This document shows positions 1 through 64,000 of a DNA stretch of 64,000 nt, one piece after another. Source of the stretch: a bacterium (GTDB taxonomy: Bacteria; Krumholzibacteriota; Krumholzibacteriia; JACNKJ01); the NCBI GenBank assembly GCA_024231955.1, contig JAAEPZ010000538.1:766551-830550 (forward strand), in the 5' to 3' direction. Positions within the stretch are counted from its first letter, which is position 1. Every line of letters begins with the position of its first letter. A model generated the notes under the pieces. It was not told the DNA's origin. It did no database searches and saw nothing but the letters and a program-made list of their open reading frames with translations. The position numbers were made by a program, and so were the translations under genes.

Positions 1-25
1 GGCCTGTTGCGGTCGCGATTGCCGT

Positions 26-1237
26 TTGCAGCAGGCGAAGATTCTCCGCAGTCGCGCCTTCATGGAGTCGAAACAGGATCTGTGGGACGAGGCCCTGGCC
101 TCCTGCAATGCCGCGCTGCTCCTTTCGGAGGCCTATCCCCGGGAGGTCCTCGCCATCGAGCATACGATGGGCACCATCAGCATGACGCGTGGCGATCTCA
201 CCGAGGCCCGCCGCATTTTCGAGGAGATTGTCTCTCGGGCCGATGATGAGCGGGAGCAGTATCTCCGCACCGCGGCTCTGGCCAATCTGGGCACTGTGCT
301 CTGGCGGCAGGGGGAGAGCGATGAGGCTGCGCGCTGTCTGGAGGAGAGCCTGACAATCCGCAGGCAATTGGGCCTGGTGATCGAGTATGCGCAGATACTG
401 ACGAATCTGGCCATTATCCGCATGCGCTCCGGCCGTCTTGATGATGCGCGTGAATTGTTGACGGAGGCGACCGAACTCAAAGAGCGGATCGGGGATGTGG
501 TCGGCATTGCCTCCGTCGAGATCTCGCTGGGGAACCTGGAGGCCCGCAGCGGCCGTTTCAGGCAGGCGTTGACCCATTTCGAAAAAGCGGCGAGGCTCCA
601 CTTCAAGGGGGGCAACAGGGCGCGTGCGGCCGTGGCGCTTCATAATTGCGGGGAGGCGCTACTGGAGATGGGCAAGCCGGAGGAGGCCGTGGAGCCGCTT
701 ACCCTTGCCCGGGAGATTCGTGAAGACCTCAATCTGCGCAGCGCTCTGGCCTCAACCCTGCGCACGCTGGCCCGTCTGGAATCGGCCAGGGGGAGTGTCG
801 ACAAGGCGGGGGCTCTGTTCGGCGAGGCAGCCGGGATCGCGCGGAGCGAGGGCAGTGTCGAGGATCTGATCAAGGTCGAGATCGACAGGATGAACTTCAT
901 TCTGCAATCCGACAGGCCGACGCGAGGTGCGGAGGTTCAGGCGATCCTGGATACGCTCGGCACCGAGTGCAGCGTCTGGCCGCCCCCCGTGTTCAAATTC
1001 GATATCGACCTGGTTGCCGCCGGGATCGCCCGCGCCGGAGGGCAGGTCGATGACGCCTGGAAGATTCTGATCGGACTGCTGGACAGGAACCCGCAGGACA
1101 AGGATCCCTATCGACGGGCGCGAATACTGCAGGTGATTTTGACTTCACCCTGGCCCGATTCGTATGCAGAGCGACTCACTGTCCGGCAGGCCGAATTCGA
1201 ATCCCTGGTCGCCGAAAAGGGATACGACTGCCTGTGA
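26..1237 (+). CDS. Tetratricopeptide (TPR) repeat protein. The reading frame stays open to the window edge, so the true N-terminus may lie upstream.
   Basis: 403-aa ORF made of repeated 34-residue A/L/G/E-rich helical units (LANLGTVLWRQGESDEAARCLEESL, NLAIIRMRSGRLDDARELL and similar). No stop codon between position 2 and the first Met. Confidence 0.6.
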   Translation: MQQAKILRSRAFMESKQDLWDEALASCNAALLLSEAYPREVLAIEHTMGTISMTRGDLTEARRIFEEIVSRADDEREQYLRTAALANLGTVLWRQGESDEAARCLEESLTIRRQLGLVIEYAQILTNLAIIRMRSGRLDDARELLTEATELKERIGDVVGIASVEISLGNLEARSGRFRQALTHFEKAARLHFKGGNRARAAVALHNCGEALLEMGKPEEAVEPLTLAREIREDLNLRSALASTLRTLARLESARGSVDKAGALFGEAAGIARSEGSVEDLIKVEIDRMNFILQSDRPTRGAEVQAILDTLGTECSVWPPPVFKFDIDLVAAGIARAGGQVDDAWKILIGLLDRNPQDKDPYRRARILQVILTSPWPDSYAERLTVRQAEFESLVAEKGYDCL

Positions 1238-1296
1238 TGAAAAAGCCACCGCAGGCTGGGCTGCGGCGGCTATGATGATCTTCCTCTTCCGTCCCC

Positions 1297-3006
1297 CTAT
1301 TTGAGAAGGACGAGTTTGGCCCTGTCCGAGCCGGAGGGTCCCGCCAGCCGCAACAGGTACAGACCGCTGGGCAGGTTGTGGCCGTTGTCGTCCCGCCCGC
1401 TCCACGTCAGTTGGAAATCGCCTGCGGCCTGATAGCCGTCGCGCAGTCGGCGCACCTCGCGCCCGGTGAGATCGAAAATCTCGAGAGCGATTCGACCCGC
1501 AGCCGGATGACGCACGGAGATCGTCGTCGTCGGGTTGAATGGGTTGGGGTGGATGTTGAGAAGCGGGGTTGCCGCGGGGACGGGATTTTCGGCGATGCCG
1601 GTCGGATTGAAGGTGAGGTCACCCTCGAAGAAGTAGTCGTCCAGCCAGCCCTGCATCTGTGCGCGTGAACCTGTTTTTTGCATATACACACCGGTGGATA
1701 TCCGCAGACGCCTGAAATCGGGACTGCTGTAGGGGTCCTCGAAACAGAAGTACTGATAGCCACGTTCGTCGGTGACGCGAAATTCAATGGCTGGGGGCAT
1801 GCTGCTCTGACTCACCTGGGCCCGGAGTGGCGCAGCGGCCGGGATACCGTCATGGGTCTGATCGAATATGCAGTCGCCGGCGATACAGATCTGACAGCGG
1901 ATCGCGATGCAGTCCGGCAGATTCGGGTCGGACAGCAGGCTCATCCTGATCAGATCATTCCGACCGGAGAGTTCGAGAGCGGTGATTCCGGCATTGTCTC
2001 CCGGCACCTGCGCGTCCGCCGCGAAGCCAATGCGCCAGTTCGGAGTATCACCCACGGGGCCGACGTTGAGATCCCAACTGGTCGCGTCGGTCGCGTTGCC
2101 GGACGAAGAGAAGACCATGGCATTGGCGGCGGGAGACCAGTCGAGGATCTCGTCCACAGACGCATTGACGAGGGAGAAATCATCGGAGCCATGGATGAAG
2201 TTGATCATGTGATCGCCCTCAAGCCCCAGCCAGGTCGTGGTCGCCCGGAGCCATTCTCCGCGCAGTGCGGGGTCGCCTATGGCCTCCGGCATCGCACTCT
2301 GGAAGTGGATCGCCTTGGGATAGTAGGTGTCGGTCGACACATGGCCACTCTGCCCGCCTGCGCCAGACGAACCCATGATGAAGCTGTAGGCATTCGGCAT
2401 GGGGAAAAGGTGGTCGCTCAGCATGTTCGTAAAGTCGGGCAAAGTATCGAAACTCAGGTTCGTCGGGGGGAGCGGCTCGAAGAAGAAGCAGTTCAGCGGG
2501 AGGAGGACATTGGTTTCATTGTCCAGCTGGTAATCCTCAACCGAAAGCACTTGATGTATGAAATTCTCGACTTCGGGATCGGACCCATTCAGTGAGTTGA
2601 GAATCCCCTGCCCCAGCAGCACGACCTTGCCGCCGAGGGCGAGATAGTCGCGCAACAGATTGCGCTCATCGAGCGAGAGGCTGTGCTCATCCTCGGCGGC
2701 GCAGTTCCAGATGATCAACGGGTACTGACTCAAGTCGGCCAGGGTCGGCAATTGGAGATCATCGGGTGTGGTCTGGATCTCGTAATAGTCGTACTCGATA
2801 CCCGCCGCGAGAAGGGCGTCTTCGATCCACATCTCGTAGCCTGGATCCTCAATGTAGCTCCGCCCGCGCTGGATCGGGTCCCAGTCATCATCAAAGAAAC
2901 ACAGTTTGGAGGAGACAGCGGCGCTTGTCGGTGAGGTTAACATGATCACAAGTGCGATAGCCAACAGCTGCGGCAATGCAAATCGGATGCGGCATAGACG
3001 ATACAT
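1297..3006 (-). CDS. Secreted protein with a C-terminal Por_Secre_tail (T9SS type-A-like / FlgD-Ig-like) sorting domain. The N-terminal domain is of unknown function and may be alpha/beta ThuA-like.
   Basis: Signal-peptide-like N-terminus MYRLCRIRFALPQLLAIALVIMLTSPTSAAV when started at the internal Met (3006). The C-terminus NIHPNPFNPTTTISV...SGLYLLRLAG...AKLVLLK matches the PNPFNP CTD motif. Confidence 0.65.
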   Translation of the reverse strand: MYRLCRIRFALPQLLAIALVIMLTSPTSAAVSSKLCFFDDDWDPIQRGRSYIEDPGYEMWIEDALLAAGIEYDYYEIQTTPDDLQLPTLADLSQYPLIIWNCAAEDEHSLSLDERNLLRDYLALGGKVVLLGQGILNSLNGSDPEVENFIHQVLSVEDYQLDNETNVLLPLNCFFFEPLPPTNLSFDTLPDFTNMLSDHLFPMPNAYSFIMGSSGAGGQSGHVSTDTYYPKAIHFQSAMPEAIGDPALRGEWLRATTTWLGLEGDHMINFIHGSDDFSLVNASVDEILDWSPAANAMVFSSSGNATDATSWDLNVGPVGDTPNWRIGFAADAQVPGDNAGITALELSGRNDLIRMSLLSDPNLPDCIAIRCQICIAGDCIFDQTHDGIPAAAPLRAQVSQSSMPPAIEFRVTDERGYQYFCFEDPYSSPDFRRLRISTGVYMQKTGSRAQMQGWLDDYFFEGDLTFNPTGIAENPVPAATPLLNIHPNPFNPTTTISVRHPAAGRIALEIFDLTGREVRRLRDGYQAAGDFQLTWSGRDDNGHNLPSGLYLLRLAGPSGSDRAKLVLLK

Positions 3007-3180
3007 GATATGTCCTCGATATCTGCAAGTTGGTGAACTATATGTAATTATATCATCTCCGAAATATGGGGTCAATGTCCCTGCTTGCGATGACCACGCT
3101 GAGATTGTAGAGTCTACCTGTTGGACCAGCAGGCTGCTGAAACGATACGACCCGATTTCAAGATATGAGGATGTAGAAAC

Positions 3181-5250
3181 GTGCGTGAGAATTTGATCGA
3201 CAAAGTGGAGATTCCCGAAGTCAGCGAACCCGAAGAGGGCATCACGGGGAAGTTCAAGGTTCTATTGTTCATCATCAGTAGCGTTTTGGCCCTGGTCATG
3301 CGGCTGCTCTATCTGATTCCCCTCAGGGGGAAGACCCTGTTTGATGTGCCGATGCGCGATTCCATCGTGTATGTGGACAAGGCCAGGGAGATTCTGGACA
3401 CCAGTTTCTGGGGGAGTGGCGTCAGTTTTCACAGTTCACCCCTCTATCCCTATTTCCTGGCGCTGATGATGGGTGAGGGTGATGAACCGGGTTTGTGGGT
3501 AGTGCGGGTGATTCAGGCGGTGCTCTCGGCTCTGACCGTCGGCTTTCTGGCTCTGATCGGCACGCGTCTTTTCGGCCGAGGTGCGGGTATCGCGACGGCG
3601 ATCCTGGCCATCTTCTATGCGCCGTTTCTCTTTTACAGTGGTGAACTGCTGGAGATCACCCTGACGCTCTTCTGCCTTGTGATTGCGGTCTGGCTGGGCA
3701 CGGACGAGAAACCCGATCCGAAAAAACTCCTGGGGATCGGGTTATTCCTTGGACTTGCAGCTGTCGGCAAACCGAACCTTCTGCTGCTGACGCCGGTTTT
3801 CCTGATCGGTATCGGCTTCCTCCGGCCCCTCGGACAACCGCAAGCCTGGCCCTGGAAACGGGGACTTATACTGGTCCTGGGTGTGGTTCTGGCGATAGCG
3901 CCATTCACCCTGAGGAATCGCATTGTGGGTGGCGACTGGGTACTGATCAGCAGCAACGGCGGCATCAACTTCTTCATCGGCAACAATCCCAACGCCAGCG
4001 GGGGCTTCTGGGTGCCGTCGAGCATGCAGCAGGATCTGGAGAACTCCAGCCGTCTGTTCCCCGAGAAGGTTTACGAGCGTGAGATGAAGCCGTCCGAGGC
4101 CAGCAGATTCTGGGCCGAACGCGCTTTTCACTATTACAGAACCCAACCGGGTGACGCAGCCAGGAAGAATCTGCGCAAGCTGGGGTTGTTGCTGGGCAGT
4201 TATGAGATCCCCAACCACTACAGCATCTACTTCTTCAAGGCGAATTACTCGCCTCTGTTGAGGGTGCCGCTGGTTTGGTATTCGATGGTGCTCCCGTTCG
4301 CCATGCTCGGGTTGGTTTTCGGCATGCGCCGCAAGGGCGCGGTCAGGGTCGCGGGTTGGAGCCTGATTGTTGCCGCGGCCAGTGTTGTGCTCTTCTTCGT
4401 CACCAGCCGGTACCGTCTGCCCATGTTGATCTGGATGCTCCCCTTCGCCGGCGCCGGGATCATGATCCTGCTGCGAATCCTGCAGCGACGTCGGTGGCGG
4501 TTGCTGCCGTTACCCGCGATCATTATCGTGGCCAGTCTGGTGATCCTCAACCTGCCGCTTGTGGCCCACAAGGATTTCCATGACGACTGGATCACCCTCG
4601 GCACCTATTGGGCCGGGCAGGAGAATTGGGAGAAATCGGCTCAGTACAATTCCCAGGCCCTCCGTGAAAAGAATATGAATTCGGCCGTCGCCTGGCAGAA
4701 TCTGGGCTACGCCTACTTCCGCCTGTCCCGGGACGAAAATGATCTCGACATGGCTGAGGAGTGCTTGTGGAAGGCGATCAAACTCGACCAGACCTTCGGC
4801 TATGCCTATGGGAACCTGGCCAATTTCTACTATGCCATGAACCGCATCGAGATCGCCAAGAAGTGCCTGGAGCGGGCATTCCTCCTGGATCCCAGTCTCC
4901 AGATCAAGATGAAGACCCTGCACAGCTACATCGGACCGAGAATGGCCACGTTGAATGAGCGCAACGAGTCCTTCATGAAGCGTCTGGAGGATAGTCTTGC
5001 CGACGATCCGGGCAACCTCGATCTCCACATCGACAAGGCTCACGCTCTGGCCATGCAGCTGAATCGGCTGGATGATGCTCTTGCCGTTCTGGATGCCCTG
5101 CCGTCCGATGTGGTGCAGAGGTTCCCCACTATCATTGAGCGGGAGAAAAAACTGAAGGAGCGGATCGCCAGGTCGAAAAAGTATCTGCCGATCCTGGACA
5201 CGCCGTTGCCTGCGCCCGCTCTGGCTAATCCTCGGACTCAGCAGCCTTGA
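3181..5250 (+). CDS. Membrane GT-C family glycosyltransferase (ArnT/PMT-like, GT39/83) fused to C-terminal TPR repeats.
   Basis: Multiple N-terminal TM helices with a PMT_2/ArnT-like loop pattern (FYAPFLFYSGELLEI, GLAAVGKPNLLLL). The C-terminal approximately 200 aa carry TPR-like repeats (AWQNLGYAYFRLSRDENDLDMAEECLWKAIKLD, GNLANFYYAMNRIEIAKKCLERAFLLDP). Apparent GTG start. Confidence 0.7.
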   Translation: MRENLIDKVEIPEVSEPEEGITGKFKVLLFIISSVLALVMRLLYLIPLRGKTLFDVPMRDSIVYVDKAREILDTSFWGSGVSFHSSPLYPYFLALMMGEGDEPGLWVVRVIQAVLSALTVGFLALIGTRLFGRGAGIATAILAIFYAPFLFYSGELLEITLTLFCLVIAVWLGTDEKPDPKKLLGIGLFLGLAAVGKPNLLLLTPVFLIGIGFLRPLGQPQAWPWKRGLILVLGVVLAIAPFTLRNRIVGGDWVLISSNGGINFFIGNNPNASGGFWVPSSMQQDLENSSRLFPEKVYEREMKPSEASRFWAERAFHYYRTQPGDAARKNLRKLGLLLGSYEIPNHYSIYFFKANYSPLLRVPLVWYSMVLPFAMLGLVFGMRRKGAVRVAGWSLIVAAASVVLFFVTSRYRLPMLIWMLPFAGAGIMILLRILQRRRWRLLPLPAIIIVASLVILNLPLVAHKDFHDDWITLGTYWAGQENWEKSAQYNSQALREKNMNSAVAWQNLGYAYFRLSRDENDLDMAEECLWKAIKLDQTFGYAYGNLANFYYAMNRIEIAKKCLERAFLLDPSLQIKMKTLHSYIGPRMATLNERNESFMKRLEDSLADDPGNLDLHIDKAHALAMQLNRLDDALAVLDALPSDVVQRFPTIIEREKKLKERIARSKKYLPILDTPLPAPALANPRTQQP

Positions 5251-5764
5251 TCGATTCGAACGTGTAGAAAGTACAGCCGGGTTGTCGCCAGGTCTCACGC
5301 GGCAGCCCGGCTTTTTGGCAGAGTTCGGCGAGATATTCCTCAAGATCCCATCCCCACTCGGTCGCCACCTCCGGCAGGAACAGCCCGCGCTGGCTCCCCC
5401 TCTCTATTATCAGGCCATGTTTCCCGATCTCAACCGCGGAGAGATCCTCGATCAGCTCGGGCGGAGTCAGAATGCTCAGGCTGATGTGGACACCCGGGAG
5501 TTCATCCGCCGTCAGGGGGGGGAAGCGGGGATCATTGATGGCGGCGCTCAGGGTCAGGTCGCGGAGCGTCCTGTCGAGGGATGGTTGCCGCTCCACGGTG
5601 CCGATGCAACCACGCAGCCGACGATTGATCCGCAGGGTGACGAAGAGGCCGTCAATGGGCAGATCTTCGTCGGCGGTCAACCCGGGTCCGCCGATCTCCC
5701 AGTCCTCCCCGGCCAACCATTGTTCCAGAGTCCATCTGGCCAGTCCGGGCAACTTCGTCAACAT
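5225..5764 (-). CDS. AMMECR1 domain protein.
   Basis: Conserved AMMECR1 block LRGCIGTV...GLIIERGSQRGLFLPEVA. The internal Met (MLTKLPGLARW) is the likely start. The opposite-strand ORF 5282..5932 has no motifs. Confidence 0.7.
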   Translation of the reverse strand: MLTKLPGLARWTLEQWLAGEDWEIGGPGLTADEDLPIDGLFVTLRINRRLRGCIGTVERQPSLDRTLRDLTLSAAINDPRFPPLTADELPGVHISLSILTPPELIEDLSAVEIGKHGLIIERGSQRGLFLPEVATEWGWDLEEYLAELCQKAGLPRETWRQPGCTFYTFESIKAAESED

Positions 5765-6265
5765 TGTCGAATCCAAATTATACCTCCAGGGCCGGGAATT
5801 CACCGACAGGCTAGCATGAGTTGCACTTCGGGTCACCGTAGAATCGGGTCATTCTGGATGGCCTGGACCACGGACAGGAATCCTGAAGACCTGATTCGGC
5901 TCATATGGGGTCAAATCCCCCTGTGCGTGTGAATCTGCGGGGCGTGGAGTTGAGGTGCGCTGTATCCCGCTGCCCCCTGGAGCGGCCTGCCGTGTTTCAT
6001 CGCGATTTCGGACGCTGAGTGAAATGCCCCACTGTAATCGGAATATACCCCAGCCTCTCAAAATATCTCGGATTCGGCAGGTTTTTCAATCGCTGCAATT
6101 CGCGTAATGAAATGACGCAAAGGATAGTAATCAAAGAAGATGGCCCGGTTTCGGGCATCTTGCGTTGCCGCCTGCAACCAACTTGGTGCCGCCATGGGGG
6201 GAGGACATGGCCCAGGGTCTCAAGAGTGCTATAGAGGCGGTGAACTCAATCCGAAGGAGCGGTTA

Positions 6266-6442
6266 TGTTGAAGAGCTTGACACTTGCGCTGATGGTTTCC
6301 CTGGTCTCTTTTTATGGTTTTGGCCCCCTGTCGACTTTGCTCAAAGCCGATATGCAGGCTCAGTTGAATACCGTCGTTGAAGTTTCCAATGATACTGGTG
6401 ATCCGAGTGGGATTGGCACCGATGGTACTCTGAAGCCTTAAT
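6266..6442 (+). CDS. Small (58 aa) putative secreted peptide. It is not in the supplied ORF track because it is under 60 aa.
   Basis: AGGAG lies 6 nt upstream of the ATG. The predicted N-terminus MLKSLTLALMVSLVSFYGFGPLSTLLKA is signal-peptide-like. The gene is followed immediately by a strong intrinsic terminator. It competes with the overlapping unannotatable ORF 6165..6380. Confidence 0.35.
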
Positions 6443-6494
6443 TCCTCAACATACTCCTCCTTTGGTTGAGTTTCTCCTTAATTCCCTTCCGGTG

Positions 6495-6528
6495 CGGACC
6501 CCGTCTTGACGGGGTCCGTTCTTCTTAT
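6495..6528 (+). terminator. Rho-independent terminator.
   Basis: GGACCCCG-tcttga-CGGGGTCC is a perfect 8-bp GC stem followed by gTTCTTCTTaT. Confidence 0.5.
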
Positions 6529-6584
6529 CTAGTATGTCCTGGAAGTCATTTCAGGATGTTGTGATGGGAGGCAATTCCGGATGA

Positions 6585-9440
6585 GTGTCCATGTCCGCCA
6601 GTAGCCCTTTTCCCGTTCGTCTGACGCAGATCGCCGAGGGCGCCACCGCGCGTGTTTTCGAATCCCGTGACCATCTGGGGCTGCCGGTCGCACTCAAGGT
6701 CGCCAGGGCCTCTCGCGATAACCGGACGCTGAAGCGCGAGGCGGAGATGGCGGCCCTTCTGCGGCATCCCGCCCTGTTGCGCATCCTGACGCAGGGGCAG
6801 GGTGATGATGGCCTGGCCTGGCTGATCATGCCCCTCCTCCCAGGCCGCACACTTGCGGACTGGACGGGTGCCGACAGCGAGCTGCTCGACCATCTAGCGC
6901 CTGTGGCCGATGCCCTCGACCTGCTGCATCATCTGGGTTGGGGACATGCCGACCTCAAACCCGAAAATCTGCTGCTGGCCACCGATACCTCCCGTTACCC
7001 ACTGTTGCTCGGCGATCTCGGCCTGGTGTCACGGTTGAACGCACGTGCCGGAGGTGGGAGCCCTGCCTATCTGTCCCCGCGTCGTCTCGCGGATGCACCG
7101 CTGACCTGGCGGGACGATCTCCATAGTTTCGCCGTTCTCACGTTCGAAAAACTGGCGGGGGTTCTGCCCTACAACCACGATACGGGTGATGCCCTGCTGG
7201 CCGATATCCGTCAGGGGGGACTCCGGGACCTCTCCCGTTTCCGTCCTGAACTGTCGACCGAACTCGGGCGCTTCTTCACTGCCACCCTTCTGGGCGATCA
7301 TGGCGCGACCAGCGTGATGACCTGGCTGGATGAGCTGCGCTCCCACTTCGGTCAGACGCCCGCGCCCCGCTGTCTTTTCGGTCGCGAGATACCGGAGGAG
7401 ATCCTCCATGGTTCCGATCTCCAGAGGGCGTTGACCTCCGCCCTCTATTCAGTCTCACAGACATCCGTTCAGCCGGGTCACGAGGAGTTGATCGTGATCG
7501 AGGAGTTGGCCGGCGCCGCGCCGACCCATCTGCGGATCTGTATCGAGTTCCTGCTGTCCAATCAGTGGTTGCGGGATGATGTGGGGTGGGGGCGTTTCCG
7601 TGAACCACCAGCAGTCTGGCGGTCGGAGTTGGAGCTGTTGCTGAGAGGGGGGGGCGACTGCGCCGTCACCGACCTCTCGGATCGACTGGAGGAGCTGGGT
7701 CTGAAGCCGACTGACTGTGATGAGGTATGGACTCAGGTCTGGAATGACAATTCCGAGCGGCTTGACCGACGTCTGCAGCTTGTCGGCGTAGCGCTTTCCG
7801 CAGAGCGTTTCGACTGGTTGCTCGCCTTGCCGGGCGATCATTTCTTCGTTATTGCCGATCGTGGTCCCCGGGAGACGCAGTTGGAGGTGATTAGCCAGGC
7901 GGCGATGGGGGATATCCCGTCCGAGGTGAATGCCCGCATCCGAATCTGGGAGGTCATTCGGCAGATCAGGGAGGATAATCTGGTTGCCGCCCGGACCGAG
8001 TTCTGGGCGATAGAGGAGCATCTGGATCTGGAGAGCAGCGGTGAGCTGAGCCGACTTCTGACCTATCAATTACTGGATGCAGGTCGTGTTGAGGAGGGGT
8101 TCGCGTTTCTCAGTCGCTGGCGGGAGGGGAGGAGCGCTCAACTCGCCGGGACTGAACTGGAGATACGGTTGGCCGCGAGAGAGATTACGGCTTATGCGCA
8201 ATACGGGGATGTTGAGACTGCAAGAGCGCGCGCGAAAACCTATGGGGACGCTTATGCAGGCCGCAGAGGTGAGTGGTTCTTATATATGGCTCTAGCCAAT
8301 ATTGCTACAGAGCAACGTGATATTGCTGAGTCATTAGCGCATACAAAACATGCTCTTGCTGGAGTTCAACGGGATAAGGGTGATCAGCGTATCATGATCC
8401 ATTTAATGCTCTTTCTTGCCTCGGGGTACACCTTGTGGGGGCGACAAGAGTATATGGACAGTGTTCCTGAGCTGATTGACAACGCGTTCAGTTATGCGAA
8501 TGACCTGGGTGATTCATGGTTAATATTGGAATGCCTGTCAACCAAGGGCCTTTGGGAAATGAATCATGGTAGCTTCCGAAGCTCTGAAGAATATTTTCTA
8601 CAGACGGTGAAGTTGGCGAAAGATAGCGGGCAACTCAATCGATCACCATACTATCTTTCCAATTTGGCTTTATCTGTTTTTTACCAAGGTGATTACTCCC
8701 GTATTATCTCTCTCAGTGACCAAATTCGTGATAGTCTGATTGAAGAGCAAACCCTTAAGAGCGTGCTGTCTTCCAAGGAAGTGTTATGCTTGTTCTCAAT
8801 TGCATTTGGAGATCTCCTTGATGCGGATGTAATGATTGAAGAGGCAATGCTTGCTGCCACCTCATCCAGTTCTGAACAAGCTCAAGCGAGCTTTCTATTG
8901 TTGCGTGCTATGATTGCCAGTTATCGGCTTCAGAATACAGATGCACAAAGAGATATTCTGGCATCCAAAAAGATCCATGAGGAGGCTGGGGCCAGCAGTG
9001 ATGTAATGTATTGCAGGATGATGAATTATGAATTGCAACCTGTTGATTGCCAGGATGTTGATAAGATTATCGAAGTAATTGAATTCTTCACGGCTATTGA
9101 ACGTCGTCTTCACCTTCCCCACGCCTGGCGTCTGTTGGCGCGGCATCTCAGATCGACCGGTGATCTTGAGGGTGCCGCTCAAGCTCTGACCAATGGATTT
9201 GATGTTGCCGGGGAGATGGGTAATCCTGAGGAGATCTGGCCGCTGCATGTCGAATCCTCACACCTCGCCCTGGCCGGCGACAGCAGGGGGGCGGCGCGGA
9301 CGGAACTGACTGCGGCGGCTCAGATCCTGCGCGATCTGTCCCTGCACTTCCCCGAGGGTGCAGCCCGTGATCAGTTCCTGTCTCGACGGGACAGGGCGGA
9401 TGTTCTCCAGAGACTGCAGGCACTTGGGAGGGTTGAATGA
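6585..9440 (+). CDS. Hanks-type Ser/Thr protein kinase with a long C-terminal TPR/helical-repeat region.
   Basis: N-terminal kinase motifs VALKVAR (VAIK-like), HADLKPENLLL (catalytic loop, non-RD variant), DLGL (DFG-like) and SPAYLSPRR (APE-like). About 650 aa of helical repeats follow. Confidence 0.8.
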   Translation: MSMSASSPFPVRLTQIAEGATARVFESRDHLGLPVALKVARASRDNRTLKREAEMAALLRHPALLRILTQGQGDDGLAWLIMPLLPGRTLADWTGADSELLDHLAPVADALDLLHHLGWGHADLKPENLLLATDTSRYPLLLGDLGLVSRLNARAGGGSPAYLSPRRLADAPLTWRDDLHSFAVLTFEKLAGVLPYNHDTGDALLADIRQGGLRDLSRFRPELSTELGRFFTATLLGDHGATSVMTWLDELRSHFGQTPAPRCLFGREIPEEILHGSDLQRALTSALYSVSQTSVQPGHEELIVIEELAGAAPTHLRICIEFLLSNQWLRDDVGWGRFREPPAVWRSELELLLRGGGDCAVTDLSDRLEELGLKPTDCDEVWTQVWNDNSERLDRRLQLVGVALSAERFDWLLALPGDHFFVIADRGPRETQLEVISQAAMGDIPSEVNARIRIWEVIRQIREDNLVAARTEFWAIEEHLDLESSGELSRLLTYQLLDAGRVEEGFAFLSRWREGRSAQLAGTELEIRLAAREITAYAQYGDVETARARAKTYGDAYAGRRGEWFLYMALANIATEQRDIAESLAHTKHALAGVQRDKGDQRIMIHLMLFLASGYTLWGRQEYMDSVPELIDNAFSYANDLGDSWLILECLSTKGLWEMNHGSFRSSEEYFLQTVKLAKDSGQLNRSPYYLSNLALSVFYQGDYSRIISLSDQIRDSLIEEQTLKSVLSSKEVLCLFSIAFGDLLDADVMIEEAMLAATSSSSEQAQASFLLLRAMIASYRLQNTDAQRDILASKKIHEEAGASSDVMYCRMMNYELQPVDCQDVDKIIEVIEFFTAIERRLHLPHAWRLLARHLRSTGDLEGAAQALTNGFDVAGEMGNPEEIWPLHVESSHLALAGDSRGAARTELTAAAQILRDLSLHFPEGAARDQFLSRRDRADVLQRLQALGRVE

Positions 9441-9970
9441 TACTCTCGACAACCATTTCACGCCTCCACCTCTGTTAATGGTTTAACAACTAGAGTGTGT
9501 GCCTGGTCTATGGGCTGTTTGCCATGATGCCGGGGATTCGGCTTCCAGGTTGATTTCGCGAGAATGAAACCCGCTGCGTGAGGAATAGGGATGATGATCC
9601 TGTTTAGGCGTAGTTCACATTTCGGAATTCCACTATCGACTGAAAACAGTCATGACACGGGTTGTTCGCGCGGTTGGGACAGGTTATAGCGAAAGGGGAT
9701 AATCACGTTAAAAATATGCCCTGCAACCCCTTCGGATCTGCTATAATCAACTCCGTGAACAGGTCGTTGTCCCTATTATCAGTACATGCCCCATGACCAG
9801 ATTCATTACCGGACAGGCTCCGGCAGAATCGAATTTCGGAAGCACAAATGGAATGGGCCCCGAAATTTACCTCTCCTCCGTTTGCGGGGGAGAGGTTATT
9901 TGTTGGCCGAAGGTGCGTAACGGAATACTGTGCCGTGATTGGCCGTCGTCGGTTTCCCGAAAGGTGTCGC

Positions 9971-11212
9971 ATGCCGTATTCCGGTAAGGTTCTTCATATT
10001 CTGTCCCAGCGGCCGCTGCTCACAGGTAGCGGCATCACTCTCGACGCTTATGTCCGTTGCGCCCGCGCCTGCGGTTGGCGGCAGGCCGCGGCTGTAGGGG
10101 TACCCGCAGACGAACCGGTTGCCCTGGGCGACCTGGAGCCTGAGCGTATTTTCCCTCTCCGCTTCGAACGGGGGCTCCTCGATTTCCCGGTTCCCGGCAT
10201 GAGCGACATCATGCCCTACCGCAGTACCATCTTCTCCTCGATGAACGAGACCCGACTTCATCAATACCGTCAGGCCTGGATGGATCATCTGCGCAACGTC
10301 CTCGCGGCCTTTCGACCCGATCTGATCCACTCCCATCACATCTGGCTGCTCAGCTCGTTACTAAAGGAGATCGCGCCGGATATCCCCATCGTCACCTCCT
10401 GCCACGCCACAGGTTTGCGGCAGATGGAGTTGTGTCCCGGCCTGGCGGACGAGGTGCGACGCGGATGCGCCCGCAACGATCATTTCATCGTGTTGACCGC
10501 TGAGCACGCCACGGCCCTCATCGATAGCCTGGGCCTGGAGAGCGAGCGGGTGACGGTTCAGCCGCCGGGATATCGTGCGGACCTCTTTCATGATCGAGGC
10601 AGATCGTATCGGAGCGCCGGAAGGCGACTGTGCTACGTGGGGAAATTCAGTGAGGCGAAAGGGCTCTCCTGCCTGTTGACCGCCTGCGAGGTTCTGCAAA
10701 GGGATTTCCCGGATCTGGAGCTGCATGTAGCCGGCGGCGGAGATAGCGATGAGGCGAACGCTCTCGGCAACCGACTGGCGGGCATGAACTCTTTCGCGAC
10801 CCGACATGGCCAGTTGTCGCAAGCGGAGCTGGCCGATCTGATGCGCAAATGCGACCTGCTGGTGCTCCCCTCCTTCTACGAGGGGGTGCCCCTTGTGCTC
10901 GTGGAGGCCCGCGCCGCCGGTTGCCGCGTCGTGGCTACCGATCTGCCGGGGATCCGCTCGGAGCTGTTCCCGGTTCTGGGGGATGAACTCACGCTGATCC
11001 CCCTACCTGAAATGGCGAGTGTGGATCGCCCCGCGGCGGAGGCTATCCCCGATTTCATTCACCGATTGGTTGAGGGGATTGGCGAGGCGCTGGGACGACA
11101 GGCCCCGGTGTTACGCGACTCCTCACTGGCAACGAACCTGCATGGGCACTCCTGGGAGGCGGTGTTCCAGGGTATAGAGAGCACCTGGCTCCGGCTCATC
11201 GGGCGGGGTTGA
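9971..11212 (+). CDS. Glycosyltransferase family 4 (GT-B, RfaG-like).
   Basis: C-terminal GT4 signature LVLPSFYEGVPLVLVEARAAGCRVVATDLPG. Start moved to the internal ATG at 9971 (MPYSGKVLHIL). Confidence 0.8.
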   Translation: MPYSGKVLHILSQRPLLTGSGITLDAYVRCARACGWRQAAAVGVPADEPVALGDLEPERIFPLRFERGLLDFPVPGMSDIMPYRSTIFSSMNETRLHQYRQAWMDHLRNVLAAFRPDLIHSHHIWLLSSLLKEIAPDIPIVTSCHATGLRQMELCPGLADEVRRGCARNDHFIVLTAEHATALIDSLGLESERVTVQPPGYRADLFHDRGRSYRSAGRRLCYVGKFSEAKGLSCLLTACEVLQRDFPDLELHVAGGGDSDEANALGNRLAGMNSFATRHGQLSQAELADLMRKCDLLVLPSFYEGVPLVLVEARAAGCRVVATDLPGIRSELFPVLGDELTLIPLPEMASVDRPAAEAIPDFIHRLVEGIGEALGRQAPVLRDSSLATNLHGHSWEAVFQGIESTWLRLIGRG

Positions 11213-11221
11213 CTCAGGCCT

Positions 11222-11605
11222 TCATGATTGTCCGCGACGAATGCGCTCCTTCTCGGCAAGGAACTCCGCCGCTTCCGGTTTGAGCAGAGTGACAAGCCCA
11301 TAGATGCCGACAATTGTGCCGAAGGGGATGCTGAGGAGGTTGAGAATACTAAGCACGACACCTGCGGAGCGCGCCCAGGGGCGCAGGCGGAGCAGACCAA
11401 AGCCGATGATGAGCCCCGGCAGCGACAGGAGCGTGAGAAAACTGCTGATGATCGTGCCGACCGAAGTGGTGACTATCAGCGCTTCCTGATCCCCGGACAA
11501 TAAACCGCCGCCCGTCATGGTGACAAAGATCACCAGGCTGAACAGCAGGCCGAATACGCTGATGACGAGGTAGAGAGCTCCAAGTACTGTCAGGTGTCTT
11601 TCCAT
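11222..11605 (-). CDS. Hypothetical small integral membrane protein, about 4 TM helices.
   Basis: 127 aa, almost entirely hydrophobic helices (VLGALYLVISVFGLLFSLVIFV..., GVVLSILNLLSIPFGTIVGIYGLVTLL). No recognisable motif. Confidence 0.45.
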   Translation of the reverse strand: MERHLTVLGALYLVISVFGLLFSLVIFVTMTGGGLLSGDQEALIVTTSVGTIISSFLTLLSLPGLIIGFGLLRLRPWARSAGVVLSILNLLSIPFGTIVGIYGLVTLLKPEAAEFLAEKERIRRGQS

Positions 11606-11821
11606 CTTTGTCTCCTTGCTAAGTGCGAACTCCGGCGTCGCTCCTTGGCAGTCGGTCGTTGAGCGCTACTGGTCCTTCACCTGGATAGCGATATCACAAA
11701 GTCCGGTTTCGGTCTACCAAACAGATACCCCGCTAGGGGTGGACGACATCGCGGCACATGGTTATAGTGTCCTGTTCCTCACTATCTCTAACGGATTCTA
11801 ATCAAGCGGCAGGAGAAGTAC

Positions 11822-12805
11822 ATGATCCCCATCGACAAACTTCAGGCGACCGGCGCTTTTCTGTTGGCTCAAGAGCGGGTTCGTCTTCTGCTCCACAAAC
11901 ATCCCGATGGCGATACCCTTGGTTCCAGCCTGGCTCTGGCGCGCTTCCTCAAGCAGAAGGGGATGGATATTGGGGTCTTTGGTCCGTTTCCGCGAGCGGC
12001 AAAGTTCGATTTTTTGCCGGGCTTCGAGGAGGTCGAGTCCGGTGTAGACGAGATCCGCAATCCCGAATATGCCGATACGCTCTACGTGGTTGTCGATAGT
12101 ACGGGGGTGGATCGGACGGGCTTCGAGGAGGGGGACTTCAAACGGCTGTTGCGCCTCGATCATCATATCGGGGGCAGTCGGTATAGCGAGTACGATCTGG
12201 TGGATACCTCCGCCGGAGCGGCGGCTCTGATTATCAGCGATCTCCTCCATGCCCTGGACAAGGATGGCATAGACGCCGGCACCGCCACCTGCCTCTACAC
12301 CGGTCTGATGACCGATACCGGCGGTTTCCGCTACACCAATACCAACAGCCATGTATTCCACTCCGTGGCTCGTCTGGTCGACCAGGGGGCGAGCCCGGCT
12401 GAGGTCGCCACGATGGTCTATGACCGTCGGAATCCCTCCTATCTGCTGCTGCTCAAGCGGGCGCTGGAATCAATCGAGTTCCATGCCGAAGGCCGCCTGG
12501 CCATGTTGACGCTCACCGCCGCGGGTCTTCCCGAGGAGGCGTTGCTCTATTTTGGGGAGGATGATTTCATCAACCTGCCGCGCGGCCTTGCCCAGGTGGA
12601 GGTTGTCGTCCAGATGAAGCTGGTCCCCGGTGAAAACTGGAAAGTCGGCTTCCGGGCCAAAGGCAAGGTCAATGTGCAGGAGATCGCCACCCATTTCGGT
12701 GGTGGAGGACACTTCTCGGCAGCAGGTTGCGAGATCGATGGCGAGTTGGAGGAGGTTCGACACCGTGTGCTGACGCGGGTCCTTGAGGCTATCTCAGCAT
12801 CTTGA
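11822..12805 (+). CDS. nrnA: DHH-family phosphoesterase, NrnA-like (oligoribonuclease / pAp phosphatase).
   Basis: DHH motifs HKHPDGDTLGS and LDHHIGG, plus a DHHA1-like C-terminus with GGGH (FGGGGHFSAAG). Confidence 0.75.
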   Translation: MIPIDKLQATGAFLLAQERVRLLLHKHPDGDTLGSSLALARFLKQKGMDIGVFGPFPRAAKFDFLPGFEEVESGVDEIRNPEYADTLYVVVDSTGVDRTGFEEGDFKRLLRLDHHIGGSRYSEYDLVDTSAGAAALIISDLLHALDKDGIDAGTATCLYTGLMTDTGGFRYTNTNSHVFHSVARLVDQGASPAEVATMVYDRRNPSYLLLLKRALESIEFHAEGRLAMLTLTAAGLPEEALLYFGEDDFINLPRGLAQVEVVVQMKLVPGENWKVGFRAKGKVNVQEIATHFGGGGHFSAAGCEIDGELEEVRHRVLTRVLEAISAS

Positions 12806-12941
12806 TCCCGGCCGGTTGCCTGCAGGCTATCTCCTTTATGGATTCGGATAGTGATCTATTGCTCCATATTGTCGTCAATCGTTGACACTGTGGTGCCGAT
12901 AAGTTACAATCTGGAGACCATGTCTACAGGAGAGTACCTCA

Positions 12942-14708
12942 GTGTCTAAGGATTCGGGAAACGACAAGCCGACATTGCCCAAACGATCACCGGCTCTCGA
13001 GAAGCTGCTGGGGCGTTCCGTCGATTCCTCGCCAAAAACAGCCACATCCGGCGGCGCCGCCGCCACACCAGCCCCAATTACCGAGACCAATGCCGCTCCC
13101 AAACCCGGACAATCCGCTTCCGGCAGCAGTGTCTGGGAGCTTGAGACTCTCCGCAATCGCCTGAAGGAGACTCAGGAGGAGATCGCTCGGCTCCGCATTA
13201 TTGATGACTCTCATAGCCGTTTGCTCACCCTTCTCGAGGCGAACGCCGATTTTCTGGTCTCGGCGGATCCCGCCAGGCTTCCGGATCGGATTCTCCAGAT
13301 CGGGCTGGACCTGGTCGGCGCGGAGCGCGCCGCGTTCTTCCGCATCAGCAAGGAGGGGGCGCTGAATCTGGGACAGGTGCGACCTGAAGGTGCAACTTTC
13401 AGCTCGATCAGCCACTCGGTCGTACGGGACGCGCTTCTGGGGAAACGGACGATCGTTCATCAGGGACAGTCCGCCCAGGTGGGTGCCGAGCGGCAGAGCA
13501 TTATTGACCTGGATCTGGAAACAGTAGTCGCTACGCCACTTATGACTGCCGAACGTCAACTGGGTATCCTTTATCTGGACGGTTCGCGCGTTGGTGCTTT
13601 TACCGCCGCCGATGTTCCTGTGCTTGAGATCTTCACCCGTCTCGCAGCTGCGGCAATGGTTCGCCTCGAGGAGTTGCAGGAGGTGCGTGAGGAGAAGAGT
13701 GAGCTCAAACAGGAGAACATGGAGCTGAAAAGCGCCCTGAGTGACCGCACCCGTTTCGGTAATATTCTGGCGGCGAGTGCCGGCATGAAGAACGTGATCG
13801 AGCAGCTCAGACGGATGTGCCGCTATCGCTCCACCGTGCGGATATTCGGGGAGACCGGTACGGGTAAGGAGTTGATTGCCAGGGCTCTGCACAACGAAAG
13901 CGCCTGGGCGCGGCGGCCATTCGTTACCATCAACTGTGGTGCAATCCCTGAAGCGCTGCTTGAGTCCGAGCTGTTTGGACACGAGAAGGGCGCCTTTACC
14001 GGTGCCGATACGGCCAAGGCCGGGCTCTTCGAGCAGGCCGACGGCGGAAGCCTGTTTCTGGATGAGATCGGTGATATGCCCGCCATGTTGCAGGTCAAAC
14101 TGCTTCGGGTCTTGGAGAATGGCGAGGTGCGCCGCGTCGGGGGGAATCGGGTGAGTCGTGTCGATGTGAGGGTTATCGCTGCATCGCACCGCAACCTGGA
14201 GGAGAGGGTTCGGGATGGGGAGTTCCGGGAGGATCTGTTCTATCGACTCAATGTCCTCACCGTCAGTCTGCCGCCGTTGCGGGAGCGTCCCGAGGATGTT
14301 GAGCTTCTTGCCGAGTATTTTCTGAAGAGATACGGGGAGAAGATGGGTCAGGACTGCCGCGGCTTCACACCGGCGGCGATCGGACGTTTGCAATCGGAGA
14401 CCTGGCCCGGCAACGTGAGGCAGCTCGAGAAGTGCGTTGAGAGGAGCCTGGCTCACTGGGAGGGGCGACGGATCATGGAGGAGCACCAACTGATGCTCGA
14501 CGCAGGCCCCCTCACCGATCGACCGGATCTGCAGGCGACCCAGTCAAGTCCGGATGAGAGTCTGAAGCAGTTCGTGACCAGGATGGAGAAAGACAAGATC
14601 GGTCAGGCGCTGAAACAGGCGAAGGGCCGTAAAACCACTGCCGCAGCCAGACTTGGCATCTCCCGGCAGTACCTACATCGCAAGATCAAGGATCTGGAGC
14701 TCGAATAG
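12942..14708 (+). CDS. Sigma-54-dependent transcriptional activator (disordered N-term, GAF sensor, AAA+ sigma-54 interaction domain, Fis-type HTH).
   Basis: Walker A GETGTGKELIARALH, GAFTGA motif ESELFGHEKGAFTGA, Walker B GGSLFLDEIGDM, arginine finger region, C-terminal HTH AAARLGISRQYLHRKIK. GAF-like block upstream. Confidence 0.85.
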   Translation: MSKDSGNDKPTLPKRSPALEKLLGRSVDSSPKTATSGGAAATPAPITETNAAPKPGQSASGSSVWELETLRNRLKETQEEIARLRIIDDSHSRLLTLLEANADFLVSADPARLPDRILQIGLDLVGAERAAFFRISKEGALNLGQVRPEGATFSSISHSVVRDALLGKRTIVHQGQSAQVGAERQSIIDLDLETVVATPLMTAERQLGILYLDGSRVGAFTAADVPVLEIFTRLAAAAMVRLEELQEVREEKSELKQENMELKSALSDRTRFGNILAASAGMKNVIEQLRRMCRYRSTVRIFGETGTGKELIARALHNESAWARRPFVTINCGAIPEALLESELFGHEKGAFTGADTAKAGLFEQADGGSLFLDEIGDMPAMLQVKLLRVLENGEVRRVGGNRVSRVDVRVIAASHRNLEERVRDGEFREDLFYRLNVLTVSLPPLRERPEDVELLAEYFLKRYGEKMGQDCRGFTPAAIGRLQSETWPGNVRQLEKCVERSLAHWEGRRIMEEHQLMLDAGPLTDRPDLQATQSSPDESLKQFVTRMEKDKIGQALKQAKGRKTTAAARLGISRQYLHRKIKDLELE

Positions 14709-14716
14709 AGTGAAAT

Positions 14717-14734
14717 CGTAAACATGTGTTTACG
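14717..14734. promoter_or_regulatory. Perfect 18-bp palindrome CGTAAACATGTGTTTACG, a candidate upstream activator sequence for the adjacent sigma-54 activator.
   Basis: Read directly from the sequence. It lies about 200 bp upstream of the sigma-54 promoter at 14931. A half-site-like TAAACATG recurs at about 14882. Confidence 0.35.
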
Positions 14735-14930
14735 AAGTGTCGCCGATTTGATGCCTCCCTAACTCTCTGTAATATATGTCGATATGGTTGACGTTGTTTT
14801 TGTGTCGCCTGTAGTTTCCATACTCAGGTTGGAAGTAACTCGCTCCCGACAATTCCTGAAAATCATAACTCCCAGTAAATAAACATGATAGCCCCTGAAG
14901 GCGCTATGAGGAAGTCCGCTCCGTGATAAC

Positions 14931-14945
14931 GGCATCCGGGTTGCT
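14931..14945 (+). promoter_or_regulatory. Sigma-54 (-24/-12) promoter.
   Basis: GGCATccgggTTGCT gives GG-N10-GC with TTGC at -12, matching TGGCAC-N5-TTGCW. It sits about 50 nt upstream of the first small-peptide ATG. Confidence 0.5.
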
Positions 14946-14996
14946 ATAAGGCCAGTGTCAGCTCACTACAAAATAACGGAAATCGGGAGGTTTCAA

Positions 14997-15074
14997 ATGT
15001 TGATCTTCAGTCTGTTCGCCAGCGCTTCCGTCTTCACAGCTTTCCTGACCAAGACCTGGTGGGACATTTCCTAA
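14997..15074 (+). CDS. 25-aa hydrophobic peptide, copy 1 of a tandem paralogous array.
   Basis: MLIFSLFASASVFTAFLTKTWWDIS. GGGAGG lies 7 nt upstream. The copies differ mainly by synonymous or conservative changes. Confidence 0.5.
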   Translation: MLIFSLFASASVFTAFLTKTWWDIS

Positions 15075-15128
15075 GCACAGTTAACGTGGGCTGCGGCCCG
15101 GTACCCGAGTAAAACAGGAGAAGTTAAA

Positions 15129-15206
15129 ATGTTGATTTTCAGTCTGTTCGCAACCGCTTCGATCTTCACAGCTTTCTTGACCAAGACCTGGTGGAACATC
15201 GGTTAG
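15129..15206 (+). CDS. 25-aa hydrophobic peptide, copy 2.
   Basis: MLIFSLFATASIFTAFLTKTWWNIG. AGGAGAAG RBS. Followed by a GCGGGCC-tgag-GGCCCGC hairpin. Confidence 0.5.
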   Translation: MLIFSLFATASIFTAFLTKTWWNIG

Positions 15207-15266
15207 ATGACTGTATGGCGGGCCTGAGGGCCCGCAATACTTGACCACATCATTAGGAGGTTTCTC

Positions 15267-15344
15267 ATGTTGATTTTCAGTCTGTTCGCAACCGCTTCGA
15301 TCTTCACAGCTTTCCTGACCAAAACCTGGTGGGATCACAGCTAA
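15267..15344 (+). CDS. 25-aa hydrophobic peptide, copy 3.
   Basis: MLIFSLFATASIFTAFLTKTWWDHS. AGGAGG RBS. Followed by a CGCGGC-tgaa-GCCGCG hairpin. Confidence 0.5.
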   Translation: MLIFSLFATASIFTAFLTKTWWDHS

Positions 15345-15399
15345 GGAAGTTTACGCGGCTGAAGCCGCGGTCCCGGTAGGGATTACCCGCAAGTGTGCG

Positions 15400-15435
15400 A
15401 TGTTGATTTCGGTTCGCCATACCAGCTTTGCATGA
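15400..15435 (+). pseudogene. Degenerate fourth copy of the small-peptide gene.
   Basis: ATGTTGATTT...TTCGC...AGCTTTG retains blocks of the unit but carries deletions and an early stop (MLISVRHTSFA). Spacing from copy 3 (55 nt) matches the array period. No RBS. Confidence 0.35.
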
Positions 15436-15630
15436 ACTGTCTGAAAAATAACCCAGTGGTATGGTGCCCAGATAGATGGAATTCGCTTCATCAAATCCAT
15501 TTGATTCGAGGAGGCGAAGACGGGTTGGGAAGGAGCCCGACCTCGTCCGGCGAAAGCCGGGAATCTGAAATGTAGAGGCTCGTGATGATGGAGAACCGGC
15601 CTTTCCTTGTTGCAGGGAAAGGTCGGGCTC

Positions 15631-15686
15631 TTGTGTTGCTGTATTTGTGACTTGAAACTTGTGTTGCTGTATTTGTGACTTGAAAC
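15631..15686. repeat. Perfect tandem direct repeat, 2 x 28 bp (TTGTGTTGCTGTATTTGTGACTTGAAAC).
   Basis: Read directly from the sequence. It lies immediately upstream of a small ORF. There are no spacers, so it is not a CRISPR array. Confidence 0.8.
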
Positions 15687-15701
15687 AATGGAGGGGGCGG
15701 T

Positions 15702-15809
15702 ATGGATGCAATACGGAGAATCAAGGGCTCTGGTTTGCTGATGTTCATGCTCAGCCTCCTTGATTTGCTCACCACGGCGCCGGGCAAGACTCGGTGGTGT
15801 GATGAGTGA
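15702..15809 (+). CDS. 35-aa small hydrophobic peptide (MDAIRRIKGSGLLMFMLSLLDLLTTAPGKTRWCDE).
   Basis: GGAGGGGG SD 7 nt upstream. Its C-terminal K-T-R-W-C-D echoes the K-T-W-W-D of the 25-aa peptides. GC hairpins follow. Confidence 0.35.
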   Translation: MDAIRRIKGSGLLMFMLSLLDLLTTAPGKTRWCDE

Positions 15810-16035
15810 TACCGAGTAACCGGGTCTCCCATCCCCTGGTTGCGAGGGGAGGGGCTGCACCTTTTGGTGTGGCCCCTCTTTAATTTCGGCCAATGTTTGT
15901 GAAAAAAATAACGATACTGGTGAATATCTCTTTTCATAACCTAAAGTGAATATATCGCTTGCAAAATAATGCTAAGAGTGATTATTCTCCCCTCCGCCCC
16001 GAGATTGTGGGCATTCTCCCAGGTGGATTTGTCTG

Positions 16036-16344
16036 ATGAGCTTTCTGTTTAGTATCGCCAAAAGGACCAGGCGTCAGATCAGGAAACAGTCCGGACGAGG
16101 TACTGGCGTACTGTCGCTGAGTCATCTCGGTGTCACCTTTGCTGCTTCAATTGCTCTCTACACTCTGGCTGGACTGTGGCTCGACAAGAAACTGGGTGTA
16201 TTGCCGCTGTTTACTTTGTTGGGTGCGGCGGTCGGTACGGTCGGTGGCTTTCTCTGGCTTTATCGCGAAGTTCTCAGAGCGGAAGAGCGGAATATCGAGG
16301 GAAGTGACGACAACGAGGTGGGTGAGGAGCAGGTGGAGAGTTGA
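16036..16344 (+). CDS. AtpZ/Atp1-like small membrane protein, first gene of the atp operon.
   Basis: 102 aa with an arginine-rich N-terminus followed by two TM helices, immediately upstream of atpI and atpB. Confidence 0.55.
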   Translation: MSFLFSIAKRTRRQIRKQSGRGTGVLSLSHLGVTFAASIALYTLAGLWLDKKLGVLPLFTLLGAAVGTVGGFLWLYREVLRAEERNIEGSDDNEVGEEQVES

Positions 16345-16760
16345 GATCACTTCAGGTTCGTTTCCTTAATGCAATATTGGCACTTGCTTTGCTGTCAGCG
16401 CTAACGGTTGCATTTGTTCAGTCATTTCTGCCGAGTGTGAAGCTGTGGGGCAGTTGGGCAGGCATCGGTGTTGCTGTAGCAAGTGTGGCAGTCAGTTTCT
16501 ATCAACTGAAACGCTCGCTATCCGCCGCTCACCTGGTGTTCTTCAGAGCCTTTGTTTTCAGCATGGCGTTGAGAGTGTTGATGATCGCTACGGCCAGTTT
16601 GCTGGTTTGGCAGACGACGAATTGGGATCTCAGACAGTACTTGATCCTTTTGGGTTTGACTTATCCGCTCTTCCTCATGATTGAGGCGTACTTTCTGTGG
16701 CGGATGCTTGGCGTGTCGGCGGGTGAAAATCCCACCCGGTGCGCGGAAAATAAGGAGTGA
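16341..16760 (+). CDS. atpI: ATP synthase protein I (AtpI)-like membrane protein.
   Basis: 139 aa, four hydrophobic helices. Its position between the atpZ-like gene and atpB, with 4-nt overlaps, indicates translational coupling. Confidence 0.55.
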   Translation: MRSLQVRFLNAILALALLSALTVAFVQSFLPSVKLWGSWAGIGVAVASVAVSFYQLKRSLSAAHLVFFRAFVFSMALRVLMIATASLLVWQTTNWDLRQYLILLGLTYPLFLMIEAYFLWRMLGVSAGENPTRCAENKE

Positions 16761-17671
16761 GGTTCTTGTTTCCAGCGAGCGCTTTGGCCAATGAGCACGG
16801 ACATGAGGCTGTTCAGGATTCTCTGCACGCAGCATCGACGCATGCCGTCGAAAGCGCCGAATCCCTGGATCCCATGGGGCACATCCTTAACAGCGATTTC
16901 TGGGAGATCACACATTCGCTGAGATTCAACATCAGCGAGTTGATCCCCATTCCGACCTTTCACATCGGATCACTCGAAGTGAACCTCGCACCCTCGCTGC
17001 ATGTCATCATGCTCTGGTTGGCGGGGCTGTTGCTCTTCCTGCTGCTGCGCAAAGCCGCGAGCGCGGAGGAGAACATGGTGCCCAAAGGGCGGCTGCGCAA
17101 TTTCTTCGAGGCGATCATCCTCTTTGTGCGGGACGAAGTCGTCTACAATACGATGGGCGAGAAGACCGGCCGACGTTTCCTCCCCTATCTGCTCACGGTT
17201 TTCTTCTTTATCCTCTTCATCAACTTGCTGGGGTTGATCCCGACCATGGCCACCGCCACGGGCAACATCAACGTCACCGCCACTTTGGCAATACTGACGT
17301 TCATGGTCACCCAGGGCAGCGGCATCAAGCAGAACGGTTTCTTCCAGCACTGGAGGAATCTCGTTCCGCCGGGCGTCCCCTGGCCGTTGATGATCATCAT
17401 GATCCCCATCGAGATCATGGGGATGTTGACCAAGCCCTTCTCGCTGACCATGCGACTTTTCGCCAACATGATCGCGGGCCATATCATCATCCTGTCCTTT
17501 TTCGGACTGATCTTCGGCATGTCGCTGAAGCTGTGCGCCCTGGCGGCGCTGCCCTTTGCCGGCGCCGTCGCCATCAGCGCTTTTGAGATTTTTGTCGGCT
17601 TTCTGCAAGCCTTCATTTTCACGTTCTTGTCGACGATTTTCATAAATCAGGCGGTCCATCCGGAACATTAA
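16757..17671 (+). CDS. atpB: F0F1 ATP synthase subunit a.
   Basis: Conserved stator arginine region LSLTMRLFANMIAGHIII. Polytopic membrane protein. The start is uncertain (GTG at 16757 or a later ATG). Confidence 0.85.
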   Translation: MRFLFPASALANEHGHEAVQDSLHAASTHAVESAESLDPMGHILNSDFWEITHSLRFNISELIPIPTFHIGSLEVNLAPSLHVIMLWLAGLLLFLLLRKAASAEENMVPKGRLRNFFEAIILFVRDEVVYNTMGEKTGRRFLPYLLTVFFFILFINLLGLIPTMATATGNINVTATLAILTFMVTQGSGIKQNGFFQHWRNLVPPGVPWPLMIIMIPIEIMGMLTKPFSLTMRLFANMIAGHIIILSFFGLIFGMSLKLCALAALPFAGAVAISAFEIFVGFLQAFIFTFLSTIFINQAVHPEH

Positions 17672-17968
<297 letters not shown>

Positions 17969-17983
17969 AAGAGGGGTTGAGCA

Positions 17984-18550
17984 ATGGGTGACCTGTTCTT
18001 ATCAGGGCTTCCTCTACTTCTCAACGCCGCCGACGGCGCGGGACACGGGCGCAAGTTCGACTTGCTGGCCGTGGATCCCGGCCTGATCTTCTGGACGGTT
18101 CTGACCTTCGTGTGTCTGCTCCTCCTGCTGCGCAAAACCGCATGGGGACCGATCATCGAGGGACTCGACCGTCGCGAGGAGAGTATCCGCAACTCCATCA
18201 ACGAGGCGGAGAGAGCCAACGAGGAGGGCAAGAAGCTGCTCGAGCAGCAGCAAGCCGAGTTGGCCACTGCCCGCCAGGAGGCGCAGAAGATCATCGAGAA
18301 GGGTACGGTTGCCGCCAAGGCCATGCGGGATGACATCATCGCGAAGGCCCAGTCGGAAGCCGGGGACCTGCTCGAAGCGGCCCGTCATGAGATCCAGTTG
18401 GAAACCGGGAAAGCACGCGACGCGCTCCGCAAGGATATCGTTGGGCTCAGTCTCGATATCGCGGGCAAGGTGCTCGAACGTTCTCTCGATGACTCCGATC
18501 ACGAACGCCTCGCAAAGGAGTTCATGGCACAGGCGGACAGGATCCAATGA
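17984..18550 (+). CDS. atpF: F0F1 ATP synthase subunit b.
   Basis: Single N-terminal TM helix, then a long charged coiled-coil (EAERANEEGKKLLEQQQAELATARQEAQKIIEKG). Confidence 0.85.
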   Translation: MGDLFLSGLPLLLNAADGAGHGRKFDLLAVDPGLIFWTVLTFVCLLLLLRKTAWGPIIEGLDRREESIRNSINEAERANEEGKKLLEQQQAELATARQEAQKIIEKGTVAAKAMRDDIIAKAQSEAGDLLEAARHEIQLETGKARDALRKDIVGLSLDIAGKVLERSLDDSDHERLAKEFMAQADRIQ

Positions 18551-19101
18551 GGAATGCGGCAATAGCCAGAGTCTACGCCACCGCCCTGCTTGAGCTGGGC
18601 GGGGAACGGAATCAACTTGAGGAGTTGACTCGCGATCTCGATGCTCTCCGCGAGATTGCGGGCGAGGATATTGGCTTTGTGAAAATGCTGGAATCGCCTG
18701 AGCTCGGATTCGACCAGAAACGGCGAATCCTGGAGAAGGTGGTCGCTTCGGCGGAGACTGAGCTCACGCTCCGTTTCCTGTTGCTGCTTGTGCGCAAGCA
18801 TCGTGAAGCGGCTCTGTACTCGATCATCGAAATGTTCCACCAGCTGCGTGATGAAAAGGAGGGACGTCTTCGTGGACGTCTCCGCGCGGCCCGTGGACTT
18901 GAATCCGCTCGGGTCGCGGAGCTGGAGGCTGCGCTCAGTCGCTCCTCCAAAGCCACCGTGCTGCTGGACGTGGAACAGGATGAAGAACTAATGGCCGGGA
19001 TGGTGCTCCACCTGGCTGATCTGACGGTGGACGGCAGCCTGAAGATGCGCCTGTCGCGCATGAAGGACCGCTTGCTGTCGGCTGAAATGGGAAAGGAATG
19101 A
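18547..19101 (+). CDS. atpH: F0F1 ATP synthase subunit delta (OSCP).
   Basis: 184 aa starting [10 protein letters not shown], between atpF and atpA with a 4-nt overlap. Confidence 0.85.
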
Positions 19102-19102
19102 G

Positions 19103-20614
19103 ATGAAGATCCGCCCGGAAGAGATCACGACCATCATCAAGTCTGAGATTGCGGGTTTCGAGGGTGGCCTGGAGGTCGAGGAGACCGGGCAGGTCCTCGA
19201 GATCGGCGACGGCATCGCACGTATCTACGGCCTCTCCAAATGCATGGCCGGCGAGTTGCTGGAGTTCTCCAACGGCACCATGGGCATGGCCCTGAACCTG
19301 GAAGAGGACAACATCGGCGCCGTGCTCATGGGAGATTTCCAGGAGATCAAGGAGGGCGACAGCGTCAAGCGCACCGGGCGGGTTATCTCCGTGCCGGTGG
19401 GCGAGGGGTTGCTCGGCCGCGTGGTGACGCCGCTCGGAGAACCTCTGGACGGCAAGGGGCCGATCCAGAGTGAGAACTTCCGCCCCGTGGAGTTCCTGGC
19501 GCCCGGCATCATCGAACGTCAGCCCGTGAAGGAGGCGTTGCAGACCGGCCTCAAGCCCATCGATTCGATGACGCCCATCGGGCGCGGTCAGCGTGAGCTG
19601 ATCATCGGCGATCGCAGCACCGGCAAAACCGCCATCGCGCTGGACACGATCATCAATCAGAAGGACACGGATGTGATCTGTGTCTACGTGGCCGTCGGCC
19701 AGAAGGCCTCCACCGTGGCGGCCGTGGTTGAGAATCTCCGCAAGCATGGAGCGATGGACTACACCATCGTGGTTGCGGCTACCGCTTCCGATCCCGCGCC
19801 GCTGCAGTACATCGCGCCCTATGCCGGTTGCGCCATGGCCGAGTACTTCATGTACGAGAAGCATGGCCACACGCTTTGCGTTTACGACGATCTTTCCAAG
19901 CAGGCCGTCGCTTATCGGCAGCTATCCCTGCTGTTGCGGCGCCCGCCGGGACGCGAAGCGTTCCCCGGGGACGTGTTCTACCTGCACAGCCGCCTGCTCG
20001 AACGCGCGGTCAAGCTGAACGACGAACTGGGTGGCGGCAGCCTGACTGCGCTGCCGATCATCGAAACCCAGCAGAGTGATGTGACCGCCTATATCCCGAC
20101 CAATGTGATCTCGATCACGGATGGCCAGATCTTCCTCGAACCCGATCTCTTCAACCAGGGTGTGCGTCCGGCGATCAATGTCGGCATCAGCGTCTCCCGC
20201 GTGGGCGGCAACGCCCAGACCAAGGCGATGCGTTCGGTTGCGGGCAGCCTGCGGCTGACGTTGGCCCAGTACCGCGAACTCGAGGCTTTCGCCCAGTTCG
20301 GTTCGGAGCTGGACAAGGCCACGCAGGCCGCTCTCTCCCTTGGTGAGCGGATGGTCGAGGTCCTCAAACAGGATCAGTGGGTGCCGATGAGTATGGCCGA
20401 ACAGGTGATGATCATCTACACGGGGCTCAACGGGCATCTCAAGGATGTCGAGGTGGAGCAGGTCAGAACATTCGAGGAGCAGTTCCTGAGCTTCATGAAG
20501 GCTCAACATCCCGAGGTCGGCGCAGCGATCGCGGCCGAGGGTGTGATCAGTGATGAAACCGAGTCGAAACTGAAGTCGGCTCTCACGGAATTCCTGCAGC
20601 AATTCGCGGTATAG
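19103..20614 (+). CDS. atpA: F0F1 ATP synthase subunit alpha.
   Basis: Walker [28 protein letters not shown], and the characteristic alpha C-terminal region. Confidence 0.95.
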
Positions 20615-20621
20615 GGGACCC

Positions 20622-23209
<2,588 letters not shown>

Positions 23210-23230
23210 TTTGAGATCCATCCCCGCAAT

Positions 23231-23268
23231 ATGTATTGAGAGACCCCGGAGCGTGAGCTGCGGGGTCT
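23231..23268 (+). terminator. Intrinsic terminator of the atp operon.
   Basis: AGACCCCG-12 nt loop-CGGGGTCT stem followed by GTTGTATTGG. Confidence 0.45.
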
Positions 23269-23371
23269 GTTGTATTGGCCTTGGTATTCGTGTATGCTTT
23301 ATGATAATTACGTTATACGAATTGAAACTCATAGCGGAATCCCTTGGCCCCGAATATGTGAGGTGCAAAGA

Positions 23372-25201
23372 ATGCCGTGTGGGGAAACATCCAGATTGAG
23401 CGTCAAAGTCATGGTGTGTGTTGTCATCGCGGTCAGCTCCCTGCTGATGAGTTGTCGGCTTGTCACCGAGGTGGAGAATGTTGCGGCCCTGAATGCGATT
23501 GTCGGCGAAACTACGTACCATGTCTCGGTAACGGGAAACAATGATGCCGATGGCCTCAGCCTGGAGACCGCCTGGCGAACGATAGATTATGCCGTCAATA
23601 CTGCAGATGCCGATGCCTTGGTCATTGTTCACGAGGGTGATTACCGGGAGAATTCGGGGGGCAACGGTTGTCTGAGCTTCACTGCGGAGATGGCCGATCT
23701 GCGACTGCAGGCGGCAGGTGAGGTCAGGATCCTGGCGGACGGCGCGGTGGAGCAGATCGTCCTGTTGCAGTACTGCAGCGGTTTTATCGAATTCGACGGA
23801 TTTGCCTTTGACGGGGAATCGGTTGTCGAGAGGGGAATCAAGGCCAACTGCGGCAACAAGAGGTTCGTTGATTGCCGCTTCCGGGCAGTGACCGATCTTG
23901 CAATAGAGATCCATGCCTCGTCGGCCGTCATGATCGAGGATTGCCTCTTTGGTTCGCCGGATCAACCTTTGGCCGCCGGAGGGGTGTATCTGAACGGTTC
24001 CGACGACTCTGCTGTTCGTGATTGCACATTTCATACTGCCGGCAATTCCGGCGATATAGTCTGTTGCTATGCGACGGACGATATCCTGATCGCCTCCAAC
24101 ATGTTCGGATCGCAAACGGAACCGCTGCACGACAGCAACAATAATTGGGTTGTCGTAGTGGAGGATGCCCAGGCACCCGTTATAGAACACAATACGTTTC
24201 ATATGCTGGAGGGCCGCTGCATCAGGGCTCGTCAAGTCTATGTCGATGTCGCCGGGATCGTCATCCGCAACAATGTGTTCCTGCACCAGGTTCTTTCGGC
24301 GGATTATTCGATCAGCGTTGGTCGTGAGGATCCGTGGGGCGCATCCAATTCGTCATCACTTATCTGCGGCAATATCCTGGACATCCCCACCGGCGATTCG
24401 ACGAAGCACAACATCTTCGTCGGCTACACTCTGGATCCCGTTATCAGGGACAATGTCTCCCATGGCGGCGGATTCGGATTGGGGATCAAGGGCAATGATC
24501 GCGCAGCGGTTTATCACAACTCCATCTACGATTGCGGCCGCCAGGGGATTGTCGACAAGGCGGGCCATGATTGCGAGTACTACGGCAACTACGTGAACAA
24601 TGCCTTCGGGGAGTGTGTGCGGATGACCGACGATATCTATTCCGGACGTGAGGTTCTGGATTCATACTGGCACGACAATACTCTGGTCGCTCATCCGCCG
24701 CATGCCGCCTACTGTGTCGACTCCCCGGTTGATCCGGTAAACGCCCGAATTCTATGTGACGACCACTATTTCGAACTTGAGGAATCGGCCCAGATACTCC
24801 TCACCTACCATGGCTTTCGTCACGACCTGACGTATGTTCGCAGTGAATTCGGTTGGGACCTGAACTCCAGTTTGACGGCCTCCATGGAGTTCCCCTCTTT
24901 TGTCGACATCGGTTGCATTCAACCGGGTCCCCGCTGGGCCAAGATCAGCTGTGAGATGTCCGAAGTGTGCGCTGGACAGCTACGCTACTGGAGCGAGAGT
25001 AGGGAGTGGACACGGCAGGTGGAGGATCCGACAATGATCGTGGAATTTGAACTTGAGCAGTTGCCGACCAACACCCGGATCTACTATCAGGCGGAACTGA
25101 TCGACCTGGACGGCAATTCCGTTCTCTCGCCCATCGCCTCCTTCAAGACGGGTCATCGCAGAAAATCAAAGATGCATTTTACGGAGGTCAACAGCGACTA
25201 G
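23372..25201 (+). CDS. Secreted or lipoprotein-like right-handed parallel beta-helix (pectin-lyase-fold) protein, without a CTD.
   Basis: N-terminus MPCGETSRLSVKVMVCVVIAVSSLLMSC (signal, possible lipobox). Repeated beta-helix-like turns (NNVFLH, GNILDI, DNVSHGGGFGLGIKGNDRAAVYHNSIYDCG). Confidence 0.65.
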   Translation: MPCGETSRLSVKVMVCVVIAVSSLLMSCRLVTEVENVAALNAIVGETTYHVSVTGNNDADGLSLETAWRTIDYAVNTADADALVIVHEGDYRENSGGNGCLSFTAEMADLRLQAAGEVRILADGAVEQIVLLQYCSGFIEFDGFAFDGESVVERGIKANCGNKRFVDCRFRAVTDLAIEIHASSAVMIEDCLFGSPDQPLAAGGVYLNGSDDSAVRDCTFHTAGNSGDIVCCYATDDILIASNMFGSQTEPLHDSNNNWVVVVEDAQAPVIEHNTFHMLEGRCIRARQVYVDVAGIVIRNNVFLHQVLSADYSISVGREDPWGASNSSSLICGNILDIPTGDSTKHNIFVGYTLDPVIRDNVSHGGGFGLGIKGNDRAAVYHNSIYDCGRQGIVDKAGHDCEYYGNYVNNAFGECVRMTDDIYSGREVLDSYWHDNTLVAHPPHAAYCVDSPVDPVNARILCDDHYFELEESAQILLTYHGFRHDLTYVRSEFGWDLNSSLTASMEFPSFVDIGCIQPGPRWAKISCEMSEVCAGQLRYWSESREWTRQVEDPTMIVEFELEQLPTNTRIYYQAELIDLDGNSVLSPIASFKTGHRRKSKMHFTEVNSD

Positions 25202-25272
25202 GCTGAAGCCGAGGCAACCAGCTGCTGCGGCGGATCTCCCCAGCGTCAAGGCACCGAGAGCCGATGTGCCGG

Positions 25273-26502
25273 TCAGCGGATCATAGTGATCTTGTGGGAC
25301 GCGGTTGCCGTTTCAGTCCGGAGCCGCAGGAGGTAGACGCCAGAGCCCAACTGCTCGCCCAGGCTGTTGCATCCGTCCCAGGTGATCGTCAAAGTTCCCC
25401 CATTACGCCAACCCTGAGCCAGCACGGCATGACGGAGACCGTTTGCGTCGTGGACGCTCAGCGTGATCTCCCCGGCAGCCGGCAGTGAACAGCTGATGGT
25501 CGTGCGGGGATTGAACGGATTGGGGTAACAGGTCAACATCCCGGCCGGGGCGGCCGGCGTCTCTCCGATGACGGAATAGTCAAAGTAGTCGCTGATATCC
25601 TCGATGAGCGGCGGATGCTCTTTGGTCGCGGTGATCAACTCGCCATTCTCCAGGCGGATCCAGCGTGCCTGCTCGTGGCCGGGATAGCGCGAAGCGATTG
25701 CCGTGGTGCCGGCATCCAATCCAGCTGCATTCGTGTAGAACAGATCAGCACCCTCGCGGTAGGCCCAAAGTGTGGCGCCGTCACTCAGTATGAAGTTGAG
25801 CGAGTGATATTCTCCGGGCAGGAAGGCCCGCAATTTCAGGATCACTTCACCCAGACCGGCTTTGACGTCCCAGCCGTGCTCCTCGACGGTTTGCATGACA
25901 TACATGAAGTAGAGTTCGCTGTCGATCCAATCCTGCGGATTGTCGCCATTGACCGGGGGGTGCAGCGTGAAGTAATCCGTGGGGATCAGATCAAGCAACA
26001 CGCTCTTCAGAATCGAACCGTTGTGAGCGAGAAACCAGTGCTTGCCGTTCAGCTCGCGATAGAAGGGGTGGGGATTGGGGATTTCGCAGAGACCGGAGGA
26101 GCAATTACGGACATGGGCAAAACAGACTTCGGGAAACAACTCGGCTCTGGCGATTACCGTCGGGTCGAATTCGGGATCGTTGATCGCAGCCAGGCTGCTC
26201 CGATTGATGACGGGCTCGGCACCCTCATCGGCGAAGGTGACCAGTCCCCAACCATTGCGATTGGTTGAACTCAGCTCCTTGAGAGAGTAGGGCGCGTAGA
26301 TGAGATGATCCTGGATCAGCTCGGAGCGGATCTCCGAGGAGATCGCACCCCACAGCCGGCAGTTGTGGTGGGCGGGTTCGCCGGAGAGATGATCGGGGAT
26401 TGCGGCGACCGGCGCGCCCCACTCCGGTGTCCGGCCGCTACCGACTGTAATCGCAAGCAGTATGACCGAAAAGAGCATTATGATTGTGATTCGTCCACGC
26501 AT
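25273..26502 (-). CDS. Secreted class-II (Ntn) glutamine amidotransferase-like protein (YafJ type) with a C-terminal Por_Secre_tail domain.
   Basis: Signal peptide MRGRITIIMLFSVILLAITVGSG. The block HNCRLWGAIS...NGWGLVTF...FAHVRNCSSG...HPFYRELNGKHWFLAHNGSI resembles the E. coli YafJ pattern. The C-terminus is CYPNPFNPRTTISCSL...GVYLLRL. Confidence 0.7.
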   Translation of the reverse strand: MRGRITIIMLFSVILLAITVGSGRTPEWGAPVAAIPDHLSGEPAHHNCRLWGAISSEIRSELIQDHLIYAPYSLKELSSTNRNGWGLVTFADEGAEPVINRSSLAAINDPEFDPTVIARAELFPEVCFAHVRNCSSGLCEIPNPHPFYRELNGKHWFLAHNGSILKSVLLDLIPTDYFTLHPPVNGDNPQDWIDSELYFMYVMQTVEEHGWDVKAGLGEVILKLRAFLPGEYHSLNFILSDGATLWAYREGADLFYTNAAGLDAGTTAIASRYPGHEQARWIRLENGELITATKEHPPLIEDISDYFDYSVIGETPAAPAGMLTCYPNPFNPRTTISCSLPAAGEITLSVHDANGLRHAVLAQGWRNGGTLTITWDGCNSLGEQLGSGVYLLRLRTETATASHKITMIR

Positions 26503-26851
26503 CTTGTGTCCCCCTGATAGCACAATCAGTATACACGATTCATTGAGATGTGGGTATCCATGCCTGGGCAATCGGGGCGACAACTCTCGCCCCCGACGGT
26601 CGATTTATACGATTTGCCGACCGGCATGAAGTGGCTATTTTGCCGATTTGTATCCTGGCATACATTTCCGGCTCTGTCCGTCTTGCTCGCTGATCAATCT
26701 CTGCTATCCTGACCATGCGCACTCTGGATGCGTCGGCCGGGTGCAGGTGTCGCGCAACCGGGGATCGCCGGTTATTGAATCGGATTCGAGCCTGACGAGG
26801 AGCGCCACGTGCTCCTCTCTCTCCGCCGGGAGGCTGAGATTCCAGACAGCA

Positions 26852-27586
26852 ATGGAGAAGTCGGTGAAAATCAAAGTAGTATACGACAATAAGGTCGGAG
26901 TGCCCGGACTGGTTGAGGATTGGGGTTTTGCCTGCCTTATCGAGAGCGGTTCCGAACGGATTCTTTTCGATACCGGTGCCGAAGGTGAGATACTCATCGA
27001 CAACATGCGCCGCATGAACATCCCCCCGACCTCCATCGAGAGGATCGTCATCTCGCACGACGACTGGGATCACGCAGGTGGATTGTCCGCAATACTCGAC
27101 GTCTGCGATGCTCCTCAGGTCCATGTCCTCCCCTCTTTTGATCGCGACCTCCTCGACACGGCGAAACGGAGCGGGCAGCTCGCTCCGGTGGACGCTCCCG
27201 GCTGGTTGACCGACAAGATCTGGAGCACGGGGCCGCTGCCGAGAATCAATCCCGTCACGGAGACCGGCGACGAACAGGCGCTGGCGATCAAGGGGCGGCA
27301 CGGCTTTCTGCTCCTTACAGGCTGTGCGCATCCCGGGTTGATCAATCTTGTTCAACACTGCCGCAAGGAGCTGGGGTCCGCTCCCAGGATGATCATGGGG
27401 GGGCTTCATCTCAAGGATCTGTCCAATGAGGAGGTGACCGGTGTCATCGCCGAATTGCGTGGGATGGGGGTTGCGAGAATTGCGCCCTGTCACTGCACCG
27501 GCGCCGAGGCGATGAGGCAACTTGGTTCAGCCTATTGCACCAATTACGTGGAGTCGGCCGTTGGCGAGATAATCGAGTGGCCGTGA
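26852..27586 (+). CDS. MBL-fold metallo-hydrolase.
   Basis: HDDWDHAGG metal-binding-like motif and CAHPG...GGLHL... in MBL order. Start placed at the MEKSVKIKV Met. Confidence 0.65.
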   Translation: MEKSVKIKVVYDNKVGVPGLVEDWGFACLIESGSERILFDTGAEGEILIDNMRRMNIPPTSIERIVISHDDWDHAGGLSAILDVCDAPQVHVLPSFDRDLLDTAKRSGQLAPVDAPGWLTDKIWSTGPLPRINPVTETGDEQALAIKGRHGFLLLTGCAHPGLINLVQHCRKELGSAPRMIMGGLHLKDLSNEEVTGVIAELRGMGVARIAPCHCTGAEAMRQLGSAYCTNYVESAVGEIIEWP

Positions 27587-27670
27587 TACCCCGATGACGT
27601 CGGATATCCCGTTCGAAAATATCATCCGCAACACCTGAACCGATAGCCCTCCCGGGATGGGAGTGCTACA

Positions 27671-28807
27671 GTGGTGGCCCCAAACCACCGAGGTGTCATG
27701 AACGTTGACGGCAAAGCATACAGGAGCATCCGGCTCGTTGACGATAACCGCTCGGTCGAAATCATCGATCAGACGGCACTGCCGCATCTGTTCCGCACCA
27801 TTGCTCTGAGCACGATGGCCGACGCCGCAAATGCCATCGCCGGCATGCAGGTGCGGGGCGCGCCGCTTATCGGCGCCACTGCCGCCTGCGGTCTGGCTCT
27901 GGCGATGAATCATGATCCCTCGGATGCCAACCTCGATCATACCCTTCGCACACTGGCCGCTACCCGACCGACCGCCGTCAATCTGATGTGGGCCCTGAAG
28001 CGTGTCGGCGAGGTGTTGCTGCCGCTGCCCCCGCGGGACAGGGGGGAGGTCGCCTGGGAGCTGGCCGGGGAGATCTGCGATGAGGATGTGGCGCTCAATC
28101 GCGCACTGGGCGAGCGGGGGTTGCCCCTGATCGAGGCGATCTGGGACGTGAAGGGGCGCGCGGACAGAGTGGATGTCCTGACCCACTGCAATGCCGGCTG
28201 GTTGGCGACGGTGGATTGGGGGACCGCGCTGGCGCCGATCTACCTGGCCCATGAGCGGGGCATCCCGGTTCATGTCTGGGTGGACGAAACCCGCCCGCGC
28301 AATCAGGGGGCAAGCCTCACCGCCTGGGAGTTGACGCGTCACGGCATCCCCTGCACGTTGATCGTCGACAACGCCGGTGGTCATCTGATGCGTCAGGGGC
28401 GGGTGGACATCTGTTTCGTCGGCACCGACCGCACAACCGCGAGAGGCGATGTCTGCAACAAGATCGGCACCTATCTCAAGGCGCTGGCTGCCCGGGACAA
28501 CAACCTGCCGTTCCATGTCTGCGCACCATCGCCCAGCATCGACTGGTCTGTCGAGGATGGCCTCGCCGAGATACCGATAGAGGATCGCGGGGCTGAGGAG
28601 GTCACGACAATGAGCGGCCTGGCGCCCGAGGGGGAGGTCGTCAATGTGGACATCGCACCCGCCGGTGTGATGGTGAGCAATCCAGGCTTCGATGTGACCC
28701 CCGCCCGACTGATCACCGGACTGATCACCGAACGCGGCGTCTGCCCGGCCACCCGTGCCGGACTGGCCGGGCTCTTCCCCGAATTCGCATCGGATCCGAA
28801 GCGCTAG
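27671..28807 (+). CDS. mtnA: S-methyl-5-thioribose-1-phosphate isomerase (eIF-2B alpha/beta/delta family).
   Basis: Family blocks [28 protein letters not shown] and [19 protein letters not shown]. Confidence 0.8.
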
Positions 28808-28813
28808 AGGAGT

Positions 28814-29494
28814 GTGCTTGAGATGAACAGCAAGGGACAATCGCCGCGCGCAGAGCTGCTGGCCGTCGCCAGGCAGTTGAATGCCGGCGGCCTGAACCAG
28901 GGCACATCGGGGAACCTGAGCATCCGCAGTGGCGGGAACCTTTTGATCACGCCGTCCGCCGTCCCCTACGATGAGATGGGGGAGGGTGACCTCGTCGAGA
29001 TGACCCTGACGGGCGATGTGCTGTCCGGCGGCAAGCCTTCGTCGGAATGGCGCTTCCACTGCGACATCCTCGCCGGGCGGGATGATGTTTCCGCCGTGCT
29101 GCACGCACATCCCGCATTCAGCACAGCACTGGCCTGTCTGCACCGGGAGATCCCCGCCTTCCACTACATGGTAGCTGCGGCCGGGGGCAACTCGATCCGT
29201 TGTGCGCCCTACGCCACCTTCGGCACGCCGGAGCTCTCCACCGCTGCGGCAGCCGCTTTGGCCGAGCGACGCGCCTGTCTGCTGGCCCAACATGGCATCA
29301 TCACCCTGGGCGCCACTCCGCGCGGTGCGCTGGATCTGGCGATCGAGGTGGAGGCGCTTGCGGCTCAGTACCTGCGCGTTTTACAGATAGGGGAACCGCG
29401 GCTGCTCGACGACGTCGAGATGAACCGCGTTCTTGCCGCTTTCAAGGATTATCGTCCCGGGGAACAAGGAGAGTGTCATGAGCCGCACCGATGA
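28814..29494 (+). CDS. mtnB: Class II aldolase/adducin-family protein, probably methylthioribulose-1-phosphate dehydratase.
   Basis: GNLSIR...HAHP class-II aldolase motifs. Immediately downstream of mtnA. Confidence 0.6.
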   Translation: MLEMNSKGQSPRAELLAVARQLNAGGLNQGTSGNLSIRSGGNLLITPSAVPYDEMGEGDLVEMTLTGDVLSGGKPSSEWRFHCDILAGRDDVSAVLHAHPAFSTALACLHREIPAFHYMVAAAGGNSIRCAPYATFGTPELSTAAAAALAERRACLLAQHGIITLGATPRGALDLAIEVEALAAQYLRVLQIGEPRLLDDVEMNRVLAAFKDYRPGEQGECHEPHR

Positions 29495-29825
29495 GTTCAA
29501 TGAGTTTCGCGAGCGGATGAACCGGAAGATTCTGGATGCCGACAACAAGGCGATAACGAGATTCTTCGGTGTCGATTCGTTGACCTACAGGGAGGGAGCG
29601 CTGGATGTGCGGACCAAGGAGATGCTGGGCCTGGTTTCATCGCTGGTGCTCCGTTGCGACGACTGCATCGCCTACCACATCATCAAGTGCAGGGAGCAGG
29701 GTGTGCCGGACAGGGAGTTCTTCGACATCTTCAGCGTTGCCCTGACGGTCGGCGGCAGCATCGTTATTCCCCATCTGAGACGGGCGGTGGCGCTGCTTGA
29801 GGAGCATCCGGAGAGATCGGATTGA
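29478..29825 (+). CDS. Carboxymuconolactone decarboxylase (AhpD-like) family protein.
   Basis: CMD-family core LRCDDCIAYH (CxxC-H-like). The start overlaps the mtnB-like end by 17 nt. Confidence 0.65.
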   Translation: MSRTDEFNEFRERMNRKILDADNKAITRFFGVDSLTYREGALDVRTKEMLGLVSSLVLRCDDCIAYHIIKCREQGVPDREFFDIFSVALTVGGSIVIPHLRRAVALLEEHPERSD

Positions 29826-30068
29826 CGGCGCAACCATGAGCTGACGCCGCAATCCTGACGAAGCACTGGCGAAAATCCGGTCGATGGTGTAGTATGACCC
29901 CATCGATCGGGCTCCCGCCCGAGCGGCGAACAACAGGATCTCGATTCATTACATAAAGATCACGCCGCCAACTGACACGTCTTACCCTTCGCTGTTGTGT
30001 GGGTCGGAGAATTACGACCGAGCTGTACAGGTATGTCCTGCAGTCTCGCAGCGGAGATCAAACAAAAT

Positions 30069-31364
30069 ATGTCCAAAGCATCAGCCAAAGCCCCGACCGG
30101 CTTCGACCGGTTCGGGCTCGATGAATCCATTGTGCGCGGCATTCGTGCCGCAGGCTTCAAGAAACCCCGTTCGATCCAGAGCGAAACCATCCCCGCCGGC
30201 CGCGAGGGCCGCGATGTTCTGGGCCTCGCCCAGACCGGTACCGGCAAAACGGCCGCTTTCGCGTTGCCGTTGCTGGACAGGATAATGTACAAGCATCGCC
30301 GGGGAACCAGCGTTCTGGTGCTCGCGCCCACGCGCGAACTGGCCAATCAGATAACCGAGGAGATCCGACAGCTTGCCCGCTATACGCAGATAAAGGTGGT
30401 TACCGTTTTTGGCGGCGTGCCGATGAAAAGACAGATTGATCAATTGCGACGCAGGCCGGAGATCGTAGTCGGTTGTCCTGGACGGGTACTCGATCTGCTG
30501 CAGCAGGGACGGCTCCATCTGGCTCATATCGAGTCGCTGGTTATCGATGAAGCGGATCATCTGTTCGACATGGGTTTCATGCCGGACGTTCGACAAATTC
30601 TGGACGCCCTGCCCCGCAAGCGACAGAATCTGCTGTTTTCGGCCACCATGCCCGATGAGATCCGCAAGCTGGCCGACGATCTGTTGCATGATCCGCAGGT
30701 CGTGGAGCTCTCCACCAGCGCGCCGGTCTCCACGATCGATCACGCGCTGATCATGATCCCCGAGGGGTGCAAACGCGACCTGCTCGAGCAGTTGCTCGCG
30801 GGTGACGACTGCCGCTCGGCCATCATCTTCACCCGTACGAAGAACCGCGTTCGTCGCCTGACGGAATATCTCGGCAAGTCTGGACATCGGGTTGCGGGTA
30901 TCCAGGGCAACCTGTCCCAGGCCCGGCGCGATCAGGTGATGCGCGGCTTCCGCAAGCACAAGTTCGATATCCTCGTGGCGACGGACATCGTGGCGCGCGG
31001 CATCGATGTGAGCGGCGTCTCCCACGTGATCAACTTCGACGTGCCGAACACGCCCGAGGCCTATACCCATCGTATCGGACGCACCGGACGTGCGGAACTC
31101 GAGGGGATCGCCTATACGTTCGTCACGAGGTTTGATCACGGCTGGCTTCGCGCAACGGAGCGGATGATCGGTTTCAAGATCAGCCGCAAGAAGGTCGACG
31201 GGTTCGAGCCGGATTTCAACGAACCCAGACCGTATCAGCACGGCGGCGCTCCGCGTGGCCAGTGGCGCGGCAATCGCTCCAGGAGCGGACCGGCTGAGGG
31301 CAAGGGGCAGAGCCGCTGGGGCCGTCCGCCGGGGCCCGGAGGCAGCCGCCGCCGCACGCGCTAA
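30069..31364 (+). CDS. DEAD-box ATP-dependent RNA helicase with an RG-rich C-terminal tail.
   Basis: Q-motif region, Walker A AQTGTGKTAAF, PTRELA, DEAD (VIDEADHLFDMGF), SAT, HRIGRTGR, and a C-terminal RGQWRGNRSRS...GGSRRRTR tail. Confidence 0.9.
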   Translation: MSKASAKAPTGFDRFGLDESIVRGIRAAGFKKPRSIQSETIPAGREGRDVLGLAQTGTGKTAAFALPLLDRIMYKHRRGTSVLVLAPTRELANQITEEIRQLARYTQIKVVTVFGGVPMKRQIDQLRRRPEIVVGCPGRVLDLLQQGRLHLAHIESLVIDEADHLFDMGFMPDVRQILDALPRKRQNLLFSATMPDEIRKLADDLLHDPQVVELSTSAPVSTIDHALIMIPEGCKRDLLEQLLAGDDCRSAIIFTRTKNRVRRLTEYLGKSGHRVAGIQGNLSQARRDQVMRGFRKHKFDILVATDIVARGIDVSGVSHVINFDVPNTPEAYTHRIGRTGRAELEGIAYTFVTRFDHGWLRATERMIGFKISRKKVDGFEPDFNEPRPYQHGGAPRGQWRGNRSRSGPAEGKGQSRWGRPPGPGGSRRRTR

Positions 31365-31565
31365 GGCGGCACCACTTCATTCGACATGGGTAGCTCTTGA
31401 TATCCACCCCCCCGATCCGTATAGTCGCGGACAGAGTTATTGTCGTATACGGAACTTCGCGTCGGCGGGGACACACCTCGCCGGAATTTGCCGCGCATTT
31501 CACTTGATCTCGATGAATATCGCTATGACCGCCAGCCGTTGGACAAATCGCAATGGAGGGAATTC

Positions 31566-32153
31566 ATGGATACGAACACATTTCTTCAGGAGGAGTACCG
31601 AACGCTAAGGGAGGAGATCAAGGAGACGAAGTCACGCATCTACAAGACTCTTTCCTACGGATTGATAGTCGTGCCCGCGGCTCATTACCTCGCCAAATCA
31701 TATGAGCTTGAGATAGTGCTCTATTCAACTCCGTTGCTGGTGATCGTGGTTGCGCTGCTCTACCTTTCAGAGAACCATGGCCTCATGCGTTGTGGGAGAT
31801 ACATTCTCCTCGAGATCGAACCTCATGTCGAAGAGGTTTTCGGGTGGGAATCCTGGTTGGAGACTCAAGGCACTTTCGATCCCAGGACCGTGGATAAATT
31901 CGTCTCCATCTGCTTCTACGTGTTGTACCTGGTCTATTTCACGGGTTCTGTGTATCTGGCGACGATACGCGCCATCGATCGGATGGGGATGCTGGCGGCC
32001 TCATTGATTCTGGGGATCTACTCCGCTGTGGGACTCTGGTTTCTCATCTACCTGTTCAGGCATATCCGCACTACGACGCGCACGGTGCTAGACTCCGAGG
32101 AGAAGGTTGCCCAGGCAAGAGAGTTTACCCGCAGCCGTTCGAATATCGGTTAG
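31566..32153 (+). CDS. Hypothetical membrane protein of lower GC than its neighbours.
   Basis: GGAGGG RBS before the MDTNTF start, about 4 TM helices. About 50 % GC against about 62 % flanks. Confidence 0.45.
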   Translation: MDTNTFLQEEYRTLREEIKETKSRIYKTLSYGLIVVPAAHYLAKSYELEIVLYSTPLLVIVVALLYLSENHGLMRCGRYILLEIEPHVEEVFGWESWLETQGTFDPRTVDKFVSICFYVLYLVYFTGSVYLATIRAIDRMGMLAASLILGIYSAVGLWFLIYLFRHIRTTTRTVLDSEEKVAQAREFTRSRSNIG

Positions 32154-32213
32154 TCCTGATGAGCCGCCGACTGTCGTCCACAGGCGGGATCATCGCCGCC
32201 ACGGCGGTGCGGG

Positions 32214-34232
32214 TCAGTTGCCGCCCAGCAGCAGCACGAGTTTGTCCACCGAAACATGGTTGGAGAGAATGAGCATCTCCGACGGTTCCAGGTTGCCGAT
32301 CTCGACCACGTCGGCCGTCCAGCCATCCTGCTCCACGGATCGCACCGGCAGCCGGGTGCCGACCGCATAGGGGCCGGTGTAGTCCCCAGCGCAACCAGCC
32401 TGCATCGTGTTGACGATCACCGTCATCTTGCTCCCGGCAGGGGTCAGGCTCCGGTCGACGAGTATCCGTCCGCCCCGCTGCTCCCGTCCGTGGCTGTTCA
32501 GAATGCAGAGCGATTCCTCATCATCAAGGATCCGTGACCAGGCGATCAACTCGCCGGGGCCCTGCCGTTGCAGGTGATCGCCGAATACGGCCAGCGGCCG
32601 CAGATACTGTCGCCCCTTGCGCAGGACGGGGAACAGCACCCGGATGCGATTCAGCTCCGCGATACGGCGAAAGGCCGGGTGCTCCACATCGAAGCAGTGA
32701 TGTCCGACCGTGCCGGACGGCCCGAAGCCTGGCAGTTCGCCGTCCAGGTTGCCCGGCTCGTTGCCGGCCACACCTGTGGCGCGAGGATGCTCCGGACCGA
32801 ACATCGCCTCACGCAGATAGCGATCGTGTTCCCGCCATGAGGGCAGACCCAGCTCCCCCGCCGGGCCGCCGGTCAACGCCTGCTCGGTGCCGTAGTACAG
32901 GCAGGGCACCCCCAGCGTGAACAGCTGCAACGCCACGCCGGCCACGATCTGGTGGTCGCTGGCCGCGCCATGCGAGAAGCGGATCTTGCCCCCGCACACA
33001 TGATCGTGATCATCCAGGCAGGTGACGAACCGTTTGCCCAATGTACTTTTGGTGCCGAGGATGTCGCTGTGGTTCTCGAAGAACGAGAAGAGATCGGAGG
33101 GCGCCTGTAATCCCTTGGCCACATGATTCAATGTGAGGCGCGACTCGCCGATCCGCAGCGTGGCGTTGAGGTTGCGACCCAGCGCGTCGAGGTAGGCGTC
33201 GGCATTGGCGTCGGCGCCCGCGACCTCGCCGACGAGGAAGAAGTCATCCTTGCCCAGGTTGGCGGCGTACTCCTTGATCGCACCGCAGAAATTGCGACCC
33301 TCCTCCTTGGAGACATGCTTGAGCGTGTCGATGCGGAAACCGTCGCAGTCGGTCAGGGCGATCCAGTACTTGTAGCAGCGCGCCAACCAGGAGAGCGTCT
33401 CCGGTTCACGCAGCTGGAAATCGCGCATGTCCTCGAAATCCGTGCGACGATACTCGGACGCGGGATCATCGAGGTTCTCCGGTGTGTCGCCGCCGAGATT
33501 GCCCGACCCTGCGCGGGTATACCGATTCGGTGACTGAAACTCTTTCGGCCAGACACCATCCTCCGCTTGTGTGATCTTCTCCGTCGCCCGGCCCCGCCGA
33601 TCCCGCCAGCGGATACGGCTGTAGCTGTCCATTGTGTAGCGGGCGATCAGTTCACCGCTGTTATTGTCGTCGCGGGCCGGTGTCCCCGGGGGGTACAACC
33701 AGTTCGCCCCCGAGTGGTTGAAGATGATGTCGAGGATGACCCGGATGCCCCGCCAGTGCGCCTCGGCCACCAATTCGACCAGATCGGCGCGCGTGCCGAA
33801 GCGGGGATCGACATCCAGAAAGTCCTGAATGCCGTAGCCATGGTAGGTATCGAGATGGCCGCGCTGCTTGAACACGGGCCCCAGCCAGATGGTTGTGATC
33901 CCCAGTTTCTTGAGATAGAACAGCCTGGAGGTGGCGCCGCGAATCGTCCCGCCCTGCCAGCGGTCGCTGCCCGACTTGGCCCAGTTCTCCCAGTTCAGGC
34001 CTGCGGGCCGCGCTTCGTCGATCCTGTTGCGGTCGAGCAGGGGGCGATCGTTCCGCTCATCGCTGAACCGATCGGGCAGCAGGAAGTAGAGCACCTCATC
34101 GCGCCAGTCGGTGGGGGAGGGATGATACTCCTCGTGCCGTGGCAGTGGAATCTTGGCGACCTCAAGCGGCCTCTCGCGCGCCAACATCATTGCTGCGAAC
34201 CCGCTCATCAATGTATCCTTTTCCGTTTCCAT
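32214..34232 (-). CDS. GH13 alpha-amylase-family glycoside hydrolase, cytoplasmic (no signal peptide).
   Basis: GH13 regions YFLLPDRF, DIIFNHSG (region I), GFRIDTLKHV (region II). The antisense ORF 33567..34373 is rejected. Confidence 0.8.
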   Translation of the reverse strand: METEKDTLMSGFAAMMLARERPLEVAKIPLPRHEEYHPSPTDWRDEVLYFLLPDRFSDERNDRPLLDRNRIDEARPAGLNWENWAKSGSDRWQGGTIRGATSRLFYLKKLGITTIWLGPVFKQRGHLDTYHGYGIQDFLDVDPRFGTRADLVELVAEAHWRGIRVILDIIFNHSGANWLYPPGTPARDDNNSGELIARYTMDSYSRIRWRDRRGRATEKITQAEDGVWPKEFQSPNRYTRAGSGNLGGDTPENLDDPASEYRRTDFEDMRDFQLREPETLSWLARCYKYWIALTDCDGFRIDTLKHVSKEEGRNFCGAIKEYAANLGKDDFFLVGEVAGADANADAYLDALGRNLNATLRIGESRLTLNHVAKGLQAPSDLFSFFENHSDILGTKSTLGKRFVTCLDDHDHVCGGKIRFSHGAASDHQIVAGVALQLFTLGVPCLYYGTEQALTGGPAGELGLPSWREHDRYLREAMFGPEHPRATGVAGNEPGNLDGELPGFGPSGTVGHHCFDVEHPAFRRIAELNRIRVLFPVLRKGRQYLRPLAVFGDHLQRQGPGELIAWSRILDDEESLCILNSHGREQRGGRILVDRSLTPAGSKMTVIVNTMQAGCAGDYTGPYAVGTRLPVRSVEQDGWTADVVEIGNLEPSEMLILSNHVSVDKLVLLLGGN

Positions 34233-34513
34233 CCATGGGCTTCGACTTCGCGCCGAATGGGAGTCGGCGCGTTTGGAAACAGAGCATCACACAACGATCC
34301 CGGATGCTGCTGCTGCACAGATCTTCGAAGAGGATTGAAAATCCGTCAATCAGCAATTGTTACAAACATGTGATGAAATCTGATCCGTTAACCGGATCTA
34401 TCGAATTGCGGCGGCAAGTGGCAGGAAAATCAGTCGGAATTGCAGATTCCGCAGTCATGAATGGTGACGATCCTCTACAAGCCCGTGATCGGATCCTTCC
34501 ATAATAAAGAGAG

Positions 34514-34540
34514 GGGGCTCCCGACAATCTCGGGAGCCCC
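34514..34540 (-). terminator. Intrinsic terminator for the giant CTD protein gene (minus strand).
   Basis: Perfect 11-bp stem GGGGCTCCCGA/TCGGGAGCCCC with a 5-nt loop. On the minus strand it is followed by CTCTCTTTATTAT. Confidence 0.55.
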
Positions 34541-34572
34541 GCTTCCGCATGCATACCGGGTTTGATTGTCGA

Positions 34573-37500
34573 TCACCGCAACATGACAAGTCGCTGCTGT
34601 TTGGTGTACCCCTGCGCCTCCATCCGCAGAAGGTAGATTCCGCTGGATTGGTCGTGCCCTCTGTCGTCTCTGCCCCGCCAGACGAGTTCATGGTGTCCCT
34701 GCTCGAAGCGGGTATCGGCCAGACGGATCACCCGGCGGCCCGATAGATCGAAGATACTCATCCGCACCTGGCCCGACTCGGCCAGCGTGAAAGCGATAGT
34801 CACCCGAGGGTTGAACGGGTTGGGATAGGGCGTCAGCAGGCAGGTGGCGATCGGATGCTCGGGCGCGAGCACACTAAGTTCCCCCAACGGGAACCACGCC
34901 TCTTCGCCATCGCGGCCAAAGAGCGTGTAGCTGATCTCCTGACCCGCCCAATCGCCCGGGATTGTGTTGCGCGCCTCGTAACTGCCCTGTTCGATCTCCC
35001 GCCACGGCAACTCAAGCTGCGTATCGGCGTGAGTCGCCTCCAGACGGAATCCGGGGGCCTCGGCAGGCGTCCCCAGCGACCAGTGAAGTATCACGACCCC
35101 CTCTTCGGTCTCGGCCGAAAAATCGGCGAGCAGGACGGGCGTGTCGTCGCAGCCTTGACCGAAGGCGCCCATCTGCACCATACAGATGTTGTTGGCAGGC
35201 AGGCAGGGGGAGCGCGCGTTCAGGGTCATGTTGCCCTCGCTGAGGTCGCAGAGGAGAGGGTTGGCGGAGATGTTGCCGTCCGAGCCGGTCGGGTCCGAGA
35301 GGCTGCCCGTGTAGTTGCCTCCCAGGTTCATGAAGACATTGCTGCAGAAGATGGTGAAAATCTGCTCATCGACCGCTGCGGGGTTGCCCCAGATGCCCCC
35401 CTGGGCGTCGTTGAAGGCAACCAGGCAGGCATTCATGCTCACACAGGCGCCGTCGAAGGCGATGGCGTCGCCCGCCAGGCCGCTGGAATTGCCGACGAAT
35501 GTGCACTCTGACAGGGTGACGCTGGAGTAGAAGGTATACAGACCTCCACCCTTTATGCTGCTTGTGCAGTTCAGAAAACTGACTCGCGTCATGACACTCC
35601 CGCCCTGGCTCAGATATACGGCGCCGCCGCACCCATCCGCATAATGGATGGCCGGTACGTAGGAGGAGCAATCCTCGAACAGAACATCAGTGAAGTTGCC
35701 GTATCCATAAACCGCGCCCCCGACCCCTTGATAGTAGCTTTCAAACCCGTCGGTAGCGTGGTTATCCCTGAATACGCAGTTGTGCAGCTCCATGCCGCGG
35801 GCGAAGATCGCACCGCCTGCACCGGCGTGGTTGCCGCTGAAGGTGCAGTCCCTGATCGTCGGATTGGCACTGGCGGCGATGCTGATCGCTCCGCCGGCTA
35901 TGGCGCTGTTGTTCGCAAAGAGGCAATCGGAGATGAGCGGCGCGCCGTCCCCCCTGACAAGGATCGCACCCCCCGTCGCAAAGGATCCTCCGCAGGAATC
36001 GAAGATCATGTCCTTCACGACGACGTGCTCAGCATCGATGCACAGCGCGGATTCGGCTCGCACGCCTGCCGCACATCTGATGGTGAAGCCGGAGATCTCC
36101 GCGTAGTCGTCTCCACCCATGTTGAACCAGACGGCTCTGCCGAAGCAGTCGCCCCAGGGAGAGTATTCGATAATCGTGGAATCGGGACCCGCAAGGGCAT
36201 GCAGGACGATGCCTCTCCCCCCGAACTCGATGTGATTCTCCCCGATCACCTCATAGGTGCCGGGGCGGACAAGAACGGAGTCGCCGGTGTTGCCGACGGC
36301 CATCGCCTCCTGGATCGTCGGATAGTCATCGGGGACGATGTAGACGGCATAGCCGGCGAGATAGTCCTGGTTGGGCTGATCCGCTGACACATCGCTATAG
36401 ACGATCTCGGGGGGCGAGAAGGTGAAGTCGTCGTGCCGGGGTGTGATGACGCCGCTCCAGTCAACCGGGACATGGAAACCGTAGAACCCCTCCTCATCGC
36501 TGACGTTCGTCATCGCGGCGCCATGGAGCATGACGAAGGCCAGACCCTGGTTGTCCGGGTCGGTTATCCGTCCCGAGATCTCGATCAACGATTCGGCGCA
36601 ACCCTGGCCGTATCTGCCGATCAACCGGGCGCAGGGATTATGCGCAGCCAGGCAGGGGGAGGCGGCGTTCAGCGAGTAGTCGCCGGCCGCCGGATCGCAG
36701 AACAGGGGTTCGACCGCAATGTTGCAGTCGTCGCCTGTCGGATCGTCAAAACCGATATAGGAGCCTCCGCTGTTGCCGAATGAGTTGCAGTTGCTCAGCC
36801 GGATATCTCCGGATGAATCGGTGACGATACCGCCGCCATTGCCGGCGTAGGCCAGGATCGTATCCTCCAGATGCAGGGTTCCCGTTCCGTTATGAAAAAT
36901 GTGCCCGCCCGTGAGATCCTGCAATGTCTCCACCGCATTGTCGACGAATGTGCAGTTCGAGATGCTGGGTGAACAGGTGTTGTCGATGTACATAGCCCCA
37001 CCGTATCCCGATATCTCATAGTATTGATTGAGTTGCGCGAGATTGCCGGTGAACAGGCAATGCTCGAATACGGGGGTTGATTCTCCGCCGCAGTAGACGG
37101 CGCCGCCGTAGCCCTGCATCTGTCCGCCCGATTGAGAGTGGAAAGGCTTGGCGAGATTGTCGCGGAAGGTCACATTGCTGAACACGGGTGCGCCGCCCAG
37201 TATCTGCGTGGCACCTCCTCTTCCTCTACCATTTTCGATGAATAGCGTATTGCGGATCTCCGGAGTGCCGGCCTCGATCCGGAGCGAGGAGTTGGGGTGG
37301 GAGTTGTTCATGAACACACAGTTTTCGATCAGGGGCGAACTGTTCTCAAGTATGTTGAGTACGCCCCCGATGTGATAGCTATCGTCAAAATCCATGTCCC
37401 TGAATATGCAATCACGCAATGTGGCGGAGGAGTTGTCGAAGGTGACGCCGGAATTGCTGCTGCCCGTGATCGTGAACCCCTCAATCAGGAGCGCACGTGA

Positions 37501-40038
37501 TTCGTTCCCGCGGATCATCAACCCGCTTTGATAAGCGTCCGTGTTGATGATCGTGGTCTGCGCCGACCCGCCGCTGCCGATCAGGACAACATCCTTGCCG
37601 AGGAAATCTATCACCCCCCCGGGATACCCGGCGAGCGAGTATTCTCCGGGCGCCACCAGAATAGTATCTCCCGCCACGGCGAAGTCCAGCGCAGTCTGGA
37701 TGTCGGGGAAGATGCTGGGTACGAGATGGGGTTGGGACAGGCGTGTAGCCGTGAAATCCTGATCGGGGATATCTCCGTTCAGATCCGTATAGGAGCGGCT
37801 CGCCGGGGTCATGTCGTAGCCGAACTTGACGGGGGTCGCCGTGTCCGACCAGCCCGTCTGTCTGACCATCCCGTAATATCCCGTCTCGTCGGTGCGGGTC
37901 TCATACAGGCCGCTGGTGTCGATCAGAACATCCGCCAACGGTTCGCCCATCGTATCGAGCACATGGCCGCTGATCAGGTAATCGCTGACCTCGTCGCAGC
38001 CTCGGCCGAACATGCCCATCCGTCGGCCGCATCCGTTGTTTTCCGGCAGACAGGGAGAATTCGCACCCAGTTGATAAACACCGGAGAGTTGGGCACAGAA
38101 ACGGGGATCAAGGGAGATGTTGCCGTTCCGACCTGTTTGATCGCCCAGATTCTCGCAGTAGTTGCCGCCAAGGTTGTCGAATACGTCGGAGCAGGATATG
38201 GTCAGGACGCTGCCGTAAGGTTGTTTGAGCGCCGGCATGCTGCCCATATTGAAAGCAATGATACTCTCGGTCAAAGTGAATTCCCCGCCGTGGAGTTTAA
38301 CCGCCGGGCTTTTATTCTCCACCAGAGTGAGGTCCGAGCAACTTACGGATGCGTACAACGCGAATATCCCTCCGCTGGTTAAGGCACTGTTCCCTCGGAT
38401 CAGCGAGTTGTGCAACTCCAAGTCGGCATCGAGTCCGACATACAGCGCACCAGCCTGCTCGGCGCTGCAACCGGTGATCTGGAGATCCGAAATCACCCCC
38501 CGGGCAGCGCCCGCAATGTAGATACCTCCGCCTTGGCTGGAAGCGTGACAACCTTGGATCCGGATATCCACCAACGTAAAATCCATAGCATCCAGGAAGA
38601 TGCCGGCGCCGTCATGGGGGACGCTGCCGTTGATGATGCTGATGCCCTGGATACGGATGGAGGGCATCTCGGCGGACGACTGGATATCGAAACCGCGGCC
38701 TGCGCCCTCGCAATCGATGACCGTGACATCGGAGCCGCCCTCACCGATCAGGCTTATGTCCCGGTTGCCGAGAACGATCTCCTTGTTCCCCTCGCCGGTG
38801 TAGAGACCCGGCGCTACAATCACGGTGTAGCCGTCGAGGCAGGCATCCACGGCAGCCTGGATCGTGGGGTAGTCGGCGGGTACGTGATGGGATTGAACCT
38901 CACCGATGCAACCCATGCCGAGATAACCCATCAGCTCATGACAGTCATTGTTTGCGGGTAGACACTCCGAGTTCACCCCCAATGACAGATCGCCCGCCTC
39001 AAGATCGCAGAACAGCGGATCGACTCCGATGTTGCACGCCACACCAACCTGGCTGGGGATGCCGCCCCCGAAATTGCCGTGCGTGTTTCCGAAGATATCG
39101 CTGCTGGAGATATCGAATACTATGAAATTGTAGGCGTGGATACCATGCTGGTCGCCATGGTTGAAAGCGATAATGCCGTTGCGGAATTCAACTTCGCTGT
39201 AGGATCCAGCGCAATAGATGCCGCCGTTGCCGTTGTCTACGATATCGACCTGCTCCATCTCGATATCGCGGGAGTTTATGACATAGATACCGCCGCCGTT
39301 GAGAGCCGATGTGTTGCTGCGGATCTCGCCCTTCTCGATCACTGTAGCGGTGTTGTCGCTCAGGTGGAGTCCGCCGCCGCTGCCGTCCGTGCTGCAGCCG
39401 CTGATTATGAAATTCGTCAATATGCCCGCCGAGGCGTTCATGCTGAAGAGCCCGCCACCGTTTACCCGGGCAAAGCAATCGGTGATCACGATCCGATTCA
39501 GATCGGTTGAGCCGGGGGTTTCCAGATAGATGCCGCCACCCATCTCTGTGGATTGACATTCACTGATCAACAGGTCCTCGATGACGAGATGGTCGGGCAG
39601 AATGGCGTATAGACCGCCGCCATCGCCCACGCTGCTGCAATTCTCAATGATCAGATCGGCAAGGGCAGGTTTTCCCTGCAGACAGAAAATGCCGCCGCCA
39701 GATCCCGGTACATCGCCGTTGCGGATGGTGAACCCCTGAATGCGGTAGGGGACGTTCTCGTTCATCAGAATATAGAAGCCGCGGCCTGCGCCTTCGCAAT
39801 CGATTATCGTGGCTGCGGCTCCCCCGACCCCGATAACGGCGATTTCAAGGAAACTGATCTCTATGTCGACGTTGCCGGGACCGCTGTAGACGCCCGGCGC
39901 AACCAGAACGGTGTCGCCTGCGGCGGCGGCGTCGACACCCGCCTGGATGGTTGGAGCATCCTCAGGTACGGATATTGTTATTGCGGTGGCGGTTGAAGCG
40001 AAACAGAGGAGCAGACAGATACAGGCGGAGATGCGCAT
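34573..40038 (-). CDS. Giant (about 1821 aa) secreted modular protein with four parallel-beta-helix modules and a C-terminal Por_Secre_tail domain.
   Basis: Signal peptide MRISACICLLLCFASTATA. Four repeats each begin P-[TD]-IQ-x-A-[VL]-D-x-A-x-x-GDT-[IV]-LVAPG-x-Y and end with a Cys-rich linker (FCDLEAGDLSLGVNSECLPANNDC and three paralogous copies). The C-terminus is YPNPFNPRVTIAF...GIYLLRMEA...RLVMLR. Confidence 0.8.
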   Translation of the reverse strand: MRISACICLLLCFASTATAITISVPEDAPTIQAGVDAAAAGDTVLVAPGVYSGPGNVDIEISFLEIAVIGVGGAAATIIDCEGAGRGFYILMNENVPYRIQGFTIRNGDVPGSGGGIFCLQGKPALADLIIENCSSVGDGGGLYAILPDHLVIEDLLISECQSTEMGGGIYLETPGSTDLNRIVITDCFARVNGGGLFSMNASAGILTNFIISGCSTDGSGGGLHLSDNTATVIEKGEIRSNTSALNGGGIYVINSRDIEMEQVDIVDNGNGGIYCAGSYSEVEFRNGIIAFNHGDQHGIHAYNFIVFDISSSDIFGNTHGNFGGGIPSQVGVACNIGVDPLFCDLEAGDLSLGVNSECLPANNDCHELMGYLGMGCIGEVQSHHVPADYPTIQAAVDACLDGYTVIVAPGLYTGEGNKEIVLGNRDISLIGEGGSDVTVIDCEGAGRGFDIQSSAEMPSIRIQGISIINGSVPHDGAGIFLDAMDFTLVDIRIQGCHASSQGGGIYIAGAARGVISDLQITGCSAEQAGALYVGLDADLELHNSLIRGNSALTSGGIFALYASVSCSDLTLVENKSPAVKLHGGEFTLTESIIAFNMGSMPALKQPYGSVLTISCSDVFDNLGGNYCENLGDQTGRNGNISLDPRFCAQLSGVYQLGANSPCLPENNGCGRRMGMFGRGCDEVSDYLISGHVLDTMGEPLADVLIDTSGLYETRTDETGYYGMVRQTGWSDTATPVKFGYDMTPASRSYTDLNGDIPDQDFTATRLSQPHLVPSIFPDIQTALDFAVAGDTILVAPGEYSLAGYPGGVIDFLGKDVVLIGSGGSAQTTIINTDAYQSGLMIRGNESRALLIEGFTITGSSNSGVTFDNSSATLRDCIFRDMDFDDSYHIGGVLNILENSSPLIENCVFMNNSHPNSSLRIEAGTPEIRNTLFIENGRGRGGATQILGGAPVFSNVTFRDNLAKPFHSQSGGQMQGYGGAVYCGGESTPVFEHCLFTGNLAQLNQYYEISGYGGAMYIDNTCSPSISNCTFVDNAVETLQDLTGGHIFHNGTGTLHLEDTILAYAGNGGGIVTDSSGDIRLSNCNSFGNSGGSYIGFDDPTGDDCNIAVEPLFCDPAAGDYSLNAASPCLAAHNPCARLIGRYGQGCAESLIEISGRITDPDNQGLAFVMLHGAAMTNVSDEEGFYGFHVPVDWSGVITPRHDDFTFSPPEIVYSDVSADQPNQDYLAGYAVYIVPDDYPTIQEAMAVGNTGDSVLVRPGTYEVIGENHIEFGGRGIVLHALAGPDSTIIEYSPWGDCFGRAVWFNMGGDDYAEISGFTIRCAAGVRAESALCIDAEHVVVKDMIFDSCGGSFATGGAILVRGDGAPLISDCLFANNSAIAGGAISIAASANPTIRDCTFSGNHAGAGGAIFARGMELHNCVFRDNHATDGFESYYQGVGGAVYGYGNFTDVLFEDCSSYVPAIHYADGCGGAVYLSQGGSVMTRVSFLNCTSSIKGGGLYTFYSSVTLSECTFVGNSSGLAGDAIAFDGACVSMNACLVAFNDAQGGIWGNPAAVDEQIFTIFCSNVFMNLGGNYTGSLSDPTGSDGNISANPLLCDLSEGNMTLNARSPCLPANNICMVQMGAFGQGCDDTPVLLADFSAETEEGVVILHWSLGTPAEAPGFRLEATHADTQLELPWREIEQGSYEARNTIPGDWAGQEISYTLFGRDGEEAWFPLGELSVLAPEHPIATCLLTPYPNPFNPRVTIAFTLAESGQVRMSIFDLSGRRVIRLADTRFEQGHHELVWRGRDDRGHDQSSGIYLLRMEAQGYTKQQRLVMLR

Positions 40039-40248
40039 TATTACCTCTAGACAAGCTGTCCTGCATAATCCTGTGCAGGTATCAGTCAACCCTGAATATT
40101 AGTTGAACGGACCAATAGCGATGCGACGTAATAGCCTCCTGTATGAAGTAATATTAACATGGCGGCATAGGACTGTCAACGCGCAGTGAACACCGAGGGG
40201 GGATGGCGGATCTCATATGGGATCGGTTGCGAACAGGATCGACGCGAA

Positions 40249-41700
40249 TCAATCCCCCACCCAGGCCATATCCCTGTCGATGGGGTAGACGGGACGGCGC
40301 AGCCGCGTAAATGGCATCTCCTCGATCCGGCAGTCGGTGGCTCCGGGCGTGAGCGCCAGGATCGAACGGGGGCAGATGGCCTGGAGCGCGGCGGTCAGAT
40401 AGCCCCGTTTGATCGCCACCAGGCGATAACTTAGCGGGTCGAGGCCCAGTCGCTCATATTGTATCGGCTCGAGGAAATTGAGACGTCCCGTCGACAGGAT
40501 GATATCCACGCCCCGGCAGCGGACCAGCGCGACAGGTCCCTCGAGCTCGCGCCCATCGTACGATTCACGTTGATCGAAGAGCGCCAATACCTCGCAGTTC
40601 ACGGAGATCGACTCGCCGTGCCGTCTCTCGATCTTGCCGCCGATGCTCAAAGCCACATCGGCTCCGATTCCCGCCTCCCTGCAGGCGGCAACGGCGGCTT
40701 CGTCCCGGATCGAGGAGAACAATGCGCCCTGAACATCCCGCATCAGCAGGGCCGCGAGCAGCGCGGTGACATCCGTTGTGCCCCCGGCGCCGGGGTTGTC
40801 GCCCGTATCGGAGAGAAAGACGGTGCTCTCAGACGCAACCAGCGCCAGGGTCACCGCCTCCTCGATGGGCACCGCCTCCGCGTTGGCGGCGAAGTCGGCG
40901 CGCCTGCTCCAAAACAGTTCGGCGAGTTCGGCGGCACCGGCGTGGGCCAACTGCAGGTCATTGTCGGTGACCACAACCGCAGCCACGCCGAGATCGGGGA
41001 TGTCCGCCCAGCAGTGGCCATTGGCGACGGCCGCCGCCAGGATACCCGGTTGGGCCTCGAGTTGCGCAACCCGGTTCATTACGTCGAGCATGGGGGGGAG
41101 ATCGGTTTGCGCCATCTCACCCGGCAACAGAAAGGGGATGCGCGCCAGACCGATGCGGGGACGCACACCGTGGCGCAATATGCCGAGGAGCAGTCGGGCG
41201 GCACGTACGCCGGTGTCGTAGGTGTCGATGTGCGGCGCGGTGTGGTAAACCGTCAGAGCGTCCACCTGCGCCACGAGGTCTGCGGTGATATTGGCGTGCA
41301 TGTCCAGGGAGATGACCACGGGGATGTCGGGACCGACGATTCGCCGCAGCTCCGCGAGTATCGCCGCCTCGCAGTAATCGATCCCCTCCGTGCGCATGGC
41401 GCCGTGGAGGTGCAGGCAGACGCCATCGATATCGACGGCGGCTGCGAGCAGCCTTTTACTGAACTCCTCGAATGACGCCCGCTCAACCACTCCGCCGGGC
41501 ATGGCGCTGGCGATGAGCGATGGCTTGAGTTCGACACCCTCGGATACGAGAGTGTCGATAATGCCGCCGATCGCCGCCTGCAGGAGGGGACCCTCCTGCA
41601 GCATCTCATCACCGAACCGGAGGTGGAAATCACTGCGTTGCGTCAGATGTGGGGTGAACGTGTTGGACTCGTGTCCGATGTGACCGACGAGAACCTTCAC
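40249..41700 (-). CDS. M81-family metallopeptidase (MlrC/microcystinase-C-like).
   Basis: DUF1485-like N-terminus (KVLVGHIGHESNTF), then an MlrC C-terminal-like region. The exact start is uncertain; the ORF overlaps the upstream gene. Confidence 0.6.
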   Translation of the reverse strand: MKVLVGHIGHESNTFTPHLTQRSDFHLRFGDEMLQEGPLLQAAIGGIIDTLVSEGVELKPSLIASAMPGGVVERASFEEFSKRLLAAAVDIDGVCLHLHGAMRTEGIDYCEAAILAELRRIVGPDIPVVISLDMHANITADLVAQVDALTVYHTAPHIDTYDTGVRAARLLLGILRHGVRPRIGLARIPFLLPGEMAQTDLPPMLDVMNRVAQLEAQPGILAAAVANGHCWADIPDLGVAAVVVTDNDLQLAHAGAAELAELFWSRRADFAANAEAVPIEEAVTLALVASESTVFLSDTGDNPGAGGTTDVTALLAALLMRDVQGALFSSIRDEAAVAACREAGIGADVALSIGGKIERRHGESISVNCEVLALFDQRESYDGRELEGPVALVRCRGVDIILSTGRLNFLEPIQYERLGLDPLSYRLVAIKRGYLTAALQAICPRSILALTPGATDCRIEEMPFTRLRRPVYPIDRDMAWVGD

Positions 41701-41725
41701 GGATGCCTCTCCCCGCTTCAGGCGA

Positions 41726-43306
41726 TCAATGACCGCCCAGTTTGATGGCGTCACTCACCGCGAAACGTTCACGACGAACTGCCTGTTGCTTGCCGAGACG
41801 GTCCTCAACAGTGATCTCCAGGATATAGCCGCCCGGGTCCAGGTCGTCAACCGAGATGGTCAGCGGATGGACCGATTGCCCCCCGGCCTGACGATTGGCC
41901 AGTGTCGAGCTGATGTCGATGCTGTCCCTGTCGAAGTTCAACAGCCAGCCGCTCGTGCTCTCCCGCTTGGCCTCGAGAATGCGATAGCTCAGACGATAGT
42001 CGTTGAGTCCGTGGGCATCCGTGGCCAGATTGTAGATCTCGAAGTATACGGAGAGCGGATGATGCTTGTTGTAGGAGCGCAACGGGTGGGGGAAGATATT
42101 CCATTCACCCTTGCGGAACAGCTTGGGTTCCGCGTTGCCGTTGATCGCGCTGGCGAAGGCGATGTCGCTGAGGCGCAGGCTGTCCCCCAGATCGGGCACG
42201 GTGACCTTCGTGGTGTAGATCTGCAGAGCATCGCCCTGCATATCCTCCAGACGCAACGCGGCGCTGTATTCGCCGGGGAGGATCTCATGGACCATCAGAC
42301 CGGAGAACAGCTGCCCCTGATTTTCCGGTTCCTCGGTTCTCCTGTCGAAACGGATCTTGTTGCTGACTTCACTGACCGCTGTGCCGAGTGAATCGAAGAG
42401 TGTGCAACTCTGCAGCAACCCGGCTTCCCACCTGTTGTGTCCGGGCTTCCTCTTGAACTCCAGATCGTTCAGCCGGATCTGGTAACTCACATCCACCCGC
42501 ATGGCTGCGGTTTGGCTGCGGAAGCAGTCCATCGCGAACACGCTCCACAGAGGTTGGTTGTCCGTGAAGAGAGTGGAGTGGACCTCCCCGTTCTTCACAG
42601 CCTTCTGCAGTGAAGCCCGCATCATGGTCTGTTTGTTGATCGGATAGGGCGCAGGGGAGGAGTACTGCAGCTGCGACATTATCGGCCCGAGATCCTCCCC
42701 CTTGTTCTCCCTTCTTACGGTCTGCAGCGAGACATACTTGCCCGCGGCTTCAAAGTACTCGCTCGTGGTCAAGTGTTGTTCATAGGTCATCATGTACATC
42801 AGGTCGCTCCAGACCCAGGTCAGCCTGTTGCCGTTGACGTAGGTCAGGATATCGACCGGTTCGAAGTATACCTGGTCGGGGGGGCCGAACATGATGTAGT
42901 CGCGGCCGCGATGATCGAACCCAGGCGGATCGACCGACGTGTAGATATCCAGAGCGAGCTTGAGCCTGCGCAGGTGCTCCTCCCGCCGCTCGTTCACCGG
43001 CGTCGTCGGGCTGGGATCACGCACTCGCCAGAACTCCTCAAGCCAGAGATCCAGCTCCCTCTTGTCGGTAATCCGGACAAAGGACTGATGCTCCTCGGGG
43101 GACATGATCAGGGACAGATGCATGCGCGAGGAGCTCTTTTCGGGGAAGCTGATCTCTCCGGGCACAGTGCCGTAGAGCGGAGGTTTCGATTTGCCGCATC
43201 GGCAGAGCCCCCCTATGGTCAGCAGCAGCATCAGGAGGAGCAGGGGATACTTGGCGCTGATGAGGATGTTGTGGGCAGCTGATCTTTGTTTGGGGCGTTG
43301 AGACAT
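41726..43306 (-). CDS. GWxTD-domain-containing secreted protein.
   Basis: Signal or lipoprotein-like N-terminus. GWxTD-family pattern EFWRVRDP...ERREEHLRRL...GFDHRGRDYIMFGPPD. Confidence 0.55.
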   Translation of the reverse strand: MSQRPKQRSAAHNILISAKYPLLLLMLLLTIGGLCRCGKSKPPLYGTVPGEISFPEKSSSRMHLSLIMSPEEHQSFVRITDKRELDLWLEEFWRVRDPSPTTPVNERREEHLRRLKLALDIYTSVDPPGFDHRGRDYIMFGPPDQVYFEPVDILTYVNGNRLTWVWSDLMYMMTYEQHLTTSEYFEAAGKYVSLQTVRRENKGEDLGPIMSQLQYSSPAPYPINKQTMMRASLQKAVKNGEVHSTLFTDNQPLWSVFAMDCFRSQTAAMRVDVSYQIRLNDLEFKRKPGHNRWEAGLLQSCTLFDSLGTAVSEVSNKIRFDRRTEEPENQGQLFSGLMVHEILPGEYSAALRLEDMQGDALQIYTTKVTVPDLGDSLRLSDIAFASAINGNAEPKLFRKGEWNIFPHPLRSYNKHHPLSVYFEIYNLATDAHGLNDYRLSYRILEAKRESTSGWLLNFDRDSIDISSTLANRQAGGQSVHPLTISVDDLDPGGYILEITVEDRLGKQQAVRRERFAVSDAIKLGGH

Positions 43307-43464
43307 GAAAAACTCCAGGCAGGACCGCTGTTTGAAATCATCTCATCCGTTGTGATGAGATAGGGATCTGTCGGCTCGCAATTTATATGAACCGGGCAAC
43401 CTGGCAAGGATTGGCTGTATTGATAAACCTCTTGACGGCGGGAGGGAAGCGGAAAATCGCCGGG

Positions 43465-45045
43465 TCAGCGCACCGGCACCGATTCCATACCATCCTTGCC
43501 GTCAATGTACTGCAAAATCAACGTGCTTTCCGCGCCATCACCGTGACGAAAGCGCATGACCTCCCGACCGTCGGGCGCAAGACGTTCGGGCACGGTGAGA
43601 AAGTACCAGGAGCCGAATTGATTCTCCGTGAAGTTTTTCCTGCGGTAGAGGGGGTGATCGAGCAGCTGCTGAAGGAATATGCCCGTCTTGAAGAACTGCG
43701 TGGTGTAGGACACGGCGTCGCTGATGACCAGAGGCGCGGTCTCATCGGTCATATGGGAGACGACTCGTTCGGCCTCGGGCTTCAGATCCCGCCGTTGCAG
43801 CGCCCGGTAGTTGTAGAGACCGTGTTGCTGAACGGTCAGCAGCAACAGGATCACGGTTGCCGCGAAGCGGAGCAACCTCCGTTTCGCCGTCAGGCCTTCG
43901 CGAACTGCATAACCGGCCGCCAGAAGGAGGATGATCCCCTCCGGCCAGCGCCCCTCCCTGATGAAGTATGCGCCACCGAACAATCCCGCTGCTGCGCCCA
44001 GGCCGAGGAATGCGCGTTGAATCCAGGCGCGGGGAATCCTGTCCGGATCGATATGCAGCGCCAGGACAATTGCCAGGAGCGGGAAGGCGGGGAGAAGATA
44101 GCGATCCACCGCGCCGGGCATGATGGTGAAGATCGTCAGTGCGATCAGGAACCCGTAGAGACTGATCCGGTAGAGCGGAGCCTCCCTGAATTCGCTGCGG
44201 CGGTTGCCGAACCAGAGAACAAGCGGCCAGGGCAGCCAGAGCAACAGGATCCTGAGCGGGAAGCTCACGAGGTGTTTGCAGAGGGCGAGGACCTCGCCGC
44301 TCGCACGGGCGGATACCTCGGAGCCCAGGACCCGCGTGAGATCCATTATGTCCCCCTGCGCGCAGTAGAGCCCGACCCAGACGGCGGGCAGGAGCAGAGA
44401 GGCCAGGGCGTGCCCCAGCAACCCGGCCAGGCGGCGTCCACGCGCTTGCTCGTGCATGACGGCATGCACCAGCAGCGGCGGGTAGAAGAACAGTGGTGAA
44501 ACACCTTTGGTCAGGATGCCCAATCCCACCAGCATGGCGGAGAGAACGAAACGCCATGGTCTGCGCGGATCGGGCAGATAGACCGCGAAAGCCATGATGC
44601 AGAGGGCGGTGACGAGCATGTCCGGTTCGACCTTGTTGCCGTATTCGAAGAGCATCAGGGCGTTGCCGATCGTGATCAGGAATCCGAGCAAAGCCCGACG
44701 CGGCGCTACGCGCAACAGGAGCAGATACACGGCCAGCGCTGCCGCCGCCAGAGCCAGCGACGAGATGGCGCGGGCGCTGAAGCCGGTAACCTCGCCGAAG
44801 GGGAGAGAGGCCAGCACGATCAACCAGTTGTGCGCCGGCGGTTTCTTGAAGTAGGGATGCTGGAAGATGGTCGGGACGATGTACTCGCCCTTCACCATCA
44901 TCTCCTGGGCGACGATGGCGCGACGCGATTCCTCGTGGAAAAACGGATGGCGATTACTGTAGATGAGCAGCGTCAGGAGGACGAACAGTGAGATCAGGAT
45001 CACCGGCAGGTGATTGCCGCGTCCGACTGATTCCCGGTTGGTCAT
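43465..45045 (-). CDS. ArnT/PMT-like GT-C family membrane glycosyltransferase (GT39/83).
   Basis: About 12 TM helices with conserved early loops (HPFFHEESRRAIVAQEMM, FQHPYFKKPP, GVSPLFFYP) typical of polyprenyl-phosphate-sugar-dependent GT-C enzymes. Confidence 0.7.
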   Translation of the reverse strand: MTNRESVGRGNHLPVILISLFVLLTLLIYSNRHPFFHEESRRAIVAQEMMVKGEYIVPTIFQHPYFKKPPAHNWLIVLASLPFGEVTGFSARAISSLALAAAALAVYLLLLRVAPRRALLGFLITIGNALMLFEYGNKVEPDMLVTALCIMAFAVYLPDPRRPWRFVLSAMLVGLGILTKGVSPLFFYPPLLVHAVMHEQARGRRLAGLLGHALASLLLPAVWVGLYCAQGDIMDLTRVLGSEVSARASGEVLALCKHLVSFPLRILLLWLPWPLVLWFGNRRSEFREAPLYRISLYGFLIALTIFTIMPGAVDRYLLPAFPLLAIVLALHIDPDRIPRAWIQRAFLGLGAAAGLFGGAYFIREGRWPEGIILLLAAGYAVREGLTAKRRLLRFAATVILLLLTVQQHGLYNYRALQRRDLKPEAERVVSHMTDETAPLVISDAVSYTTQFFKTGIFLQQLLDHPLYRRKNFTENQFGSWYFLTVPERLAPDGREVMRFRHGDGAESTLILQYIDGKDGMESVPVR

Positions 45046-45067
45046 GCTCGTGGCCGCCCCCCCGACT

Positions 45068-45361
45068 TCAGGATGATTCATCGGCGGTCGCCAGCGCCGC
45101 GCGCTTTCTGTAGATCAGAATCAGGTTCCGGATATAGATGATGCTGCCGGTGCTCTGGCCAAGGATGAAGACCGGATCCTGCTTATGGATGGCGTAGGTG
45201 AGCAGCATGGCGGAACCGATGATGCTCAGATACCAGAAGACGATGGGGATGGTGCTTTCGCCCCGTTTTTCGCTTGCGATCCACTGCACCAGAAAACGTC
45301 CGGCGAATATCGCCTGCGCGATGAAGCCGATGACGACCCAGGCATCCCAGGACTCAGGCAT
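45068..45361 (-). CDS. Small membrane protein with a lipid-A-biosynthesis N-terminal (LAB_N)-like domain.
   Basis: 97 aa, FAGRFLVQWIASEK motif (FxGRFxVQW) and 3 TM segments. Its start overlaps the upstream GT2 stop (ATGCCTGA). Confidence 0.55.
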   Translation of the reverse strand: MPESWDAWVVIGFIAQAIFAGRFLVQWIASEKRGESTIPIVFWYLSIIGSAMLLTYAIHKQDPVFILGQSTGSIIYIRNLILIYRKRAALATADESS

Positions 45362-46220
45362 CGGTCTCCCCCTTCGACACGCAGGAGGTGGTCGCCACCT
45401 GCGGCAGCACGTGCCGTTTGAGATACCAGCGCACGCCGAATGTGTCGTAGAGCCCGACCCAGAGACGGTTGTTGATTCCGTACTTGGCGGTGCCCAGCGT
45501 TCGGGGGCGGTGATTCACCGGCATCTCCTTCATCCTGTAGCCCCGCATCCCCACCAGGGTGGGGAAGAAGCGGTGCATCCCCTTGAAGAGGGGGATACCC
45601 TCAACGCACTCCCGGTAGAAGACACGCAGCGAACAGCCGACATCGGTAACGGTGCGGCCGGTCATGGCGTTGCGGAAGCTGTTGGCGATTTTCGACGACA
45701 GTCGACGCACGGCGCTGTCATTGCGACGGGCGCGCAGACCGTTGACCATCTCGACGTCGGAACGCTCCAACTCATCCACCAGGCGCGGCAGGTCGGCCGG
45801 ATCGTTTTGCAGATCGCCGTCGAGCGTGGCCAGAATCCGACCCTGCGCGGTGCGGAACCCCACCGCCATCGCAGCCGACTGACCGAAGTTGCCTTTGAGC
45901 GCGACGAAGTGATGTCGCGGCTCCCGCTCGTGAAGTTCACGCAGGCCCGCAAGGGTGCCGTCGCTGGAGCCGTCATCAATCCACAGGCACTCCCAGGTGC
46001 GGGGCTGACTGTTGAATGCATCGCTGATTTCCCGGGCCAGCACCGGGGCTGACTCCTCTTCGTTGTAGACGGGGACGATAATGGAGATATCCGGCTTCAA
46101 AGGCTTCCGATCTGATGGAGTCAGCGGGTCTGGGCAATGCCCGTTTCGATATGTCGTTCTGCTCTCGGGTCGGTTCATCAATCCAGGAAAATAGCAGATC
46201 CAATGATCCTGATCAAACAT
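45354..46220 (-). CDS. GT2-family polyprenol-phosphate glycosyltransferase (ArnC/GtrB/DPM1-like).
   Basis: ISIIVPVYNEE, WIDDGSSDGT, LDGDLQNDP (DxD) and a C-terminal TM region. The start is uncertain (Met at 46220 or 46178). Confidence 0.7.
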   Translation of the reverse strand: MFDQDHWICYFPGLMNRPESRTTYRNGHCPDPLTPSDRKPLKPDISIIVPVYNEEESAPVLAREISDAFNSQPRTWECLWIDDGSSDGTLAGLRELHEREPRHHFVALKGNFGQSAAMAVGFRTAQGRILATLDGDLQNDPADLPRLVDELERSDVEMVNGLRARRNDSAVRRLSSKIANSFRNAMTGRTVTDVGCSLRVFYRECVEGIPLFKGMHRFFPTLVGMRGYRMKEMPVNHRPRTLGTAKYGINNRLWVGLYDTFGVRWYLKRHVLPQVATTSCVSKGETDA

Positions 46221-46534
46221 TGAGCTGCCGAAAAAGTCCGAGGGGGGCAATCGAGGCGTGAATCGGACTCTACATACTTCGGTGCCTCCAATTCCGCAAG
46301 TGTAAACAATGGACCGGCAGTGGAGCGGTGATCGAACAGGCGTCACCCGCGATACCCAATTAATATCGCAATATCCGCGGCTCCGGTTCTTGCCGATGGC
46401 TTCCCATATGGCCTGGTCGCTTCCTGTAGCGGCCAGGTAACTGGCTGAAAATAAAGCGATAGTGGAGTCGCTCTGAGCGTCCGTGCTAATATTGAGGGAT
46501 ATCGAACCGACGAGATGATTATTGACGAAACCCA

Positions 46535-49500
46535 TTGGAGGTTCTCGTGAAGAGCGTGCTGATCAGATCGATCATGATATTCCGGATATTCATGTTGCTG
46601 CTTCTCTTTGCCGATGAGCTGGCGCAGGCCCAGGCGGGTCCGGTCAGGCAATTGGATCTCCGTGCACCGCTCGCGGCTGCGACACTGACGCGGGCTGCCG
46701 CTCCGGGTCACCACCTGCCGGATGCCGCGCTGTTGACAAAACAGCGCAATGTACGTCGCCAGGTATCGGCGAAGCAGGCGATACCGGATCGCCCCCTGCC
46801 CGAATTCATCGATCGCGACTATACCGCCGAAGCGAGTCACGGCGGCGATGGCCGCGAGTGCGAACTCGCCCCCGAGATGAAGGCCGAGTTGGCGCGGCTC
46901 ACCGACCTGCTCCACCAGAGGGAGGCCGAGGGGGCCGCGGGGGGGATCGTACGCGGCTCCGACCGCGAAGCCCCCTGGAGCGAATCACATCTGCTCGCGG
47001 ATGCCACCCACATGGCGGACCAGTACGTCTCGCTGCAACGGAGTCCGGCGGGCCACCTCTACGCAGTCTGGCAAGCCAATGATCTGGGCGGTTCGGATCG
47101 CGATATCCACATCGCCGTGAGTCTCTCCAACGGCATGACCTGGCAAGTCTACGAAATGCCCTCCTATGATCAGGACGAATACCACGCCGAACTCGCCATC
47201 GATGCCGCCGGTTATCTGTTCGTCACCTGGATTCGCGCCGATGGTGTGATCCTCCGTTCGCGCTCCATGACGTCTGAATCCGTTCAGAGCTGGGCCTGGG
47301 TCAAAGGCCTCAGCAGCGGCGAAACCCACGCCACCCCCTGCATCGCCGTCAGCGGTTCGGGCAACTATGCCCGCGTTTTCATCTGCGCGGCGTGGAATAC
47401 GATCAACTACAATCTCATGACCTATGAGTGGACCCTGATCTGGATGTACAGCACCAACGGCGGCGATACGGTCAATCACGATTACTTCGATCCCGACGGC
47501 TACCCCGACTACTGGCCCGACGCCGAGATGAACAACTCCACCGTTTACCTGCTCAATGCCGAAAAGGATTACCAGACGGGCGTGCTCGAGGTCGTAGCGG
47601 CCGATGGCCCGCTCGGCGGCATATTCAACGAGCCGTGGTACCTCACCTCCTGGACCGACTTCAACTGCCAGTTCCCCTCCCTGACGGCACAGGGCGACAA
47701 CGTGTTCGCCGTCTTCCAGATGGAGTACGACGACGGGATCGGCAACACCGATGGCGACATCGTTTTCTGCTACTCGGACGATGGCTTGGCCAGCATGTAT
47801 GGTCCCTACGAGATGGCCTGCGACGATTACGACAGCGTGGGACCGGTTCTCTACAGCCACGATGGTGTGGTGGGCTGCCTGTGGCTCGACGCGGCGCCGG
47901 GCGATGATGAGTTCATGTTGTGCGCCCGTCAGGCCGGAGGGTCCGGGCATCCCGATGCCTGGGGCGAAATAGAAACGATACTCGAAGACAGATATGTCGA
48001 TCCCATGTTCCGCACCGCAGCGGGTACTTTCGGCTACAACAAACTGCACGCAGCCTGGTCCGATCGACGCGATTATCCCACGCAGAACATGAATATCTAC
48101 ACAAGTGAGCGACCGGTGCTGCCCAACCTGACGGCGTGCGTGCCTGCCGGCTGGGACAGTTCGCTGGTGCTCAACCTGGTTGCGGGGGAGCGGAGCAACG
48201 GCCTGCTCGCAGCGGACGAAACCGCCTACCTGAGCTGCGCCTTCACGAATAGCGGCATGCAGGACATCGCCGCCGATTTTCAATTGCGTCTTCTGGTGGA
48301 CGGTGAGCCCTACGCGACCTGGGAGCTCAGCGGCGGCCTGGGTACCGGTTACTACAGCGCGGTGGAGGACTATCCGTTGACCCTGCCCGCGGGCATTCAC
48401 CTGATCGAATTCGAACTCGATTTCACCGACCTCATCGACGAAGACGACGAAACCGACAACACCGCCAGCGACAATTTCAATTTCATCGATGGTGATCCGC
48501 GACTCCTGCTGGCGCCGACCCAGCTCACACATGTCTTTGACGACGGCCAGGCGCGCGGCGCGCAGCCCGTCACGCCTTTGATCAATCGTGTGAGCGTGCC
48601 GGTGATCAGCGAGCGTCTCGCCGAAGCGATGTTCGACGCGGGCGATGGGGAGAAACTGCGCGTTCTGGTCGAGCCGCGGCGTCAGGTCGATGCCCTCGCC
48701 CTGCGCACCCGGCTTGCGGGGCTGTCGCGAGACGGTCGCGGGGAGCGGACTGCCAGTGCGCTTCGCAGCACCATGCGTGAAAATCGCGTCTTGCTCGATC
48801 CTCAACTCCGCGCTCTGATCGAGCGGGGTGAGGCCCTGGAGCCGGTGGAGCTTTGGTTCTCCGGCCAGTTGCTGGTCGAGATGAGCTCCGTCGCCGTACG
48901 TGAACTGGCGGAGAATCCGGAGGTGGGGTTGCTCTGGCTGGACGATCTGAAGAGCGAGTTCTTCACCGAACCGAGTGAGACGGAGACCGCCGGTGGTCGC
49001 GCTCTGGCCTGGCACCTGAACAAGATAGGCGCCCCAGCCGCCTGGGCGCAGGGGTACGACGGCACCGGGATCCTGATCGGCCACCTCGACAGCGGCGTGG
49101 CCTGGGATCATCCCGATCTGACTGCCGGCCTTTGGGACGGAGGTTCCAGCTACCCGCATCACGGCTGGGATTGTCTCGACGAGGATAATGATCCCTACGA
49201 CGGCGACACCGACTACCATCACGGCACCCACACGGCGGGTTGCATCATCGGCACCGGCGCCTTGGGTACAACCAGCGGCGCGGCTCCCGGTGCGCGTCTG
49301 ATCGCTTTGCGCTGTGTCCCCGGGTACTTCGCCGACTTCGTGGAGGGGCTGCAATTCTGCCTGGATCACGGCACGCAGGTGATAAACGCATCGGCGGGCT
49401 GGTCCAATCCCCCGGCGGAGCTCAGTGAGGCCAACCGCGATAATGCGAATATCCTGGCCGCCGCCGGGATAGCCTGGGTTTGCGCCGCCGGCAATGGCGA

Positions 49501-50542
49501 CAACATGGGGGGGCACAATCCCGCGCCGAACGACATCGCAACGCCGGGTGATGTGCCGAACCCCTTCTATGGCGCGCACGGGCACAGTGCGGTGATCTCC
49601 GTAGGCGCTTCGACCAGCAGCGATCAGATGAATGTGCTCTCCAGCATCGGCCCGACCTCCTGGGAGATCACCACCACACCGGGTTTCGACGATTATCCCT
49701 ACCCGCCCGGGTTGATGAAGCCCGACCTCGTGGCGCCGGGTCAGTCGATCACCAGCACCACACCCGGCGGCTACGCGACCTACGACGGCAGTTCGATGGC
49801 GACACCTCTGGTGTCCGCCGCCTGTGCGATTCTGCTGCAGGCCTGTCCCGGCTTGCCCCTGGCCGACCTGGCCGAAACTCTTGAGAACAGTGTGGTGGAT
49901 ATCATGGCTGCGGGCCGGGACAACAACTCCGGCGCGGGGCGTCTGGACATACCGGTCGCACTGGCGCAACTTCCCGATGGCGCGTGGGAGAGTTTCGCCA
50001 TCACCAACACCGGTCAACTGCCGCTGGCCGTAACCGACTTCGCGGGGCTTGAACCCTGGCTGCTCATTTCGCCGGCGGAGGCGGTGATCATGCCGGGTGA
50101 GACTCTGGGGTTCATCGCCATTTTCGATCCCGATCTGCTGCCCGCCGGATTGAGTCGGGCGGATGTGATTGTTCACTCTAATGATCCGCTGGGGCCGCAC
50201 GATCTGACGGTCTTTGCGATCGTGGGTACCCTGACCGGGTTACCGGAGATCGAGCAGCAGGCGAGCCGGCCGTCGATGCTGACCGCCTGGCCCAACCCGT
50301 TCAACCCGAAGACCGTTATCCGCTTCACGAATCCCGCCTGGGGGCGTGTGCGGTTGAGTGTGCACGGTGCCGACGGCCGACTGCTCCGTGTGCTGGTCGA
50401 TGAGGATCTGCCCGCCGGGGCGGGGGAGTTTGCCTGGGACGGGCGCGCAGCGTCGGGACGGGCGCTCGCCAGCGGTGTCTATTTTGCGCGTGTGGATATC
50501 GGCGGTAAGACAATGAGTCGGAAGCTGGTTCTCTTGAAATGA
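46535..50542 (+). CDS. Secreted subtilisin-like (S8) serine protease with an N-terminal BNR/sialidase-like region and a C-terminal Por_Secre_tail domain.
   Basis: Signal-like N-terminus. Asp region GILIGHLDSGV, His region HGTHTAGCIIG, Ser region DGSSMATPLV. N-terminal half carries S-x-D-x-G-x-T-W-like repeats. The C-terminus is WPNPFNPKTVIRF...GVYFARV...KLVLLK. Confidence 0.85.
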   Translation: MEVLVKSVLIRSIMIFRIFMLLLLFADELAQAQAGPVRQLDLRAPLAAATLTRAAAPGHHLPDAALLTKQRNVRRQVSAKQAIPDRPLPEFIDRDYTAEASHGGDGRECELAPEMKAELARLTDLLHQREAEGAAGGIVRGSDREAPWSESHLLADATHMADQYVSLQRSPAGHLYAVWQANDLGGSDRDIHIAVSLSNGMTWQVYEMPSYDQDEYHAELAIDAAGYLFVTWIRADGVILRSRSMTSESVQSWAWVKGLSSGETHATPCIAVSGSGNYARVFICAAWNTINYNLMTYEWTLIWMYSTNGGDTVNHDYFDPDGYPDYWPDAEMNNSTVYLLNAEKDYQTGVLEVVAADGPLGGIFNEPWYLTSWTDFNCQFPSLTAQGDNVFAVFQMEYDDGIGNTDGDIVFCYSDDGLASMYGPYEMACDDYDSVGPVLYSHDGVVGCLWLDAAPGDDEFMLCARQAGGSGHPDAWGEIETILEDRYVDPMFRTAAGTFGYNKLHAAWSDRRDYPTQNMNIYTSERPVLPNLTACVPAGWDSSLVLNLVAGERSNGLLAADETAYLSCAFTNSGMQDIAADFQLRLLVDGEPYATWELSGGLGTGYYSAVEDYPLTLPAGIHLIEFELDFTDLIDEDDETDNTASDNFNFIDGDPRLLLAPTQLTHVFDDGQARGAQPVTPLINRVSVPVISERLAEAMFDAGDGEKLRVLVEPRRQVDALALRTRLAGLSRDGRGERTASALRSTMRENRVLLDPQLRALIERGEALEPVELWFSGQLLVEMSSVAVRELAENPEVGLLWLDDLKSEFFTEPSETETAGGRALAWHLNKIGAPAAWAQGYDGTGILIGHLDSGVAWDHPDLTAGLWDGGSSYPHHGWDCLDEDNDPYDGDTDYHHGTHTAGCIIGTGALGTTSGAAPGARLIALRCVPGYFADFVEGLQFCLDHGTQVINASAGWSNPPAELSEANRDNANILAAAGIAWVCAAGNGDNMGGHNPAPNDIATPGDVPNPFYGAHGHSAVISVGASTSSDQMNVLSSIGPTSWEITTTPGFDDYPYPPGLMKPDLVAPGQSITSTTPGGYATYDGSSMATPLVSAACAILLQACPGLPLADLAETLENSVVDIMAAGRDNNSGAGRLDIPVALAQLPDGAWESFAITNTGQLPLAVTDFAGLEPWLLISPAEAVIMPGETLGFIAIFDPDLLPAGLSRADVIVHSNDPLGPHDLTVFAIVGTLTGLPEIEQQASRPSMLTAWPNPFNPKTVIRFTNPAWGRVRLSVHGADGRLLRVLVDEDLPAGAGEFAWDGRAASGRALASGVYFARVDIGGKTMSRKLVLLK

Positions 50543-50622
50543 ACCAGCTTCCGACCCAAATGGTCCGGTCAGTATGTATGAATCTTGTCTTCGCAGGCAG
50601 GCCTGCTGTCGGCCACTTGCGG

Positions 50623-51159
50623 TCAGGAGCGGGATAATTCGTCAATCATTGCGAGATTCTGAATACTGAGAATGGACTCAACCTTCAGCAGCATGATGAT
50701 CTCATTGCCGACCTTGCCGATGCCGAGAATCATGTCGTTCGCATGATTCTCTCCGAAATCCGGTGGCGGCTCGATCTGATCGCTCGCTATCTCAATCACT
50801 TCTGAAACATTGTCGACGATGATACCCATCGTCACTTGACCGGTATCGGTGGCAACCTGCACCACGACGATACAGGTATGCTCGGTATCTTCGACGCAGT
50901 CCAATCCGAACTTGGCTCTCAACTCGATCACCGGCAGCACGCAGCCGCGCAAATTGACCACTCCCCGGACATAGTCCGGGGTCTGCGGTATTTTGGTGAT
51001 ATCCATGATGCCGATGATCTCCTGGATCGACAGAATCTGCAGACCGTAGGTCTCATCGCCGAGTCTGAAGCCGAGGTACTTCCCGCCCAGATCACCTGCT
51101 GAAGGGGCAAGGGCGGCTGCGCCGCCGGTGTGCTGATCCTGAATCGCGTTCATCATCAA
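50623..51159 (-). CDS. cheW: Chemotaxis coupling protein CheW.
   Basis: Single CheW-like domain (YLGFRLGDETYGLQILSIQEII...VRGVVNLRG...PVIEL). Confidence 0.8.
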   Translation of the reverse strand: MMMNAIQDQHTGGAAALAPSAGDLGGKYLGFRLGDETYGLQILSIQEIIGIMDITKIPQTPDYVRGVVNLRGCVLPVIELRAKFGLDCVEDTEHTCIVVVQVATDTGQVTMGIIVDNVSEVIEIASDQIEPPPDFGENHANDMILGIGKVGNEIIMLLKVESILSIQNLAMIDELSRS

Positions 51160-51169
51160 TACCTCCCGC

Positions 51170-53260
51170 TCAGAACTTGATCAGTTCGTCGTCTTTGACC
51201 GCCATCATGTCTTCGATCTCTCTGGACGCTGTCGGAGAGTTCGTCATCGAGTCGGTAGCGCTGAACTGAGTCTGGCGATGAGCATGCGTATTGTCGAACC
51301 CCAGCTTGTTGAAGTGTGAACCGCCTCCGGTATCACCCTCAATAATATTGACCAGGGAATCGACGGTAGCCGACATCTCCTGTGTCTGCGCCGAGATCTC
51401 CTCGGAGCTGGCCGCGTTCCCCTGAGTTACGGATTCCAGGTCGGTGAGGACGGTACTGATCTGCGATATCCCCTGCGCCTGCTCTTTGTTGGCGGCCGCC
51501 ATCTGGCTGACGAGTTCGGCGACCTCTTCGGAGTTTTCGGTGACCTGCGCGAAAGTGTCATTGGTGGAGGTTACGAGGGATGATCCCTCGGTCACCCGAT
51601 CAACGGTACTGGCGATGAGATCCGCCGTGTTCTTGGCCGCTTCCGCACAACGCTGCGCCAGATTTCTGACCTCCTCGGCGACGACCGCGAAACCCTTGCC
51701 GGCATCGCCTGCCCGGGCAGCTTCGACAGCCGCGTTCAGGGCGAGCAGATTCGTCTGGAATGCGATCTCGTCGATGGTCTTGATGATCTTCGCAATCTCC
51801 TCGCTCGACTGCGTGATCTCCTCCATCGAATTGGTCAGCTGACTCATATTGTTGTTCGCTTCGGTAACCACCTGTTTGGCTGTCTTCATGGAGTTGTCGG
51901 CCGTGACCGCCATCTCGGCGTTGCTGTTGGTGGTGCTTGAGATCTCGCTGAGAGAGGCGGATGCCTCCTCAAGCGAGGCCGATTGCGTAGATGCGCCCCT
52001 GGCCAGAATATCCGTAGCCGAGGCCACGTTCCGCGAACCGTTGGTCATGTCGGTGATGATCCCTCTGAACTGGCCGCTCAAGGTGGTGAGTTCATGATTG
52101 GAGAATGATTGCAGGCCCTGGAACAGCTCCTTGAATTTCCCCATGATCGTCGAAGCGGTGATCAGCGCGAGGATGATGGCGATGACGAGTGTCGCGGATA
52201 CGGCGACGATGATCATCGTCTTCGCATTGCTGGCCGTCTTTGCCGCCGCCTCCTGCCGCTCGCTCATGAGCGCCAGTTCCCTGTCCCGGAACGTTTTGAT
52301 CTGGTCGCGGAATCGATCGAAGTACACCTTACCCTTGGCCTCGCCGATCAGCGTCGCCATGTCGTTCATGGATTTGGCGTCTCCGATGCGCCGCCGCAAG
52401 GCGATCGCCGGTTCCGTGACATCTTGCTGCCAGTCGTTGATCGTCCCTTCGAGATCGCCGAGCAGCGCCACCTGGGCCGGGTTGTCGCTGACCGTCCCCT
52501 TGAGCGTCCTCACCAGGGTGCCGAAATGTTCGCGGCCGGCAATATAGGGGTCGAGGAACTCCTCCTTGCCGGCCAGCAGGTAGCCCCGCATACCGGTCTC
52601 CATATCCACGGCCGCGGCCTCGATCTTCATCGCCTCCTCGATCACCGTGTGAGTGTGATTGATCCACTCCATGGAATTGCGCAGATCTTCGATGTTCGTG
52701 GAGGACTTGGTTGCCAGCAGTCGTTCATTGAGAAGAGTTGCCTCTCGTGAACGGAAAGTGGCAATCTGGCCCCTGAAGGCATCGAAGTAGATTTTGCCTC
52801 GGGCCTCGCCGACCAGGTCCGCCATGTCGTCCATGGTCTGGGCATCGCCGATCTCCTTGCGCAGATCGATGTTGGTCTCGGTGACGTTCGCTTTCCACTC
52901 GCCGACCGTCTTTGAGATCTCGTTGAGAAGTTGCACCTGGGCCGGATTGTCGTTGACCGTAACCTGCAGGTCCGCAACCTGCTTCTCGAATCTCTTCCCG
53001 CCATTCCGGTAGGGATCGAGGAATTCATCTCTTCCCGCCAGCAGGTAACCCCTCATTCCGGTCTCCATGTCGACGGCCGCCGCCTCGATCTCCATCGCTT
53101 CCTGAACGACTACGTGAGTATGGTCAACCCAGTGACTGCTTTCGAGGAGGCTGGAGATGCCGGTAAAGCAGACTGCGGCCAGCGCGACGACCAGAACTAG
53201 GGGCGCACAATTGGAGGTTATAATCTTGGATTTCAGCCCCATTTTAGTGAAGAAATTCAT
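51170..53260 (-). CDS. Methyl-accepting chemotaxis protein with two tandem CHASE3-like periplasmic domains.
   Basis: TM1, then two near-identical blocks ([42 protein letters not shown] and [42 protein letters not shown]), TM2, and an MCP signalling domain ([34 protein letters not shown]). Confidence 0.85.
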
Positions 53261-53586
53261 TCAATTCTACCTTTCAGGTTTCCTGGGAGAATCATTGTAC
53301 TTCGCACACCGGGTAGACCCTGTGTTGTTTAACTGACATTGGCGGCCGGTCCACCATTCCCATATTCTCAATATGGTTTTCGGTGGAATGGCGGCAATCT
53401 TTACATAAATATCACTAAACTATAATATTTTTGTAAACCTGGGTGTCACGATGCAATCATAGGTAGGTAGTTTGGCTTGAATTCAGGTGTTTTGGTCGGC
53501 AGGGTGCACACCTGTTCATTTTGGAACAGCTGTCTGTAAATTCTGAAATAATTCTAATGGCTGTTTGTGGTCGGTCACTGAGTGCA

Positions 53587-54549
53587 TTAGAGGGCGAGCA
53601 TCCGCTCCAGTGGCTTGAGCGCCGCCAGGCGGAGCTCCTCATCCATCTCGATGCGCGGCTCCAGGTCGCGGAGGCAGAGGTAGAGTTTCTCCAGCGTATT
53701 GAGACGCATGTAGGGACACTGGTCGCAAGCGCAACATTCGGGACCACCGGTAACTCCCGGCGTCCTGATCAATGTTTTGCCGGGAGCGATCTTCTGCATC
53801 TGGTGCAGGATCCCCATCTCCGTGCCGACGATGAACTCTGGCGCGGGGCAATCTTTGACGAAGGCGAGAAGTTGGGCTGTTGAGCCGATGAAATCGGCGT
53901 GGCGCAGCACGTTGGGTTCGCATTCGGGGTGGGCGATGAAGAGCGCGGCGGGGCGCAGCTTCTTCTCCTCGATGATCTTCTCCTCGTTGAACCGGACATG
54001 CACCTCGCAGGTGCCCGGCCAGAGCTCCATCTCGCGGTCGAGCTGCTTGCTCACCCATTTGCCCAGGTTGCGGTCGGGAGCGAACAGGATCGGCTGATCG
54101 GCGGGCAGACTGGCCACCACCTTGGCCACATTGCCCGAGGTGCAGATGATGTCCGCCAGCGCCTTGGTTGCCGCGCTGCAATTGATGTAGGCCACGACGG
54201 CGTGGTCGGAATGATCCGCTTTCCAGGCGGCAAGTTTATCTGCGGGACAGGCATCGGCGAGTGAGCATCCCGCCTCCATGTCGGGGACAACCACTATCCG
54301 TTCCGGATTCACGATCTTGGCCGTTTCGGCCATGAAATGGACACCGGCAAAGACGATCACATCCGCTTCGGTCGTACGTGCGGCCTGGGCCAGGGCAAGG
54401 CTGTCACCCAGGAAATCCGCCAGATCCTGAATCTCGGATTCCTGATAGTAATGAGCCAGGATGACCGCGTTGCGCTCTTTGCGGAGGCGCTCGATTTCGG
54501 CCTTGAGATCCTGGCCTTCAGGCATCTGAATCCGTTCGTTATCCATCAT
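53587..54549 (-). CDS. nadA: Quinolinate synthase A.
   Basis: [17 protein letters not shown] and CxxC-type cluster ligands ([13 protein letters not shown]). The start is either MMDNE (54549) or MPEGQ (54525). Confidence 0.85.
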
Positions 54550-54836
54550 GCACCGCTTCCGAATGTAACTGTTCGCTGTTCTTACGGGATGCCATATGTT
54601 AGCTCTTGTTGCCTGGAATACAAGTGTAATGGGCAATCTTCTGCTGGTCAATACGGGTGGAGATCTGAGAAAATCGTCGGAAGTGTGGAGGATTCTCTCT
54701 CTGAGACGACTATCGATGCGTCAACCTCAACCGGTGAAACACGGACGGGGGCACTGATGACCAGGAGGCGATTGAATCGGGTGACCGCTGATACGGGGGC
54801 GCTCACCACTCTTCATGACCGTTTCGGGGATAGTGA

Positions 54837-54992
54837 TTACCGTTTCATCTACGTCATGACCGGAGATTCCGACATGCTCCGCACGACTCGACCGCAACGC
54901 TTGCCGAGTTGTCGGCCGAACCCATAGTTTCCCGCAAACAAGCGGCGGTGCGCTGTCTCCGCCGTTCACTGGAGGTGCGTGGCCATGCTCTG
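54837..54992 (+). pseudogene. Possible remnant of an ECF sigma factor (sigma2 fragment in one frame, sigma4 C-terminus in another).
   Basis: Frame 1 (54769..) reads TRRRLNRVTADTGALTTLHDRFGDSDYRFIYVMTGD, resembling ECF region 2.1/2.2. After a frame change, TATLAELSAEPIVSRKQAAVRCLRRSLEVRGHAL resembles the end of region 4.2 and terminates ATGctctgTAA, overlapping the anti-sigma start. Confidence 0.3.
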
Positions 54993-55593
54993 TAAGGATT
55001 TCAAGGAAAACCTGGAGACCTTCATCGCTGGGCAGCTGCCGGGGGGGGAGAGCGCTCTGTTGACGGCTCACCTTGAGAGCTGCTCCGACTGCGCCCGGTT
55101 GCATGCGGAGCGTCTTGAGATGCGTCGCAAGCTCAGGGAGGTGCTCGATACGCCGGCTCCGCCCGATCTCAAGGAGGCGATCCGCTCGACGTCGGCGGGG
55201 CATGAGTCGATTATCGAGGATGAGGATTGGGACGATGACTTCACGGGCGAGGAGTGGGAGGATCAGATCGACGGCTGTTCGATTGTTACCACCGCAGCCG
55301 TCAGCGAGCTTGGGCGCGACGAGATCGCCGCCGGCAGCGGGGAGATGGTTGGGTTTGCCCGGCTTAAAAGGGTGCTACCCTATGTTGTCGCACTGCTGTT
55401 GATCGCCGTTGCGCTAGTGACCGGGATTGACCGCTCCACTCCGTACCCTCTCAAACACGGAATCAGGGTGGAACCGCCGATTTACCATGAGAGTGATTTC
55501 GATGGCGGCGAGACCGAATTTGGCGGGCTGGAGTTCGAGGGGTCGATCATGACGGGCACTCCGATCGACGCACAAATCAAGCGGGAGGATTAA
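54985..55593 (+). CDS. Putative zinc-finger (zf-HC2) anti-sigma factor with one TM segment.
   Basis: N-terminus HLESCSDCARLHAE (H-x3-C-x2-C). TM VLPYVVALLLIAVALVTGI. GGAGGTG RBS before the ATG at 54985. Confidence 0.6.
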   Translation: MLCKDFKENLETFIAGQLPGGESALLTAHLESCSDCARLHAERLEMRRKLREVLDTPAPPDLKEAIRSTSAGHESIIEDEDWDDDFTGEEWEDQIDGCSIVTTAAVSELGRDEIAAGSGEMVGFARLKRVLPYVVALLLIAVALVTGIDRSTPYPLKHGIRVEPPIYHESDFDGGETEFGGLEFEGSIMTGTPIDAQIKRED

Positions 55594-55594
55594 C

Positions 55595-56410
55595 ATGAAG
55601 ATCCGGACAGCCGTACTTGTGACGATGATCCTGTTCAATGCGCTCGGAACGGTGGCCGCCCAAGCCGGCAGCCGCAAAGCCGCCGGCGAGAAGTCGGAGA
55701 TCATCCTGGCCAACGGCACCACCATGATCGGTATCCTACGCGCCGTGGCCCCCAGTCGCTATATCGTGCAAGGTGTACTGGAGGGGGAGTTGAACGCGGC
55801 GGAGGTTGCCTTCGAGGTCAGCGGCGACCTGATCAGGGGTGTCGACGGCAGATCGACCCTGCCCGCCTTCGATTCCCGAAAACGGATCATCGAGTCCGAG
55901 TGGTTCGAACGGGTGATGCCCAATGGCGATGTGGAGATGTGGAGGTCGCTGACGGTCGGCAACAACTCGCAAAAACTCCTCACCTATGCCAGTTGGGATG
56001 TGGCGGACCGGGAGGTCGCATCCACACGGGAGATGCTGGTCATGGACATGTTCGGTCAGGAGCTCGTCCACAGATTGGAGGAGGCCGACGGGGAGCACGG
56101 CCGCAGGGTCGTCGTTGAACTCGAAGTGCCCGTGGCGCCGGGCGAATCGCTGGACCTGGCCCTGCGCCTGACGCAACGGGGCGCGTTGCGGCGTGACGGC
56201 GACCTGCTCAGCTACACCTTCAGTGGCGGCTTCTCCGGGGAGACGATCCTGCTGCGCAAAATCGAGTTGCCCGCGGGGGCCGAGATCGTTGCGATCGAGC
56301 CGGAACCGCTGTACACATTTGAATACGCTGGCAAACCGCTGGTCATCTGGCGACGTTATTACGGCCATCAGGAGATACTGCCCCAGACGATCACATTCCG
56401 CCTCCCCTGA
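55595..56410 (+). CDS. Hypothetical secreted protein encoded directly downstream of the anti-sigma factor.
   Basis: Signal peptide MKIRTAVLVTMILFNALGTVAAQA. Starts 1 nt after the anti-sigma stop. Confidence 0.5.
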   Translation: MKIRTAVLVTMILFNALGTVAAQAGSRKAAGEKSEIILANGTTMIGILRAVAPSRYIVQGVLEGELNAAEVAFEVSGDLIRGVDGRSTLPAFDSRKRIIESEWFERVMPNGDVEMWRSLTVGNNSQKLLTYASWDVADREVASTREMLVMDMFGQELVHRLEEADGEHGRRVVVELEVPVAPGESLDLALRLTQRGALRRDGDLLSYTFSGGFSGETILLRKIELPAGAEIVAIEPEPLYTFEYAGKPLVIWRRYYGHQEILPQTITFRLP

Positions 56411-56519
56411 ACGGGGAATTGCAGCTTTTCAAATCGGGATGATGATGCTATCCCTTTTCACGACTCCCCGCGACTAGGCGAGGGGCGTGAATCTCTTCAC
56501 TGCGACCTGTGAGGCGCCT

Positions 56520-58157
56520 ATGAGCAAGGACTCCCGCCTGCTGCGACGCGTGCTGCTGTTGCTCGGTTGTATCGTGGTTTTCGTGATCGTTTCCGGTTTC
56601 GGCTATCAGATGGGGATGCTCCATCTCGAGGGTAAGGAGCGCACCTACCTGCGCAGTGTGCTCACGGTCTTCGAGTCGCTGACCACTACCGGTTACGGTT
56701 GGGACGGGAACTGGGAGCATCCGGCTATGGGCCTCTACATGCTCTTCCTGCAGGTAGCCGGTCTGTTCTTCTTCATTCTCGCCTTTCCGATCTACGTTGT
56801 CCCCTTTCTGGAGACCCATTTCGAGCAGCGTCTGCCCACCTCGGCGGCCGATATCGAGGACCATGTGCTCATCTACAAGAGCAGCACAGCCATCGTGGCG
56901 TTGCTGCCGCAACTGGAGCAGGCCGAGCATCCGTTTCTGGTCATGGAGGATGATGAGACCGAGGGGCGGAAGATTGTGGATCGGAAGTACCGCGTGGTTC
57001 AGTGCGAACCGAACGAGGATGGACTGCGCGGCGCAGGGCTGATGCGCGCCAGGGCCGTGATCGCCAACGGCTCCGACGTGGAGAACGTCTCGCTGGCGCT
57101 CACCGCGCGCCAACTGGGCTACCAGGGCGATCTGATCGCCATAGTCACCGATCCGACCTATCTCGAACACATGAAGCTGGTCGGCTGCACCGATGTCCTC
57201 ACGCCACGCTATCTGCTCGCCGGTGCCCTGGCCGCGCGGGCCAGCGATCGGGTGAGTCCCACGGTGGCCGGCGCTCATCAGCTTGGAGCCCAACTCCAGG
57301 TGCGTCAGATCAGGATTCAGCCGGAGAGCGACCTGGCGGGGCAGGATCTCAATACGGCGGCGATCGGATCGCGGACCGGCGCTATCGTGCTGGGTCAATG
57401 GGTGGGCGGCAAATTGCGGATGGCCGCCGGGGCGGATATGGTGATTCAGCCGCGGGGGATTCTGGTGGTGGCCGGTTCCCATTCGAGCATCAACAACCTC
57501 AGCCGCATCGCCGAGGGGACCGGGCATAGCCGGGTCAGAGGCGGCATCGTGGTGATCGGCTTCGGTGAGGTCGGCGTCCAGGTGGTCAAGATGCTCCGCA
57601 AGGCGGGCGAGAAGGTTATGGTGGTGGATCGCATCCCCGCGGAGGGGGTGGATCTCGTCGGCGACATACTCGATCCCGACCTCCTGGAGCAGGCGGCGAT
57701 CTCCGAGGCCAAGGCGGTAATCCTGGCCATCGATTCGGACAGCTCCACGCTGTTCGCCACGGTCATCATCCGCGATCGCTGGGAGCGCGTGCCGATTCTG
57801 GCGCGGGTGAACAAGACTGACAACCTGGAGAAGATCCATCGCGCCGGCGTCGACTATGCACTCTCCTTCAGCCAGGTGGCAGGCAGCCTGCTGTCGAGTC
57901 GTCTGCTGGGCAAGCAGTCCTACGAACTCGACCCGCAGTTCTCGCTGCTGAAGTTGACCGTCCAGGAGCTGGATGGCCAGAAGCCGGCGGAGATGGACAT
58001 CAGAGGCAAGACCGGTTGCTCGATCGTGGCCCTGGTTCGTCACGGCGTGATCTTCACCCGCTTCGACGAGGAGTTCGGTTTCGAGTCGGAGGACGAGGTG
58101 TATATTTGCGGCAGTCACGAAGGGCTTGAGAAGTTCGAGAAGATTTTCGGACAATAA
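56520..58157 (+). CDS. 2-TM potassium channel with two RCK/TrkA-N domains (MthK-like).
   Basis: TM1, pore helix and filter VFESLTTTGYGWD, TM2, then two Rossmann-like RCK regions (GIVVIGFGEVGVQVV...VVDR). The long antisense ORF 56448..58154 is rejected. Confidence 0.8.
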   Translation: MSKDSRLLRRVLLLLGCIVVFVIVSGFGYQMGMLHLEGKERTYLRSVLTVFESLTTTGYGWDGNWEHPAMGLYMLFLQVAGLFFFILAFPIYVVPFLETHFEQRLPTSAADIEDHVLIYKSSTAIVALLPQLEQAEHPFLVMEDDETEGRKIVDRKYRVVQCEPNEDGLRGAGLMRARAVIANGSDVENVSLALTARQLGYQGDLIAIVTDPTYLEHMKLVGCTDVLTPRYLLAGALAARASDRVSPTVAGAHQLGAQLQVRQIRIQPESDLAGQDLNTAAIGSRTGAIVLGQWVGGKLRMAAGADMVIQPRGILVVAGSHSSINNLSRIAEGTGHSRVRGGIVVIGFGEVGVQVVKMLRKAGEKVMVVDRIPAEGVDLVGDILDPDLLEQAAISEAKAVILAIDSDSSTLFATVIIRDRWERVPILARVNKTDNLEKIHRAGVDYALSFSQVAGSLLSSRLLGKQSYELDPQFSLLKLTVQELDGQKPAEMDIRGKTGCSIVALVRHGVIFTRFDEEFGFESEDEVYICGSHEGLEKFEKIFGQ

Positions 58158-58184
58158 CCCTCCCGGAGCAACCTGCCGATACGG

Positions 58185-58220
58185 GAAAACGGGACGCCTG
58201 CGCGCCCCGTTTTCGTTTTT
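58185..58220 (+). terminator. Intrinsic terminator after the K+ channel gene.
   Basis: GAAAACGGGACGC-ctgc-GCGCCCCGTTTTC stem (one mismatch) followed by GTTTTT. Confidence 0.45.
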
Positions 58221-58247
58221 CCGATAGATTGAGCAACCTGCCGTCGG

Positions 58248-58781
58248 CTAATTGGATGCTTTGATCTCCTCGACCTGCACATCCTCCAGCAACTCCTTGA
58301 TCAGGCTCTTCAGCGCAGGCATGCCTCTGGGGTCGAAACCCTTGGCTGTCCAGGCCACGTTGCCGTCGACATCGACCAGGATGCCCGAGGGGATGCTGGA
58401 TGCCTGATAGGTGCGGGCAGCCTCCTGCTTGGCGTCATAGACGAGAAGGAATTTGGCGCCGATCTTTTCCATGTGCTCCCGGGCGGCCTTGACGGTTCTG
58501 TCGAGACTGACCGCGAGAACCTCGAAACCCTGACCGCCGAACTCCTCATGGAGAGCGATGATCTCGGGCAGCGCCTTGCGGCAGGGGGGGCACCAACTGG
58601 CCCAGAAGTCGATGTAGACGACCTTGCCGCGCAAACTGGAGAGGGTGATCTCCTCCTTGCCGTTCAGAGCCATGAGTTTGATCTCGGGCGCCTTCGTGCC
58701 CTTGGCCGGTAATGCGAATGCGGGTAGTGCCAGACTCAGGATCAGCAGCGCACCGGTGAGCAGGATGAGGCTTCTTTTCAT
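58248..58781 (-). CDS. TlpA/ResA-like periplasmic thiol:disulfide oxidoreductase (redoxin).
   Basis: Signal peptide and thioredoxin-fold active site WASWCPPCR. Confidence 0.8.
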   Translation of the reverse strand: MKRSLILLTGALLILSLALPAFALPAKGTKAPEIKLMALNGKEEITLSSLRGKVVYIDFWASWCPPCRKALPEIIALHEEFGGQGFEVLAVSLDRTVKAAREHMEKIGAKFLLVYDAKQEAARTYQASSIPSGILVDVDGNVAWTAKGFDPRGMPALKSLIKELLEDVQVEEIKASN

Positions 58782-58814
58782 TTTGATACTCCCTCGTATT
58801 TACCCGGACTGCCC

Positions 58815-59267
58815 TCAGGCTTCCTGTCCCGGTTCGGTTGTTGTCGGCTCTATGCAATATTTGTACTCGATCTGGACCGAACTTTTCAACATTGCCGCGA
58901 CGGAACAGTGTTTTTCATAGCTCAGATCCAGTGCGCGCTCCACCTGTTTCGGTGTTGCCTCGCTCCTGATGTGGAACATCAACTCGATTTTCGTGAAGAC
59001 CTTGGGCATGGTGTCGGCCCTGTCGGCCACGGCCTCGACCCGCAGAGAGGCGACGGGTACCCGCATCTTCCGCAAAATGGTGACCACATCCACCGATGCG
59101 CAACCCGCCAGACTCATGAGCAGCAATTCGAGCGGGGTTGAAGCCCCGTTGCTGCCGCCGTATTCCACCGGCGTGTCCATGACGGTCCAGTGACCCGTAG
59201 TGGCGCGAGCGATGAAACTTGTTCCCGAAATCTGTTTGAGGTCCACGGACATCTTGTCATTCGCCAT
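58815..59267 (-). CDS. OsmC/Ohr-family peroxiredoxin-like protein.
   Basis: 150 aa with the OsmC pattern, including the conserved Cys pair region (LAGCASVD...EKHCSVAAMLK). Confidence 0.7.
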   Translation of the reverse strand: MANDKMSVDLKQISGTSFIARATTGHWTVMDTPVEYGGSNGASTPLELLLMSLAGCASVDVVTILRKMRVPVASLRVEAVADRADTMPKVFTKIELMFHIRSEATPKQVERALDLSYEKHCSVAAMLKSSVQIEYKYCIEPTTTEPGQEA

Positions 59268-59940
59268 CTATGTCACCCTCCCGGGTTGTGCTCGTGCGGG
59301 TGCTGAATTCTAGCACCTGCGTTACGTAGTCCGCCTCGGCCTGGGTGCCGATCGTGATGCTCTCCGGGTCCCCGTTGATCACCTGCTGGGGAACGCTCTT
59401 GACGTTGAAGCGCCGGGCCAGGTCCATGTTGTCCACGACATTGACCCCGATCGCCCGCACGAAGTCGGGCGCCGCCACCGCGAGACGATAGTTGAGGAGG
59501 ATGGAGGTCGGGCAGTGGGGGCAGGTTGGCGTGCCCAGCGAATGGAGCGTGACGGGATTGGTCAGGGTCGCCAGTTGCGCAACACTCTCCTCCCGCAGGC
59601 CGTGCTCGCCACCGGCCACCAGGATCAGAGTCTCGATCAGCGTACCCGCCTCGATGCCGTTGGGGGCGCCCAGAAACTCGATGGCATAGCCCAGATCGCG
59701 ACCTATGAGCAGCGCGGGGGAGGTGAGTCCCGCGGCTCGATCATCGTCGCCGAGTCGGCCCTGCGTCAATGTGATCCGGTCGTCCACCTCGATCAGCTCC
59801 GTCAGGAACTGCCGCGTGAATTCGCAGGCCTCCTCATTCTCCTGACCGGTGAGCAACGTGACGTCCACCGGTCGCGACAGCAGCTTGAAGCGCTCGCGGA
59901 TGTGTTTGATCGATTCGTCGTCCAAGAGACGGGTTGACAT
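59257..59940 (-). CDS. Two-domain thioredoxin/glutaredoxin-like protein (PDO/AhpF-N-terminal-like).
   Basis: Two Trx-fold halves, the second with a CPHCP redox motif. Overlaps the OsmC start by 11 nt. Confidence 0.6.
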   Translation of the reverse strand: MSTRLLDDESIKHIRERFKLLSRPVDVTLLTGQENEEACEFTRQFLTELIEVDDRITLTQGRLGDDDRAAGLTSPALLIGRDLGYAIEFLGAPNGIEAGTLIETLILVAGGEHGLREESVAQLATLTNPVTLHSLGTPTCPHCPTSILLNYRLAVAAPDFVRAIGVNVVDNMDLARRFNVKSVPQQVINGDPESITIGTQAEADYVTQVLEFSTRTSTTREGDIDGE

Positions 59941-59953
59941 GGTGCCTCCTGTT

Positions 59954-60253
59954 TCAGGCTTTTTTTTCGGTTGAGGGGCATCTCAACTCGATGTGGGCGA
60001 GCAGCGGCTCCACCAGCGCCTCGTTGATCGAGTAGCACGAGGTCTGTCCGTCGCGCGTCTTGTCGACCAGTCCGAGATCCTTGAGGATCCGCAGATGCTG
60101 GCTGATGTTCGGCTGTTTGAGGCCGAGGTCCATCTCCAGTCTCTGGACGCAGGCGCTCGTGCCCCGCAACATGCCCAGGATCCTGAGCCGTGTGGGGTGT
60201 CCCAGCGCTTTGAAAACCGAACCTGCCCGGTCGTAATCCACGGTTGTCTCCAT
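59954..60253 (-). CDS. ArsR/SmtB-family metalloregulatory or redox transcriptional repressor.
   Basis: Winged-HTH signature LGHPTRLRILGML...ISQHLRILKDLGLV and Cys residues near the HTH (TSACVQ). Start placed at METTVDY. Confidence 0.75.
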   Translation of the reverse strand: METTVDYDRAGSVFKALGHPTRLRILGMLRGTSACVQRLEMDLGLKQPNISQHLRILKDLGLVDKTRDGQTSCYSINEALVEPLLAHIELRCPSTEKKA

Positions 60254-60393
60254 TCGACAAGCGTATTCCGATATTCGCATATTCGGATAGTAGTATATAA
60301 TGATCTCTTGTCGTCCGCAAGGGGAGATCGGGTGGGTCTTGTAAGCCCTGATAAATCAAGGGGTAACATCCGGTGCAGAGCCTTGAGCCAACA

Positions 60394-61359
60394 TCAATCA
60401 GTGGTGGAGACCGTACTCTGCCGCCGCCTATTGATGTGGAGACGGGTGACATCCGGACGGGAGTAGTGCCCGGCCGGGTCGAAGTTCTGCCGCTCCTCCC
60501 GAATACGACGATGATCGATCTCGGCCGTGACCAGGGTCTCATCCGACCCCAGAGGTTCGATCAACCAATTCCCGTCCGGGCCGGCCAGGCAGGAGCCGCC
60601 CGCGGCGAACAGCTTTTCACCTCGGGCCAGAATCGTGTCGCGGTGCGGTGTGGCCGGAGGAAAATCCTCGGGACGGGTAACGCAGGATACCGACATCACA
60701 TACGAGCGCCCCTCCCGTGCGATGAAGGGGGTGATCTCCCGCGTGTTGTGGGGACCGCCGGGCCAGACGGCGACATGCAGGTCCTCGCCCAGGCCATAGA
60801 GCGCGGCGCGGGGCAGCGGCATCCAGTTTTCCCAGCAATTGAGGCCGCCAACCGTGAAAGCGCCCAGGGGATGCGTGCGGAGCCCGTTGCCGTCGCCGGG
60901 GGACCAGGTCAAACGCTCATCGTGGGTGGGCATCAGTTTGCGATGGAGCGAGGCGATCTCGCCGTCGCGGGTGATATGGGCCAGCGAGCAGTAGAGGCTG
61001 TGACCGCCACGATCGGCAGGGCGTTCGACCAGGCCCAGGTAGACCGCCACCTTGAACCTGCGGGCCTGCTCGCATACTGCGGTTAAATGACCGGCCTCGA
61101 CCTGAACTGCTTGATCCAGATAGAGGGCGTGCAGCTCCTTGTGGACGGGAGAATCGAATTCGGCCCCGGTGCGTTCGATCCAGAAGGGGTAACCCGGCAC
61201 CGCAGCCTCGCCAAAGGCCACCAGGTCGCAACCGGCGGAGCCGACCTCCTCGATCCGCTCCAGAACCTTGATCAGCGTGCGTTCACGATCCAGCCAGACG
61301 GGGGCAATCTGGGCCAGGGCCACTTTCAGGCGGTCGGGGTGTTTGCCGGTTCCTGTCAT
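60394..61359 (-). CDS. Carbon-nitrogen hydrolase (nitrilase-superfamily) protein.
   Basis: E-K-C triad context: LVAFGEA (Glu), RKLMPT (Lys), GGLNCWENW (Cys). Confidence 0.8.
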   Translation of the reverse strand: MTGTGKHPDRLKVALAQIAPVWLDRERTLIKVLERIEEVGSAGCDLVAFGEAAVPGYPFWIERTGAEFDSPVHKELHALYLDQAVQVEAGHLTAVCEQARRFKVAVYLGLVERPADRGGHSLYCSLAHITRDGEIASLHRKLMPTHDERLTWSPGDGNGLRTHPLGAFTVGGLNCWENWMPLPRAALYGLGEDLHVAVWPGGPHNTREITPFIAREGRSYVMSVSCVTRPEDFPPATPHRDTILARGEKLFAAGGSCLAGPDGNWLIEPLGSDETLVTAEIDHRRIREERQNFDPAGHYSRPDVTRLHINRRRQSTVSTTD

Positions 61360-61398
61360 GATCTCTCCTTGCGGATATGGTCAGAGCGGTGGCGAAGC

Positions 61399-62277
61399 TC
61401 AAAGATCGGCCAAAAATCGACGTGCGGCGGGGGCCAGACCCTGCATCGGCGCGTGCAGCACCTGAATCTTGCGCAACGGCTTCAGGCGCGGCGGACTGAT
61501 GAACACGACCTCATCACTCGGCAGACGATCTCCGAGCAGGTGCTCGGGCAGTACCGCCAGACCGAGCCCCGCGCGAACCAGTTGGAAGATCACCTCGGGG
61601 CGATCGATCTCCATGCGCACATGGAAGGGGAGGTCGGCCTCCTCGAACGCGCGCTCCAGGATTGAGCGCGAGACGGAGTGCCGCGGGTAGCTGATCCAAC
61701 CCTCCTGCTCCAGTTTGCGCCGTCCGGGACGGTGTCCCAGCCGCTTCTGAGCCTCGGCCGGAGCGATCACGCGCATGGGGTCATCCCGAAATGAGCGCCC
61801 CTCGAATCCCGTCGGTATCTCCTCGCCCAGCACGAAGGCCAGGTCGATCTCACCCCGTTTCAGGGCGGCGAGCAGCGGACGACTGCCGTCCACGCGCACG
61901 GAGATTTCGAGCTGGGGGTGCTGCCGGTTGAAGCGTTTCAACGGATCGGGTAGATGGATCATGGCCGCAACATCCACGGCGCCGAGCGCCAGGCGGCCAC
62001 TGAGCAGCCCCTTCAGCTGGGCGATCGCCTGCCTCCCCTCCTCGACGCGTCGGACCACGTCCCGCGCAACGGGGAGAAATATCTCCCCCGCCGCCGTGAG
62101 TCCGATCTGTCTGCCGCGCCCTTCGGGGCGCTTGATGAGAAGTTCACCGAGATGCTGCTCGAGCGCCTTGATCGACTGACTGACCGCCGGTTGGGTGATG
62201 AACAGTTTCTCCGCCGCGGCACGGAAGCTGCCGCTTTCGATCACGGCCAGAAAGCATTCCAGTTGACGACGCTCCAT
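61399..62277 (-). CDS. LysR-family transcriptional regulator.
   Basis: N-terminal HTH LECFLAVIESGSFRAAAEKLFITQPAVSQSIKALEQHLG and a LysR substrate-binding domain. Confidence 0.85.
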   Translation of the reverse strand: MERRQLECFLAVIESGSFRAAAEKLFITQPAVSQSIKALEQHLGELLIKRPEGRGRQIGLTAAGEIFLPVARDVVRRVEEGRQAIAQLKGLLSGRLALGAVDVAAMIHLPDPLKRFNRQHPQLEISVRVDGSRPLLAALKRGEIDLAFVLGEEIPTGFEGRSFRDDPMRVIAPAEAQKRLGHRPGRRKLEQEGWISYPRHSVSRSILERAFEEADLPFHVRMEIDRPEVIFQLVRAGLGLAVLPEHLLGDRLPSDEVVFISPPRLKPLRKIQVLHAPMQGLAPAARRFLADL

Positions 62278-62417
62278 CGCGACCCCTTTGACGACATCCG
62301 ATCGGACACATGGTTACGTGATATGATAAGGTGCATTGATAGTACATTTTGTCGTGATCAATATCAATGATCGAGGACGGATCTCATGATTCAGTGATCC
62401 GCCGTTCCGTTTTCCTC

Positions 62418-63678
62418 TCAGCTCAATTCGGCGAGATCAACCACCCGATGCTCCCGGCGCGCCAACTCGGCGGCGAAGACCATGAGGTGGCTCTCCAGGG
62501 ATTCCCGCGCACCCGACAGGATCAGACTCCGATCCTCCGCGGCAACGGCCCTGACGAATGAGTCCATCAAACCGAAATCGCCGCCGTCGTGCCCCGCAAG
62601 CGTGTCGTCGTCCAGCGATGTGTCGAACTCACGAGTTGTGTCCCTCCTGAAATCGTAGAGTCGGAGCTTGGCTCCGTCGCCGGTGAGCTCCCCATGCGTG
62701 CCGAAAATGCCTGTGCGACGGGCCGTCGCCCGGGTGAAGGCCGTCATCGTGAATGCTGCGGTCCGGTCGCCTTCGAAGAGGAGATTGACTATCTGATGAT
62801 CGACCACATCGTTGTCGCAATCATAGACGCAGCGGCCATAGGGACCCTCACGCAATGCCTGGTGCAGGTTCTCCTCGGTGACCTCCTCGCAGACCACATC
62901 CAGCGGCCAGCCCGTTGTCCCCTTTTGGAGGAAGCCGGAGTAGATTACGGGGGCGGAGTAGGGGCAGCTCGTTTTGAGGATGCAGTCGAGGCAGCGAGCA
63001 CTCGCACCGGCGGGTTTGTTGGCGGCACGGAAGTGGGTAAGGGCGCCGAAGGAGGAGGTCGAGAGGCAGCGGCTACCCATGATATGGCGCAGCCAGTCGA
63101 GATCGTGGCAGGATTTGGCCAGCAGCATGAACGTCGATTCGGTTTCGTTGCGCCAGTTGCCCCGTACGAATGAGTGAGCCTGGTGCCAGTAACCAACCGG
63201 TTCCAGGTGCTGAATGCTGATGATCTCGCCCAGCACTCCCGATGCGATCAGCTCTTTGAGTTTGCGCGTGTAGTTCGAATAACGGAGCACATGGCAGACC
63301 GCGAAGATGATCCCCGCTCTCTCCACCGCGCCGGTGATGCGACGGCAGCCTGCGGCGTCCGGCGCCATCGGTTTCTCGAGCAGCATATGATAGCCGCGGG
63401 CGGCGAATGCCTCGGCCGGTTCGACATGCATGGCGTCCTGGGTCGCGATGATCACGCCGTCGGCGAACCGTTCGCGCGTGGCCATCTGCCGCCAACCGGA
63501 GAAACGATTCGCGGCGGGAATCTCATGCGCGTCGGCCAGTTGCCGTCTGAAGTACTCGCGGGGCTCGGCCACCCCCACGATGCGGAGACGGTCGGGATGG
63601 GCGAGAGCGTATTCGGAATACGCTGTTCCGCGGCTGCCCGCGCCGGCGACAATCAGGCTGATCCGTTTCAAGCAAACA
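62418..63678 (-). CDS. Gfo/Idh/MocA-family NAD(P)-dependent oxidoreductase.
   Basis: Rossmann ISLIVAGAGSRG and EKPMA motif. Probable TTG start after an AAGGTG RBS; the listed ORF extends upstream without a plausible RBS. Confidence 0.65.
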
Positions 63679-64000
63679 CCTTGCTTCGCATTTGGGGGGC
63701 GTAGGACCGGAGCCAACGGCCGTAAGCACCATGCCCCGGTACATCGTCTGATATCCGCAGCCGATTCCCCGCCCACAATCGTCCACAACACTGCGCCAGG
63801 TGCAAGCAGTCGCATCTGTCGCGACTGCGGCATCTGGGAGAGCATATCGGGAATGGCGGATACTGACAAGGCCGTCGCGCATAAAGGCGCGCTACTACAG
63901 AGTGTCGGCCGATTCCCGGATAGGGAGATGACCGCGACGGAGAGAGGGGGATACCGGTGTTCGGCACCGAGACAGCAAACAAAAGTTCAGCTCAAAATCG

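Follow-up and report, generated by a model that had tools for sequence, protein, structure and literature searches.

The mosaic pbp genes are among the classic cases of mosaic genes. Transfer of parts of genes is common, 19.6 % of orthologue sets having breakpoints inside an ORF (Chan et al. 2009; PMC2817436), and the breakpoints of such transfers may lie inside domains (Chan et al. 2009; PMC2639706). Local deviations in codon composition are also known from rare-codon clusters, whose positions homologous genes tend to share (Chaney et al. 2017; PMC5438181), and a recombination-linked GC-favouring force operates in bacteria (Lassalle et al. 2015; PMC4450053). At the protein level, the closest described system is PknG of M. 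tuberculosis (PDB 2pzi), in which a cytoplasmic Ser/Thr kinase domain is followed by helical repeats. In this article, we describe a Ser/Thr kinase gene with a low-GC block in its helical-repeat region, located in a 64-kb stretch of bacterial DNA, the whole of which is referred to as the window. We put at roughly 45 % the probability that this block is a gene- and position-specific AT-ward trough which is maintained in the kinase family and is extreme in the window's lineage, most likely with no recent foreign import.

The block resembles mosaic genes in being an in-frame, collinear, orthologous segment with composition and divergence unlike its flanks, with edges in conserved sequence and with a specificity region affected. 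Unlike in mosaic genes, there is no known donor, no phylogenetic incongruence and no known AT-rich family member, and dips in the GC content of third codon positions (GC3) occur in seven of eight deep lineages, which a single transfer does not predict. Of the marks of a mosaic gene, a compositional discontinuity with breakpoints was found, incongruence and a donor were not, and the discontinuity is not lineage-specific. As in rare-codon clusters, it may be codon rarity and not codon identity that recurs at homologous positions across different backgrounds, within a structural domain and not between domains. The trough in the kinase family differs from them in spanning 120–300 codons, in involving first and second positions and amino acids and in its clade-variable extent; the described clusters known to us are far shorter. 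With recombination-linked GC3 heterogeneity the locus shares a variation within one genome that is independent of codon-usage selection, and a lower GC content is expected where recombination is rare, since mutation is AT-biased and unprotected sites decay toward A/T. The effects on record are differences between genes and are reportedly much smaller than this trough, which amounts to 30–52 points in a part of one gene.

The kinase and its genomic context

The kinase ORF matches MCP4547940.1, annotated as 'MAG: protein kinase [bacterium]', at 100 %. It has the following features:

6585..9440, + strand: Ser/Thr protein kinase gene; 951 aa, with an N-terminal Hanks-type kinase, a small α/β module and a C-terminal helical-repeat solenoid
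6621..7364, + strand: kinase catalytic domain, aa 13–260; composition host-like (GC3 0.65–0.80, z −0.4 to −1.8)
6945..6968, + strand: catalytic loop HADLKPEN, non-RD, aa 121–128; H121, D123, L124, K125 and N128 invariant (13 family members)
7014..7022, + strand: DLG replacing DFG, aa 144–146; D144, L145 and G146 invariant in the kinase family
7920..9431, + strand: continuous α-helical repeat (TPR-like) solenoid, aa 446–949; predicted by DSSP on the AF2 model, helices H446 to H949

Judged by profile and catalytic residues, the product is predicted to be a Hanks-type (eukaryotic-like) Ser/Thr kinase. Pfam Pkinase (PF00069) matches aa 13–210 with E = 2e-20 and 73.7 bits (cut-off 31.7), Foldseek matches the domain to the kinase domains of CaMKII and PknB (E ~1e-10 to 1e-9), and K38, E52, D123, N128 and D144, which represent the VAIK lysine, the αC glutamate, the HxD aspartate, the catalytic-loop asparagine and the DFG aspartate, show no variation in 13 family members. 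In these members, position 122 of the catalytic loop is alanine or glycine (HAD/HGD) and never arginine, so that the non-RD state, which the earlier note had described together with HADLKPEN and DLG for this one protein, is a property of the family. The Gly-rich loop is degenerate, with G19 as the sole invariant glycine. No transmembrane segment was detected, the maximum Kyte-Doolittle(19) value of 1.82 lying within a repeat helix.

The AF2 model of the 951-aa protein has a mean pLDDT of 86.3, and the solenoid, mostly at 85–97, is predicted to consist of stacked paired helices from H446 to H949. No Pfam TPR model exceeds its gathering score; a single repeat at aa 565–621 reaches 22.2 bits for TPR_2 (27 needed) and 19.2 bits for TPR_12 (30.1 needed). 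The orthologues have precomputed, mostly faint hits to PF13424 and PF17874 (TPR families; TPR_12 and TPR_MalT were among those tested). The order of a kinase domain followed by helical repeats recalls PknG, to which Foldseek gives an alignment of 753 columns. The fit is poor, with a TM score of 0.21–0.29, an rmsd of 24 Å and 15 % identity, and, unlike in PknG, an α/β module lies between kinase and repeats, the solenoid is much longer (~500 aa) and the catalytic loop is non-RD. A rubredoxin-like domain was not detected with Pfam, and the kinase domain begins at aa 13, which leaves no N-terminal domain. Classification as a PknG-like kinase was therefore rejected on the missing rubredoxin-like domain and the poor fit to 2pzi.

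Twelve full-length syntenic orthologues of 938–1068 aa were collected from MAGs of Krumholzibacteriota and Latescibacteria. The conserved gene order is PMT_2, AMMECR1 (in 7/8 loci), a small ORF and the kinase, with two elements directly upstream of the latter in the window:

6265..6441, + strand: small upstream ORF; 58 aa here, signal-peptide-like N-terminus, ends Pro-stop
6494..6529, + strand: terminator-like hairpin GCGGACCCCGTC-TTGA-CGGGGTCCGT with T-rich tail, between small ORF and kinase

The small ORF is found in all orthologous loci, 82–143 nt upstream of the kinase. Across eight loci, stem and loop of the hairpin hardly vary in sequence, the window and the orthologue P0002 showing compensatory changes, and the hairpin matches no Rfam family.

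Composition and limits of the low-GC block

The deviating region and its borders can be described by four features:

8277..9101, + strand: low-GC block from all-base change-points; codons 565–839, helices H564–H837, ~7 hairpins
8052..9227, + strand: possible full tract of atypical synonymous codons, from maximum likelihood (ML) on synonymous codon choice alone; GC3 change-points 8178–9227
8259..8291, + strand: motif GRRGEWFLYMA at the left block edge, aa 559–569; G559, R560, G562, W564 and A569 invariant
9114..9143, + strand: motif LPHAWRLLAR at the right block edge, aa 844–853; L844, P845, L850 and R853 invariant, A847 and W848 nearly so

The in-frame low-GC block that the earlier note had reported is real: its GC content is 0.43 compared to 0.62, the string quoted there lies at 8280–8330 and the frame contains no stop. 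The maximum-likelihood two-breakpoint segment over all bases is 8277–9101 (GC 0.430 inside, 0.625 outside; 2ΔlnL = 90), and 150-nt windows of the kinase gene have a GC content of 0.41–0.47 from ~8300 to 9124 and of 0.57–0.69 elsewhere. All three codon positions drop over 8286–9122 (GC1 0.53, GC2 0.36, GC3 0.42) relative to the host-like part of the gene (0.71, 0.50 and 0.69, respectively). The block is the lowest-GC 837-nt window of the 64 kb (0.432, z = −4.6); the next lowest (0.476) is intergenic, and the remaining low-GC runs lie entirely or mostly in non-coding gaps. The sliding-window and codon check that had been proposed set the block well apart from both the remaining gene and the host, with a GC3 of 0.40–0.46 in 100-codon windows versus 0.763 ± 0.063 in the host (1230 windows, minimum 0.54; z ~−5) and with a different codon usage (ATT 0.68 vs 0.15, CAA 0.73 vs 0.21, CTG 0.17 vs 0.48). 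The genome GC contents implied by GC1, GC2 and GC3 of the block are mutually consistent (0.47, 0.44 and 0.41), the rest of the gene implying 0.60–0.65. GC at fourfold sites is 0.40 in the block and thus lower than the intergenic GC of the window (~0.49–0.52). Block and host have the same pyrimidine content at these sites (0.55), which is what C-to-T and G-to-A transitions on host-like codons should give.

On the left side, the composition switches at codons 561–565, within the conserved motif GRRGEWFLYMA. Synonymous codons alone extend the tract to 8052 (support 8037–8067) and 9227 (support 9224–9233), adding a left shoulder (8052–8276) that is G-rich and rich in AGA and GGG and a right shoulder (9102–9227), neither of which is individually significant (8.5 and 7.2 lnL, where segments of host genes reach as much as 16.8 by chance). 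The GC3 deficit amounts to 16–20 points at aa 510–540 and to 18–30 points at aa 840–870. Within the 64 kb, no direct or inverted repeats involving the block were found except for one 25-nt match at chance level, tblastn of the block against the window returned the self match alone, and a target of a diversity-generating retroelement was rejected because no near-identical template repeat lies near the block within the 64 kb. The block shows no enrichment of promoter-like sites and no match to an Rfam family.

Orthology, constraint and search for a donor

The block contains no in-frame stop, compared to 11–28 stops in the other five frames (P = 6e-8, mononucleotide model), and its reading frame is held open by selection. 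The alignment to the 12 orthologues is free of gaps across it (aa 568–846), and an inserted element, be it an intein, an intron, a mobile element or an inserted domain, was rejected since there is no extra sequence relative to the orthologues. The 'insertion' considered in the earlier note is contradicted by this collinearity with equally long orthologues; the block corresponds by orthology to the middle of the helical-repeat sensor solenoid at the C-terminus of a kinase that is conserved, syntenic and present in single copy. The block retains 10 of the 11 invariant residues and 46 of the 54 columns of the hydrophobic core, and its fold is kept: as the earlier note had supposed, it is predicted to form helical repeats, ~7 hairpins in the middle of a confidently modelled solenoid, with pLDDT mostly above 90. 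The block also covers the most variable and presumably partner-binding part of the protein, identity to the orthologues being 16–32 % versus 42–58 % in the kinase domain and 37–54 % in the C-terminal part. Retention of mostly conserved residues falls to the level of the family outgroup solely in the block; 10 of 15 listed replacements at such sites are toward A/T and none toward G/C by our own classification. The protein branch of the block is about threefold longer in the window than in P0002 (0.99 vs 0.33) and about equal in the flanks (0.45 vs 0.38).

An exhaustive phmmer search with the block covered 1.84 billion representative proteins, and the family comprises ~18 clusters in 15 billion proteins. 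The best non-self matches are known orthologues at equivalent positions (33 % and 31 %); a donor closer than 33 % was not found among the 1.84 billion proteins, nor did searches of plasmids, phages and JGI metagenome contigs yield one, and the 90 % clusters hold no other high-identity match to the kinase. None of the ~18 family clusters is AT-rich, all being GC-rich or GARP-rich, and the additional members are all GARP-rich and FYMINK-poor. Phylogenetic incongruence between block and flanks was not detected: both cluster in the subclade with P0002, P0003 and P0004, and branch length alone differs.

Low GC3 in the orthologous genes

The maximum 60-codon GC3 deficit relative to neighbouring genes is 0.43 in the window, 0.52 in P0004/P0224, 0.37 in P0003 and 0.30 in P0002, and in further lineages 0.40 (P0005), 0.37 (P0007), 0.31 (P0011) and 0.17 (P0013). 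The kinase gene thus has a deficit of at least 0.30 in 7/8 lineages, compared to 2/75 neighbouring genes, and in P0004 its GC3 dips to 0.42 against a background of 0.94. The trough is carried in most lineages, that of the window being the widest of the family and among the deepest. The neighbouring AAA16-TPR kinase, a paralogue, lacks a trough. In the window, P0002, P0003 and P0004, the troughs share aa ~540–690, an overlap that across three independent subclade lineages is not significant alone (p ~0.25, rough estimate), and those of the deeply diverged P0005 and P0007 have a common right limit at ~aa 800. The earlier note had set against its own reading the case that orthologues carry the same segment with the same composition, which is largely what was observed, the same segment being present with GC3 deficits of 0.30–0.52 relative to their own neighbours. 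The extent of the trough differs strongly between clades, from 120 codons to nearly the whole gene, and is greatest where background GC3 is lowest, in the lineage whose A/T-ending codons are the least rare.

Relative to its flanks, the block is shifted in GC1+2 by −0.142 in the window, by −0.118 in P0003 and by −0.089 in P0002. Being common to the relatives, this shift is not evidence of foreign residence; only the width and GC3 depth stand out in the window copy, first and second positions being not unusual. Low GC3 is regional and unconnected to site conservation. The equally variable segment aa 330–450 is free of a trough in the window as well as in P0002 and P0003, which shows that variability alone is not the cause, and the deep trough of P0004 exists without added protein divergence. 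Between P0003 and P0004, synonymous differences are two to three times higher within the patch, and 9 codons of their shared core are A/T-ending in both, compared to 8 expected by chance. The trough is stable among near-identical variants, its short-term rate not being elevated; the DNA of the P0002 kinase gene is identical across three samples, and the trough of P0004 was reproduced in three assemblies.

Explanations for the low-GC block

A similar dip in the kinase gene of the relatives makes the block look more like a long-maintained peculiarity of the family than like a fresh import. A GC-favouring force, either GC-biased gene conversion or selection, would keep third positions at 0.76–0.95 in these GC-rich genomes and would be weak on the trough segment, which would then lie near the AT-biased mutational equilibrium (GC3 ~0.4–0.6). 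As this pressure would act on nucleotides, first and second positions and amino-acid composition would also shift A/T-ward wherever this is compatible with the protein. The trough of the window's lineage would take in all of the variable solenoid region that lies between two invariant motifs, its extra width having perhaps arisen in place, and AT-driven replacements may have made this sensor segment the most diverged of the family while fold and invariant residues were kept. Candidate causes of the locally weak GC pressure are a recombination-cold specificity segment or selection for slowly translated or AT-rich sequence. Against a maintained trough count the threefold branch, the fourfold GC below the intergenic value, the sharp edges in total GC and the variable extents, and we know of no mechanism for in-place troughs of 30–50 GC3 points over 120–300 codons.

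The main rival, which we regard as rather doubtful, is an in-frame replacement in the window's lineage, by homeologous recombination, of ~0.8–1.2 kb of the sensor region by the equivalent segment of this kinase family from an unsampled relative whose genome has ~41–47 % GC. The crossovers would lie in the flanking conserved motifs, where total GC changes as sharply as a crossover would also produce and into which low GC3 extends while the protein sequence is unchanged; the troughs of relatives would be separate older or smaller events in a segment under diversifying selection. The concordant implied GC values, the sharply different codon usage, the long branch and the outgroup-level residue retention confined to the block fit a replacement, as do the excess synonymous differences between P0003 and P0004, and the lack of an elevated short-term rate suggests episodic change; within-gene transfer is, moreover, common (PMC2817436), and its breakpoints may lie inside domains (PMC2639706). 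Over-long branch and fourfold GC still favour the replacement suggested in the earlier note. The recent foreign donor that it invoked was not demonstrated and is weakened by the absence of any match above 33 %, by GC-rich or GARP-rich family clusters, by an unchanged subclade and by a GC1+2 drop common to relatives. The GC3 profile slopes at its shoulders instead of forming clean steps, and GC3 outliers in 7/8 lineages would demand repeated imports from donors never sampled. Over the saturated divergences of the relatives, one import of ancient date would have undergone amelioration. For P0004, the donor would have to be 64–88 % identical to P0003 in a patch where P0002 reaches only 28–48 %, i.e. 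a close relative that nevertheless has a GC3 of ~0.45 instead of 0.94.

Clearly less probable is that selection keeps an extended run of rare codons ending in A or T, or of AT-rich DNA or mRNA, in the middle of the solenoid as a very long conserved rare-codon cluster that might slow elongation for co-translational folding of the repeats or hold kinase levels low. Homologues are on record as conserving codon rarity at particular positions (PMC5438181), and the gene and position specificity over deep lineages, independent of background GC3, the stability in near-identical variants, the paralogous TPR kinase without trough and the widest trough at the lowest background GC3 would agree with it. 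Opposed to it are the near-chance sharing of A/T-ending codons by P0003 and P0004, the shift of first and second positions and amino acids, which selection for codon rarity does not predict, the extent varying up to almost the whole gene, and the absence of promoter-like enrichment and Rfam matches in the block. Its 120–300 codons are, moreover, well beyond the lengths known to us for such clusters. An assembly chimera, in which reads of the orthologue of a co-occurring AT-rich relative were joined into the MAG gene at two shared k-mers, is highly improbable. Protein and contig are present in a single record (one cluster member, MCP4547940.1, on one contig of 856,869 bp), an independent assembly was sought and none was found, and switching twice between orthologues would by itself preserve frame and collinearity. 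Exact shared k-mers would, however, be needed at both junctions, where sequences of 62 % and 43 % GC with unlike codon usage would meet, the GC3 shoulders are gradual, an AT-rich family member is known nowhere, and the comparable troughs of relatives recur in independent assemblies, so that the phenomenon needs no artefact.

Significance of the trough

A more far-reaching form of the preferred reading, a trough maintained in place, is put forward tentatively and appears unlikely: a phylum-wide, gene- and position-specific trough of 30–52 GC3 points would be actively maintained across very deep divergence within the sensor solenoid, either as a recombination-cold specificity cassette on which the GC-favouring force of these bacteria breaks down locally or as an unusually long element selected for slow translation or AT-richness. 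The kinase gene would then be part of a conserved regulatory unit that comprises a leader ORF ending Pro-stop and a sequence-invariant terminator/attenuator hairpin. If the block is a replacement, the gene is an ordinary mosaic gene of an uncultured phylum, in which a conserved kinase would have exchanged its surface for binding a partner or ligand. Should the trough instead be kept in place, the kinase family is a natural experiment on what keeps GC3 high in GC-rich bacteria, as the same protein segment stands at a GC3 of ~0.4–0.6 amid genes at 0.76–0.95 in several independent lineages. It also calls for caution in the compositional detection of horizontal transfer, as a foreign block of textbook appearance recurs at the same place in orthologues.

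The kinase and its orthologues

The low-GC block lies within a kinase gene whose product is identical to MCP4547940.1, encoded on an 856,869-bp contig of a bacterial MAG, and the features needed here are the following:
6585..9440, + strand, kinase ORF, 951 aa, one long ORF
7410-7646, + strand, small alpha/beta module (aa 276-354), predicted, between kinase domain and solenoid
8277-9101, + strand, low-GC block

The Pfam match for a protein kinase scores 73.7 bits and spans aa 13-210, whereas all TPR matches are sub-threshold. The sequence string quoted in the earlier note and the motifs HADLKPEN and DLG are all present in the protein, and no transmembrane segment is evident in it. An AlphaFold model built from a 13-sequence alignment (mean pLDDT 86) predicts three parts: the kinase domain, the alpha/beta module and an uninterrupted array of paired helices (aa 446-949), of which the block spans helices H564-H837, about seven hairpins with pLDDT mostly above 90. 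The alpha/beta module, which is without Pfam annotation, is predicted to have a winged-helix-like order of elements (helix-helix-helix-strand-strand-helix; AF2 model). Among solved structures, kinase domains have the closest folds; PknG, a kinase plus TPR protein, can be aligned over its length, but the fit is poor.

Twelve full-length relatives, 938-1068 aa long, belong to MAGs of Krumholzibacteriota or 'Latescibacteria' and show an overall BLASTP identity of 34-44% to the window kinase, with P0013 at 28% across 69% of the query. A small ORF followed by the kinase is the arrangement in every locus examined, a PMT_2-type glycosyltransferase gene lies upstream of this pair in every locus whose captured stretch includes that part, and AMMECR1 stands between the glycosyltransferase gene and the pair in all loci except L008, which has GDPD instead. 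Further downstream of the kinase, five loci carry a DHH phosphoesterase and a sigma-54 activator. The relatives' kinases are positional orthologues. In locus L012 (CAVOFT010000001.1, a 3.6-Mb contig of a long-read MAG; ~2908-5973) the orthologous kinase is split: the open frame stops at 4419 and matches resume in other frames (4499-4774, 4780-5973), which points either to a pseudogene with a frameshift or to indel errors of the long reads.

The alignment of the 12 orthologues across the block contains 0 gaps, and the block is therefore not an insertion, one of the two origins proposed in the earlier note. In all comparisons, conservation within the family is lowest in the block (P0002 and P0003 are 45% identical there and 53-58% in the flanks). 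Of the invariant residues the window's block keeps 10 of 11, and of the hydrophobic-core columns 46 of 54; of the mostly conserved residues it has just 62%, where its peers have 88% or more. By our own classification of the listed substitutions, the lost residues changed mainly toward A/T-rich codons. In partitioned neighbour-joining trees the block groups with P0002, P0003 and P0004, as do the flanks; the terminal branch of the window is 0.99 in the block (P0002, 0.33) and 0.45 in the flanks (P0002, 0.38).

Composition and coding state of the block

The in-frame drop in GC noticed previously is real. In 150-nt windows the kinase ORF has mostly 0.57-0.69 GC, falls to 0.41-0.47 over ~8300-9124 and is back at 0.59-0.67 by 9200; a two-breakpoint likelihood fit to all bases sets the limits at 8277-9101, with 0.430 GC inside and 0.625 outside (2*dlnL = 90). 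The drop is seen at all three codon positions. The block is also the lowest-GC 837-nt stretch of the 64-kb window (0.432; z = -4.6), the runner-up (0.476) being intergenic and the remaining low-GC runs lying, wholly or for the most part, in non-coding gaps. The sliding check of GC3 bears out the drop as well: block values of 0.40-0.46 in 100-codon windows correspond to z = -4 to -5.7 against a reference of 29 host genes (1230 windows of 100 codons; 0.763 +/- 0.063, minimum 0.54). Codon choice is inverted relative to the host (Ile-ATT 0.68 vs 0.15, Gln-CAA 0.73 vs 0.21, Leu-CTG 0.17 vs 0.48, Ala-GCT 0.42 vs 0.11). Since the 279 codons of the block contain 0 stops in frame and 11-28 in each of the other five frames (P about 6e-8), the block is coding sequence under selection.

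At fourfold sites the block has A 0.23, C 0.18, G 0.22 and T 0.37, the host A 0.08, C 0.43, G 0.36 and T 0.12; the pyrimidine share is 0.55 in both, as expected for transitions acting on host-like codons. Fourfold-site GC of the block (0.40) is below the intergenic GC of the window (about 0.49-0.52). Scans of the block for RNA families and internal promoters found none. If only synonymous codon choice is considered, the atypical tract may reach 8052 and 9227, neither shoulder being significant individually. The left shoulder (8000-8280, + strand) is a third compositional zone with strongly positive GC skew (+0.29 to +0.36), in which the host-rare codons are not A/T-ending (GGG, AGA, AGG); despite a GC3 of 0.53-0.67, its codon-usage score is as atypical as that of the block.

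Recurrence of the trough in related kinases

The total-GC profiles of the orthologues dip mildly, but the picture alters when GC3 of each kinase is compared in 60-codon windows with that of its own neighbouring genes.

Table. GC3 of orthologous kinases and of their neighbouring genes (60-codon windows)
Kinase; GC3 of kinase; GC3 of neighbours; extent of the trough
P0003; minimum 0.58; 0.94 (z -9.4); aa ~560-660
P0004, close relative of P0003; minimum 0.42-0.47; 0.88-0.94; about 240 codons
P0002; minimum 0.62; 0.91; about 250 codons
P0005; minimum 0.52; 0.90; aa 391-560 and 601-690
P0007; average about 0.72, minimum 0.58; 0.94; nearly the whole gene, last ~120 codons at background
P0011; average 0.74, minimum 0.60; 0.89; whole gene
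P0013; no deficit; genome GC3 0.71; no trough region

A maximum GC3 deficit of at least 0.30 is reached by the kinase in 7 of 8 lineages and by 2 of 75 neighbouring genes. The earlier note had regarded the same segment with the same composition in orthologues as evidence against a recent replacement: the segment is shared by all of them and the deficit by all lineages except P0013. Within the subclade, the four troughs (window, P0002, P0003, P0004) begin near aa 455-490 and overlap at aa ~540-690. From flanks to block, GC1+2 changes by -0.142 in the window, -0.118 in P0003 and -0.089 in P0002. Because the latter two drop as well, the first- and second-position shift is a shared property of the segment, and its match to a '44% GC genome' is therefore no evidence of foreign residence. 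The relatives' troughs are not artefacts: the P0002 gene DNA is identical in three samples and the P0004 trough is reproduced in JGI, ENA and Logan assemblies. Of the two neighbours that reach this deficit, one is the sigma-54 activator gene of L005 (0.40); it is called as two overlapping ORFs (11881-13146, 13095-13610), and its deficit may reflect a frameshift or miscalled frame rather than a true trough.

Search for a donor

No foreign donor, as the earlier note had envisaged, came to light with the low-GC segment alone: in an exhaustive phmmer search of 1.84 billion representatives, the self match was followed only by orthologues at 31-33% in the same positions (best P0002, 33%, aa 575-852; P0004, 31%, aa 561-833), and just three proteins reached E < 1e-10. 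The full-length protein search gave no match between 100% and 44% identity, and the 90% cluster of the window kinase has 1 member. Species genomes of GTDB, a set that did not contain the window's own genome, yielded 4 family loci when scanned with the family alignment, all GC-rich and none closer; nothing was found in JGI metagenome contigs scanned with aa 520-900 or by tblastn against plasmids and phages. Additional family members among the weaker exhaustive-search matches are all rich in Gly/Ala/Arg/Pro, which means an origin in GC-rich lineages. A donor inside the window was rejected (no paralogous copy, repeat or silent cassette in 64 kb), as was a DGR-type variable region (no template repeat within the 64-kb window).

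Upstream small ORF and non-coding gap

Two conserved elements precede the kinase and repeats occur further downstream:
6265-6441, + strand, small ORF, 58 aa
6494-6529, + strand, terminator-like hairpin between small ORF and kinase start
14986-15334, + strand, three tandem unit copies
15630-15685, + strand, perfect 28-nt tandem duplication

Each orthologous locus has the small ORF, 46-58 aa long, at a distance of 82-143 nt on the 5' side of the kinase (L001 9724-9876; L004 9712-9861; L005 5744-5890; L006 5748-5891; L007 5745-5891; L008 5778-5918; L089 197-346; L090 212-361). Its N-terminus is signal-peptide-like (M-KSLT.AL...L.S..GFG), its C-terminal half is variable, and it ends Pro-stop in 7 of 8 lineages (TLKP*, TLIP*, GMIP*, GLDP*, TQP*, STP*). 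The product might serve as a leader or monitoring peptide, or might be secreted as a peptide partner of the TPR kinase. In GC the small ORF is about 10 points under its locus in every lineage but L008; co-transfer with the block was rejected on the ground that this offset is matched in all other orthologous loci. The hairpin, GG(G/A)C(C/T)CCGTC-TTGA-CGG(G/A)G(C/T)CC followed by a T-run and preceded on its 5' side by a pyrimidine-rich CCTCC tract, occupies the same position in L001, L004, L005, L006, L007, L008 and L090. Its stem and loop are nearly sequence-invariant, although the kinases of these lineages are just 35-58% identical, and compensatory pairs are found in the window and P0002. It matches no Rfam family and may be an attenuator controlling the kinase.

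Both repeats fall in the 2-kb non-coding gap (GC 0.50) that separates the sigma-54 activator gene (12942..14708) from the ATP synthase operon (beginning at about 16036). The tandem copies (period 132-138 nt, 84-90% identical) each encode a hydrophobic ORF of 25-39 aa, MLIFSLFA(S/T)AS(V/I)FTAFLTKTWW, and the duplication consists of CTTGTGTTGCTGTATTTGTGACTTGAAA x two.

Possible causes of the trough

The block is a normal, functional, orthologous sensor part of a conserved kinase, and its AT-richness is part of a gene- and position-specific trough that recurs across the family. Several general causes were rejected. Weaker codon bias at less conserved sites does not account for it: block GC3 is low in every conservation class (high, medium and low: 0.50, 0.26, 0.48), and outside the block the window kinase shows no dependence (0.73, 0.71, 0.69). 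Variability as such fails too: aa 330-450 varies just as much, yet its GC3 is normal in three lineages (window, P0002, P0003). A trait common to the TPR kinases of these genomes fails as well, the adjacent paralogous AAA16-TPR kinase being without a trough. Ongoing local hypermutation is not supported, as a single one of the 14 differences that separate P0004 from its near-identical variant P0224 (0.5% nucleotide difference) falls in the trough, which makes up 26% of the gene; cluster members show no amino-acid differences at aa 481-700. Ten of these 14 differences (L089, L090) lie within kinase codons 286-365, in the linker and alpha/beta module region, and resemble a small tract of recombination or a hot spot, separate from the trough.

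We consider it most likely, at a probability of about 0.45, that the segment is maintained in place in a nucleotide-level AT-ward state. The GC-favouring force that holds third positions high elsewhere would be weak at this segment; in the model of Lassalle et al., such a force is biased gene conversion linked to recombination (PMC4450053). The window's lineage carries the widest version of the trough and one of the deepest, and AT-driven amino-acid replacement would then lie behind the length of its branch. A true mosaic event in the window's lineage, which is a common kind of process (PMC2817436, PMC2639706), is the main rival and is possible at rather lower odds: it best accounts for the threefold branch excess limited to the block, for block edges at conserved motifs and for fourfold-site GC below intergenic GC. 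A single ancient import inherited by all was rejected because the lineages are saturated at synonymous sites and amelioration would erase it; the troughs of P0005 and P0007 end at the same right limit despite this saturation, and some factor maintains the trough state, or events recur. Recurrent imports are implausible, requiring AT-rich donors for at least seven lineages, none of them sampled. The donor for P0004 would need 64-88% identity to P0003 in the patch, where P0002 has just 28-48%, and would therefore be a close relative, yet one with a GC3 of about 0.45 instead of 0.94.

Codons for the same amino acid in P0003 and P0004 differ synonymously at 0.45-0.62 in aa 501-700 and at 0.11-0.32 elsewhere, save one bin (0.42, aa 351-400), and the differences in aa 501-700 are strongly directional, with A/T on the P0004 side. 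This pattern fits sites released from GC-ward constraint, and it fits imports too. In the shared core (aa 601-650) both genes are near 0.5, with statistically independent A/T-ending states, which speaks against selection acting on individual rare codons. Selection for a very long element of rare codons or AT-rich sequence (compare PMC5438181) is a possible but rather improbable cause; it leaves the amino-acid shift unexplained. An assembly chimera, conceivable for this single record, is unnecessary to explain the data and very improbable.

Significance

No AT-rich relative is known alongside the recurring trough, which falls between a 'conserved rare-codon cluster' and 'recombination-linked GC heterogeneity'. 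To our knowledge, no GC3 trough of 30-52 points has been described that recurs at one position of a single gene in deep lineages of one phylum. If the gene were mosaic, it would be an ordinary further example of a known phenomenon. The recurrence is a clear warning that compositional blocks should not be taken for transfers before orthologues have been checked, and the kinase family, though its organisms are uncultured, offers a direct test of what keeps GC3 high in GC-rich bacteria.

Follow-up and report, generated by a model that had tools for sequence, protein, structure and literature searches.

The staphylococcal psm-alpha operon encodes the phenol-soluble modulins alpha 1-4, which are directly activated by AgrA, are amphipathic and cytolytic, and are exported by the Pmt ABC exporter. 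A different kind of small protein is represented by KdpF (Kdp ATPase), sarcolipin and phospholamban (SERCA), AcrZ, MgtS and CydX, which are single-helix partners of membrane complexes with fewer than 50 amino acids, are encoded within or next to the operon of the complex and act through helix packing. To our knowledge, bacterial F-type ATP synthases have no known single-helix regulator of this kind acting on their membrane sector. In the enterobacterial type I systems Ibs/Sib, Ldr/Rdl and Zor/Orz, every toxin gene is transcribed from a promoter of its own, its translation is masked, and the antitoxin is an antisense or overlapping RNA.

The locus described here lies in a 64-kb stretch of Krumholzibacteriota DNA, the window, and encodes very short peptides that end on the motif Lys-Thr-Trp-Trp (KTWW). 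It resembles the psm-alpha operon in its tandem paralogous ORFs of ~21-25 codons with their own ribosome-binding sites, which presumably form one short transcript under a dedicated activator and do not encode a leader. Unlike the modulins, however, the KTWW peptides are uniformly hydrophobic, no exporter is encoded nearby, the predicted regulation involves sigma-54 and a GAF activator, and there is no sequence similarity. With KdpF, sarcolipin, AcrZ and their kind the peptides share a length below 50 amino acids, approximately one predicted transmembrane helix, a short polar or aromatic tail and a position beside the operon of a large complex, here that of the F-type ATP synthase as a candidate partner. 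Whereas KdpF, sarcolipin, phospholamban, AcrZ, MgtS and CydX are single-copy and usually co-transcribed with their partner, KTWW occurs as one to three paralogues on what appears to be a separate activator-dependent transcript, and database searches revealed no homology of KTWW to the known small pump modulators.

The tandem array, its promoter and the adjacent activator gene

The unit and its boundaries comprise the following features of the window:

12942-14708, + strand: gene of a GAF/AAA+/HTH_8 enhancer-binding protein, the presumed activator (Pfam domains)
14737-14744 and 14802-14809, + strand: candidate upstream activator sites GTGTCGCC, ~190 and ~125 nt before the -24 element
14930-14945, + strand: sigma-54 type -24/-12 promoter CGGCATCCGGGTTGCT (consensus match and positional conservation across loci)
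14997-15074, + strand: KTWW micro-protein gene copy 1 (MLIFSLFASASVFTAFLTKTWWDIS), 25 codons, Shine-Dalgarno GGGAGG upstream
15129-15206, + strand: KTWW micro-protein gene copy 2 (MLIFSLFATASIFTAFLTKTWWNIG), 25 codons, Shine-Dalgarno AGGAGA upstream
15267-15344, + strand: KTWW micro-protein gene copy 3 (MLIFSLFATASIFTAFLTKTWWDHS), 25 codons, Shine-Dalgarno AGGAGG upstream
15400-15460, + strand: decayed fourth copy with frame-breaking deletions and without Shine-Dalgarno sequence (repeat comparison)
15596-15626, + strand: 14-bp hairpin with U-rich tail, likely the intrinsic terminator of the sigma-54 transcript (terminator scan, folding)
15702-15809, + strand: second conserved small ORF, 35 amino acids here and ~42 elsewhere (conserved across loci)
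15848-15879, + strand: strong hairpin with T-rich tail, predicted terminator after the second small ORF (folding)
15959-15988, + strand: sigma-70-like promoter of the ATP synthase operon, TTGCAA-N18-TATTCT, which marks the downstream boundary of the unit

The first-pass annotation had described three near-identical short ORFs in tandem, each with its own Shine-Dalgarno sequence, and a decayed fourth unit at 15400, all of which was borne out by our analysis. The 25-codon ORFs follow each other at distances of 132 nt (copies 1 to 2) and 138 nt (copies 2 to 3) and share pairwise identities of 84-90% over the 79-nt repeat, while the spacers between them are not alignable with each other. Sites of the GGAGG type (GGAGG, AGGAG and GGAGG for copies 1-3) are located 7-9 nt 5' of each ATG. 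A comparison of copy 1 with copies 2 and 3 over codons 1-22 shows four synonymous and two conservative changes (S/T, V/I), and the final three codons of the window copies are free to vary, as are the residues after WW across the family. The fourth copy retains ATGTTGATTT at 15400-15409 (10 of 10 positions identical) and TCGGTTCGCCA at 15409-15419 (10 of 11), followed by a trace of CAGCTTT; its frame has been lost by deletions and a TGA occurs at ~15433. No KTWW was detected outside the array in a six-frame translation of the 64-kb window.

The GC-rich stem-loop claimed to follow each ORF was confirmed in so far as a short GC hairpin of 4-7 bp is present 3' of each ORF in the window. However, the folding of the spacers does not exceed that of their shuffles, or does so only modestly (z of +0.7, -2.0 and -1.6), and hairpins between ORFs are absent in two related loci, so that the structures are neither strong nor universal. 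An 85-aa minus-strand ORF at 15081-15338 was considered as a gene across the array and rejected, because minus-strand frames are not conserved; they vary in length and position in every locus and are therefore regarded as incidental.

A GG-N10-GC sigma-54 promoter had been noted before copy 1, and the site at 14930-14945 (GG at 14931-32, GC at 14943-44) proved to be conserved across loci. The element starts 67 nt before the first ATG, which leaves 53 nt between the -12 GC and the ATG. It is intergenic, has its GG and GC exactly 10 nt apart and matches 9 of the 11 specified bases of TGGCAC-N5-TTGCW. Since -24/-12 matches with up to two mismatches number 21 in the window compared with 28 expected, the single site alone is not significant, whereas its positional conservation across loci is. 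In nine loci the distance from GGCAC-N5-(G)TTGCW to the first ATG is 67-75 nt, and a AtnAGnAAGGGTGA leader, conserved as well, comes after the element; counted over 11 loci, the promoter lies 64-76 nt from the first ATG and matches 9-11 of the 11 bases. It was also found in the two most divergent loci, is kept in sequence and position in all examined promoter-ORF units but one, and represents essentially the sole such match in each ~10-kb locus. In locus L007 a second promoter copy precedes the second peptide unit. Repeats or palindromes of GTCGCC/GGCGAC were detected 5' of the promoter in six of nine loci, L003 with GTCGCCGATCGGCGAC being one of them, and the other three show no evident repeats. 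These repeats are candidate binding sites of the activator.

Regarding the gene before the array, the Pfam domains of its product (Sigma54_activat, 5e-71; AAA_lid_14; HTH_8; GAF_2, GAF_3 and GAF) agree with the earlier prediction of a GAF-AAA+-HTH enhancer-binding protein. The GAFTGA motif, the Walker A motif GETGTGKE and the Walker B motif (DE) are invariant in 17 activator orthologues. An exact-sequence look-up of the protein gave no record, although the protein database contains a 100% identical protein of a metagenome-assembled genome, named 'GAF domain-containing protein [bacterium]'. No equivalog cut-off was reached in NCBIfam. The first-pass annotation had asked whether the peptide always neighbours such an activator: the activator gene was detected directly upstream of the KTWW unit in every locus that extends far enough, including the loci found first by the peptide or by the DNA motif. 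Based on this adjacency in every locus, we infer that activator and promoter are coupled. A more distant GAF activator (42% identity, L009) is followed by neither KTWW ORFs nor atp genes, and the GAF matches in Chloroflexota and Magnetococcales are without KTWW ORFs downstream.

The KTWW family and the constraints on its sequence

The KTWW unit recurs in ~14 distinct orthologous loci with activator identities of 51-64%, and each of these loci comprises the promoter followed by one to three ORFs that encode 21-28 amino acids. Since the unit was present in every related uncultured Krumholzibacteria genome examined, we consider KTWW to be a real and so far undescribed micro-protein family.

In ~30 ORFs of ~14 loci the ATG, the Shine-Dalgarno sequence, the frame and the stop codon are all kept while the sequence diverges, with a pN/pS of ~0.26 (13 pairs), and for this reason the ORFs display the pattern of translated peptides under purifying selection, as had been proposed from the window alone. 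Orthologous loci in which only the nucleotide sequence is conserved and the frame is broken had been named as the case that would speak against translation; no frame breaks were seen in the KTWW ORFs of the ~14 loci. The hydrophobic parts keep their character and fall to 27-50% identity, and the conserved core is the C-terminal KTWW, which is invariant and often doubled, and not the peptide as a whole.

A peptide-based scan of one genome per species yielded 37 matched stretches, approximately the chance number for the patterns used, none of which was confirmed; the family was then reached via the activator. The double DNA motif matched 22 metagenome stretches, of which 17 were rejected as unrelated repeats or chance matches. 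Protein searches covering 5.8 and 1.8 billion proteins retrieved only an unnamed KTWW family of nine members, most of them ORFs with an artefactual extension. Neither the peptides nor their profile matched anything in Pfam, NCBIfam, PADLOC or PDB even at permissive E-values (up to 10 or 1 for Pfam, NCBIfam and PADLOC), in agreement with the initial statement that the peptides belong to no recognised family, and no RNA family was detected anywhere in the window by Rfam at gathering thresholds. A literature search on KTWW or on sigma-54-controlled small membrane proteins returned nothing relevant, and the titles and abstract openings retrieved from the Krumholzibacteriota literature do not mention the KTWW locus.

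The core of the peptides consists of 14-20 hydrophobic residues without any charged residue (Kyte-Doolittle mean of 1.4-2.5) and is rich in Leu, Ala, Thr and Ser. Its summed Hessa insertion energy of ~0 kcal/mol makes it marginal for spontaneous insertion. The core is uniformly apolar, with a helical hydrophobic moment of 0.05-0.85 on the Kyte-Doolittle scale, called low, and the net charge is 0 to +2. Judging from this composition, the whole KTWW peptide would correspond to approximately one bilayer-spanning helix.

Such peptides might act as membrane-damaging effectors (type-I-toxin-, PSM- or bacteriocin-like) which are silenced by the tight off-state of sigma-54 instead of an antitoxin RNA, and whose induction would result in the collapse of the proton-motive force, in dormancy or lysis, or in release against competitors. 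A hydrophobic helix of 21-28 amino acids with an aromatic or basic C-terminal end resembles Ibs, Ldr and TisB, and a Trp-Trp with a basic C-terminal end similar to KTWW is found in some toxins, such as LdrD, which ends on ..SWWRNRK. The Ibs, Ldr and Zor toxins are likewise small hydrophobic peptides (18-35 amino acids) encoded in tandem loci with turnover of the copy number; the copy number of KTWW also turns over, with one decayed copy in the window. Several ORFs of ~22-25 amino acids with their own Shine-Dalgarno sequences and a dedicated activator are reminiscent of the psm-alpha operon, and the abundance of Thr and Ser in the cores is shared with pore-forming helices. However, whereas type I toxins are made from masked mRNAs of one gene each, a single sigma-54 promoter serves a polycistronic series of KTWW ORFs, whose strong Shine-Dalgarno sequences are exposed. 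No consistent antisense feature was evident across loci, and no sigma-70-like promoter was detected on either strand of 14650-16100, in a scan which promoters of this phylum may escape. Furthermore, the peptides are not amphipathic and barely cationic, no locus contains an exporter, immunity or processing gene, no toxin family of Pfam, NCBIfam or PADLOC was matched, and a stable synteny over such deep divergence would be unusual for toxin or bacteriocin cassettes. Taking both sides into account, an effector function seems rather unlikely, and the leaderless bacteriocin suggested by the first-pass annotation is the least supported of its candidate roles, due to the peptides being neither amphipathic nor cationic and the lack of an exporter or immunity gene nearby.

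The several near-identical, precursor-like small genes in tandem and the invariant, sometimes duplicated C-terminal Lys/Trp motif could also indicate precursors of a ribosomally made and modified product, for example one in which KTWW is cross-linked between Lys and Trp or between the two Trp, in the manner of streptide or darobactin. This appears highly improbable, since none of the loci has a gene for a radical-SAM enzyme, cyclodehydratase, protease or transporter within 5 kb. Moreover, no leader is recognisable in the N-terminal part, which is simply an uncharged hydrophobic helix, and no precursor family of NCBIfam or Pfam was matched.

At the codon level the KTWW motif is more strongly constrained than its surroundings. 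All 29 motifs use ACC for the Thr that precedes Trp-Trp, compared with a genomic use of 49%, and 27 of 29 use AAG for Lys. ACC-AAG-ACC-TGG-TGG is near-fixed at its synonymous sites, whereas other synonymous sites differ by up to 50%. This invariance is not explained by a pure membrane-peptide model and points to an extra constraint at the RNA or codon level.

One conceivable source of this constraint is a sigma-54-dependent regulatory RNA, which would be the product of the unit or one of its products and in which one to six copies of the 12-15-nt ACCAAGACCUGGUGG serve as seed or protein-binding site and the ORFs are secondary (dual-function RNA). The arrangement is similar to luxO-qrr of Vibrio with regard to the gene of an enhancer-binding protein beside a short sigma-54 transcript, the conserved short element, the terminator, which follows soon after the array, and the copy number varying by species. 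The identity of ACCAAGACCUGGUGG at synonymous positions, in ORFs that otherwise vary at such sites, and its repetition within and between ORFs would fit this role. Qrr, however, is non-coding and Hfq-dependent, whereas the KTWW transcript contains selected ORFs, in which start, Shine-Dalgarno sequence, frame, stop and hydrophobicity are conserved outside the element with the low pN/pS given above. The invariant 15-mer has no complementary site in the 64-kb window, the atp leader included; a search returned the motif alone. Considering in addition the lack of an Rfam match, the inter-ORF RNA that is neither conserved nor strongly structured, and a possible selection for translational accuracy which could account for the codon choice at invariant residues, we regard a regulatory RNA as quite improbable.

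The downstream region and the ATP synthase operon

The hairpin at 15596-15626 (-27.5 kcal/mol, z of -4.7) was the sole terminator-like site found by the terminator scan in 14650-16100. In L007 the peptide units are followed by similar CCGG..CCGG hairpins with a distinct T-run, and the unit of L010 by a T-tailed hairpin of comparable kind. The second small ORF, which was detected in 10 of the 12 loci checked, is predicted to encode a basic N-terminus, a short hydrophobic stretch and a C-terminal P-x-K-(A/T/V)-(R/L)-W. It may be part of the KTWW system; in L045 its counterpart ends on PPKTWWN. A shared ancestry with the KTWW peptides was considered as well, and the profile comparison by hhalign revealed no relation. 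The segment at 15810-15880 (-45.3 kcal/mol, z of -5.3) contains a 14-bp stem as its 3' hairpin, and a hairpin with T-tail occurs at the equivalent place after the second small ORF in most loci. In all loci scanned, at least one T-tailed hairpin separates the KTWW unit from the atp operon.

In six of the eight loci compared, TTGATT-N17/18-TATTCT was identified ~50-60 nt before atpZ, while L005 and L008 gave no match. Since terminators intervene and the atp genes have their own sigma-70-like promoter, the KTWW unit is predicted to be transcriptionally separate from the atp operon. We also rejected the idea that sigma-54 governs the atp operon, as the perfect consensus at 16378 lies within a coding region and is absent from other loci.

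Where the flanks are available, every member of the family is located between the genes of a DHH phosphoesterase and the GAF activator on the one side and the F-type ATP synthase operon on the other. The block of DHH phosphoesterase, activator, KTWW and atp genes is kept down to an activator identity of 51%, whereas the genes further upstream vary. Due to the separate transcription of the units, this adjacency could be mere inherited gene order.

A direct functional connection to the downstream genes would exist if the peptides were cis-acting leader peptides, where ribosome pausing at the tandem Trp codons or an arrest by the nascent chain would determine via the hairpins whether the second small ORF and the ATP synthase operon are reached by read-through. 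Like TrpL, the KTWW peptides are encoded by very short ORFs with adjacent Trp-Trp codons near the end and with hairpins after them; UGG-UGG is present in every ORF, doubled in many, conserved at both the nucleotide and the codon level, and in the window separated from the stop by three codons as in E. coli trpL (..KGWWRTS*). Unlike TrpL, however, they occur in several copies behind an activator-dependent promoter, and no genes for the biosynthesis of Trp or other amino acids are located downstream. The distance from the stop codon to the terminator varies from ~70 to 250 nt and there is therefore no conserved attenuator geometry of terminator and antiterminator; the offset between WW and the stop varies, too (0, 3 or 5 codons). 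Conservation also extends to Thr-Lys-Thr and to the uncharged hydrophobic N-terminal part, neither of which would be required for sensing Trp. Taking furthermore into account that the atp operon has its own promoter behind one or two terminators, and that a dedicated activator-dependent promoter for an attenuator alone is implausible, the function as leader peptides seems improbable.

Proposed mechanism and significance

Our preferred reading, to which we assign somewhat better than even chances on the basis of the comparative sequence data, is that of a self-contained, activator-gated operon of very small single-helix membrane proteins. A ligand or signal would act on the N-terminal GAF domain of the protein encoded at 12942-14708. 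In the canonical mechanism, enhancer-binding proteins remodel the sigma-54 RNA polymerase by ATP hydrolysis; accordingly built, the activator would bind to upstream sites, for which the GTCGCC repeats are candidates, and would open the sigma-54 polymerase complex at 14930-14945 by hydrolysing ATP. The predicted transcript of ~0.25-0.7 kb would start ~55 nt before the first ATG and end at the U-tailed hairpin. It would contain one to three independently initiated ORFs, three in the window, each with a strong Shine-Dalgarno sequence, and the gene number would therefore set the dose. The product of 21-28 amino acids presumably consists of an uncharged hydrophobic helix followed by Lys-Thr-Trp-Trp, and by its composition the Lys and the two Trp may provide the anchor at the cytoplasmic interface according to the positive-inside rule. 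The peptides would most likely pack against themselves or against a larger membrane complex and thereby alter the activity of the partner or the membrane energetics. The weakest step of this proposal concerns the partner, for which the F-type ATP synthase would be the foremost candidate, given that its operon has directly followed the unit across the whole lineage.

A further-reaching version, which we put forward as speculative and consider unlikely, regards the KTWW peptides as micro-subunits or regulators which are induced and act on the F-type ATP synthase, in its membrane sector, or more widely on the proton circuit. Here the GAF activator would read a nucleotide or energy signal, the NrnA-like DHH phosphoesterase may tune that signal, and the codon-invariant ACC-AAG-ACC-UGG-UGG would add a control at the level of RNA or translation. 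If true, the peptides would be a bacterial, rotary-ATPase counterpart of the single-helix pump modulators of the sarcolipin or KdpF type. If the link to the ATP synthase is wrong, KTWW would be one more lineage-specific family of small membrane proteins, useful for annotation and otherwise unsurprising.

At this locus a dedicated sigma-54 activator appears to have micro-protein genes as its sole evident target, which makes it a clean case of such an arrangement. KTWW is a compact invariant motif that is open to mutation, and it comes with a specific hypothesis which ties micro-proteins to the ATP synthase and membrane energetics, while the invariance of its synonymous sites raises the question of coding sequences under dual constraint. 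Genes of 21-28 codons are skipped by gene callers; with only nine members among billions of proteins, the family would therefore represent a hidden, strongly conserved component of an uncultured phylum.

KTWW open reading frames and their conservation

Between the stop codon of the 588-aa activator gene (12942-14708) and the first gene (16036 onward) of the F-type ATP synthase (atp) operon extends a 1.3-kb stretch without a long ORF. It carries three tandem ORFs, termed KTWW ORFs after the Lys-Thr-Trp-Trp motif near the C-terminus of their products, and a fourth, related unit:

14997-15074, + strand: KTWW ORF copy 1, 25 codons, ATG start
15129-15206, + strand: KTWW ORF copy 2, 25 codons, ATG start
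15267-15344, + strand: KTWW ORF copy 3, 25 codons, ATG start
from 15400, + strand: fourth KTWW unit, opening with ATGTTGATTT

The three ORFs are spaced by 132 and 138 nt and, as the first-pass annotation had proposed, each possesses a Shine-Dalgarno sequence 7-9 nt before the ATG (GGAGG, AGGAG and GGAGG for copies 1 to 3). Their coding parts are 84-90% identical, the spacers being unalignable. The annotated predominance of synonymous or conservative changes was likewise recovered: four synonymous and two conservative changes separate copy 1 from copies 2 and 3 in codons 1-22, and the three codons following Trp-Trp vary freely. The fourth unit, described before as a deletion-ridden remnant, is indeed regarded as a decayed copy because about 5 and about 15 nt are lost, a TGA is reached and a ribosome-binding site is absent. 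A short GC hairpin follows each ORF as annotated; the weight placed on these stem-loops was not sustained, since folding of the spacers gains little or nothing over shuffled sequence (z +0.7, -2.0 and -1.6). No Rfam family is present in the window, and KTWW is absent elsewhere in six-frame translations of the window and of five related loci (L001-L005). Minus-strand open frames across the arrays vary from locus to locus and were dismissed as incidental.

Related loci were retrieved as DNA around the activator orthologues (about 20 full-length, 51-64% identity), whose taxon labels, where given, read Krumholzibacteriota or Krumholzibacteria; the activator itself also has a 100% identical counterpart encoded in a MAG. 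All orthologous loci are arranged alike: a DHH/DHHA1 phosphoesterase gene is followed by the GAF activator, by a gap of roughly 1 kb with few gene calls and by the atp operon (AtpZ-like PF09527 protein, ~135-aa protein, subunits a, c, b, delta and alpha). This gap invariably carries one to three small KTWW ORFs consisting of an ATG with a GGAGG-type site, an uncharged hydrophobic stretch of 14-20 residues and (T)KTWW, followed by the stop codon, by one to three more residues or by a second (T)KTWW (examples: MLITMLTALTGAYTAWLTKTWWTKTWW, MFIVFMAMISASGIYLTKTWW, MFLTLTVPMLIALTAVIYGKTKTWWGTP, MLFVYLTMISTTVLTATKTWWKTWW and MLLSLLPFLFGLVLWTKTWWSQP). In an alignment of 22 peptides, Met1 and K-T-W-W are the sole invariant positions and identity to the window peptide drops to 27-50%. 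Searches starting from the peptide or the DNA motif instead of the activator, comprising a scan of metagenomes for paired AAGACCTGGTGG copies at a spacing of 108-138 nt and profile searches against 5.8 billion proteins and 1.84 billion cluster representatives, returned solely loci of this kind.

Start codon, ribosome-binding site, frame and stop codon are kept in about 30 ORFs despite diverged bodies (about 14 distinct loci), the fourth unit of the window being the only broken copy; homologous loci conserved at the nucleotide level only, with frame-breaking indels, were not found among them. In 13 orthologous or paralogous pairs, which are not independent but consistent in direction, 43.5 synonymous and 38.5 non-synonymous differences were counted on 214 and 716 sites (pS 0.20, pN 0.054, ratio 0.26). 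These data support the earlier proposal of translated peptides under purifying selection.

The element ACC-AAG-ACC-TGG-TGG encoding TKTWW is near-universal, occurring in the window (15048-15062, 15180-15194 and 15318-15332) and in all related loci, and remains unchanged even where activator identity is only 51%. In nine loci, ACC encodes the Thr preceding Trp-Trp in 29 of 29 motifs, as it does in the two most divergent loci; ACC is also used for the first Thr in 24 of 27 cases and AAG for Lys in 27 of 29. No exact probability can be assigned to this bias because the motifs share common descent. Genes of the window use ACC for 49% of Thr and AAG for 69% of Lys, the hydrophobic part of the peptides draws on mixed Thr codons, and divergence at synonymous sites outside the motif reaches 50% in these ORFs. 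This invariance may reflect selection to decode essential residues accurately or fast, codon context acting on the Trp-Trp pair, or a role at the RNA level. That the repeated 15-mer itself acts as RNA would fit its near-invariance at synonymous positions; however, the 64-kb window contains no complementary site, and we regard this explanation as very improbable.

Several further features were observed in the surroundings. The stand-alone DHH/DHHA1 phosphoesterase (11822-12805, + strand) precedes the activator in every locus reaching far enough upstream and is NrnA-like, yet well under the NCBIfam cut-off; that a nucleotide ligand for the GAF domain might be processed by it is pure conjecture. 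Genes farther upstream vary, with a Ser/Thr kinase in some loci and CsgG/ArsP or an RND pump in others. The kinase (950-1000 aa, with TPR-like repeats; window 6585-9440, + strand; L001 408-3419, L003 1-1281, and L042) sits a few genes upstream in several loci, not all. A family-less minus-strand ORF of 117-127 aa (window 11222-11605) lies between the kinase and DHH genes in the window, L001, L003 and L006.

Sigma-54 promoter and activator

A sigma-54 promoter had been annotated upstream of copy 1, and this assignment holds:

14930-14945, + strand: sigma-54-type -24/-12 element CGGCATCCGGGTTGCT with GG-N10-GC spacing

Matches of this quality number 21 in the window versus 28 expected, so that the element alone is unremarkable. 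Nine loci contain a TGGCAC-N5-TTGCW match (9-11 of 11 specified bases) 67-75 nt before the first ATG, followed by the conserved leader AtnAGnAAGGGTGA; in the two most divergent loci the promoters TGGCACAGGGGTTGCG and TGGCACATGGGTTGCG are located at 64 and 76 nt. When the pattern is relaxed, this site is still nearly the sole match in each locus of about 10 kb.

The upstream neighbour proved to be the GAF-AAA+-HTH enhancer-binding protein claimed before, with GAF, Sigma54_activat (5e-71), AAA_lid_14 and HTH_8 domains. GAFTGA, Walker A and Walker B are kept in 17 of 17 aligned orthologues, and the protein falls below the cut-off of every named NCBIfam activator. Candidate activator-binding sites are GTCGCC/GGCGAC repeats or palindromes, which six of nine loci carry ahead of the promoter (window 14737-14744 and 14802-14809).

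A perfect 18-bp palindrome, CGTAAACATGTGTTTACG, was also observed at 14717-14734, 9 nt past the activator stop codon, and was not found in other loci; it is likelier a protein-binding site than an RNA hairpin because the central loop is too small. Within the 139-aa ORF in the atp operon, a perfect sigma-54 consensus, TGGCACTTGCTTTGCT (16378-16393, + strand; encoding ..ILALALL..), probably arose by chance, since six other loci lack it there.

In L007 (6980-7830) the whole peptide unit is duplicated. The first unit comprises one KTWW ORF and a non-canonical -12 region; the second, 450 nt later, has its own canonical sigma-54 promoter and two KTWW ORFs. Each closes with its own terminator, a hairpin with a clear T-run.

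Transcript end and boundary to the atp operon

The following features separate the array from the atp operon:

15596-15626, + strand: 14-bp hairpin with U-rich tail (-27.5 kcal/mol, z -4.7), the only terminator-like site of the region
15630-15685: perfect tandem duplication of the 28-nt unit CTTGTGTTGCTGTATTTGTGACTTGAAA, directly past this hairpin and just before the second small ORF; not seen in other loci
15702-15809, + strand: second small ORF, member of a conserved second family
15848-15879, + strand: second strong hairpin (segment 15810-15880 folds with z -5.3)
15959-15964 (TTGCAA) and 15983-15988 (TATTCT), + strand: sigma-70-like atp promoter, by sequence match

The second family (about 42 aa, ranging from ~35 to 43 aa) occupies the interval from the KTWW array to atpZ in 10 of the 12 loci examined, among them L001 (~7450-7579), L003 (~7417-7545), L005 (5920-6045), L006 (5616-5744), L008 (7632-7757), L010 (to 7256) and L012 (to 7388), and is missing from L007. 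Its members begin with a basic segment (frequently MRRRR, initiated at a TTG codon downstream of GGGAGG), contain PLIAVLRLLALL and finish with P-x-K-(A/T/V)-(R/L)-W at the C-terminus; the L045 counterpart ends in PPKTWWN. Neither Pfam nor NCBIfam yielded a match, and hhalign detects no relation to the KTWW peptides. A hairpin with T-tail follows this ORF in most loci. Since many loci lack a T-tailed terminator in between, it may be the last gene of the KTWW transcript.

The atp promoter (TTGATT-N17/18-TATTCT, then G(A/T)CCC, ~50-60 nt before atpZ) is conserved in six of eight loci compared (window, L001, L003, L006, L007 and L045), with no match in L005 and L008. Because the atp operon thus has its own sigma-70-like promoter behind the hairpins, the sigma-54 unit is not its promoter or leader. 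This promoter also bears on the possibility that the ORFs encode trpL-like leader peptides, as the window layout K-x-W-W-x-x-x-stop might suggest. Taking furthermore into account that the geometry is variable, that the hydrophobic body and T-K-T are conserved and that no amino-acid operon lies downstream, such a role appears clearly improbable.

Adjacency to atp is maintained even where activator identity falls to 51%. A 139-aa hydrophobic protein (16341-16760, + strand; 39-46% identity in related loci), for which Pfam and NCBIfam gave no match, is encoded in the usual position of AtpI, after the AtpZ-like gene and before subunit a.

Predicted role of the KTWW peptides

The core preceding KTWW contains no charged residues (22% Leu, 18% Ala, 12% Thr, 10% Met, 9% Ile and 8% Phe), its mean Kyte-Doolittle hydropathy is 1.4-2.5 and its summed Hessa insertion energy is near 0. 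The peptides have a low hydrophobic moment and a net charge of 0 to +2, and a helix of 21-28 residues would just suffice to span a bilayer. Lys and two Trp form a typical interfacial membrane anchor, and the positive-inside rule would place the C-terminus on the cytoplasmic side. No matching family was found in Pfam, NCBIfam, PADLOC or PDB; the searched protein databases contain only nine members, all named 'hypothetical protein' and most extended upstream by the gene caller. On sequence grounds the family has no relative among described families.

We consider it most likely that a signal on the GAF domain would let the activator open the sigma-54 complex at 14930-14945. From the promoter, activator motifs, ORFs and terminators recognised in the sequence and by comparison of loci, a short polycistronic RNA would be expected, whose one to three strongly initiated ORFs would yield a burst of peptides that presumably insert into the cytoplasmic membrane. 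We favour that they pack there as helices against a membrane complex or each other and so affect membrane energetics, with ATP synthase as first candidate partner because of the long-kept adjacency.

Peptide size and Thr/Ser-rich cores would also suit membrane-damaging effectors under a very tight promoter. However, the synteny is stable, the polycistronic design is open, the peptides are not amphipathic and no antisense element, exporter or immunity gene was identified, so that this alternative seems rather unlikely. A function as RiPP precursors is extremely unlikely, given that no modifying-enzyme gene is located nearby.

The helix packing proposed for the KTWW peptides resembles the mode of working of KdpF, sarcolipin, AcrZ and MgtS. 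Gene architecture is closest to the psm-alpha operon, the likely mode of action to single-helix pump modulators, peptide style to the tandem type I toxins and genomic logic to luxO-qrr, but the KTWW unit differs from each of the four in characteristic features. As a kind, we rate it among the small bacterial membrane proteins, in which it is unusual for its dedicated sigma-54 activator, for its invariant, sometimes doubled KTWW that is fixed at the codon level too, and for its position locked beside the ATP synthase operon. The KTWW peptides represent a previously unannotated, solid family in an uncultured phylum, with a testable link to energy metabolism.

Follow-up and report, generated by a model that had tools for sequence, protein, structure and literature searches.

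In an uncultured Krumholzibacteria genome, the untranslated intercistronic spacer at 15535-15700 (+ strand) lies between an array of short TKTWW peptide genes and a 35-aa ORF, and the RNA element that it holds is most likely an ordinary device, an unannotated leaky terminator or stabiliser hairpin between cistrons. We put the probability of this reading, in which the additional complementarities of the spacer would be relics of duplication, at about one half. The strong hairpin is conserved in the related loci, and the other elements of the leader are absent from them. All coordinates refer to the complete stretch of 64,000 nucleotides that was analysed (the window). A first-pass annotation of the same DNA had described a structured leader upstream of the small ORF, with mutually exclusive helices that were likened to a riboswitch or an attenuator. 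The structured untranslated segment itself was recovered: a region of 186 nt containing stable hairpins folds at z = -3.1, and none of 200 shuffled sequences was equally stable.

A small-peptide operon next to the ATP synthase genes

The following features frame the spacer.

12942-14708: sigma-54 activator with GAF, AAA+ and HTH domains (domain annotation)
14738 and 14803: two TGTCGCC repeats, 192 and 127 bp upstream of the 14930 promoter, candidate activator sites
14930-14945, + strand: sigma-54 promoter of the small-peptide operon, CGGCAT-N5-TTGCT, 2 mismatches to the consensus
14997-15074, + strand: TKTWW peptide gene 1 (MLIFSLFASASVFTAFLTKTWWDIS), followed by a GGGC-UGCG-GCCC tetraloop hairpin at 15088-15099
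15129-15206, + strand: TKTWW peptide gene 2, followed by a GCGGGCC-UGAG-GGCCCGC hairpin at 15218-15235
15267-15344, + strand: TKTWW peptide gene 3, followed by a CGCGGC-UGAA-GCCGCG hairpin at 15354-15369
15400-15428, + strand: remnant of the start of a fourth, decayed peptide gene (ATGTTGATT...TCGGTTCGCC), recognised by local alignment
15690-97, + strand: Shine-Dalgarno sequence GGAGGGGG, 4 nt 5' of the start of the 35-aa ORF (Shine-Dalgarno/start region, 15685-15704)
15702-15809, + strand: conserved 35-aa ORF (MDAIRRIKGSGLLMFMLSLLDLLTTAPGKTRWCDE), of a small family ending AP-x-K-x-R-W
15845-15890, + strand: the operon's canonical intrinsic terminator, with a stem of 16 bp, a UUUU loop and the tail UCUUUAAUUU; -31 kcal/mol

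The three peptide genes are near-identical, encode 25 aa each (MLIFSLFA(S/T)AS(V/I)FTAFLTKTWW..) and are all provided with a GGAGG ribosome-binding site. A G+C-rich tetraloop hairpin lies 3' of every peptide gene of the window, none of them with a U-tract. The local alignment to the decayed fourth copy reached a score of 27, compared to 15.0 +/- 2.5 for shuffled sequences (maximum 25, n=500). The peptides are hydrophobic, about 25 aa long and have an invariant TKTWW tail; the family is kept in the relatives, and TKTWWTKTWW is a frequent end of the first TKTWW gene among the loci. Protein collections (searched with the concatenated peptides), Pfam and NCBIfam gave no match to this family, and a literature search for TKTWW and KTWW returned nothing relevant. 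Long ORFs were also seen on the minus strand across the region (15351-15893 and others), and their translations are of low complexity and derived from repeats.

An ORF of 35-45 aa with a strong Shine-Dalgarno sequence follows the spacer in 9 of the 11 loci (the window and 8 others), in agreement with the strong ribosome-binding site that had been assigned to the 35-aa ORF in the first-pass annotation. The homologues are conserved in their C-terminal half, with the invariant pattern L..L.LL..L...P.K..W. Because of these homologues in 8 other loci and of the invariant C-terminal pattern, we consider the ORF real and conserved. Its product is a tiny membrane-type protein. The C-terminus had been said to echo the 25-aa peptides; a K-x-x-W tail is indeed common to both, but at the DNA level the 35-aa gene is no more similar to the 25-aa genes than shuffled sequences are. 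A profile search of 5.8 billion proteins returned only 8 matches to the 35-aa ORF family, none of them functionally named, and comparison to 1.84 billion representatives gave a single match that was judged spurious. There was no match in Pfam or NCBIfam, and exact look-ups of the 35-aa ORF, AtpZ and AtpA sequences found no record. The databases and literature searched contain no annotation or description of either the TKTWW or the K-x-R-W family.

The comparative set was made up of the loci around eight orthologues of the activator and of loci from a metagenome pattern scan, which returned 15 loci, 5 of them true (L038, L039, L045, L048, L051) and 10 chance matches. About 20 full-length activator orthologues with 50-65% identity were found, several of them labelled Krumholzibacteria or Krumholzibacteriota. 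A search of genome contigs with the activator gave only distant paralogues (36-56% identity over the AAA+ part), none of them with TKTWW genes. The operon architecture is conserved: 11 distinct loci have the common order DHH phosphoesterase, activator, sigma-54 promoter, 1-5 TKTWW genes, spacer and atp operon. The motif GGCAY-N5-TTGCW is present exactly once per Krumholzibacteria locus and always 5' of the first TKTWW gene (11 loci). In the window the atpZ/I/B/E/F/H/A operon lies downstream of the terminator at 15845-15890, and equivalent terminators were also seen in relatives. Full synteny including the small ORF and the terminator was observed for the window, L027, L029, L032, L033, L035, L038, L039 and L052. 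L036 and L053, both deep lineages, have the same gene order without the small ORF.

The hairpin that closes the peptide array

Within and around the spacer the following elements were located, all of them on the + strand.

15522-15543, +: local hairpin H0' (GGGUUGGG / CCCGACCU), -12.9 kcal/mol, whose 3' arm doubles as the 5' strand of the long-range helix
15531-15543, +: 5' strand of the long-range helix, partner 15620-15632, 13 contiguous pairs
15547-15560, +: hairpin H1, CCGGC-GAAA-GCCGG, -10.6 kcal/mol, pair probability ~0.98
15582/15585-15650, +: mini-ORF (GUG AUG AUG ... UGA; MMENRPFLVAGKGRALVLLYL) that crosses H2, with GAGG 6 nt 5' of the first AUG
15596-15626, +: strong hairpin H2, 14 bp, basal extension 15582-15639, U-rich tail GCUCUUGUGUUGCUGUAUUUGUG
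15620-15632, +: 3' strand of the long-range helix, overlapping the H2 3' arm and the first bases of its tail
15625-15640, +: sigma-54-like site GGGCTC-N5-TTGCT, 2 mismatches to the consensus
15630-15685, +: perfect 2 x 28-bp tandem duplication (TRF score 114), between H2 and the Shine-Dalgarno site

The predicted ensemble is dominated by H0', H1 and H2 together. For H2 an energy of -23.6 kcal/mol was calculated, or about -29.6 kcal/mol with the basal extension, and its pair probability exceeds 0.99; the stem comprises 14 pairs, where the first-pass annotation had noted 11 bp. A strong hairpin closes the peptide array at a conserved position in all 11 loci. This hairpin and the small ORF (nine of the eleven loci) are the only elements common across lineages. 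In local alignment the window leader stayed within the range of shuffled sequences with every relative (z <= 2.4), and the candidate shared motifs AUGUAGAGG (L036) and CGUGAUGAUG (L053) were not above chance. A covariance model built from 5 relatives (R1) scored its own members with 113-177 bits and recognised only H2 in the window (7.8 bits, E = 2.6). Neither this model nor pattern searches found a further copy of the hairpin in the 64-kb window, which sets it apart from dispersed REP-like elements. The scan of Rfam, covering the window and 7 related loci, gave no match at the gathering threshold and only noise at E <= 10 near the locus (14600-16200), in line with the earlier statement that no known class can be assigned.

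The five spacers of the closely related group A align well and yield a consensus of four hairpins. Compensatory changes, which had been proposed as a check of the leader helices, were found in only 3 of 43 pairs. The group A hairpin together with its 5' flank (GGAUGUCAUGGCUCC) is almost invariant. At least one stable hairpin is present 3' of the last TKTWW gene in all lineages, with stems that differ between them. For the GNRA hairpin H1 of the first-pass annotation this means that a hairpin at its position is kept, but not its sequence: the stem is GGTCGAC-GAAA-GTCGACC in L029 and GGTCGGAA-GCGA-TTCCGGCC in L027, and the loops of the relatives are GAAA, GCGA, GCAG or 6 nt long. The 28-bp tandem repeat is perfect, as had been noted, but specific to this genome; no further copy was found in the window or in 53 fetched loci, and the 20-35 nt spacers of the relatives are without it. 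There was no support for a sigma-70 promoter arising from the duplication: the scan detected none, and visual inspection gave 8/12 as the best match.

Several features bear on a function of H2 in termination. A consensus scan gave the window hairpin as the sole terminator-like match within 14600-16400. Its tail contains 5 T within 8 bases, in an interrupted run (GCUCUUGUGUUGCUG), and the group A hairpins have no U-tract. The homologous hairpins of L036 and L053 carry a canonical U-tract (UUUUUCUCUU and UUUCUGUCC tails, respectively) and are followed by no K-x-R-W ORF; in these two loci the hairpin has the appearance of an operon terminator. The ORF-bearing relatives have only 20-35 nt between the hairpin and the Shine-Dalgarno sequence, which leaves no room for a promoter, so that their ORF must be transcribed through the hairpin. 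In the window, 75 nt separate the hairpin from the start codon.

Alternative pairings and rival explanations

The first-pass annotation had proposed that the strand at 15535-42 (GCCCGACC) can pair with 15621-28 (GGTCGGGC) and thereby compete with H2. This pairing exists and is longer than described: of its 13 contiguous pairs, 10 are perfect Watson-Crick pairs (15533-42 with 15621-30). The duplex was calculated at -29 to -30 kcal/mol, compared to -15.1 +/- 2.3 kcal/mol for dinucleotide shuffles of the upstream sequence, 0/300 of which were as good. The either/or folding derived from it fares less well, since the alternative helix is non-random in the window but has an ensemble probability of 0.001, and the fold in which it is forced lies 4.5-5 kcal/mol above the minimum free energy. 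U15623 forms a G-U pair in H2 and an A-U pair in the long-range helix. The 10 relatives have no counterpart of this helix (0.08-0.75 of shuffles were at least as stable).

A further complementarity connects the 5' arm of H2 (15592-15608) to the Shine-Dalgarno/start region at 15685-15704. Its energy of -20 to -22 kcal/mol was matched by 0/400 and 1/500 shuffles, and for 17 further start regions of the window the energies obtained with this arm lay between -5 and -17 kcal/mol. Group A shows a weak tendency towards this complementarity (shuffle fractions 0.03-0.17), and group B none. The two alternative helices cross and would jointly form a pseudoknot. Accessibility of the Shine-Dalgarno/start region equalled that of shuffled controls in 9 loci, with no consistent masking. 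The segment 15533-15560 aligns to the reverse complement of H2 with a score of 24, which was reached by 1/1000 shuffles, and the Shine-Dalgarno region resembles the H2 3' arm.

The mini-ORF starts 11 nt before H2, and its Leu-rich end lies after it. Of the 11 loci, 10 have an upstream AUG frame spanning the hairpin; as the chance expectation is 0.25-0.49 for each locus, this corresponds to only about p = 0.05 over 5 independent lineages. Across the loci the frame starts 2-24 nt before the hairpin, and its Shine-Dalgarno sequence is weak in group A. The peptide, its length and the position of its stop are not conserved, and the sequence differs in every lineage; in three loci the frame is fused to the main ORF, and in others it stops before it. 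The mini-ORF contains no regulatory codon run ahead of the hairpin and no known stalling motif. Of the leader-peptide attenuator that had been suggested, the ORF with its GAGG that crosses the hairpin is thus present, but not a conserved peptide or a regulatory codon run.

These pairings could be assembled into a bistable, possibly pseudoknotted RNA switch of this lineage, in which a swap of hairpins controls the 35-aa ORF. With H0', H1 and H2 formed, the Shine-Dalgarno sequence would be free (ON); in the OFF state 15531-43 would capture the H2 3' arm (15620-32), and the freed 5' arm (15592-15608) would pair with 15685-15704. Ribosomes that translate the mini-ORF through H2 could trigger this swap, much as in pyrBI- or erm-type translation-coupled attenuation. 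In pyrBI-type attenuation a leader ORF is translated through a terminator hairpin. As in pyrBI-type attenuation and in erm/cat, a short ORF runs through the hairpin (10 of 11 loci, a recurrence only marginally above chance), and the hairpin 5' arm can pair with the downstream Shine-Dalgarno sequence. Unlike in erm, the ground state leaves the Shine-Dalgarno sequence free here, and unlike in all three systems the leader peptide is unconserved, lacks a known stalling motif and precedes neither a pyrimidine nor a resistance gene. We regard such a switch as unlikely, and that it keeps some probability is due to the specific complementarity of the H2 5' arm to the ribosome-binding site of the ORF. 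The small numbers of shuffles that match the two pairings, the specificity of the arm for this start region, the A-U pair of U15623, the small energy gap of the forced fold, the residual complementarity in group A and the recurrent AUG frame all speak for it. They have to be weighed against the absence of the long-range helix from 10/10 relatives, the missing 5'-arm pairing in group B, the equilibrium probability of 0.001 for a helix that would take part in a pseudoknot, an accessibility of the Shine-Dalgarno sequence that matches shuffles, and an upstream frame whose peptide, length and stop are unconserved and whose recurrence reaches only about p = 0.05. Kinetics also disfavour the capturing strand, which is placed 5' of a nearer competitor, and the inverted-copy alignment supplies a neutral origin for the pairing. 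If true, a new cis-regulatory RNA would adjust the ratio of two undescribed small-protein families, both of them under a GAF-domain sigma-54 activator, and functional alternative pairings would make a compact example of translational switching.

The remaining explanations appear still less probable. It is doubtful that the peptide transcript ends completely at H2 and that a separate sigma-54-type promoter at 15625-15640, with a leader provided by the 28-bp duplication, drives the 35-aa ORF. The site equals the 14930 promoter in its match to the consensus (2 mismatches each), an activator is encoded nearby, and the distance from hairpin to start in the window (75 nt) differs from the 20-35 nt of the relatives; the site is, however, unconserved in all relatives and has no TGTCGCC repeat within 800 bp upstream. 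Its -24 element deviates (GGCTC), it has TG where 10/11 true promoters have GG before TTGC, and sigma-54-like sites with <=3 mismatches number 178 in the entire window against 250 expected. A DNA-level palindrome bound by a protein, e.g., an operator, is highly improbable, even though the arms come close to a palindrome, both strands are matched by the covariance model and group A strongly conserves the arm sequence CCGGCCTTCCC. The loop, and with it the spacing of the arms, varies from 3 to 16 nt across lineages, and the G-U pairs in the hairpins of the window, L036 and L038 fit the + strand only, and the opposite strand, or a DNA palindrome, would have mismatches in their place; for these two reasons H2 is taken to act as an RNA hairpin. 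Group B and L053 have entirely different arms at the equivalent position, and the candidate activator sites have another motif, TGTCGCC, and lie upstream of the promoter.

For a metabolite riboswitch or a classical trp/leu-type leader-peptide attenuator of the 35-aa ORF, the comparative data leave hardly any chance and appear to have largely refuted it already. This reading is favoured by the stable fold (z = -3.1), the U-rich tail of the hairpin, the mini-ORF and the alternative helix; as in Rfam cis-regulatory leaders and riboswitches, a structured 5' region with competing helices precedes an ORF. Unlike riboswitches, the region has no conserved aptamer-like core, does not mask the Shine-Dalgarno sequence and has an alternative helix that is confined to one genome. 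Rfam gave no match, no core of several helices extends across lineages, and even group A has only 3/43 covarying pairs. An upstream anti-Shine-Dalgarno helix suggested for group A by RNAalifold was rejected, as its duplex energy was no better than that of shuffles and the accessibility of the Shine-Dalgarno sequence was unchanged. A conserved antiterminator/terminator pair of the trp/his/leu kind was not found, the alternative helix being significant only in the window. The mini-ORF begins just before the hairpin, without a regulatory codon run and with an unconserved sequence, and the downstream gene encodes a tiny membrane-type protein, neither a biosynthetic nor a transport function.

Proposed role of the hairpin

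Our preferred explanation, to which the estimate of about one half applies, is a leaky-terminator or stabiliser hairpin between cistrons that is accompanied by duplication relics. H2 would act on the RNA at the end of the array, as a leaky intrinsic terminator, as a hairpin that protects the 3' end (by terminating decay or by processing), or as both. The peptide messages would then accumulate, and the small ORF would be carried only by read-through transcripts. The GAAA hairpin H1 may be a further example of the tetraloop hairpins found behind each cistron of this operon. The long-range helix, the similarity of the Shine-Dalgarno region to the H2 3' arm, the decayed fourth gene and the 28-bp repeat are best regarded as by-products of repeated local duplication, and probably not as parts of a switch that senses a ligand or a peptide. 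Repeated duplication of pieces of a near-palindromic hairpin leads to extra strands that are complementary to the hairpin arms. We infer the terminator or stabiliser function, the processing, the read-through and the relic origin of the alternative helices. Some observations count against this explanation: both alternative pairings are non-random and specific, the AUG frame is recurrent, and the energy gap of 4.5-5 kcal/mol is small. The near-invariant hairpin and flank of group A, which have no U-tract, also indicate more constraint than a plain terminator needs and so argue against the leaky terminator.

Leaky terminators and decay-terminating hairpins inside operons include the stem-loop after pufBA in the puf operon of Rhodobacter and the hairpin after nisA and other genes for small precursor peptides. 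Like these, H2 is a stable G+C-rich stem-loop between short peptide cistrons, which are presumably highly expressed, and a downstream cistron; its U-tract is weak or absent, and its position is kept while the sequence drifts. It differs from the puf and nisA hairpins in the unusual invariance of hairpin and 5' flank in group A and in the significant partners of the window arms on both sides. With canonical Rho-independent terminators it shares a 14-bp G+C-rich stem followed by a U-rich stretch, and the clean U-tracts of L036 and L053 end the operon; unlike such terminators, it has an interrupted tail in the window and is followed by a co-oriented ORF with a strong Shine-Dalgarno sequence and no evident conserved promoter.

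If it acts as a leaky terminator or stabiliser, H2 would determine how much K-x-R-W protein is made relative to the TKTWW peptides. The analysis reveals a conserved and wholly unannotated operon in an uncultured phylum that always adjoins the ATP synthase genes, and this operon, rather than the RNA element, is the more interesting discovery.

TKTWW peptide genes in tandem arrays

The operon that starts 3′ of the activator gene opens with short peptide genes, of which the following were located in the window:

14997-15344: TKTWW peptide genes, three
15400-15428: fourth TKTWW gene copy, of which a decayed start is left (ATGTTGATT...)

These genes encode hydrophobic peptides of about 21-27 aa with an invariant C-terminal TKTWW, and a 15-mer in their coding sequence (ACCAAGACCTGGTGG) is nearly invariant. 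Outside the window, members of the family were found in the related loci L027, L029, L032, L033, L035, L036, L038, L039, L045, L052 and L053. One to five copies are arranged in tandem per array, and the tail of the first gene is often doubled (TKTWWTKTWW). No match to the family was found in the protein databases, Pfam, NCBIfam or the literature searched. Since the fourth copy in the window survives as a decayed start, our data indicate that the tandem array undergoes turnover.

Sigma-54 promoter and linkage to the atp operon

14738-14945: sigma-54 promoter region and upstream motifs

The promoter GGCAY-N5-TTGCW is conserved and has exactly one occurrence in each Krumholzibacteria locus, 5′ of the first TKTWW gene (e.g., L027 6973-6987; L029 6950-6964). 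Upstream of it, (T)GTCGCC / GGCGAC motifs are repeated, which resemble binding sites for the GAF-domain activator encoded next door. A perfect sigma-54 consensus match (TGGCACTTGCTTTGCT) is also present at 16378-16393, within the start of the atpI-like ORF. Because the relatives have no exact equivalent of this match, it is probably a coding coincidence (it encodes L-A-L-A-L-L). A separate, conserved promoter-like region (GATTATTCT / GACTATTCT) seems to belong to the atp operon.

The gene order DHH phosphoesterase, activator, peptide operon, atpZ/atpI/atpBEFHA was seen in the window (11822-21500) and in all related loci, and was maintained although the activators are only 50-65% identical between lineages. 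Genes farther upstream vary between lineages.

Spacer ORFs and the 3′ UTR of the 35-aa ORF

15393-15575: 60-aa ORF with GTG start and CxxC-like cysteines, overlapping the spacer

Neither Pfam nor NCBIfam matched this ORF, and the relatives lack a counterpart; it is therefore probably not a gene. In L027 (7415-7450), ATGGATGC, an 8-mer identical to the start of the 35-aa ORF of the window, directly follows the conserved hairpin. It begins an 11-codon ORF, the UGA of which shares bases with the UUG at which the main ORF (the homologue of the 35-aa ORF) starts. The element is missing from the other group A loci (closely related spacers); it may have arisen by chance or be a remnant of an earlier start site.

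The 3′ UTR of the 35-aa ORF contains a C-rich stretch, UCUCCCAUCCCCU, immediately 5′ of the terminator (window 15786-15879). Its similarity to the RsaE/RoxS sRNA was weak and sub-threshold (bit score 21.6, gathering score 79, E = 0.91). The relatives carry C-rich (U)CAUCC motifs at the equivalent place, and CCCCCGG within a spacer loop.

TKTWW genes in a different context

The first 520 nt of L045 (oriented minus strand) contain two TKTWW-type peptide genes, after which come a hairpin, a different small ORF encoding a hydrophobic product (...TVFTAIAVIALISLIGVLDYFNYYTY) and a gene that is putatively alpha/beta-hydrolase-like. As this setting differs, the TKTWW family may occur independently of the atp neighbourhood.

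Follow-up and report, generated by a model that had tools for sequence, protein, structure and literature searches.

A predicted exported cysteine Ntn amidohydrolase of the YafJ/EgtC branch with a candidate self-cleavage site and a T9SS-type sorting tail in Krumholzibacteriota

We analysed a 64,000-nucleotide stretch of a Krumholzibacteriota genome, hereafter the window, and found in it a complete gene for a 409-residue protein, identical to public protein P0001 (MCP4547956.1), in which a class-II glutamine-amidotransferase-like catalytic domain lies between an apparent signal peptide and a C-terminal sorting domain. Its most likely identity is that of a surface-bound or secreted zymogen of a Cys-Ntn glutamine or gamma-glutamyl amidohydrolase. 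Judging from sequence features, the product is very probably an exported Ntn hydrolase; self-cleavage between Asn47 and Cys48 appears quite likely, and we give about an even chance that the substrate is glutamine or a gamma-glutamyl compound. The reading as a whole, namely that the gene product is the precursor of an exported cysteine Ntn amidohydrolase which belongs to the YafJ/EgtC branch, needs no cofactor and follows the maturation path set out below, we regard as reasonably likely. A known catalytic module would here be exported, and in its clade the nucleophile would become accessible through signal peptidase or, alternatively, at a conserved His-x/Cys site. The features that support this reading are collected in Table 1.

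Table 1. Features of the gene and of the predicted precursor, with positions in the window
Feature	Position	Strand	Basis
Complete CDS, exported GATase_4-type Ntn hydrolase precursor	25273..26502	-	409 codons plus stop (25273-25275); ORF list
Shine-Dalgarno-like GGGGGA	26509..26514	-	6-nt spacer to ATG at 26502-26500; direct sequence reading
Sec-type signal peptide, residues ~1-23	26434..26502	-	MRGR, hydrophobic core ITIIMLFSVILLAITV, then GSG; hydropathy, homologue N-termini alike
Pro-segment/linker, residues ~24-47	26362..26433	-	Variable in family; disordered in model, pLDDT <50 for residues 25-43
H46-N47-C48, proposed scissile site N47/C48 and nucleophile Cys	26359..26367	-	Family conservation
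Catalytic Ntn domain (class-II glutamine-amidotransferase-like, YafJ/EgtC-type), residues 48-312	25567..26361	-	GATase_4, AF2 model, Foldseek, hhalign
R132-N-C-S135, Arg132 and Ser135 counterparts of GlmS Arg73 and Thr76	26098..26109	-	Global hhalign against GlmS; HMMER against PurF
C134-S-S-G-L-C139, cysteine pair in substrate-binding loop, candidate disulfide	26086..26103	-	Both Cys invariant in 20 closest homologues
N161-G162 of AHNG, counterparts of GlmS Asn98-Gly99	26017..26022	-	Alignments to GlmS and PurF
D194 of IDSE motif, counterpart of GlmS Asp123	25921..25923	-	hhalign; invariant
Flexible linker, residues 313-323	25534..25566	-	pLDDT <50 for residues 314-320
C-terminal beta-sandwich sorting domain (T9SS type A/FlgD-Ig type), residues 324-409	25276..25533	-	TIGR04183, Foldseek, tail similarity

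Catalytic domain and glutamine site

An earlier note on this DNA had proposed a YafJ-type Ntn domain on the basis of four catalytic motifs, all of which are present (C48RLWG, N83GWG, H145PFYREL and A159HNG). The family assignment was borne out by the HMM search that it had suggested: Pfam GATase_4 (PF13230) matched residues 77-256 with 66.7 bits against a cut-off of 23 (E=2.1e-18). This alignment starts only with profile position 28 and leaves Cys48 uncovered; in the relative P0228, Pfam aligns Cys802 to profile position 2, the canonical cysteine. Profile matches to 3mdn, 1te5 and EgtC were found at E-values of 2e-21, 3e-16 and 6e-9 respectively, and hhalign against E. coli YafJ gave probabilities of 98.4 (local) and 99.3 (global), with a spacing from the cysteine to the GW pair of 36 residues in the window protein versus 33 in YafJ. 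Structure prediction, likewise proposed in the note, placed the cysteine where an Ntn nucleophile is expected: in the AF2 model (mean pLDDT 86.6, catalytic domain mostly >90) the first beta strand, residues 48-54, opens exactly at Cys48, a residue invariant in 64 homologues. The best Foldseek match in the PDB was the Ntn hydrolase EgtC (E 3e-14, TM 0.83 on EgtC), followed by GlmS, PurF, 1te5 and 3mdn, all five at E <=1e-8, with TM values of 0.71-0.83 on EgtC and 3mdn, in agreement with the four-layer alpha-beta-beta-alpha Ntn fold of class-II amidotransferases.

The glutamine site of GlmS is retained, as R132, N161-G162 and D194 align to its R73, N98-G99 and D123, and the first two elements also align to the R and HNG motifs of PurF. 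In GlmS, Arg73 and Thr76 bind the alpha-carboxylate of glutamine, Asn98-Gly99 form the oxyanion hole and Asp123 binds the alpha-amino group, roles established by structural work on GlmS and PurF. Among homologues of the window protein, R132 and G162 are invariant and N161 is conserved in at least 90%. The cysteine pair C134/C139 of the substrate-binding loop is absent from cytoplasmic YafJ as judged by hhalign.

Among known systems, EgtC (4zfj/4zfk/4zfl) resembles the window protein as a stand-alone class-II GATase-like Ntn hydrolase without a synthase domain, in which the Cys nucleophile is followed by Arg. EgtC is a gamma-glutamyl hercynylcysteine sulfoxide amidohydrolase and, according to its PDB titles, binds glutamine or a gamma-glutamyl moiety, which we count as a further likeness. 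The two proteins share only 20% identity, however, and EgtC itself is cytoplasmic, exposes Cys2 by Met removal and lacks all three of signal peptide, pro-segment and sorting tail. Orthology to EgtC was rejected, TIGR03442 scoring 43.7 bits against a cut-off of 218.65 and egt gene context being absent; families of ergothioneine biosynthesis were not found among the Pfam-annotated genes around the window gene. The YafJ types (E. coli YafJ; P. aeruginosa PA1307, 1te5; SPO2029, 3mdn) belong to the same Pfam family and have the DGWG, H-x-R, HPF, AHNG, DSE and SDG motifs in common with the window protein, but they start with Met-Cys, are cytoplasmic and lack the H-x/C leader, the C134/C139 pair and any export signal.

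Signal peptide, pro-segment and exposure of the nucleophile

High-GC ORFs are often over-extended and a longer TTG start is present at 26583, but nothing else speaks for a YafJ-like enzyme of the cytoplasm that owes its N-terminal extension to a wrongly called start, an outcome that the earlier note had named as grounds for giving up its claim. A Shine-Dalgarno sequence precedes the ATG at 26502, and the stretch from the signal peptide to Cys48 contains no ATG, GTG or TTG, so that the extension cannot be put down to a mis-called start. The extension, signal peptide included, is moreover conserved across the family: signal peptides or upstream domains are present in about 200 relatives, and in none of those surveyed does the cysteine directly follow the initiator Met. 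A C-terminal sorting tail makes sense for an exported protein only. We consider this alternative ruled out for practical purposes, its probability being negligible.

With an exported precursor as the preferred reading, the N-terminus consists, as previously claimed, of a signal peptide: by hydropathy it has the positively charged n-region, 16-residue core (Kyte-Doolittle maximum of 3.16 over 11 residues, residues 7-17) and small residues of the Sec signals found on T9SS cargo, and it has no lipobox cysteine. The pro-segment predicted in the earlier note is also present, but at ~24-26 residues it is shorter than the ~40 proposed, the total extension of 47 being made up of ~21-23 residues of signal peptide plus the pro-segment. 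It ends right before the nucleophile, at a scissile-site motif that is conserved (all 20 of the closest homologues have H46), which is the arrangement of a self-processing Ntn precursor. Within 25100-27000, searches for sigma-70-type promoters, intrinsic terminators and Rfam families found none, the sole Rfam match being U6atac at E 0.74, which is noise.

The exported clade comprises at least 115 clusters at 50% identity at E<=1e-30, and 305 at E<=1e-10, and spans Krumholzibacteriota-like bacteria, Zixibacteria, Eisenbacteria, Chloroflexi and Bathyarchaeia; the other domains carried by these relatives are of extracytoplasmic types. To our knowledge, all characterised Ntn glutaminase domains of the YafJ, EgtC and PurF types reside in the cytoplasm or in plastids. 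The description of the localisation as unusual for this fold is accurate for characterised members, yet export is the rule in this large clade.

Relatives were divided into type A, in which a linker separates signal peptide and cysteine (n = 122), and type B, in which the signal peptide abuts the cysteine (n = 29). Type-A linkers have a median length of 19.5 aa (range 8-64), and His occupies position -2 in 112/122 type-A proteins, within the motif H-[N/E/A/Q]/C-R-x-W, versus 5/29 of type B (Fisher p=2e-15, a value that overstates independence as the sequences are phylogenetically related). Type-B proteins carry A, S or G at -1, forming an AxA/C site that resembles a signal-peptidase site; in type A, position -1 is variable (N, E, A, Q, S), and the His is missing from the remaining 10/122. 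In 18 proteins the domain is internal, with the cysteine at positions 124-2080 and N, E or Q at -1 in all 18, whilst six of them lack the His at -2. Since the cysteine of these copies lies inside the chain, it is out of reach of both Met removal and signal peptidase. The coupling of motif and pro-segment across the family is evidence for activation at HHN/C, the site at which the earlier note had placed autoproteolysis.

Met removal, which that note gave as the means by which class-II amidotransferases expose Cys-1, is an incomplete account, as some PurF enzymes, those of eukaryotes and many microbes, remove a propeptide autocatalytically (PMC7056826). PurF (glutamine PRPP amidotransferase; B. 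subtilis, plants, animals) has the same Ntn glutaminase fold as the window protein but, unlike it, acts as a transferase in the cytoplasm or in plastids, carries a PRTase domain and an ammonia channel, and has neither signal peptide nor sorting tail. The PurF propeptide, at 11 residues in B. subtilis, is short and is not known to have a conserved His at -2, and Glu is common at -1, as in the H-E/C variants of the exported clade. Functional analogues exist among other exported Ntn hydrolases, namely gamma-glutamyltranspeptidase (GGT) and periplasmic Cys-Ntn enzymes of the penicillin V acylase (PVA) and bile-salt hydrolase (BSH) type: GGT is self-cleaving and acts on gamma-glutamyl amides outside the cytoplasm by hydrolysis, and Gram-negative PVAs expose Cys1 by signal-peptidase cleavage, like the type-B relatives. 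These enzymes belong to other Ntn families, however (Pfam G_glu_transpept and CBAH), whose sequences show no detectable relationship to the window protein, the GGT nucleophile is Thr as opposed to Cys, and none of them was among the Foldseek matches listed (to ~E 1e-3).

Three other accounts of the motif were weighed. A separate protease, such as a peptidase of the periplasm or surface or a processing enzyme associated with the T9SS, might remove the pro-segment of the exported amidohydrolase, with H-[N/E/Q/A] as its recognition motif. A conserved P2-P1 motif is equally what a dedicated protease would require, the -1 residue is not uniform, and a large S8 subtilase that bears the same sorting tail is also encoded in the window (46535-50542). 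Against this, the motif spans Krumholzibacteriota-like bacteria to Bathyarchaeia, for which one common maturase is unlikely, no protease gene occurs among conserved neighbours, and PurF, of the same fold, has documented self-cleavage (PMC7056826). We regard a separate protease as rather improbable, and favour self-cleavage at N47/C48.

It is also conceivable, though very improbable in our view, that the precursor is never cleaved and that an internal Cys48 works with His46 as general base, a Cys-His dyad replacing the alpha-amine. Where the cysteine lies away from a signal-peptidase site, His at -2 is 92% conserved; within a strand, residues i and i+2 face the same side, and such a dyad would account for the domain lying inside giant proteins. 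However, type-B relatives mostly lack the His, which suggests that a free N-terminus suffices and is probably what the fold uses; a third of the internal copies (6/18) lack it too, and in the model residues 25-43 are disordered and the strand starts only at C48. We know of no precedent for an uncleaved dyad in this fold.

The host proteins of the embedded domain, surface proteins of 1,000-3,700 aa with LamG, DUF2341, FG-GAP, PKD, fn3 and InlB-repeat domains, raise a further alternative, namely that it serves surface proteins chiefly for maturation by self-cleavage, or as a binding module without catalysis, rather than being a metabolic amidohydrolase. This is improbable, given that R132, S135 and D194, which go beyond the needs of cleavage, are invariant or near-invariant across the clade, and that the window protein has no functional module other than this domain and the sorting tail. 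A broader reading, which we consider less likely than not, combines cleavage with catalysis: the H-[N/E/Q]/C-R-x-W GATase_4 domain may be a previously unrecognised self-cleaving extracellular module, serving as a zymogen switch in small proteins and in giant ones as an internal cutter that leaves behind a surface-bound gamma-glutamyl or glutamine amidohydrolase. The clade would then be a Cys-based counterpart of GGT, widespread in uncultured anaerobic bacteria and archaea, and its cutting of giant proteins would have a role comparable to SEA or GAIN autoproteolysis.

Intein-type Asn cyclisation at H-N/C was considered separately and rejected as a general mechanism, as 23/122 (19%) of the linker-type relatives have a non-cyclisable residue (A, S, G or H) at -1. 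There is no Hint fold upstream, where the segment is disordered and variable, and the likeness to an intein junction is superficial.

Sorting tail and gene neighbourhood

The C-terminal domain had been described as a Por_Secre_tail. It is indeed a T9SS type A tail by NCBIfam TIGR04183 (26.6 bits against a cut-off of 23), but the Pfam family Por_Secre_tail (PF18962) scored below its threshold (20.2 versus 27), as did FlgD_ig (26.7 versus 27). Foldseek matches to PorZ and PorU structures (5m11, 6za2) at ~1e-4 probably concern this domain. Three other window proteins have the sorting tail in common with it, and the tails of two other window proteins are 37-40% identical to it. In the literature, T9SS substrates are defined by a Sec signal peptide plus a C-terminal sorting domain, and the system is placed in Bacteroidota or the FCB group (PMC12618676, PMC9143113). 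Like T9SS type A cargo of Bacteroidota, the window protein combines a Sec signal peptide with a C-terminal beta-sandwich domain; unlike that cargo, it comes from a Krumholzibacteriota lineage, and its tail resembles FlgD-Ig and Por_Secre_tail equally closely. A Pfam scan of 20 window proteins found no T9SS component family within the 64 kb.

The Pfam-annotated genes nearby include those for a beta-helix protein, an MBL-fold protein, an MtnA-like protein, an aldolase-II and an ATP synthase beta subunit. No conserved operon partner that might point to a substrate was found at the loci of the homologues P0004 and P0141 or at 33 GTDB loci, where the neighbours are housekeeping genes or show lineage-restricted synteny, which in Eisenbacteria consists of a DUF362 Fe-S protein and a class-III aminotransferase. 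A Beta_helix gene lies just upstream and co-directional in six of the closest loci; the Beta_helix gene of the window is convergent, and its product shows no BLASTP similarity to that of locus L034 (E ~1).

These results bear on the type of reaction, for which the earlier note had named an amidase or a transferase. GATase_4 and the sorting tail are the only domains of the protein, and because there is neither a synthase domain nor a conserved partner gene, as an amidotransferase proper would have, the enzyme is probably a hydrolase rather than a transferase. Of the two proposals, that of an amidohydrolase fits better, whilst that of an amidotransferase fits less well without a synthase domain.

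Proposed maturation path and significance

We posit that maturation and action proceed in four steps. The precursor would first be exported by Sec and its signal peptide removed, as the N-terminal features suggest. The folded domain would then cut its own Asn47-Cys48 bond, a step for which the motif coupling in the family and the PurF precedent argue. The likely chemistry is an N-to-S acyl shift at Cys48 followed by thioester hydrolysis, aided by the conserved His46; the disordered pro-segment of ~24 residues would be lost and the alpha-amino group of Cys48 freed as general base. In a third step, to which the tail points, the T9SS-type domain would carry the enzyme over the outer membrane to the surface or into the medium. 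The mature enzyme would finally hydrolyse the side-chain amide of a substrate with a free alpha-amino-acid head group, such as L-glutamine, gamma-glutamyl peptides, glutathione-like thiols or the free end of poly-gamma-glutamate, yielding glutamate and ammonia or an amine for uptake. This substrate class is proposed because the Arg, Ser, Asn-Gly and Asp residues of the glutamine site are conserved and a synthase domain is absent. A catalytic thiol that lies free outside the cell is prone to oxidation, which we count against this explanation.

Searches of a library of papers returned nothing that combined 'type IX secretion' with 'glutamine amidotransferase', or 'class II glutamine amidotransferase' with both 'signal peptide' and 'Ntn'. 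If the proposed function holds, the clade would represent a new class of extracellular enzymes scavenging nitrogen and amino acids in lineages of sediment and groundwater, as well as a new type of cargo for T9SS-like sorting tails outside Bacteroidota. The site itself would be a compact, sequence-defined self-cleavage site that is directly testable in vitro. Current database names would also need correction in that case, 'Class II glutamine amidotransferase' and 'T9SS type A sorting domain-containing protein' each covering one half of the protein.

Export signal and sorting tail

The Ntn hydrolase gene looks monocistronic, and searches of its surroundings found neither a sigma-70-type promoter nor an intrinsic terminator or Rfam element. 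Reading of the sequence placed a GGGGGA at 26514-26509, with a 6-nt spacer before the ATG at 26502, and the product of this ATG (409 aa) is the same sequence as the public MCP4547956.1, named 'MAG: T9SS type A sorting domain-containing protein [bacterium]'. A mis-called start codon, which would make the N-terminal extension an artefact, is excluded by the sequence and has virtually no chance of being correct.

Coordinates and properties of the Ntn hydrolase, its neighbours and related loci (residues are those of the 409-aa protein)
Feature	Position	Strand	Remark
Ntn hydrolase ORF (ORF list)	stop 25273-25275; possible starts 26583 (TTG) or 26502 (ATG)	-	
Sec signal peptide	residues 1-23		MRGR, 16-residue hydrophobic core (Kyte-Doolittle 3.16), GSG
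Pro-segment	residues 24-47		variable among relatives; model pLDDT <50
GATase_4 domain	residues 48-312		E=2.1e-18; 66.7 bits, cut-off 23
C134 and C139 (N-C-S-S-G-L-C)	26086-26103	-	invariant in 20 closest homologues
C-terminal beta sandwich	residues 324-409		seven strands in the model; NCBIfam TIGR04183, 26.6, cut-off 23
592-aa protein	1297-3075	-	FlgD_ig; no other Pfam match
ATP synthase beta subunit	21502-22941	+	
Beta-helix gene	23270-25201	+	convergent with the Ntn hydrolase gene
Metallo-beta-lactamase-fold (MBL-fold) gene	26648-27586	+	divergent from the Ntn hydrolase gene
IF-2B (MtnA-like isomerase) and class-II aldolase (MtnB-like) domain genes	27671-29494	+	methionine-salvage-type pair
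1,838-aa beta-helix protein	34573-40089	-	sorting tail, aligns with Ntn hydrolase tail
M81/MlrC-type metallopeptidase gene	40249-41754	-	
S8 subtilase, 1,335 aa	46535-50542	+	sorting tail, aligns with Ntn hydrolase tail
Upstream beta-helix gene, locus L001	53-1477		
Upstream beta-helix gene, locus L002	2567-5885		
Upstream beta-helix gene, locus L003	2375-5877		
Upstream beta-helix gene, locus L009	4530-5681		
Upstream beta-helix gene, locus L018	8-4480		
Upstream beta-helix gene, locus L034	4202-5908		

The exported GATase_4 enzyme with a sorting tail described in the earlier note is borne out by the domain scores and the Sec signal, from which a lipobox is absent. The pro-segment that it placed before the cysteine is also present, but spans residues 24-47 rather than about 40 residues. 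The tail passed the cut-off of TIGR04183 (T9SS type A sorting domain), Por_Secre_tail and FlgD_ig fell slightly under their Pfam cut-offs on it, and a Foldseek search with the whole model also matched the T9SS components PorZ and PorU (E about 1e-4), matches that we attribute to the tail. Three other window proteins carry a FlgD-Ig / T9SS-type C-terminal tail; the Ntn hydrolase tail shows 37-40% identity to two of them, on the 1,838-aa beta-helix protein and on the subtilase, and has YPNPFNP...SGVYLLR...K-hydrophobic-R/K in common with both. With several window proteins so equipped, the tail is, by this comparison, a sorting tag in general use in this genome, and by sequence definition the Ntn hydrolase fits a T9SS type A cargo. 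Passages in two reports assign T9SS to Bacteroidota or the FCB group (PMC12618676, PMC9143113). The window ATP synthase beta subunit shares 83-84% identity with Candidatus Krumholzibacteriota proteins and ~75% with those of Gemmatimonadota and Eisenbacteria, which makes a Krumholzibacteriota-like bacterium of the FCB group the probable host. The run of + strand ORFs around the gene for this subunit, of which the beta subunit alone was scanned, resembles an F1Fo ATP synthase operon.

Fold and glutamine site

An AF2 model of the Ntn hydrolase, built with 64 homologues as input (mean pLDDT 86.6, pTM 0.72), places the first beta strand at residues 48-54, starting exactly at Cys48, the proposed nucleophile. 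Foldseek returned the Ntn hydrolase EgtC as the best PDB match (4zfj, 4zfk, 4zfl; E 3e-14; TM 0.83 normalised on EgtC), with the GlmS and PurF glutaminase domains and the YafJ-like 1te5 and 3mdn next among the best matches; by sequence, the family profile matched 3mdn (2e-21), 1te5 (3e-16) and EgtC (6e-9). Comparison with E. coli YafJ (100% identical to the annotated K-12 gene) gave hhalign probabilities of 98.4 (local) and 99.3 (global), the Cys-to-GW spacing being 36 residues in the Ntn hydrolase and 33 in YafJ. An identity as EgtC was rejected (43.7 bits, cut-off 218.65), and every feature of Pfam GATase_4 and class-II Ntn glutaminase fold membership testable here was found. The Pfam alignment of the Ntn hydrolase begins at profile position 28, short of Cys48; in the relative P0228, the equivalent Cys802 reaches position 2.

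By the roles known in GlmS and PurF, GlmS Arg73 and Thr76 bind the glutamine alpha-carboxylate, Asn98-Gly99 is the oxyanion hole and Asp123 binds the alpha-amino group. A global profile alignment to E. coli GlmS (sequence checked against 1jxa) pairs these residues with R132, S135, N161-G162 and D194, respectively, and the pairing of the Arg and the HNG motif agrees with a direct HMMER alignment to a PurF structure. C48, H130, R132, G137, H145, H160, G162, D194 and G242 are invariant across the 64 homologues. Strand start, closest fold and invariance of C48 all support the earlier proposal that this cysteine is an Ntn nucleophile. We infer that substrates are recognised by a free alpha-amino-acid head group, through the kept Arg/Ser/Asp trio. 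The domain is very unlikely to be purely structural or self-cleaving, since substrate-binding residues not needed for cleavage are conserved. The C134/C139 pair, a candidate disulfide or metal site, flanks the substrate-binding loop and is absent from cytoplasmic YafJ; the loop of some relatives holds up to five cysteines (NCSSGCCCDGCD).

The exported family and proposed exposure of the cysteine

The family was collected by two word-indexed searches and one exhaustive phmmer search. With the catalytic domain alone as query, the matches numbered 1,076 cluster representatives at E<=1e-3, of which 305 remained at E<=1e-10 and 115 at E<=1e-30, and by these matches the Ntn hydrolase belongs to a wide family and is not a single case. 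The exported clade is unexpectedly wide, broader than had been realised from the sequence alone: named members, MAGs throughout, come from Zixibacteria, Eisenbacteria, Armatimonadetes, Omnitrophota and Bathyarchaeia, with Fibrobacteraceae and Chloroflexi added from GTDB loci. Their C-terminal partners (FlgD_ig/Por_Secre_tail, PF10342, CarboxypepD_reg, MG2, fn3, metallophosphatase) are all of extracytoplasmic type, and none of the ~200 members with the Cys located has it directly after the initiator Met.

We sorted the N-termini into three classes by the position of the Cys relative to the hydrophobic core. Type A, which includes the Ntn hydrolase (n = 122), has the Cys >6 residues past the core (median linker 19.5), His at -2 in 112 proteins (92%) and, at -1, N in 71, E in 19, A in 16, Q in 9 and other residues in 7. 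In type B (n = 29, plus ~20 'IEA/CKLWA' proteins, the slash marking the bond before the Cys), the Cys lies within 6 residues of the core and His(-2) occurs in 5 of 29; small residues (A, S, G) predominate at -1 (A 18, S 4, N 3, G 2, E 2), as at signal-peptidase I sites, and cleavage by signal peptidase would in itself leave the Cys N-terminal. In the internal class (n = 18; proteins up to 3,754 aa long), the Cys is at positions 124-2080, His(-2) is present in 12 and N, E or Q stands at -1 in all 18; here the domain follows DUF2341/LamG/FG-GAP or M14 carboxypeptidase modules, and exposure by Met removal or signal peptidase is impossible. The types A and B differ in His(-2) with a Fisher p=2e-15, which is not a true probability because the sequences are related.

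The site motif is kept only where something needs removal, which argues for cleavage there, and its presence across phyla and archaea without a conserved protease neighbour argues for self-cleavage. A separate maturase removing the pro-segment is unlikely, as it would need sharing across distant phyla, and an uncleaved enzyme with a His46-Cys48 dyad, at odds with type B proteins without His, is highly improbable. Self-cleavage has a precedent in the same fold, a passage in one report describing autocatalytic removal of the N-terminal propeptide of PurF (PMC7056826). The earlier premise that such cysteines are exposed by Met removal only is therefore incomplete, and the conclusion drawn from it, activation at HHN/C, stands. 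The likeness of H-N/C to an intein was judged superficial, since 23 of the 122 type A proteins have a non-cyclisable -1 residue and nothing folded lies upstream.

Eight giant proteins of 1,100-3,750 aa (P0214, P0215, P0230, P0184, P0189, P0241, P0228, P0271) hold GATase_4 internally, with the Cys at positions 670-2080. DUF2341 and FG-GAP lie upstream in three of the four scanned (P0215, P0228, P0271), LamG also in two, and InlB B-repeats, PKD and fn3 follow the domain in P0215; in P0184 the upstream module is instead an M14 carboxypeptidase with a cytosolic-carboxypeptidase N-domain. This M14 family includes deglutamylases, a kinship that would suit a gamma-glutamyl theme. Lipobox-like signal ends occur in five relatives with a C-terminal PF10342 domain (P0021, P0124, P0130, P0131, P0133), taken to be of the Chloroflexi type, and in the Chloroflexi loci L016 and L020. 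In these relatives the signal end (…SSGC, …LSGC or …SSAC) is followed by a ~20-residue linker and H-N/C or H-A/C, and self-cleavage, if it occurs, would detach the catalytic domain from the lipid anchor of the same protein.

Predicted activity and gene neighbourhood

Pfam and NCBIfam revealed no synthase domain in the Ntn hydrolase, which was accordingly rejected as an amidotransferase proper, and no conserved partner gene was found at the homologous loci examined; on both counts the protein is, judged by its sequence, a hydrolase and not a transferase. EgtC, the nearest characterised relative, removes a gamma-glutamyl group (PDB titles), and this activity together with the Arg/Ser/Asp trio gives about an even chance that the enzyme is a glutaminase or gamma-glutamyl amidohydrolase acting outside the cytoplasm. 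Glutamate and ammonia or an amine would be released there and then taken up, making the enzyme a Cys-based functional analogue of periplasmic gamma-glutamyltranspeptidase. The exported clade is restricted to lineages that we take to be known mainly from anoxic sediments and groundwater, and a free catalytic thiol could survive in anoxic habitats; with the C134/C139 pair, these lineages fit an extracytoplasmic enzyme in reducing habitats. The literature searches run here turned up no account of an exported class-II GATase-type enzyme, nor of a T9SS cargo of this kind. The fold and chemistry are already known, and what appears new is the compartment and the clade-specific cleavage-site motif, a solid and testable finding that extends known Ntn biology and does not overturn it.

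In six of the closest homologous loci, a right-handed beta-helix gene (Pfam Beta_helix, for those scanned) directly precedes the Ntn hydrolase homologue and points in the same direction, and the window beta-helix protein has no BLASTP similarity to its L034 counterpart (E about 1); the adjacency may be due to chance in genomes rich in beta-helix genes, or may reflect a loose functional link. The 5' end of the convergent beta-helix ORF is probably too long, and an internal MPCGETSRLSVKVMVCVVIAVSSLLMSC resembles a lipoprotein signal peptide (lipobox LMSC), so this neighbour may be an exported lipoprotein. The methionine-salvage-type pair sits just past the divergent MBL-fold gene. More distant homologues (L023-L032, from Eisenbacteria and other MAGs; 30-35% identity) have in common an upstream neighbourhood of a ~355-aa DUF362 / 4Fe-4S protein encoded divergently, one or two unannotated ~250-aa ORFs and, in four loci, a class-III aminotransferase, which is probably lineage synteny and not a functional operon.
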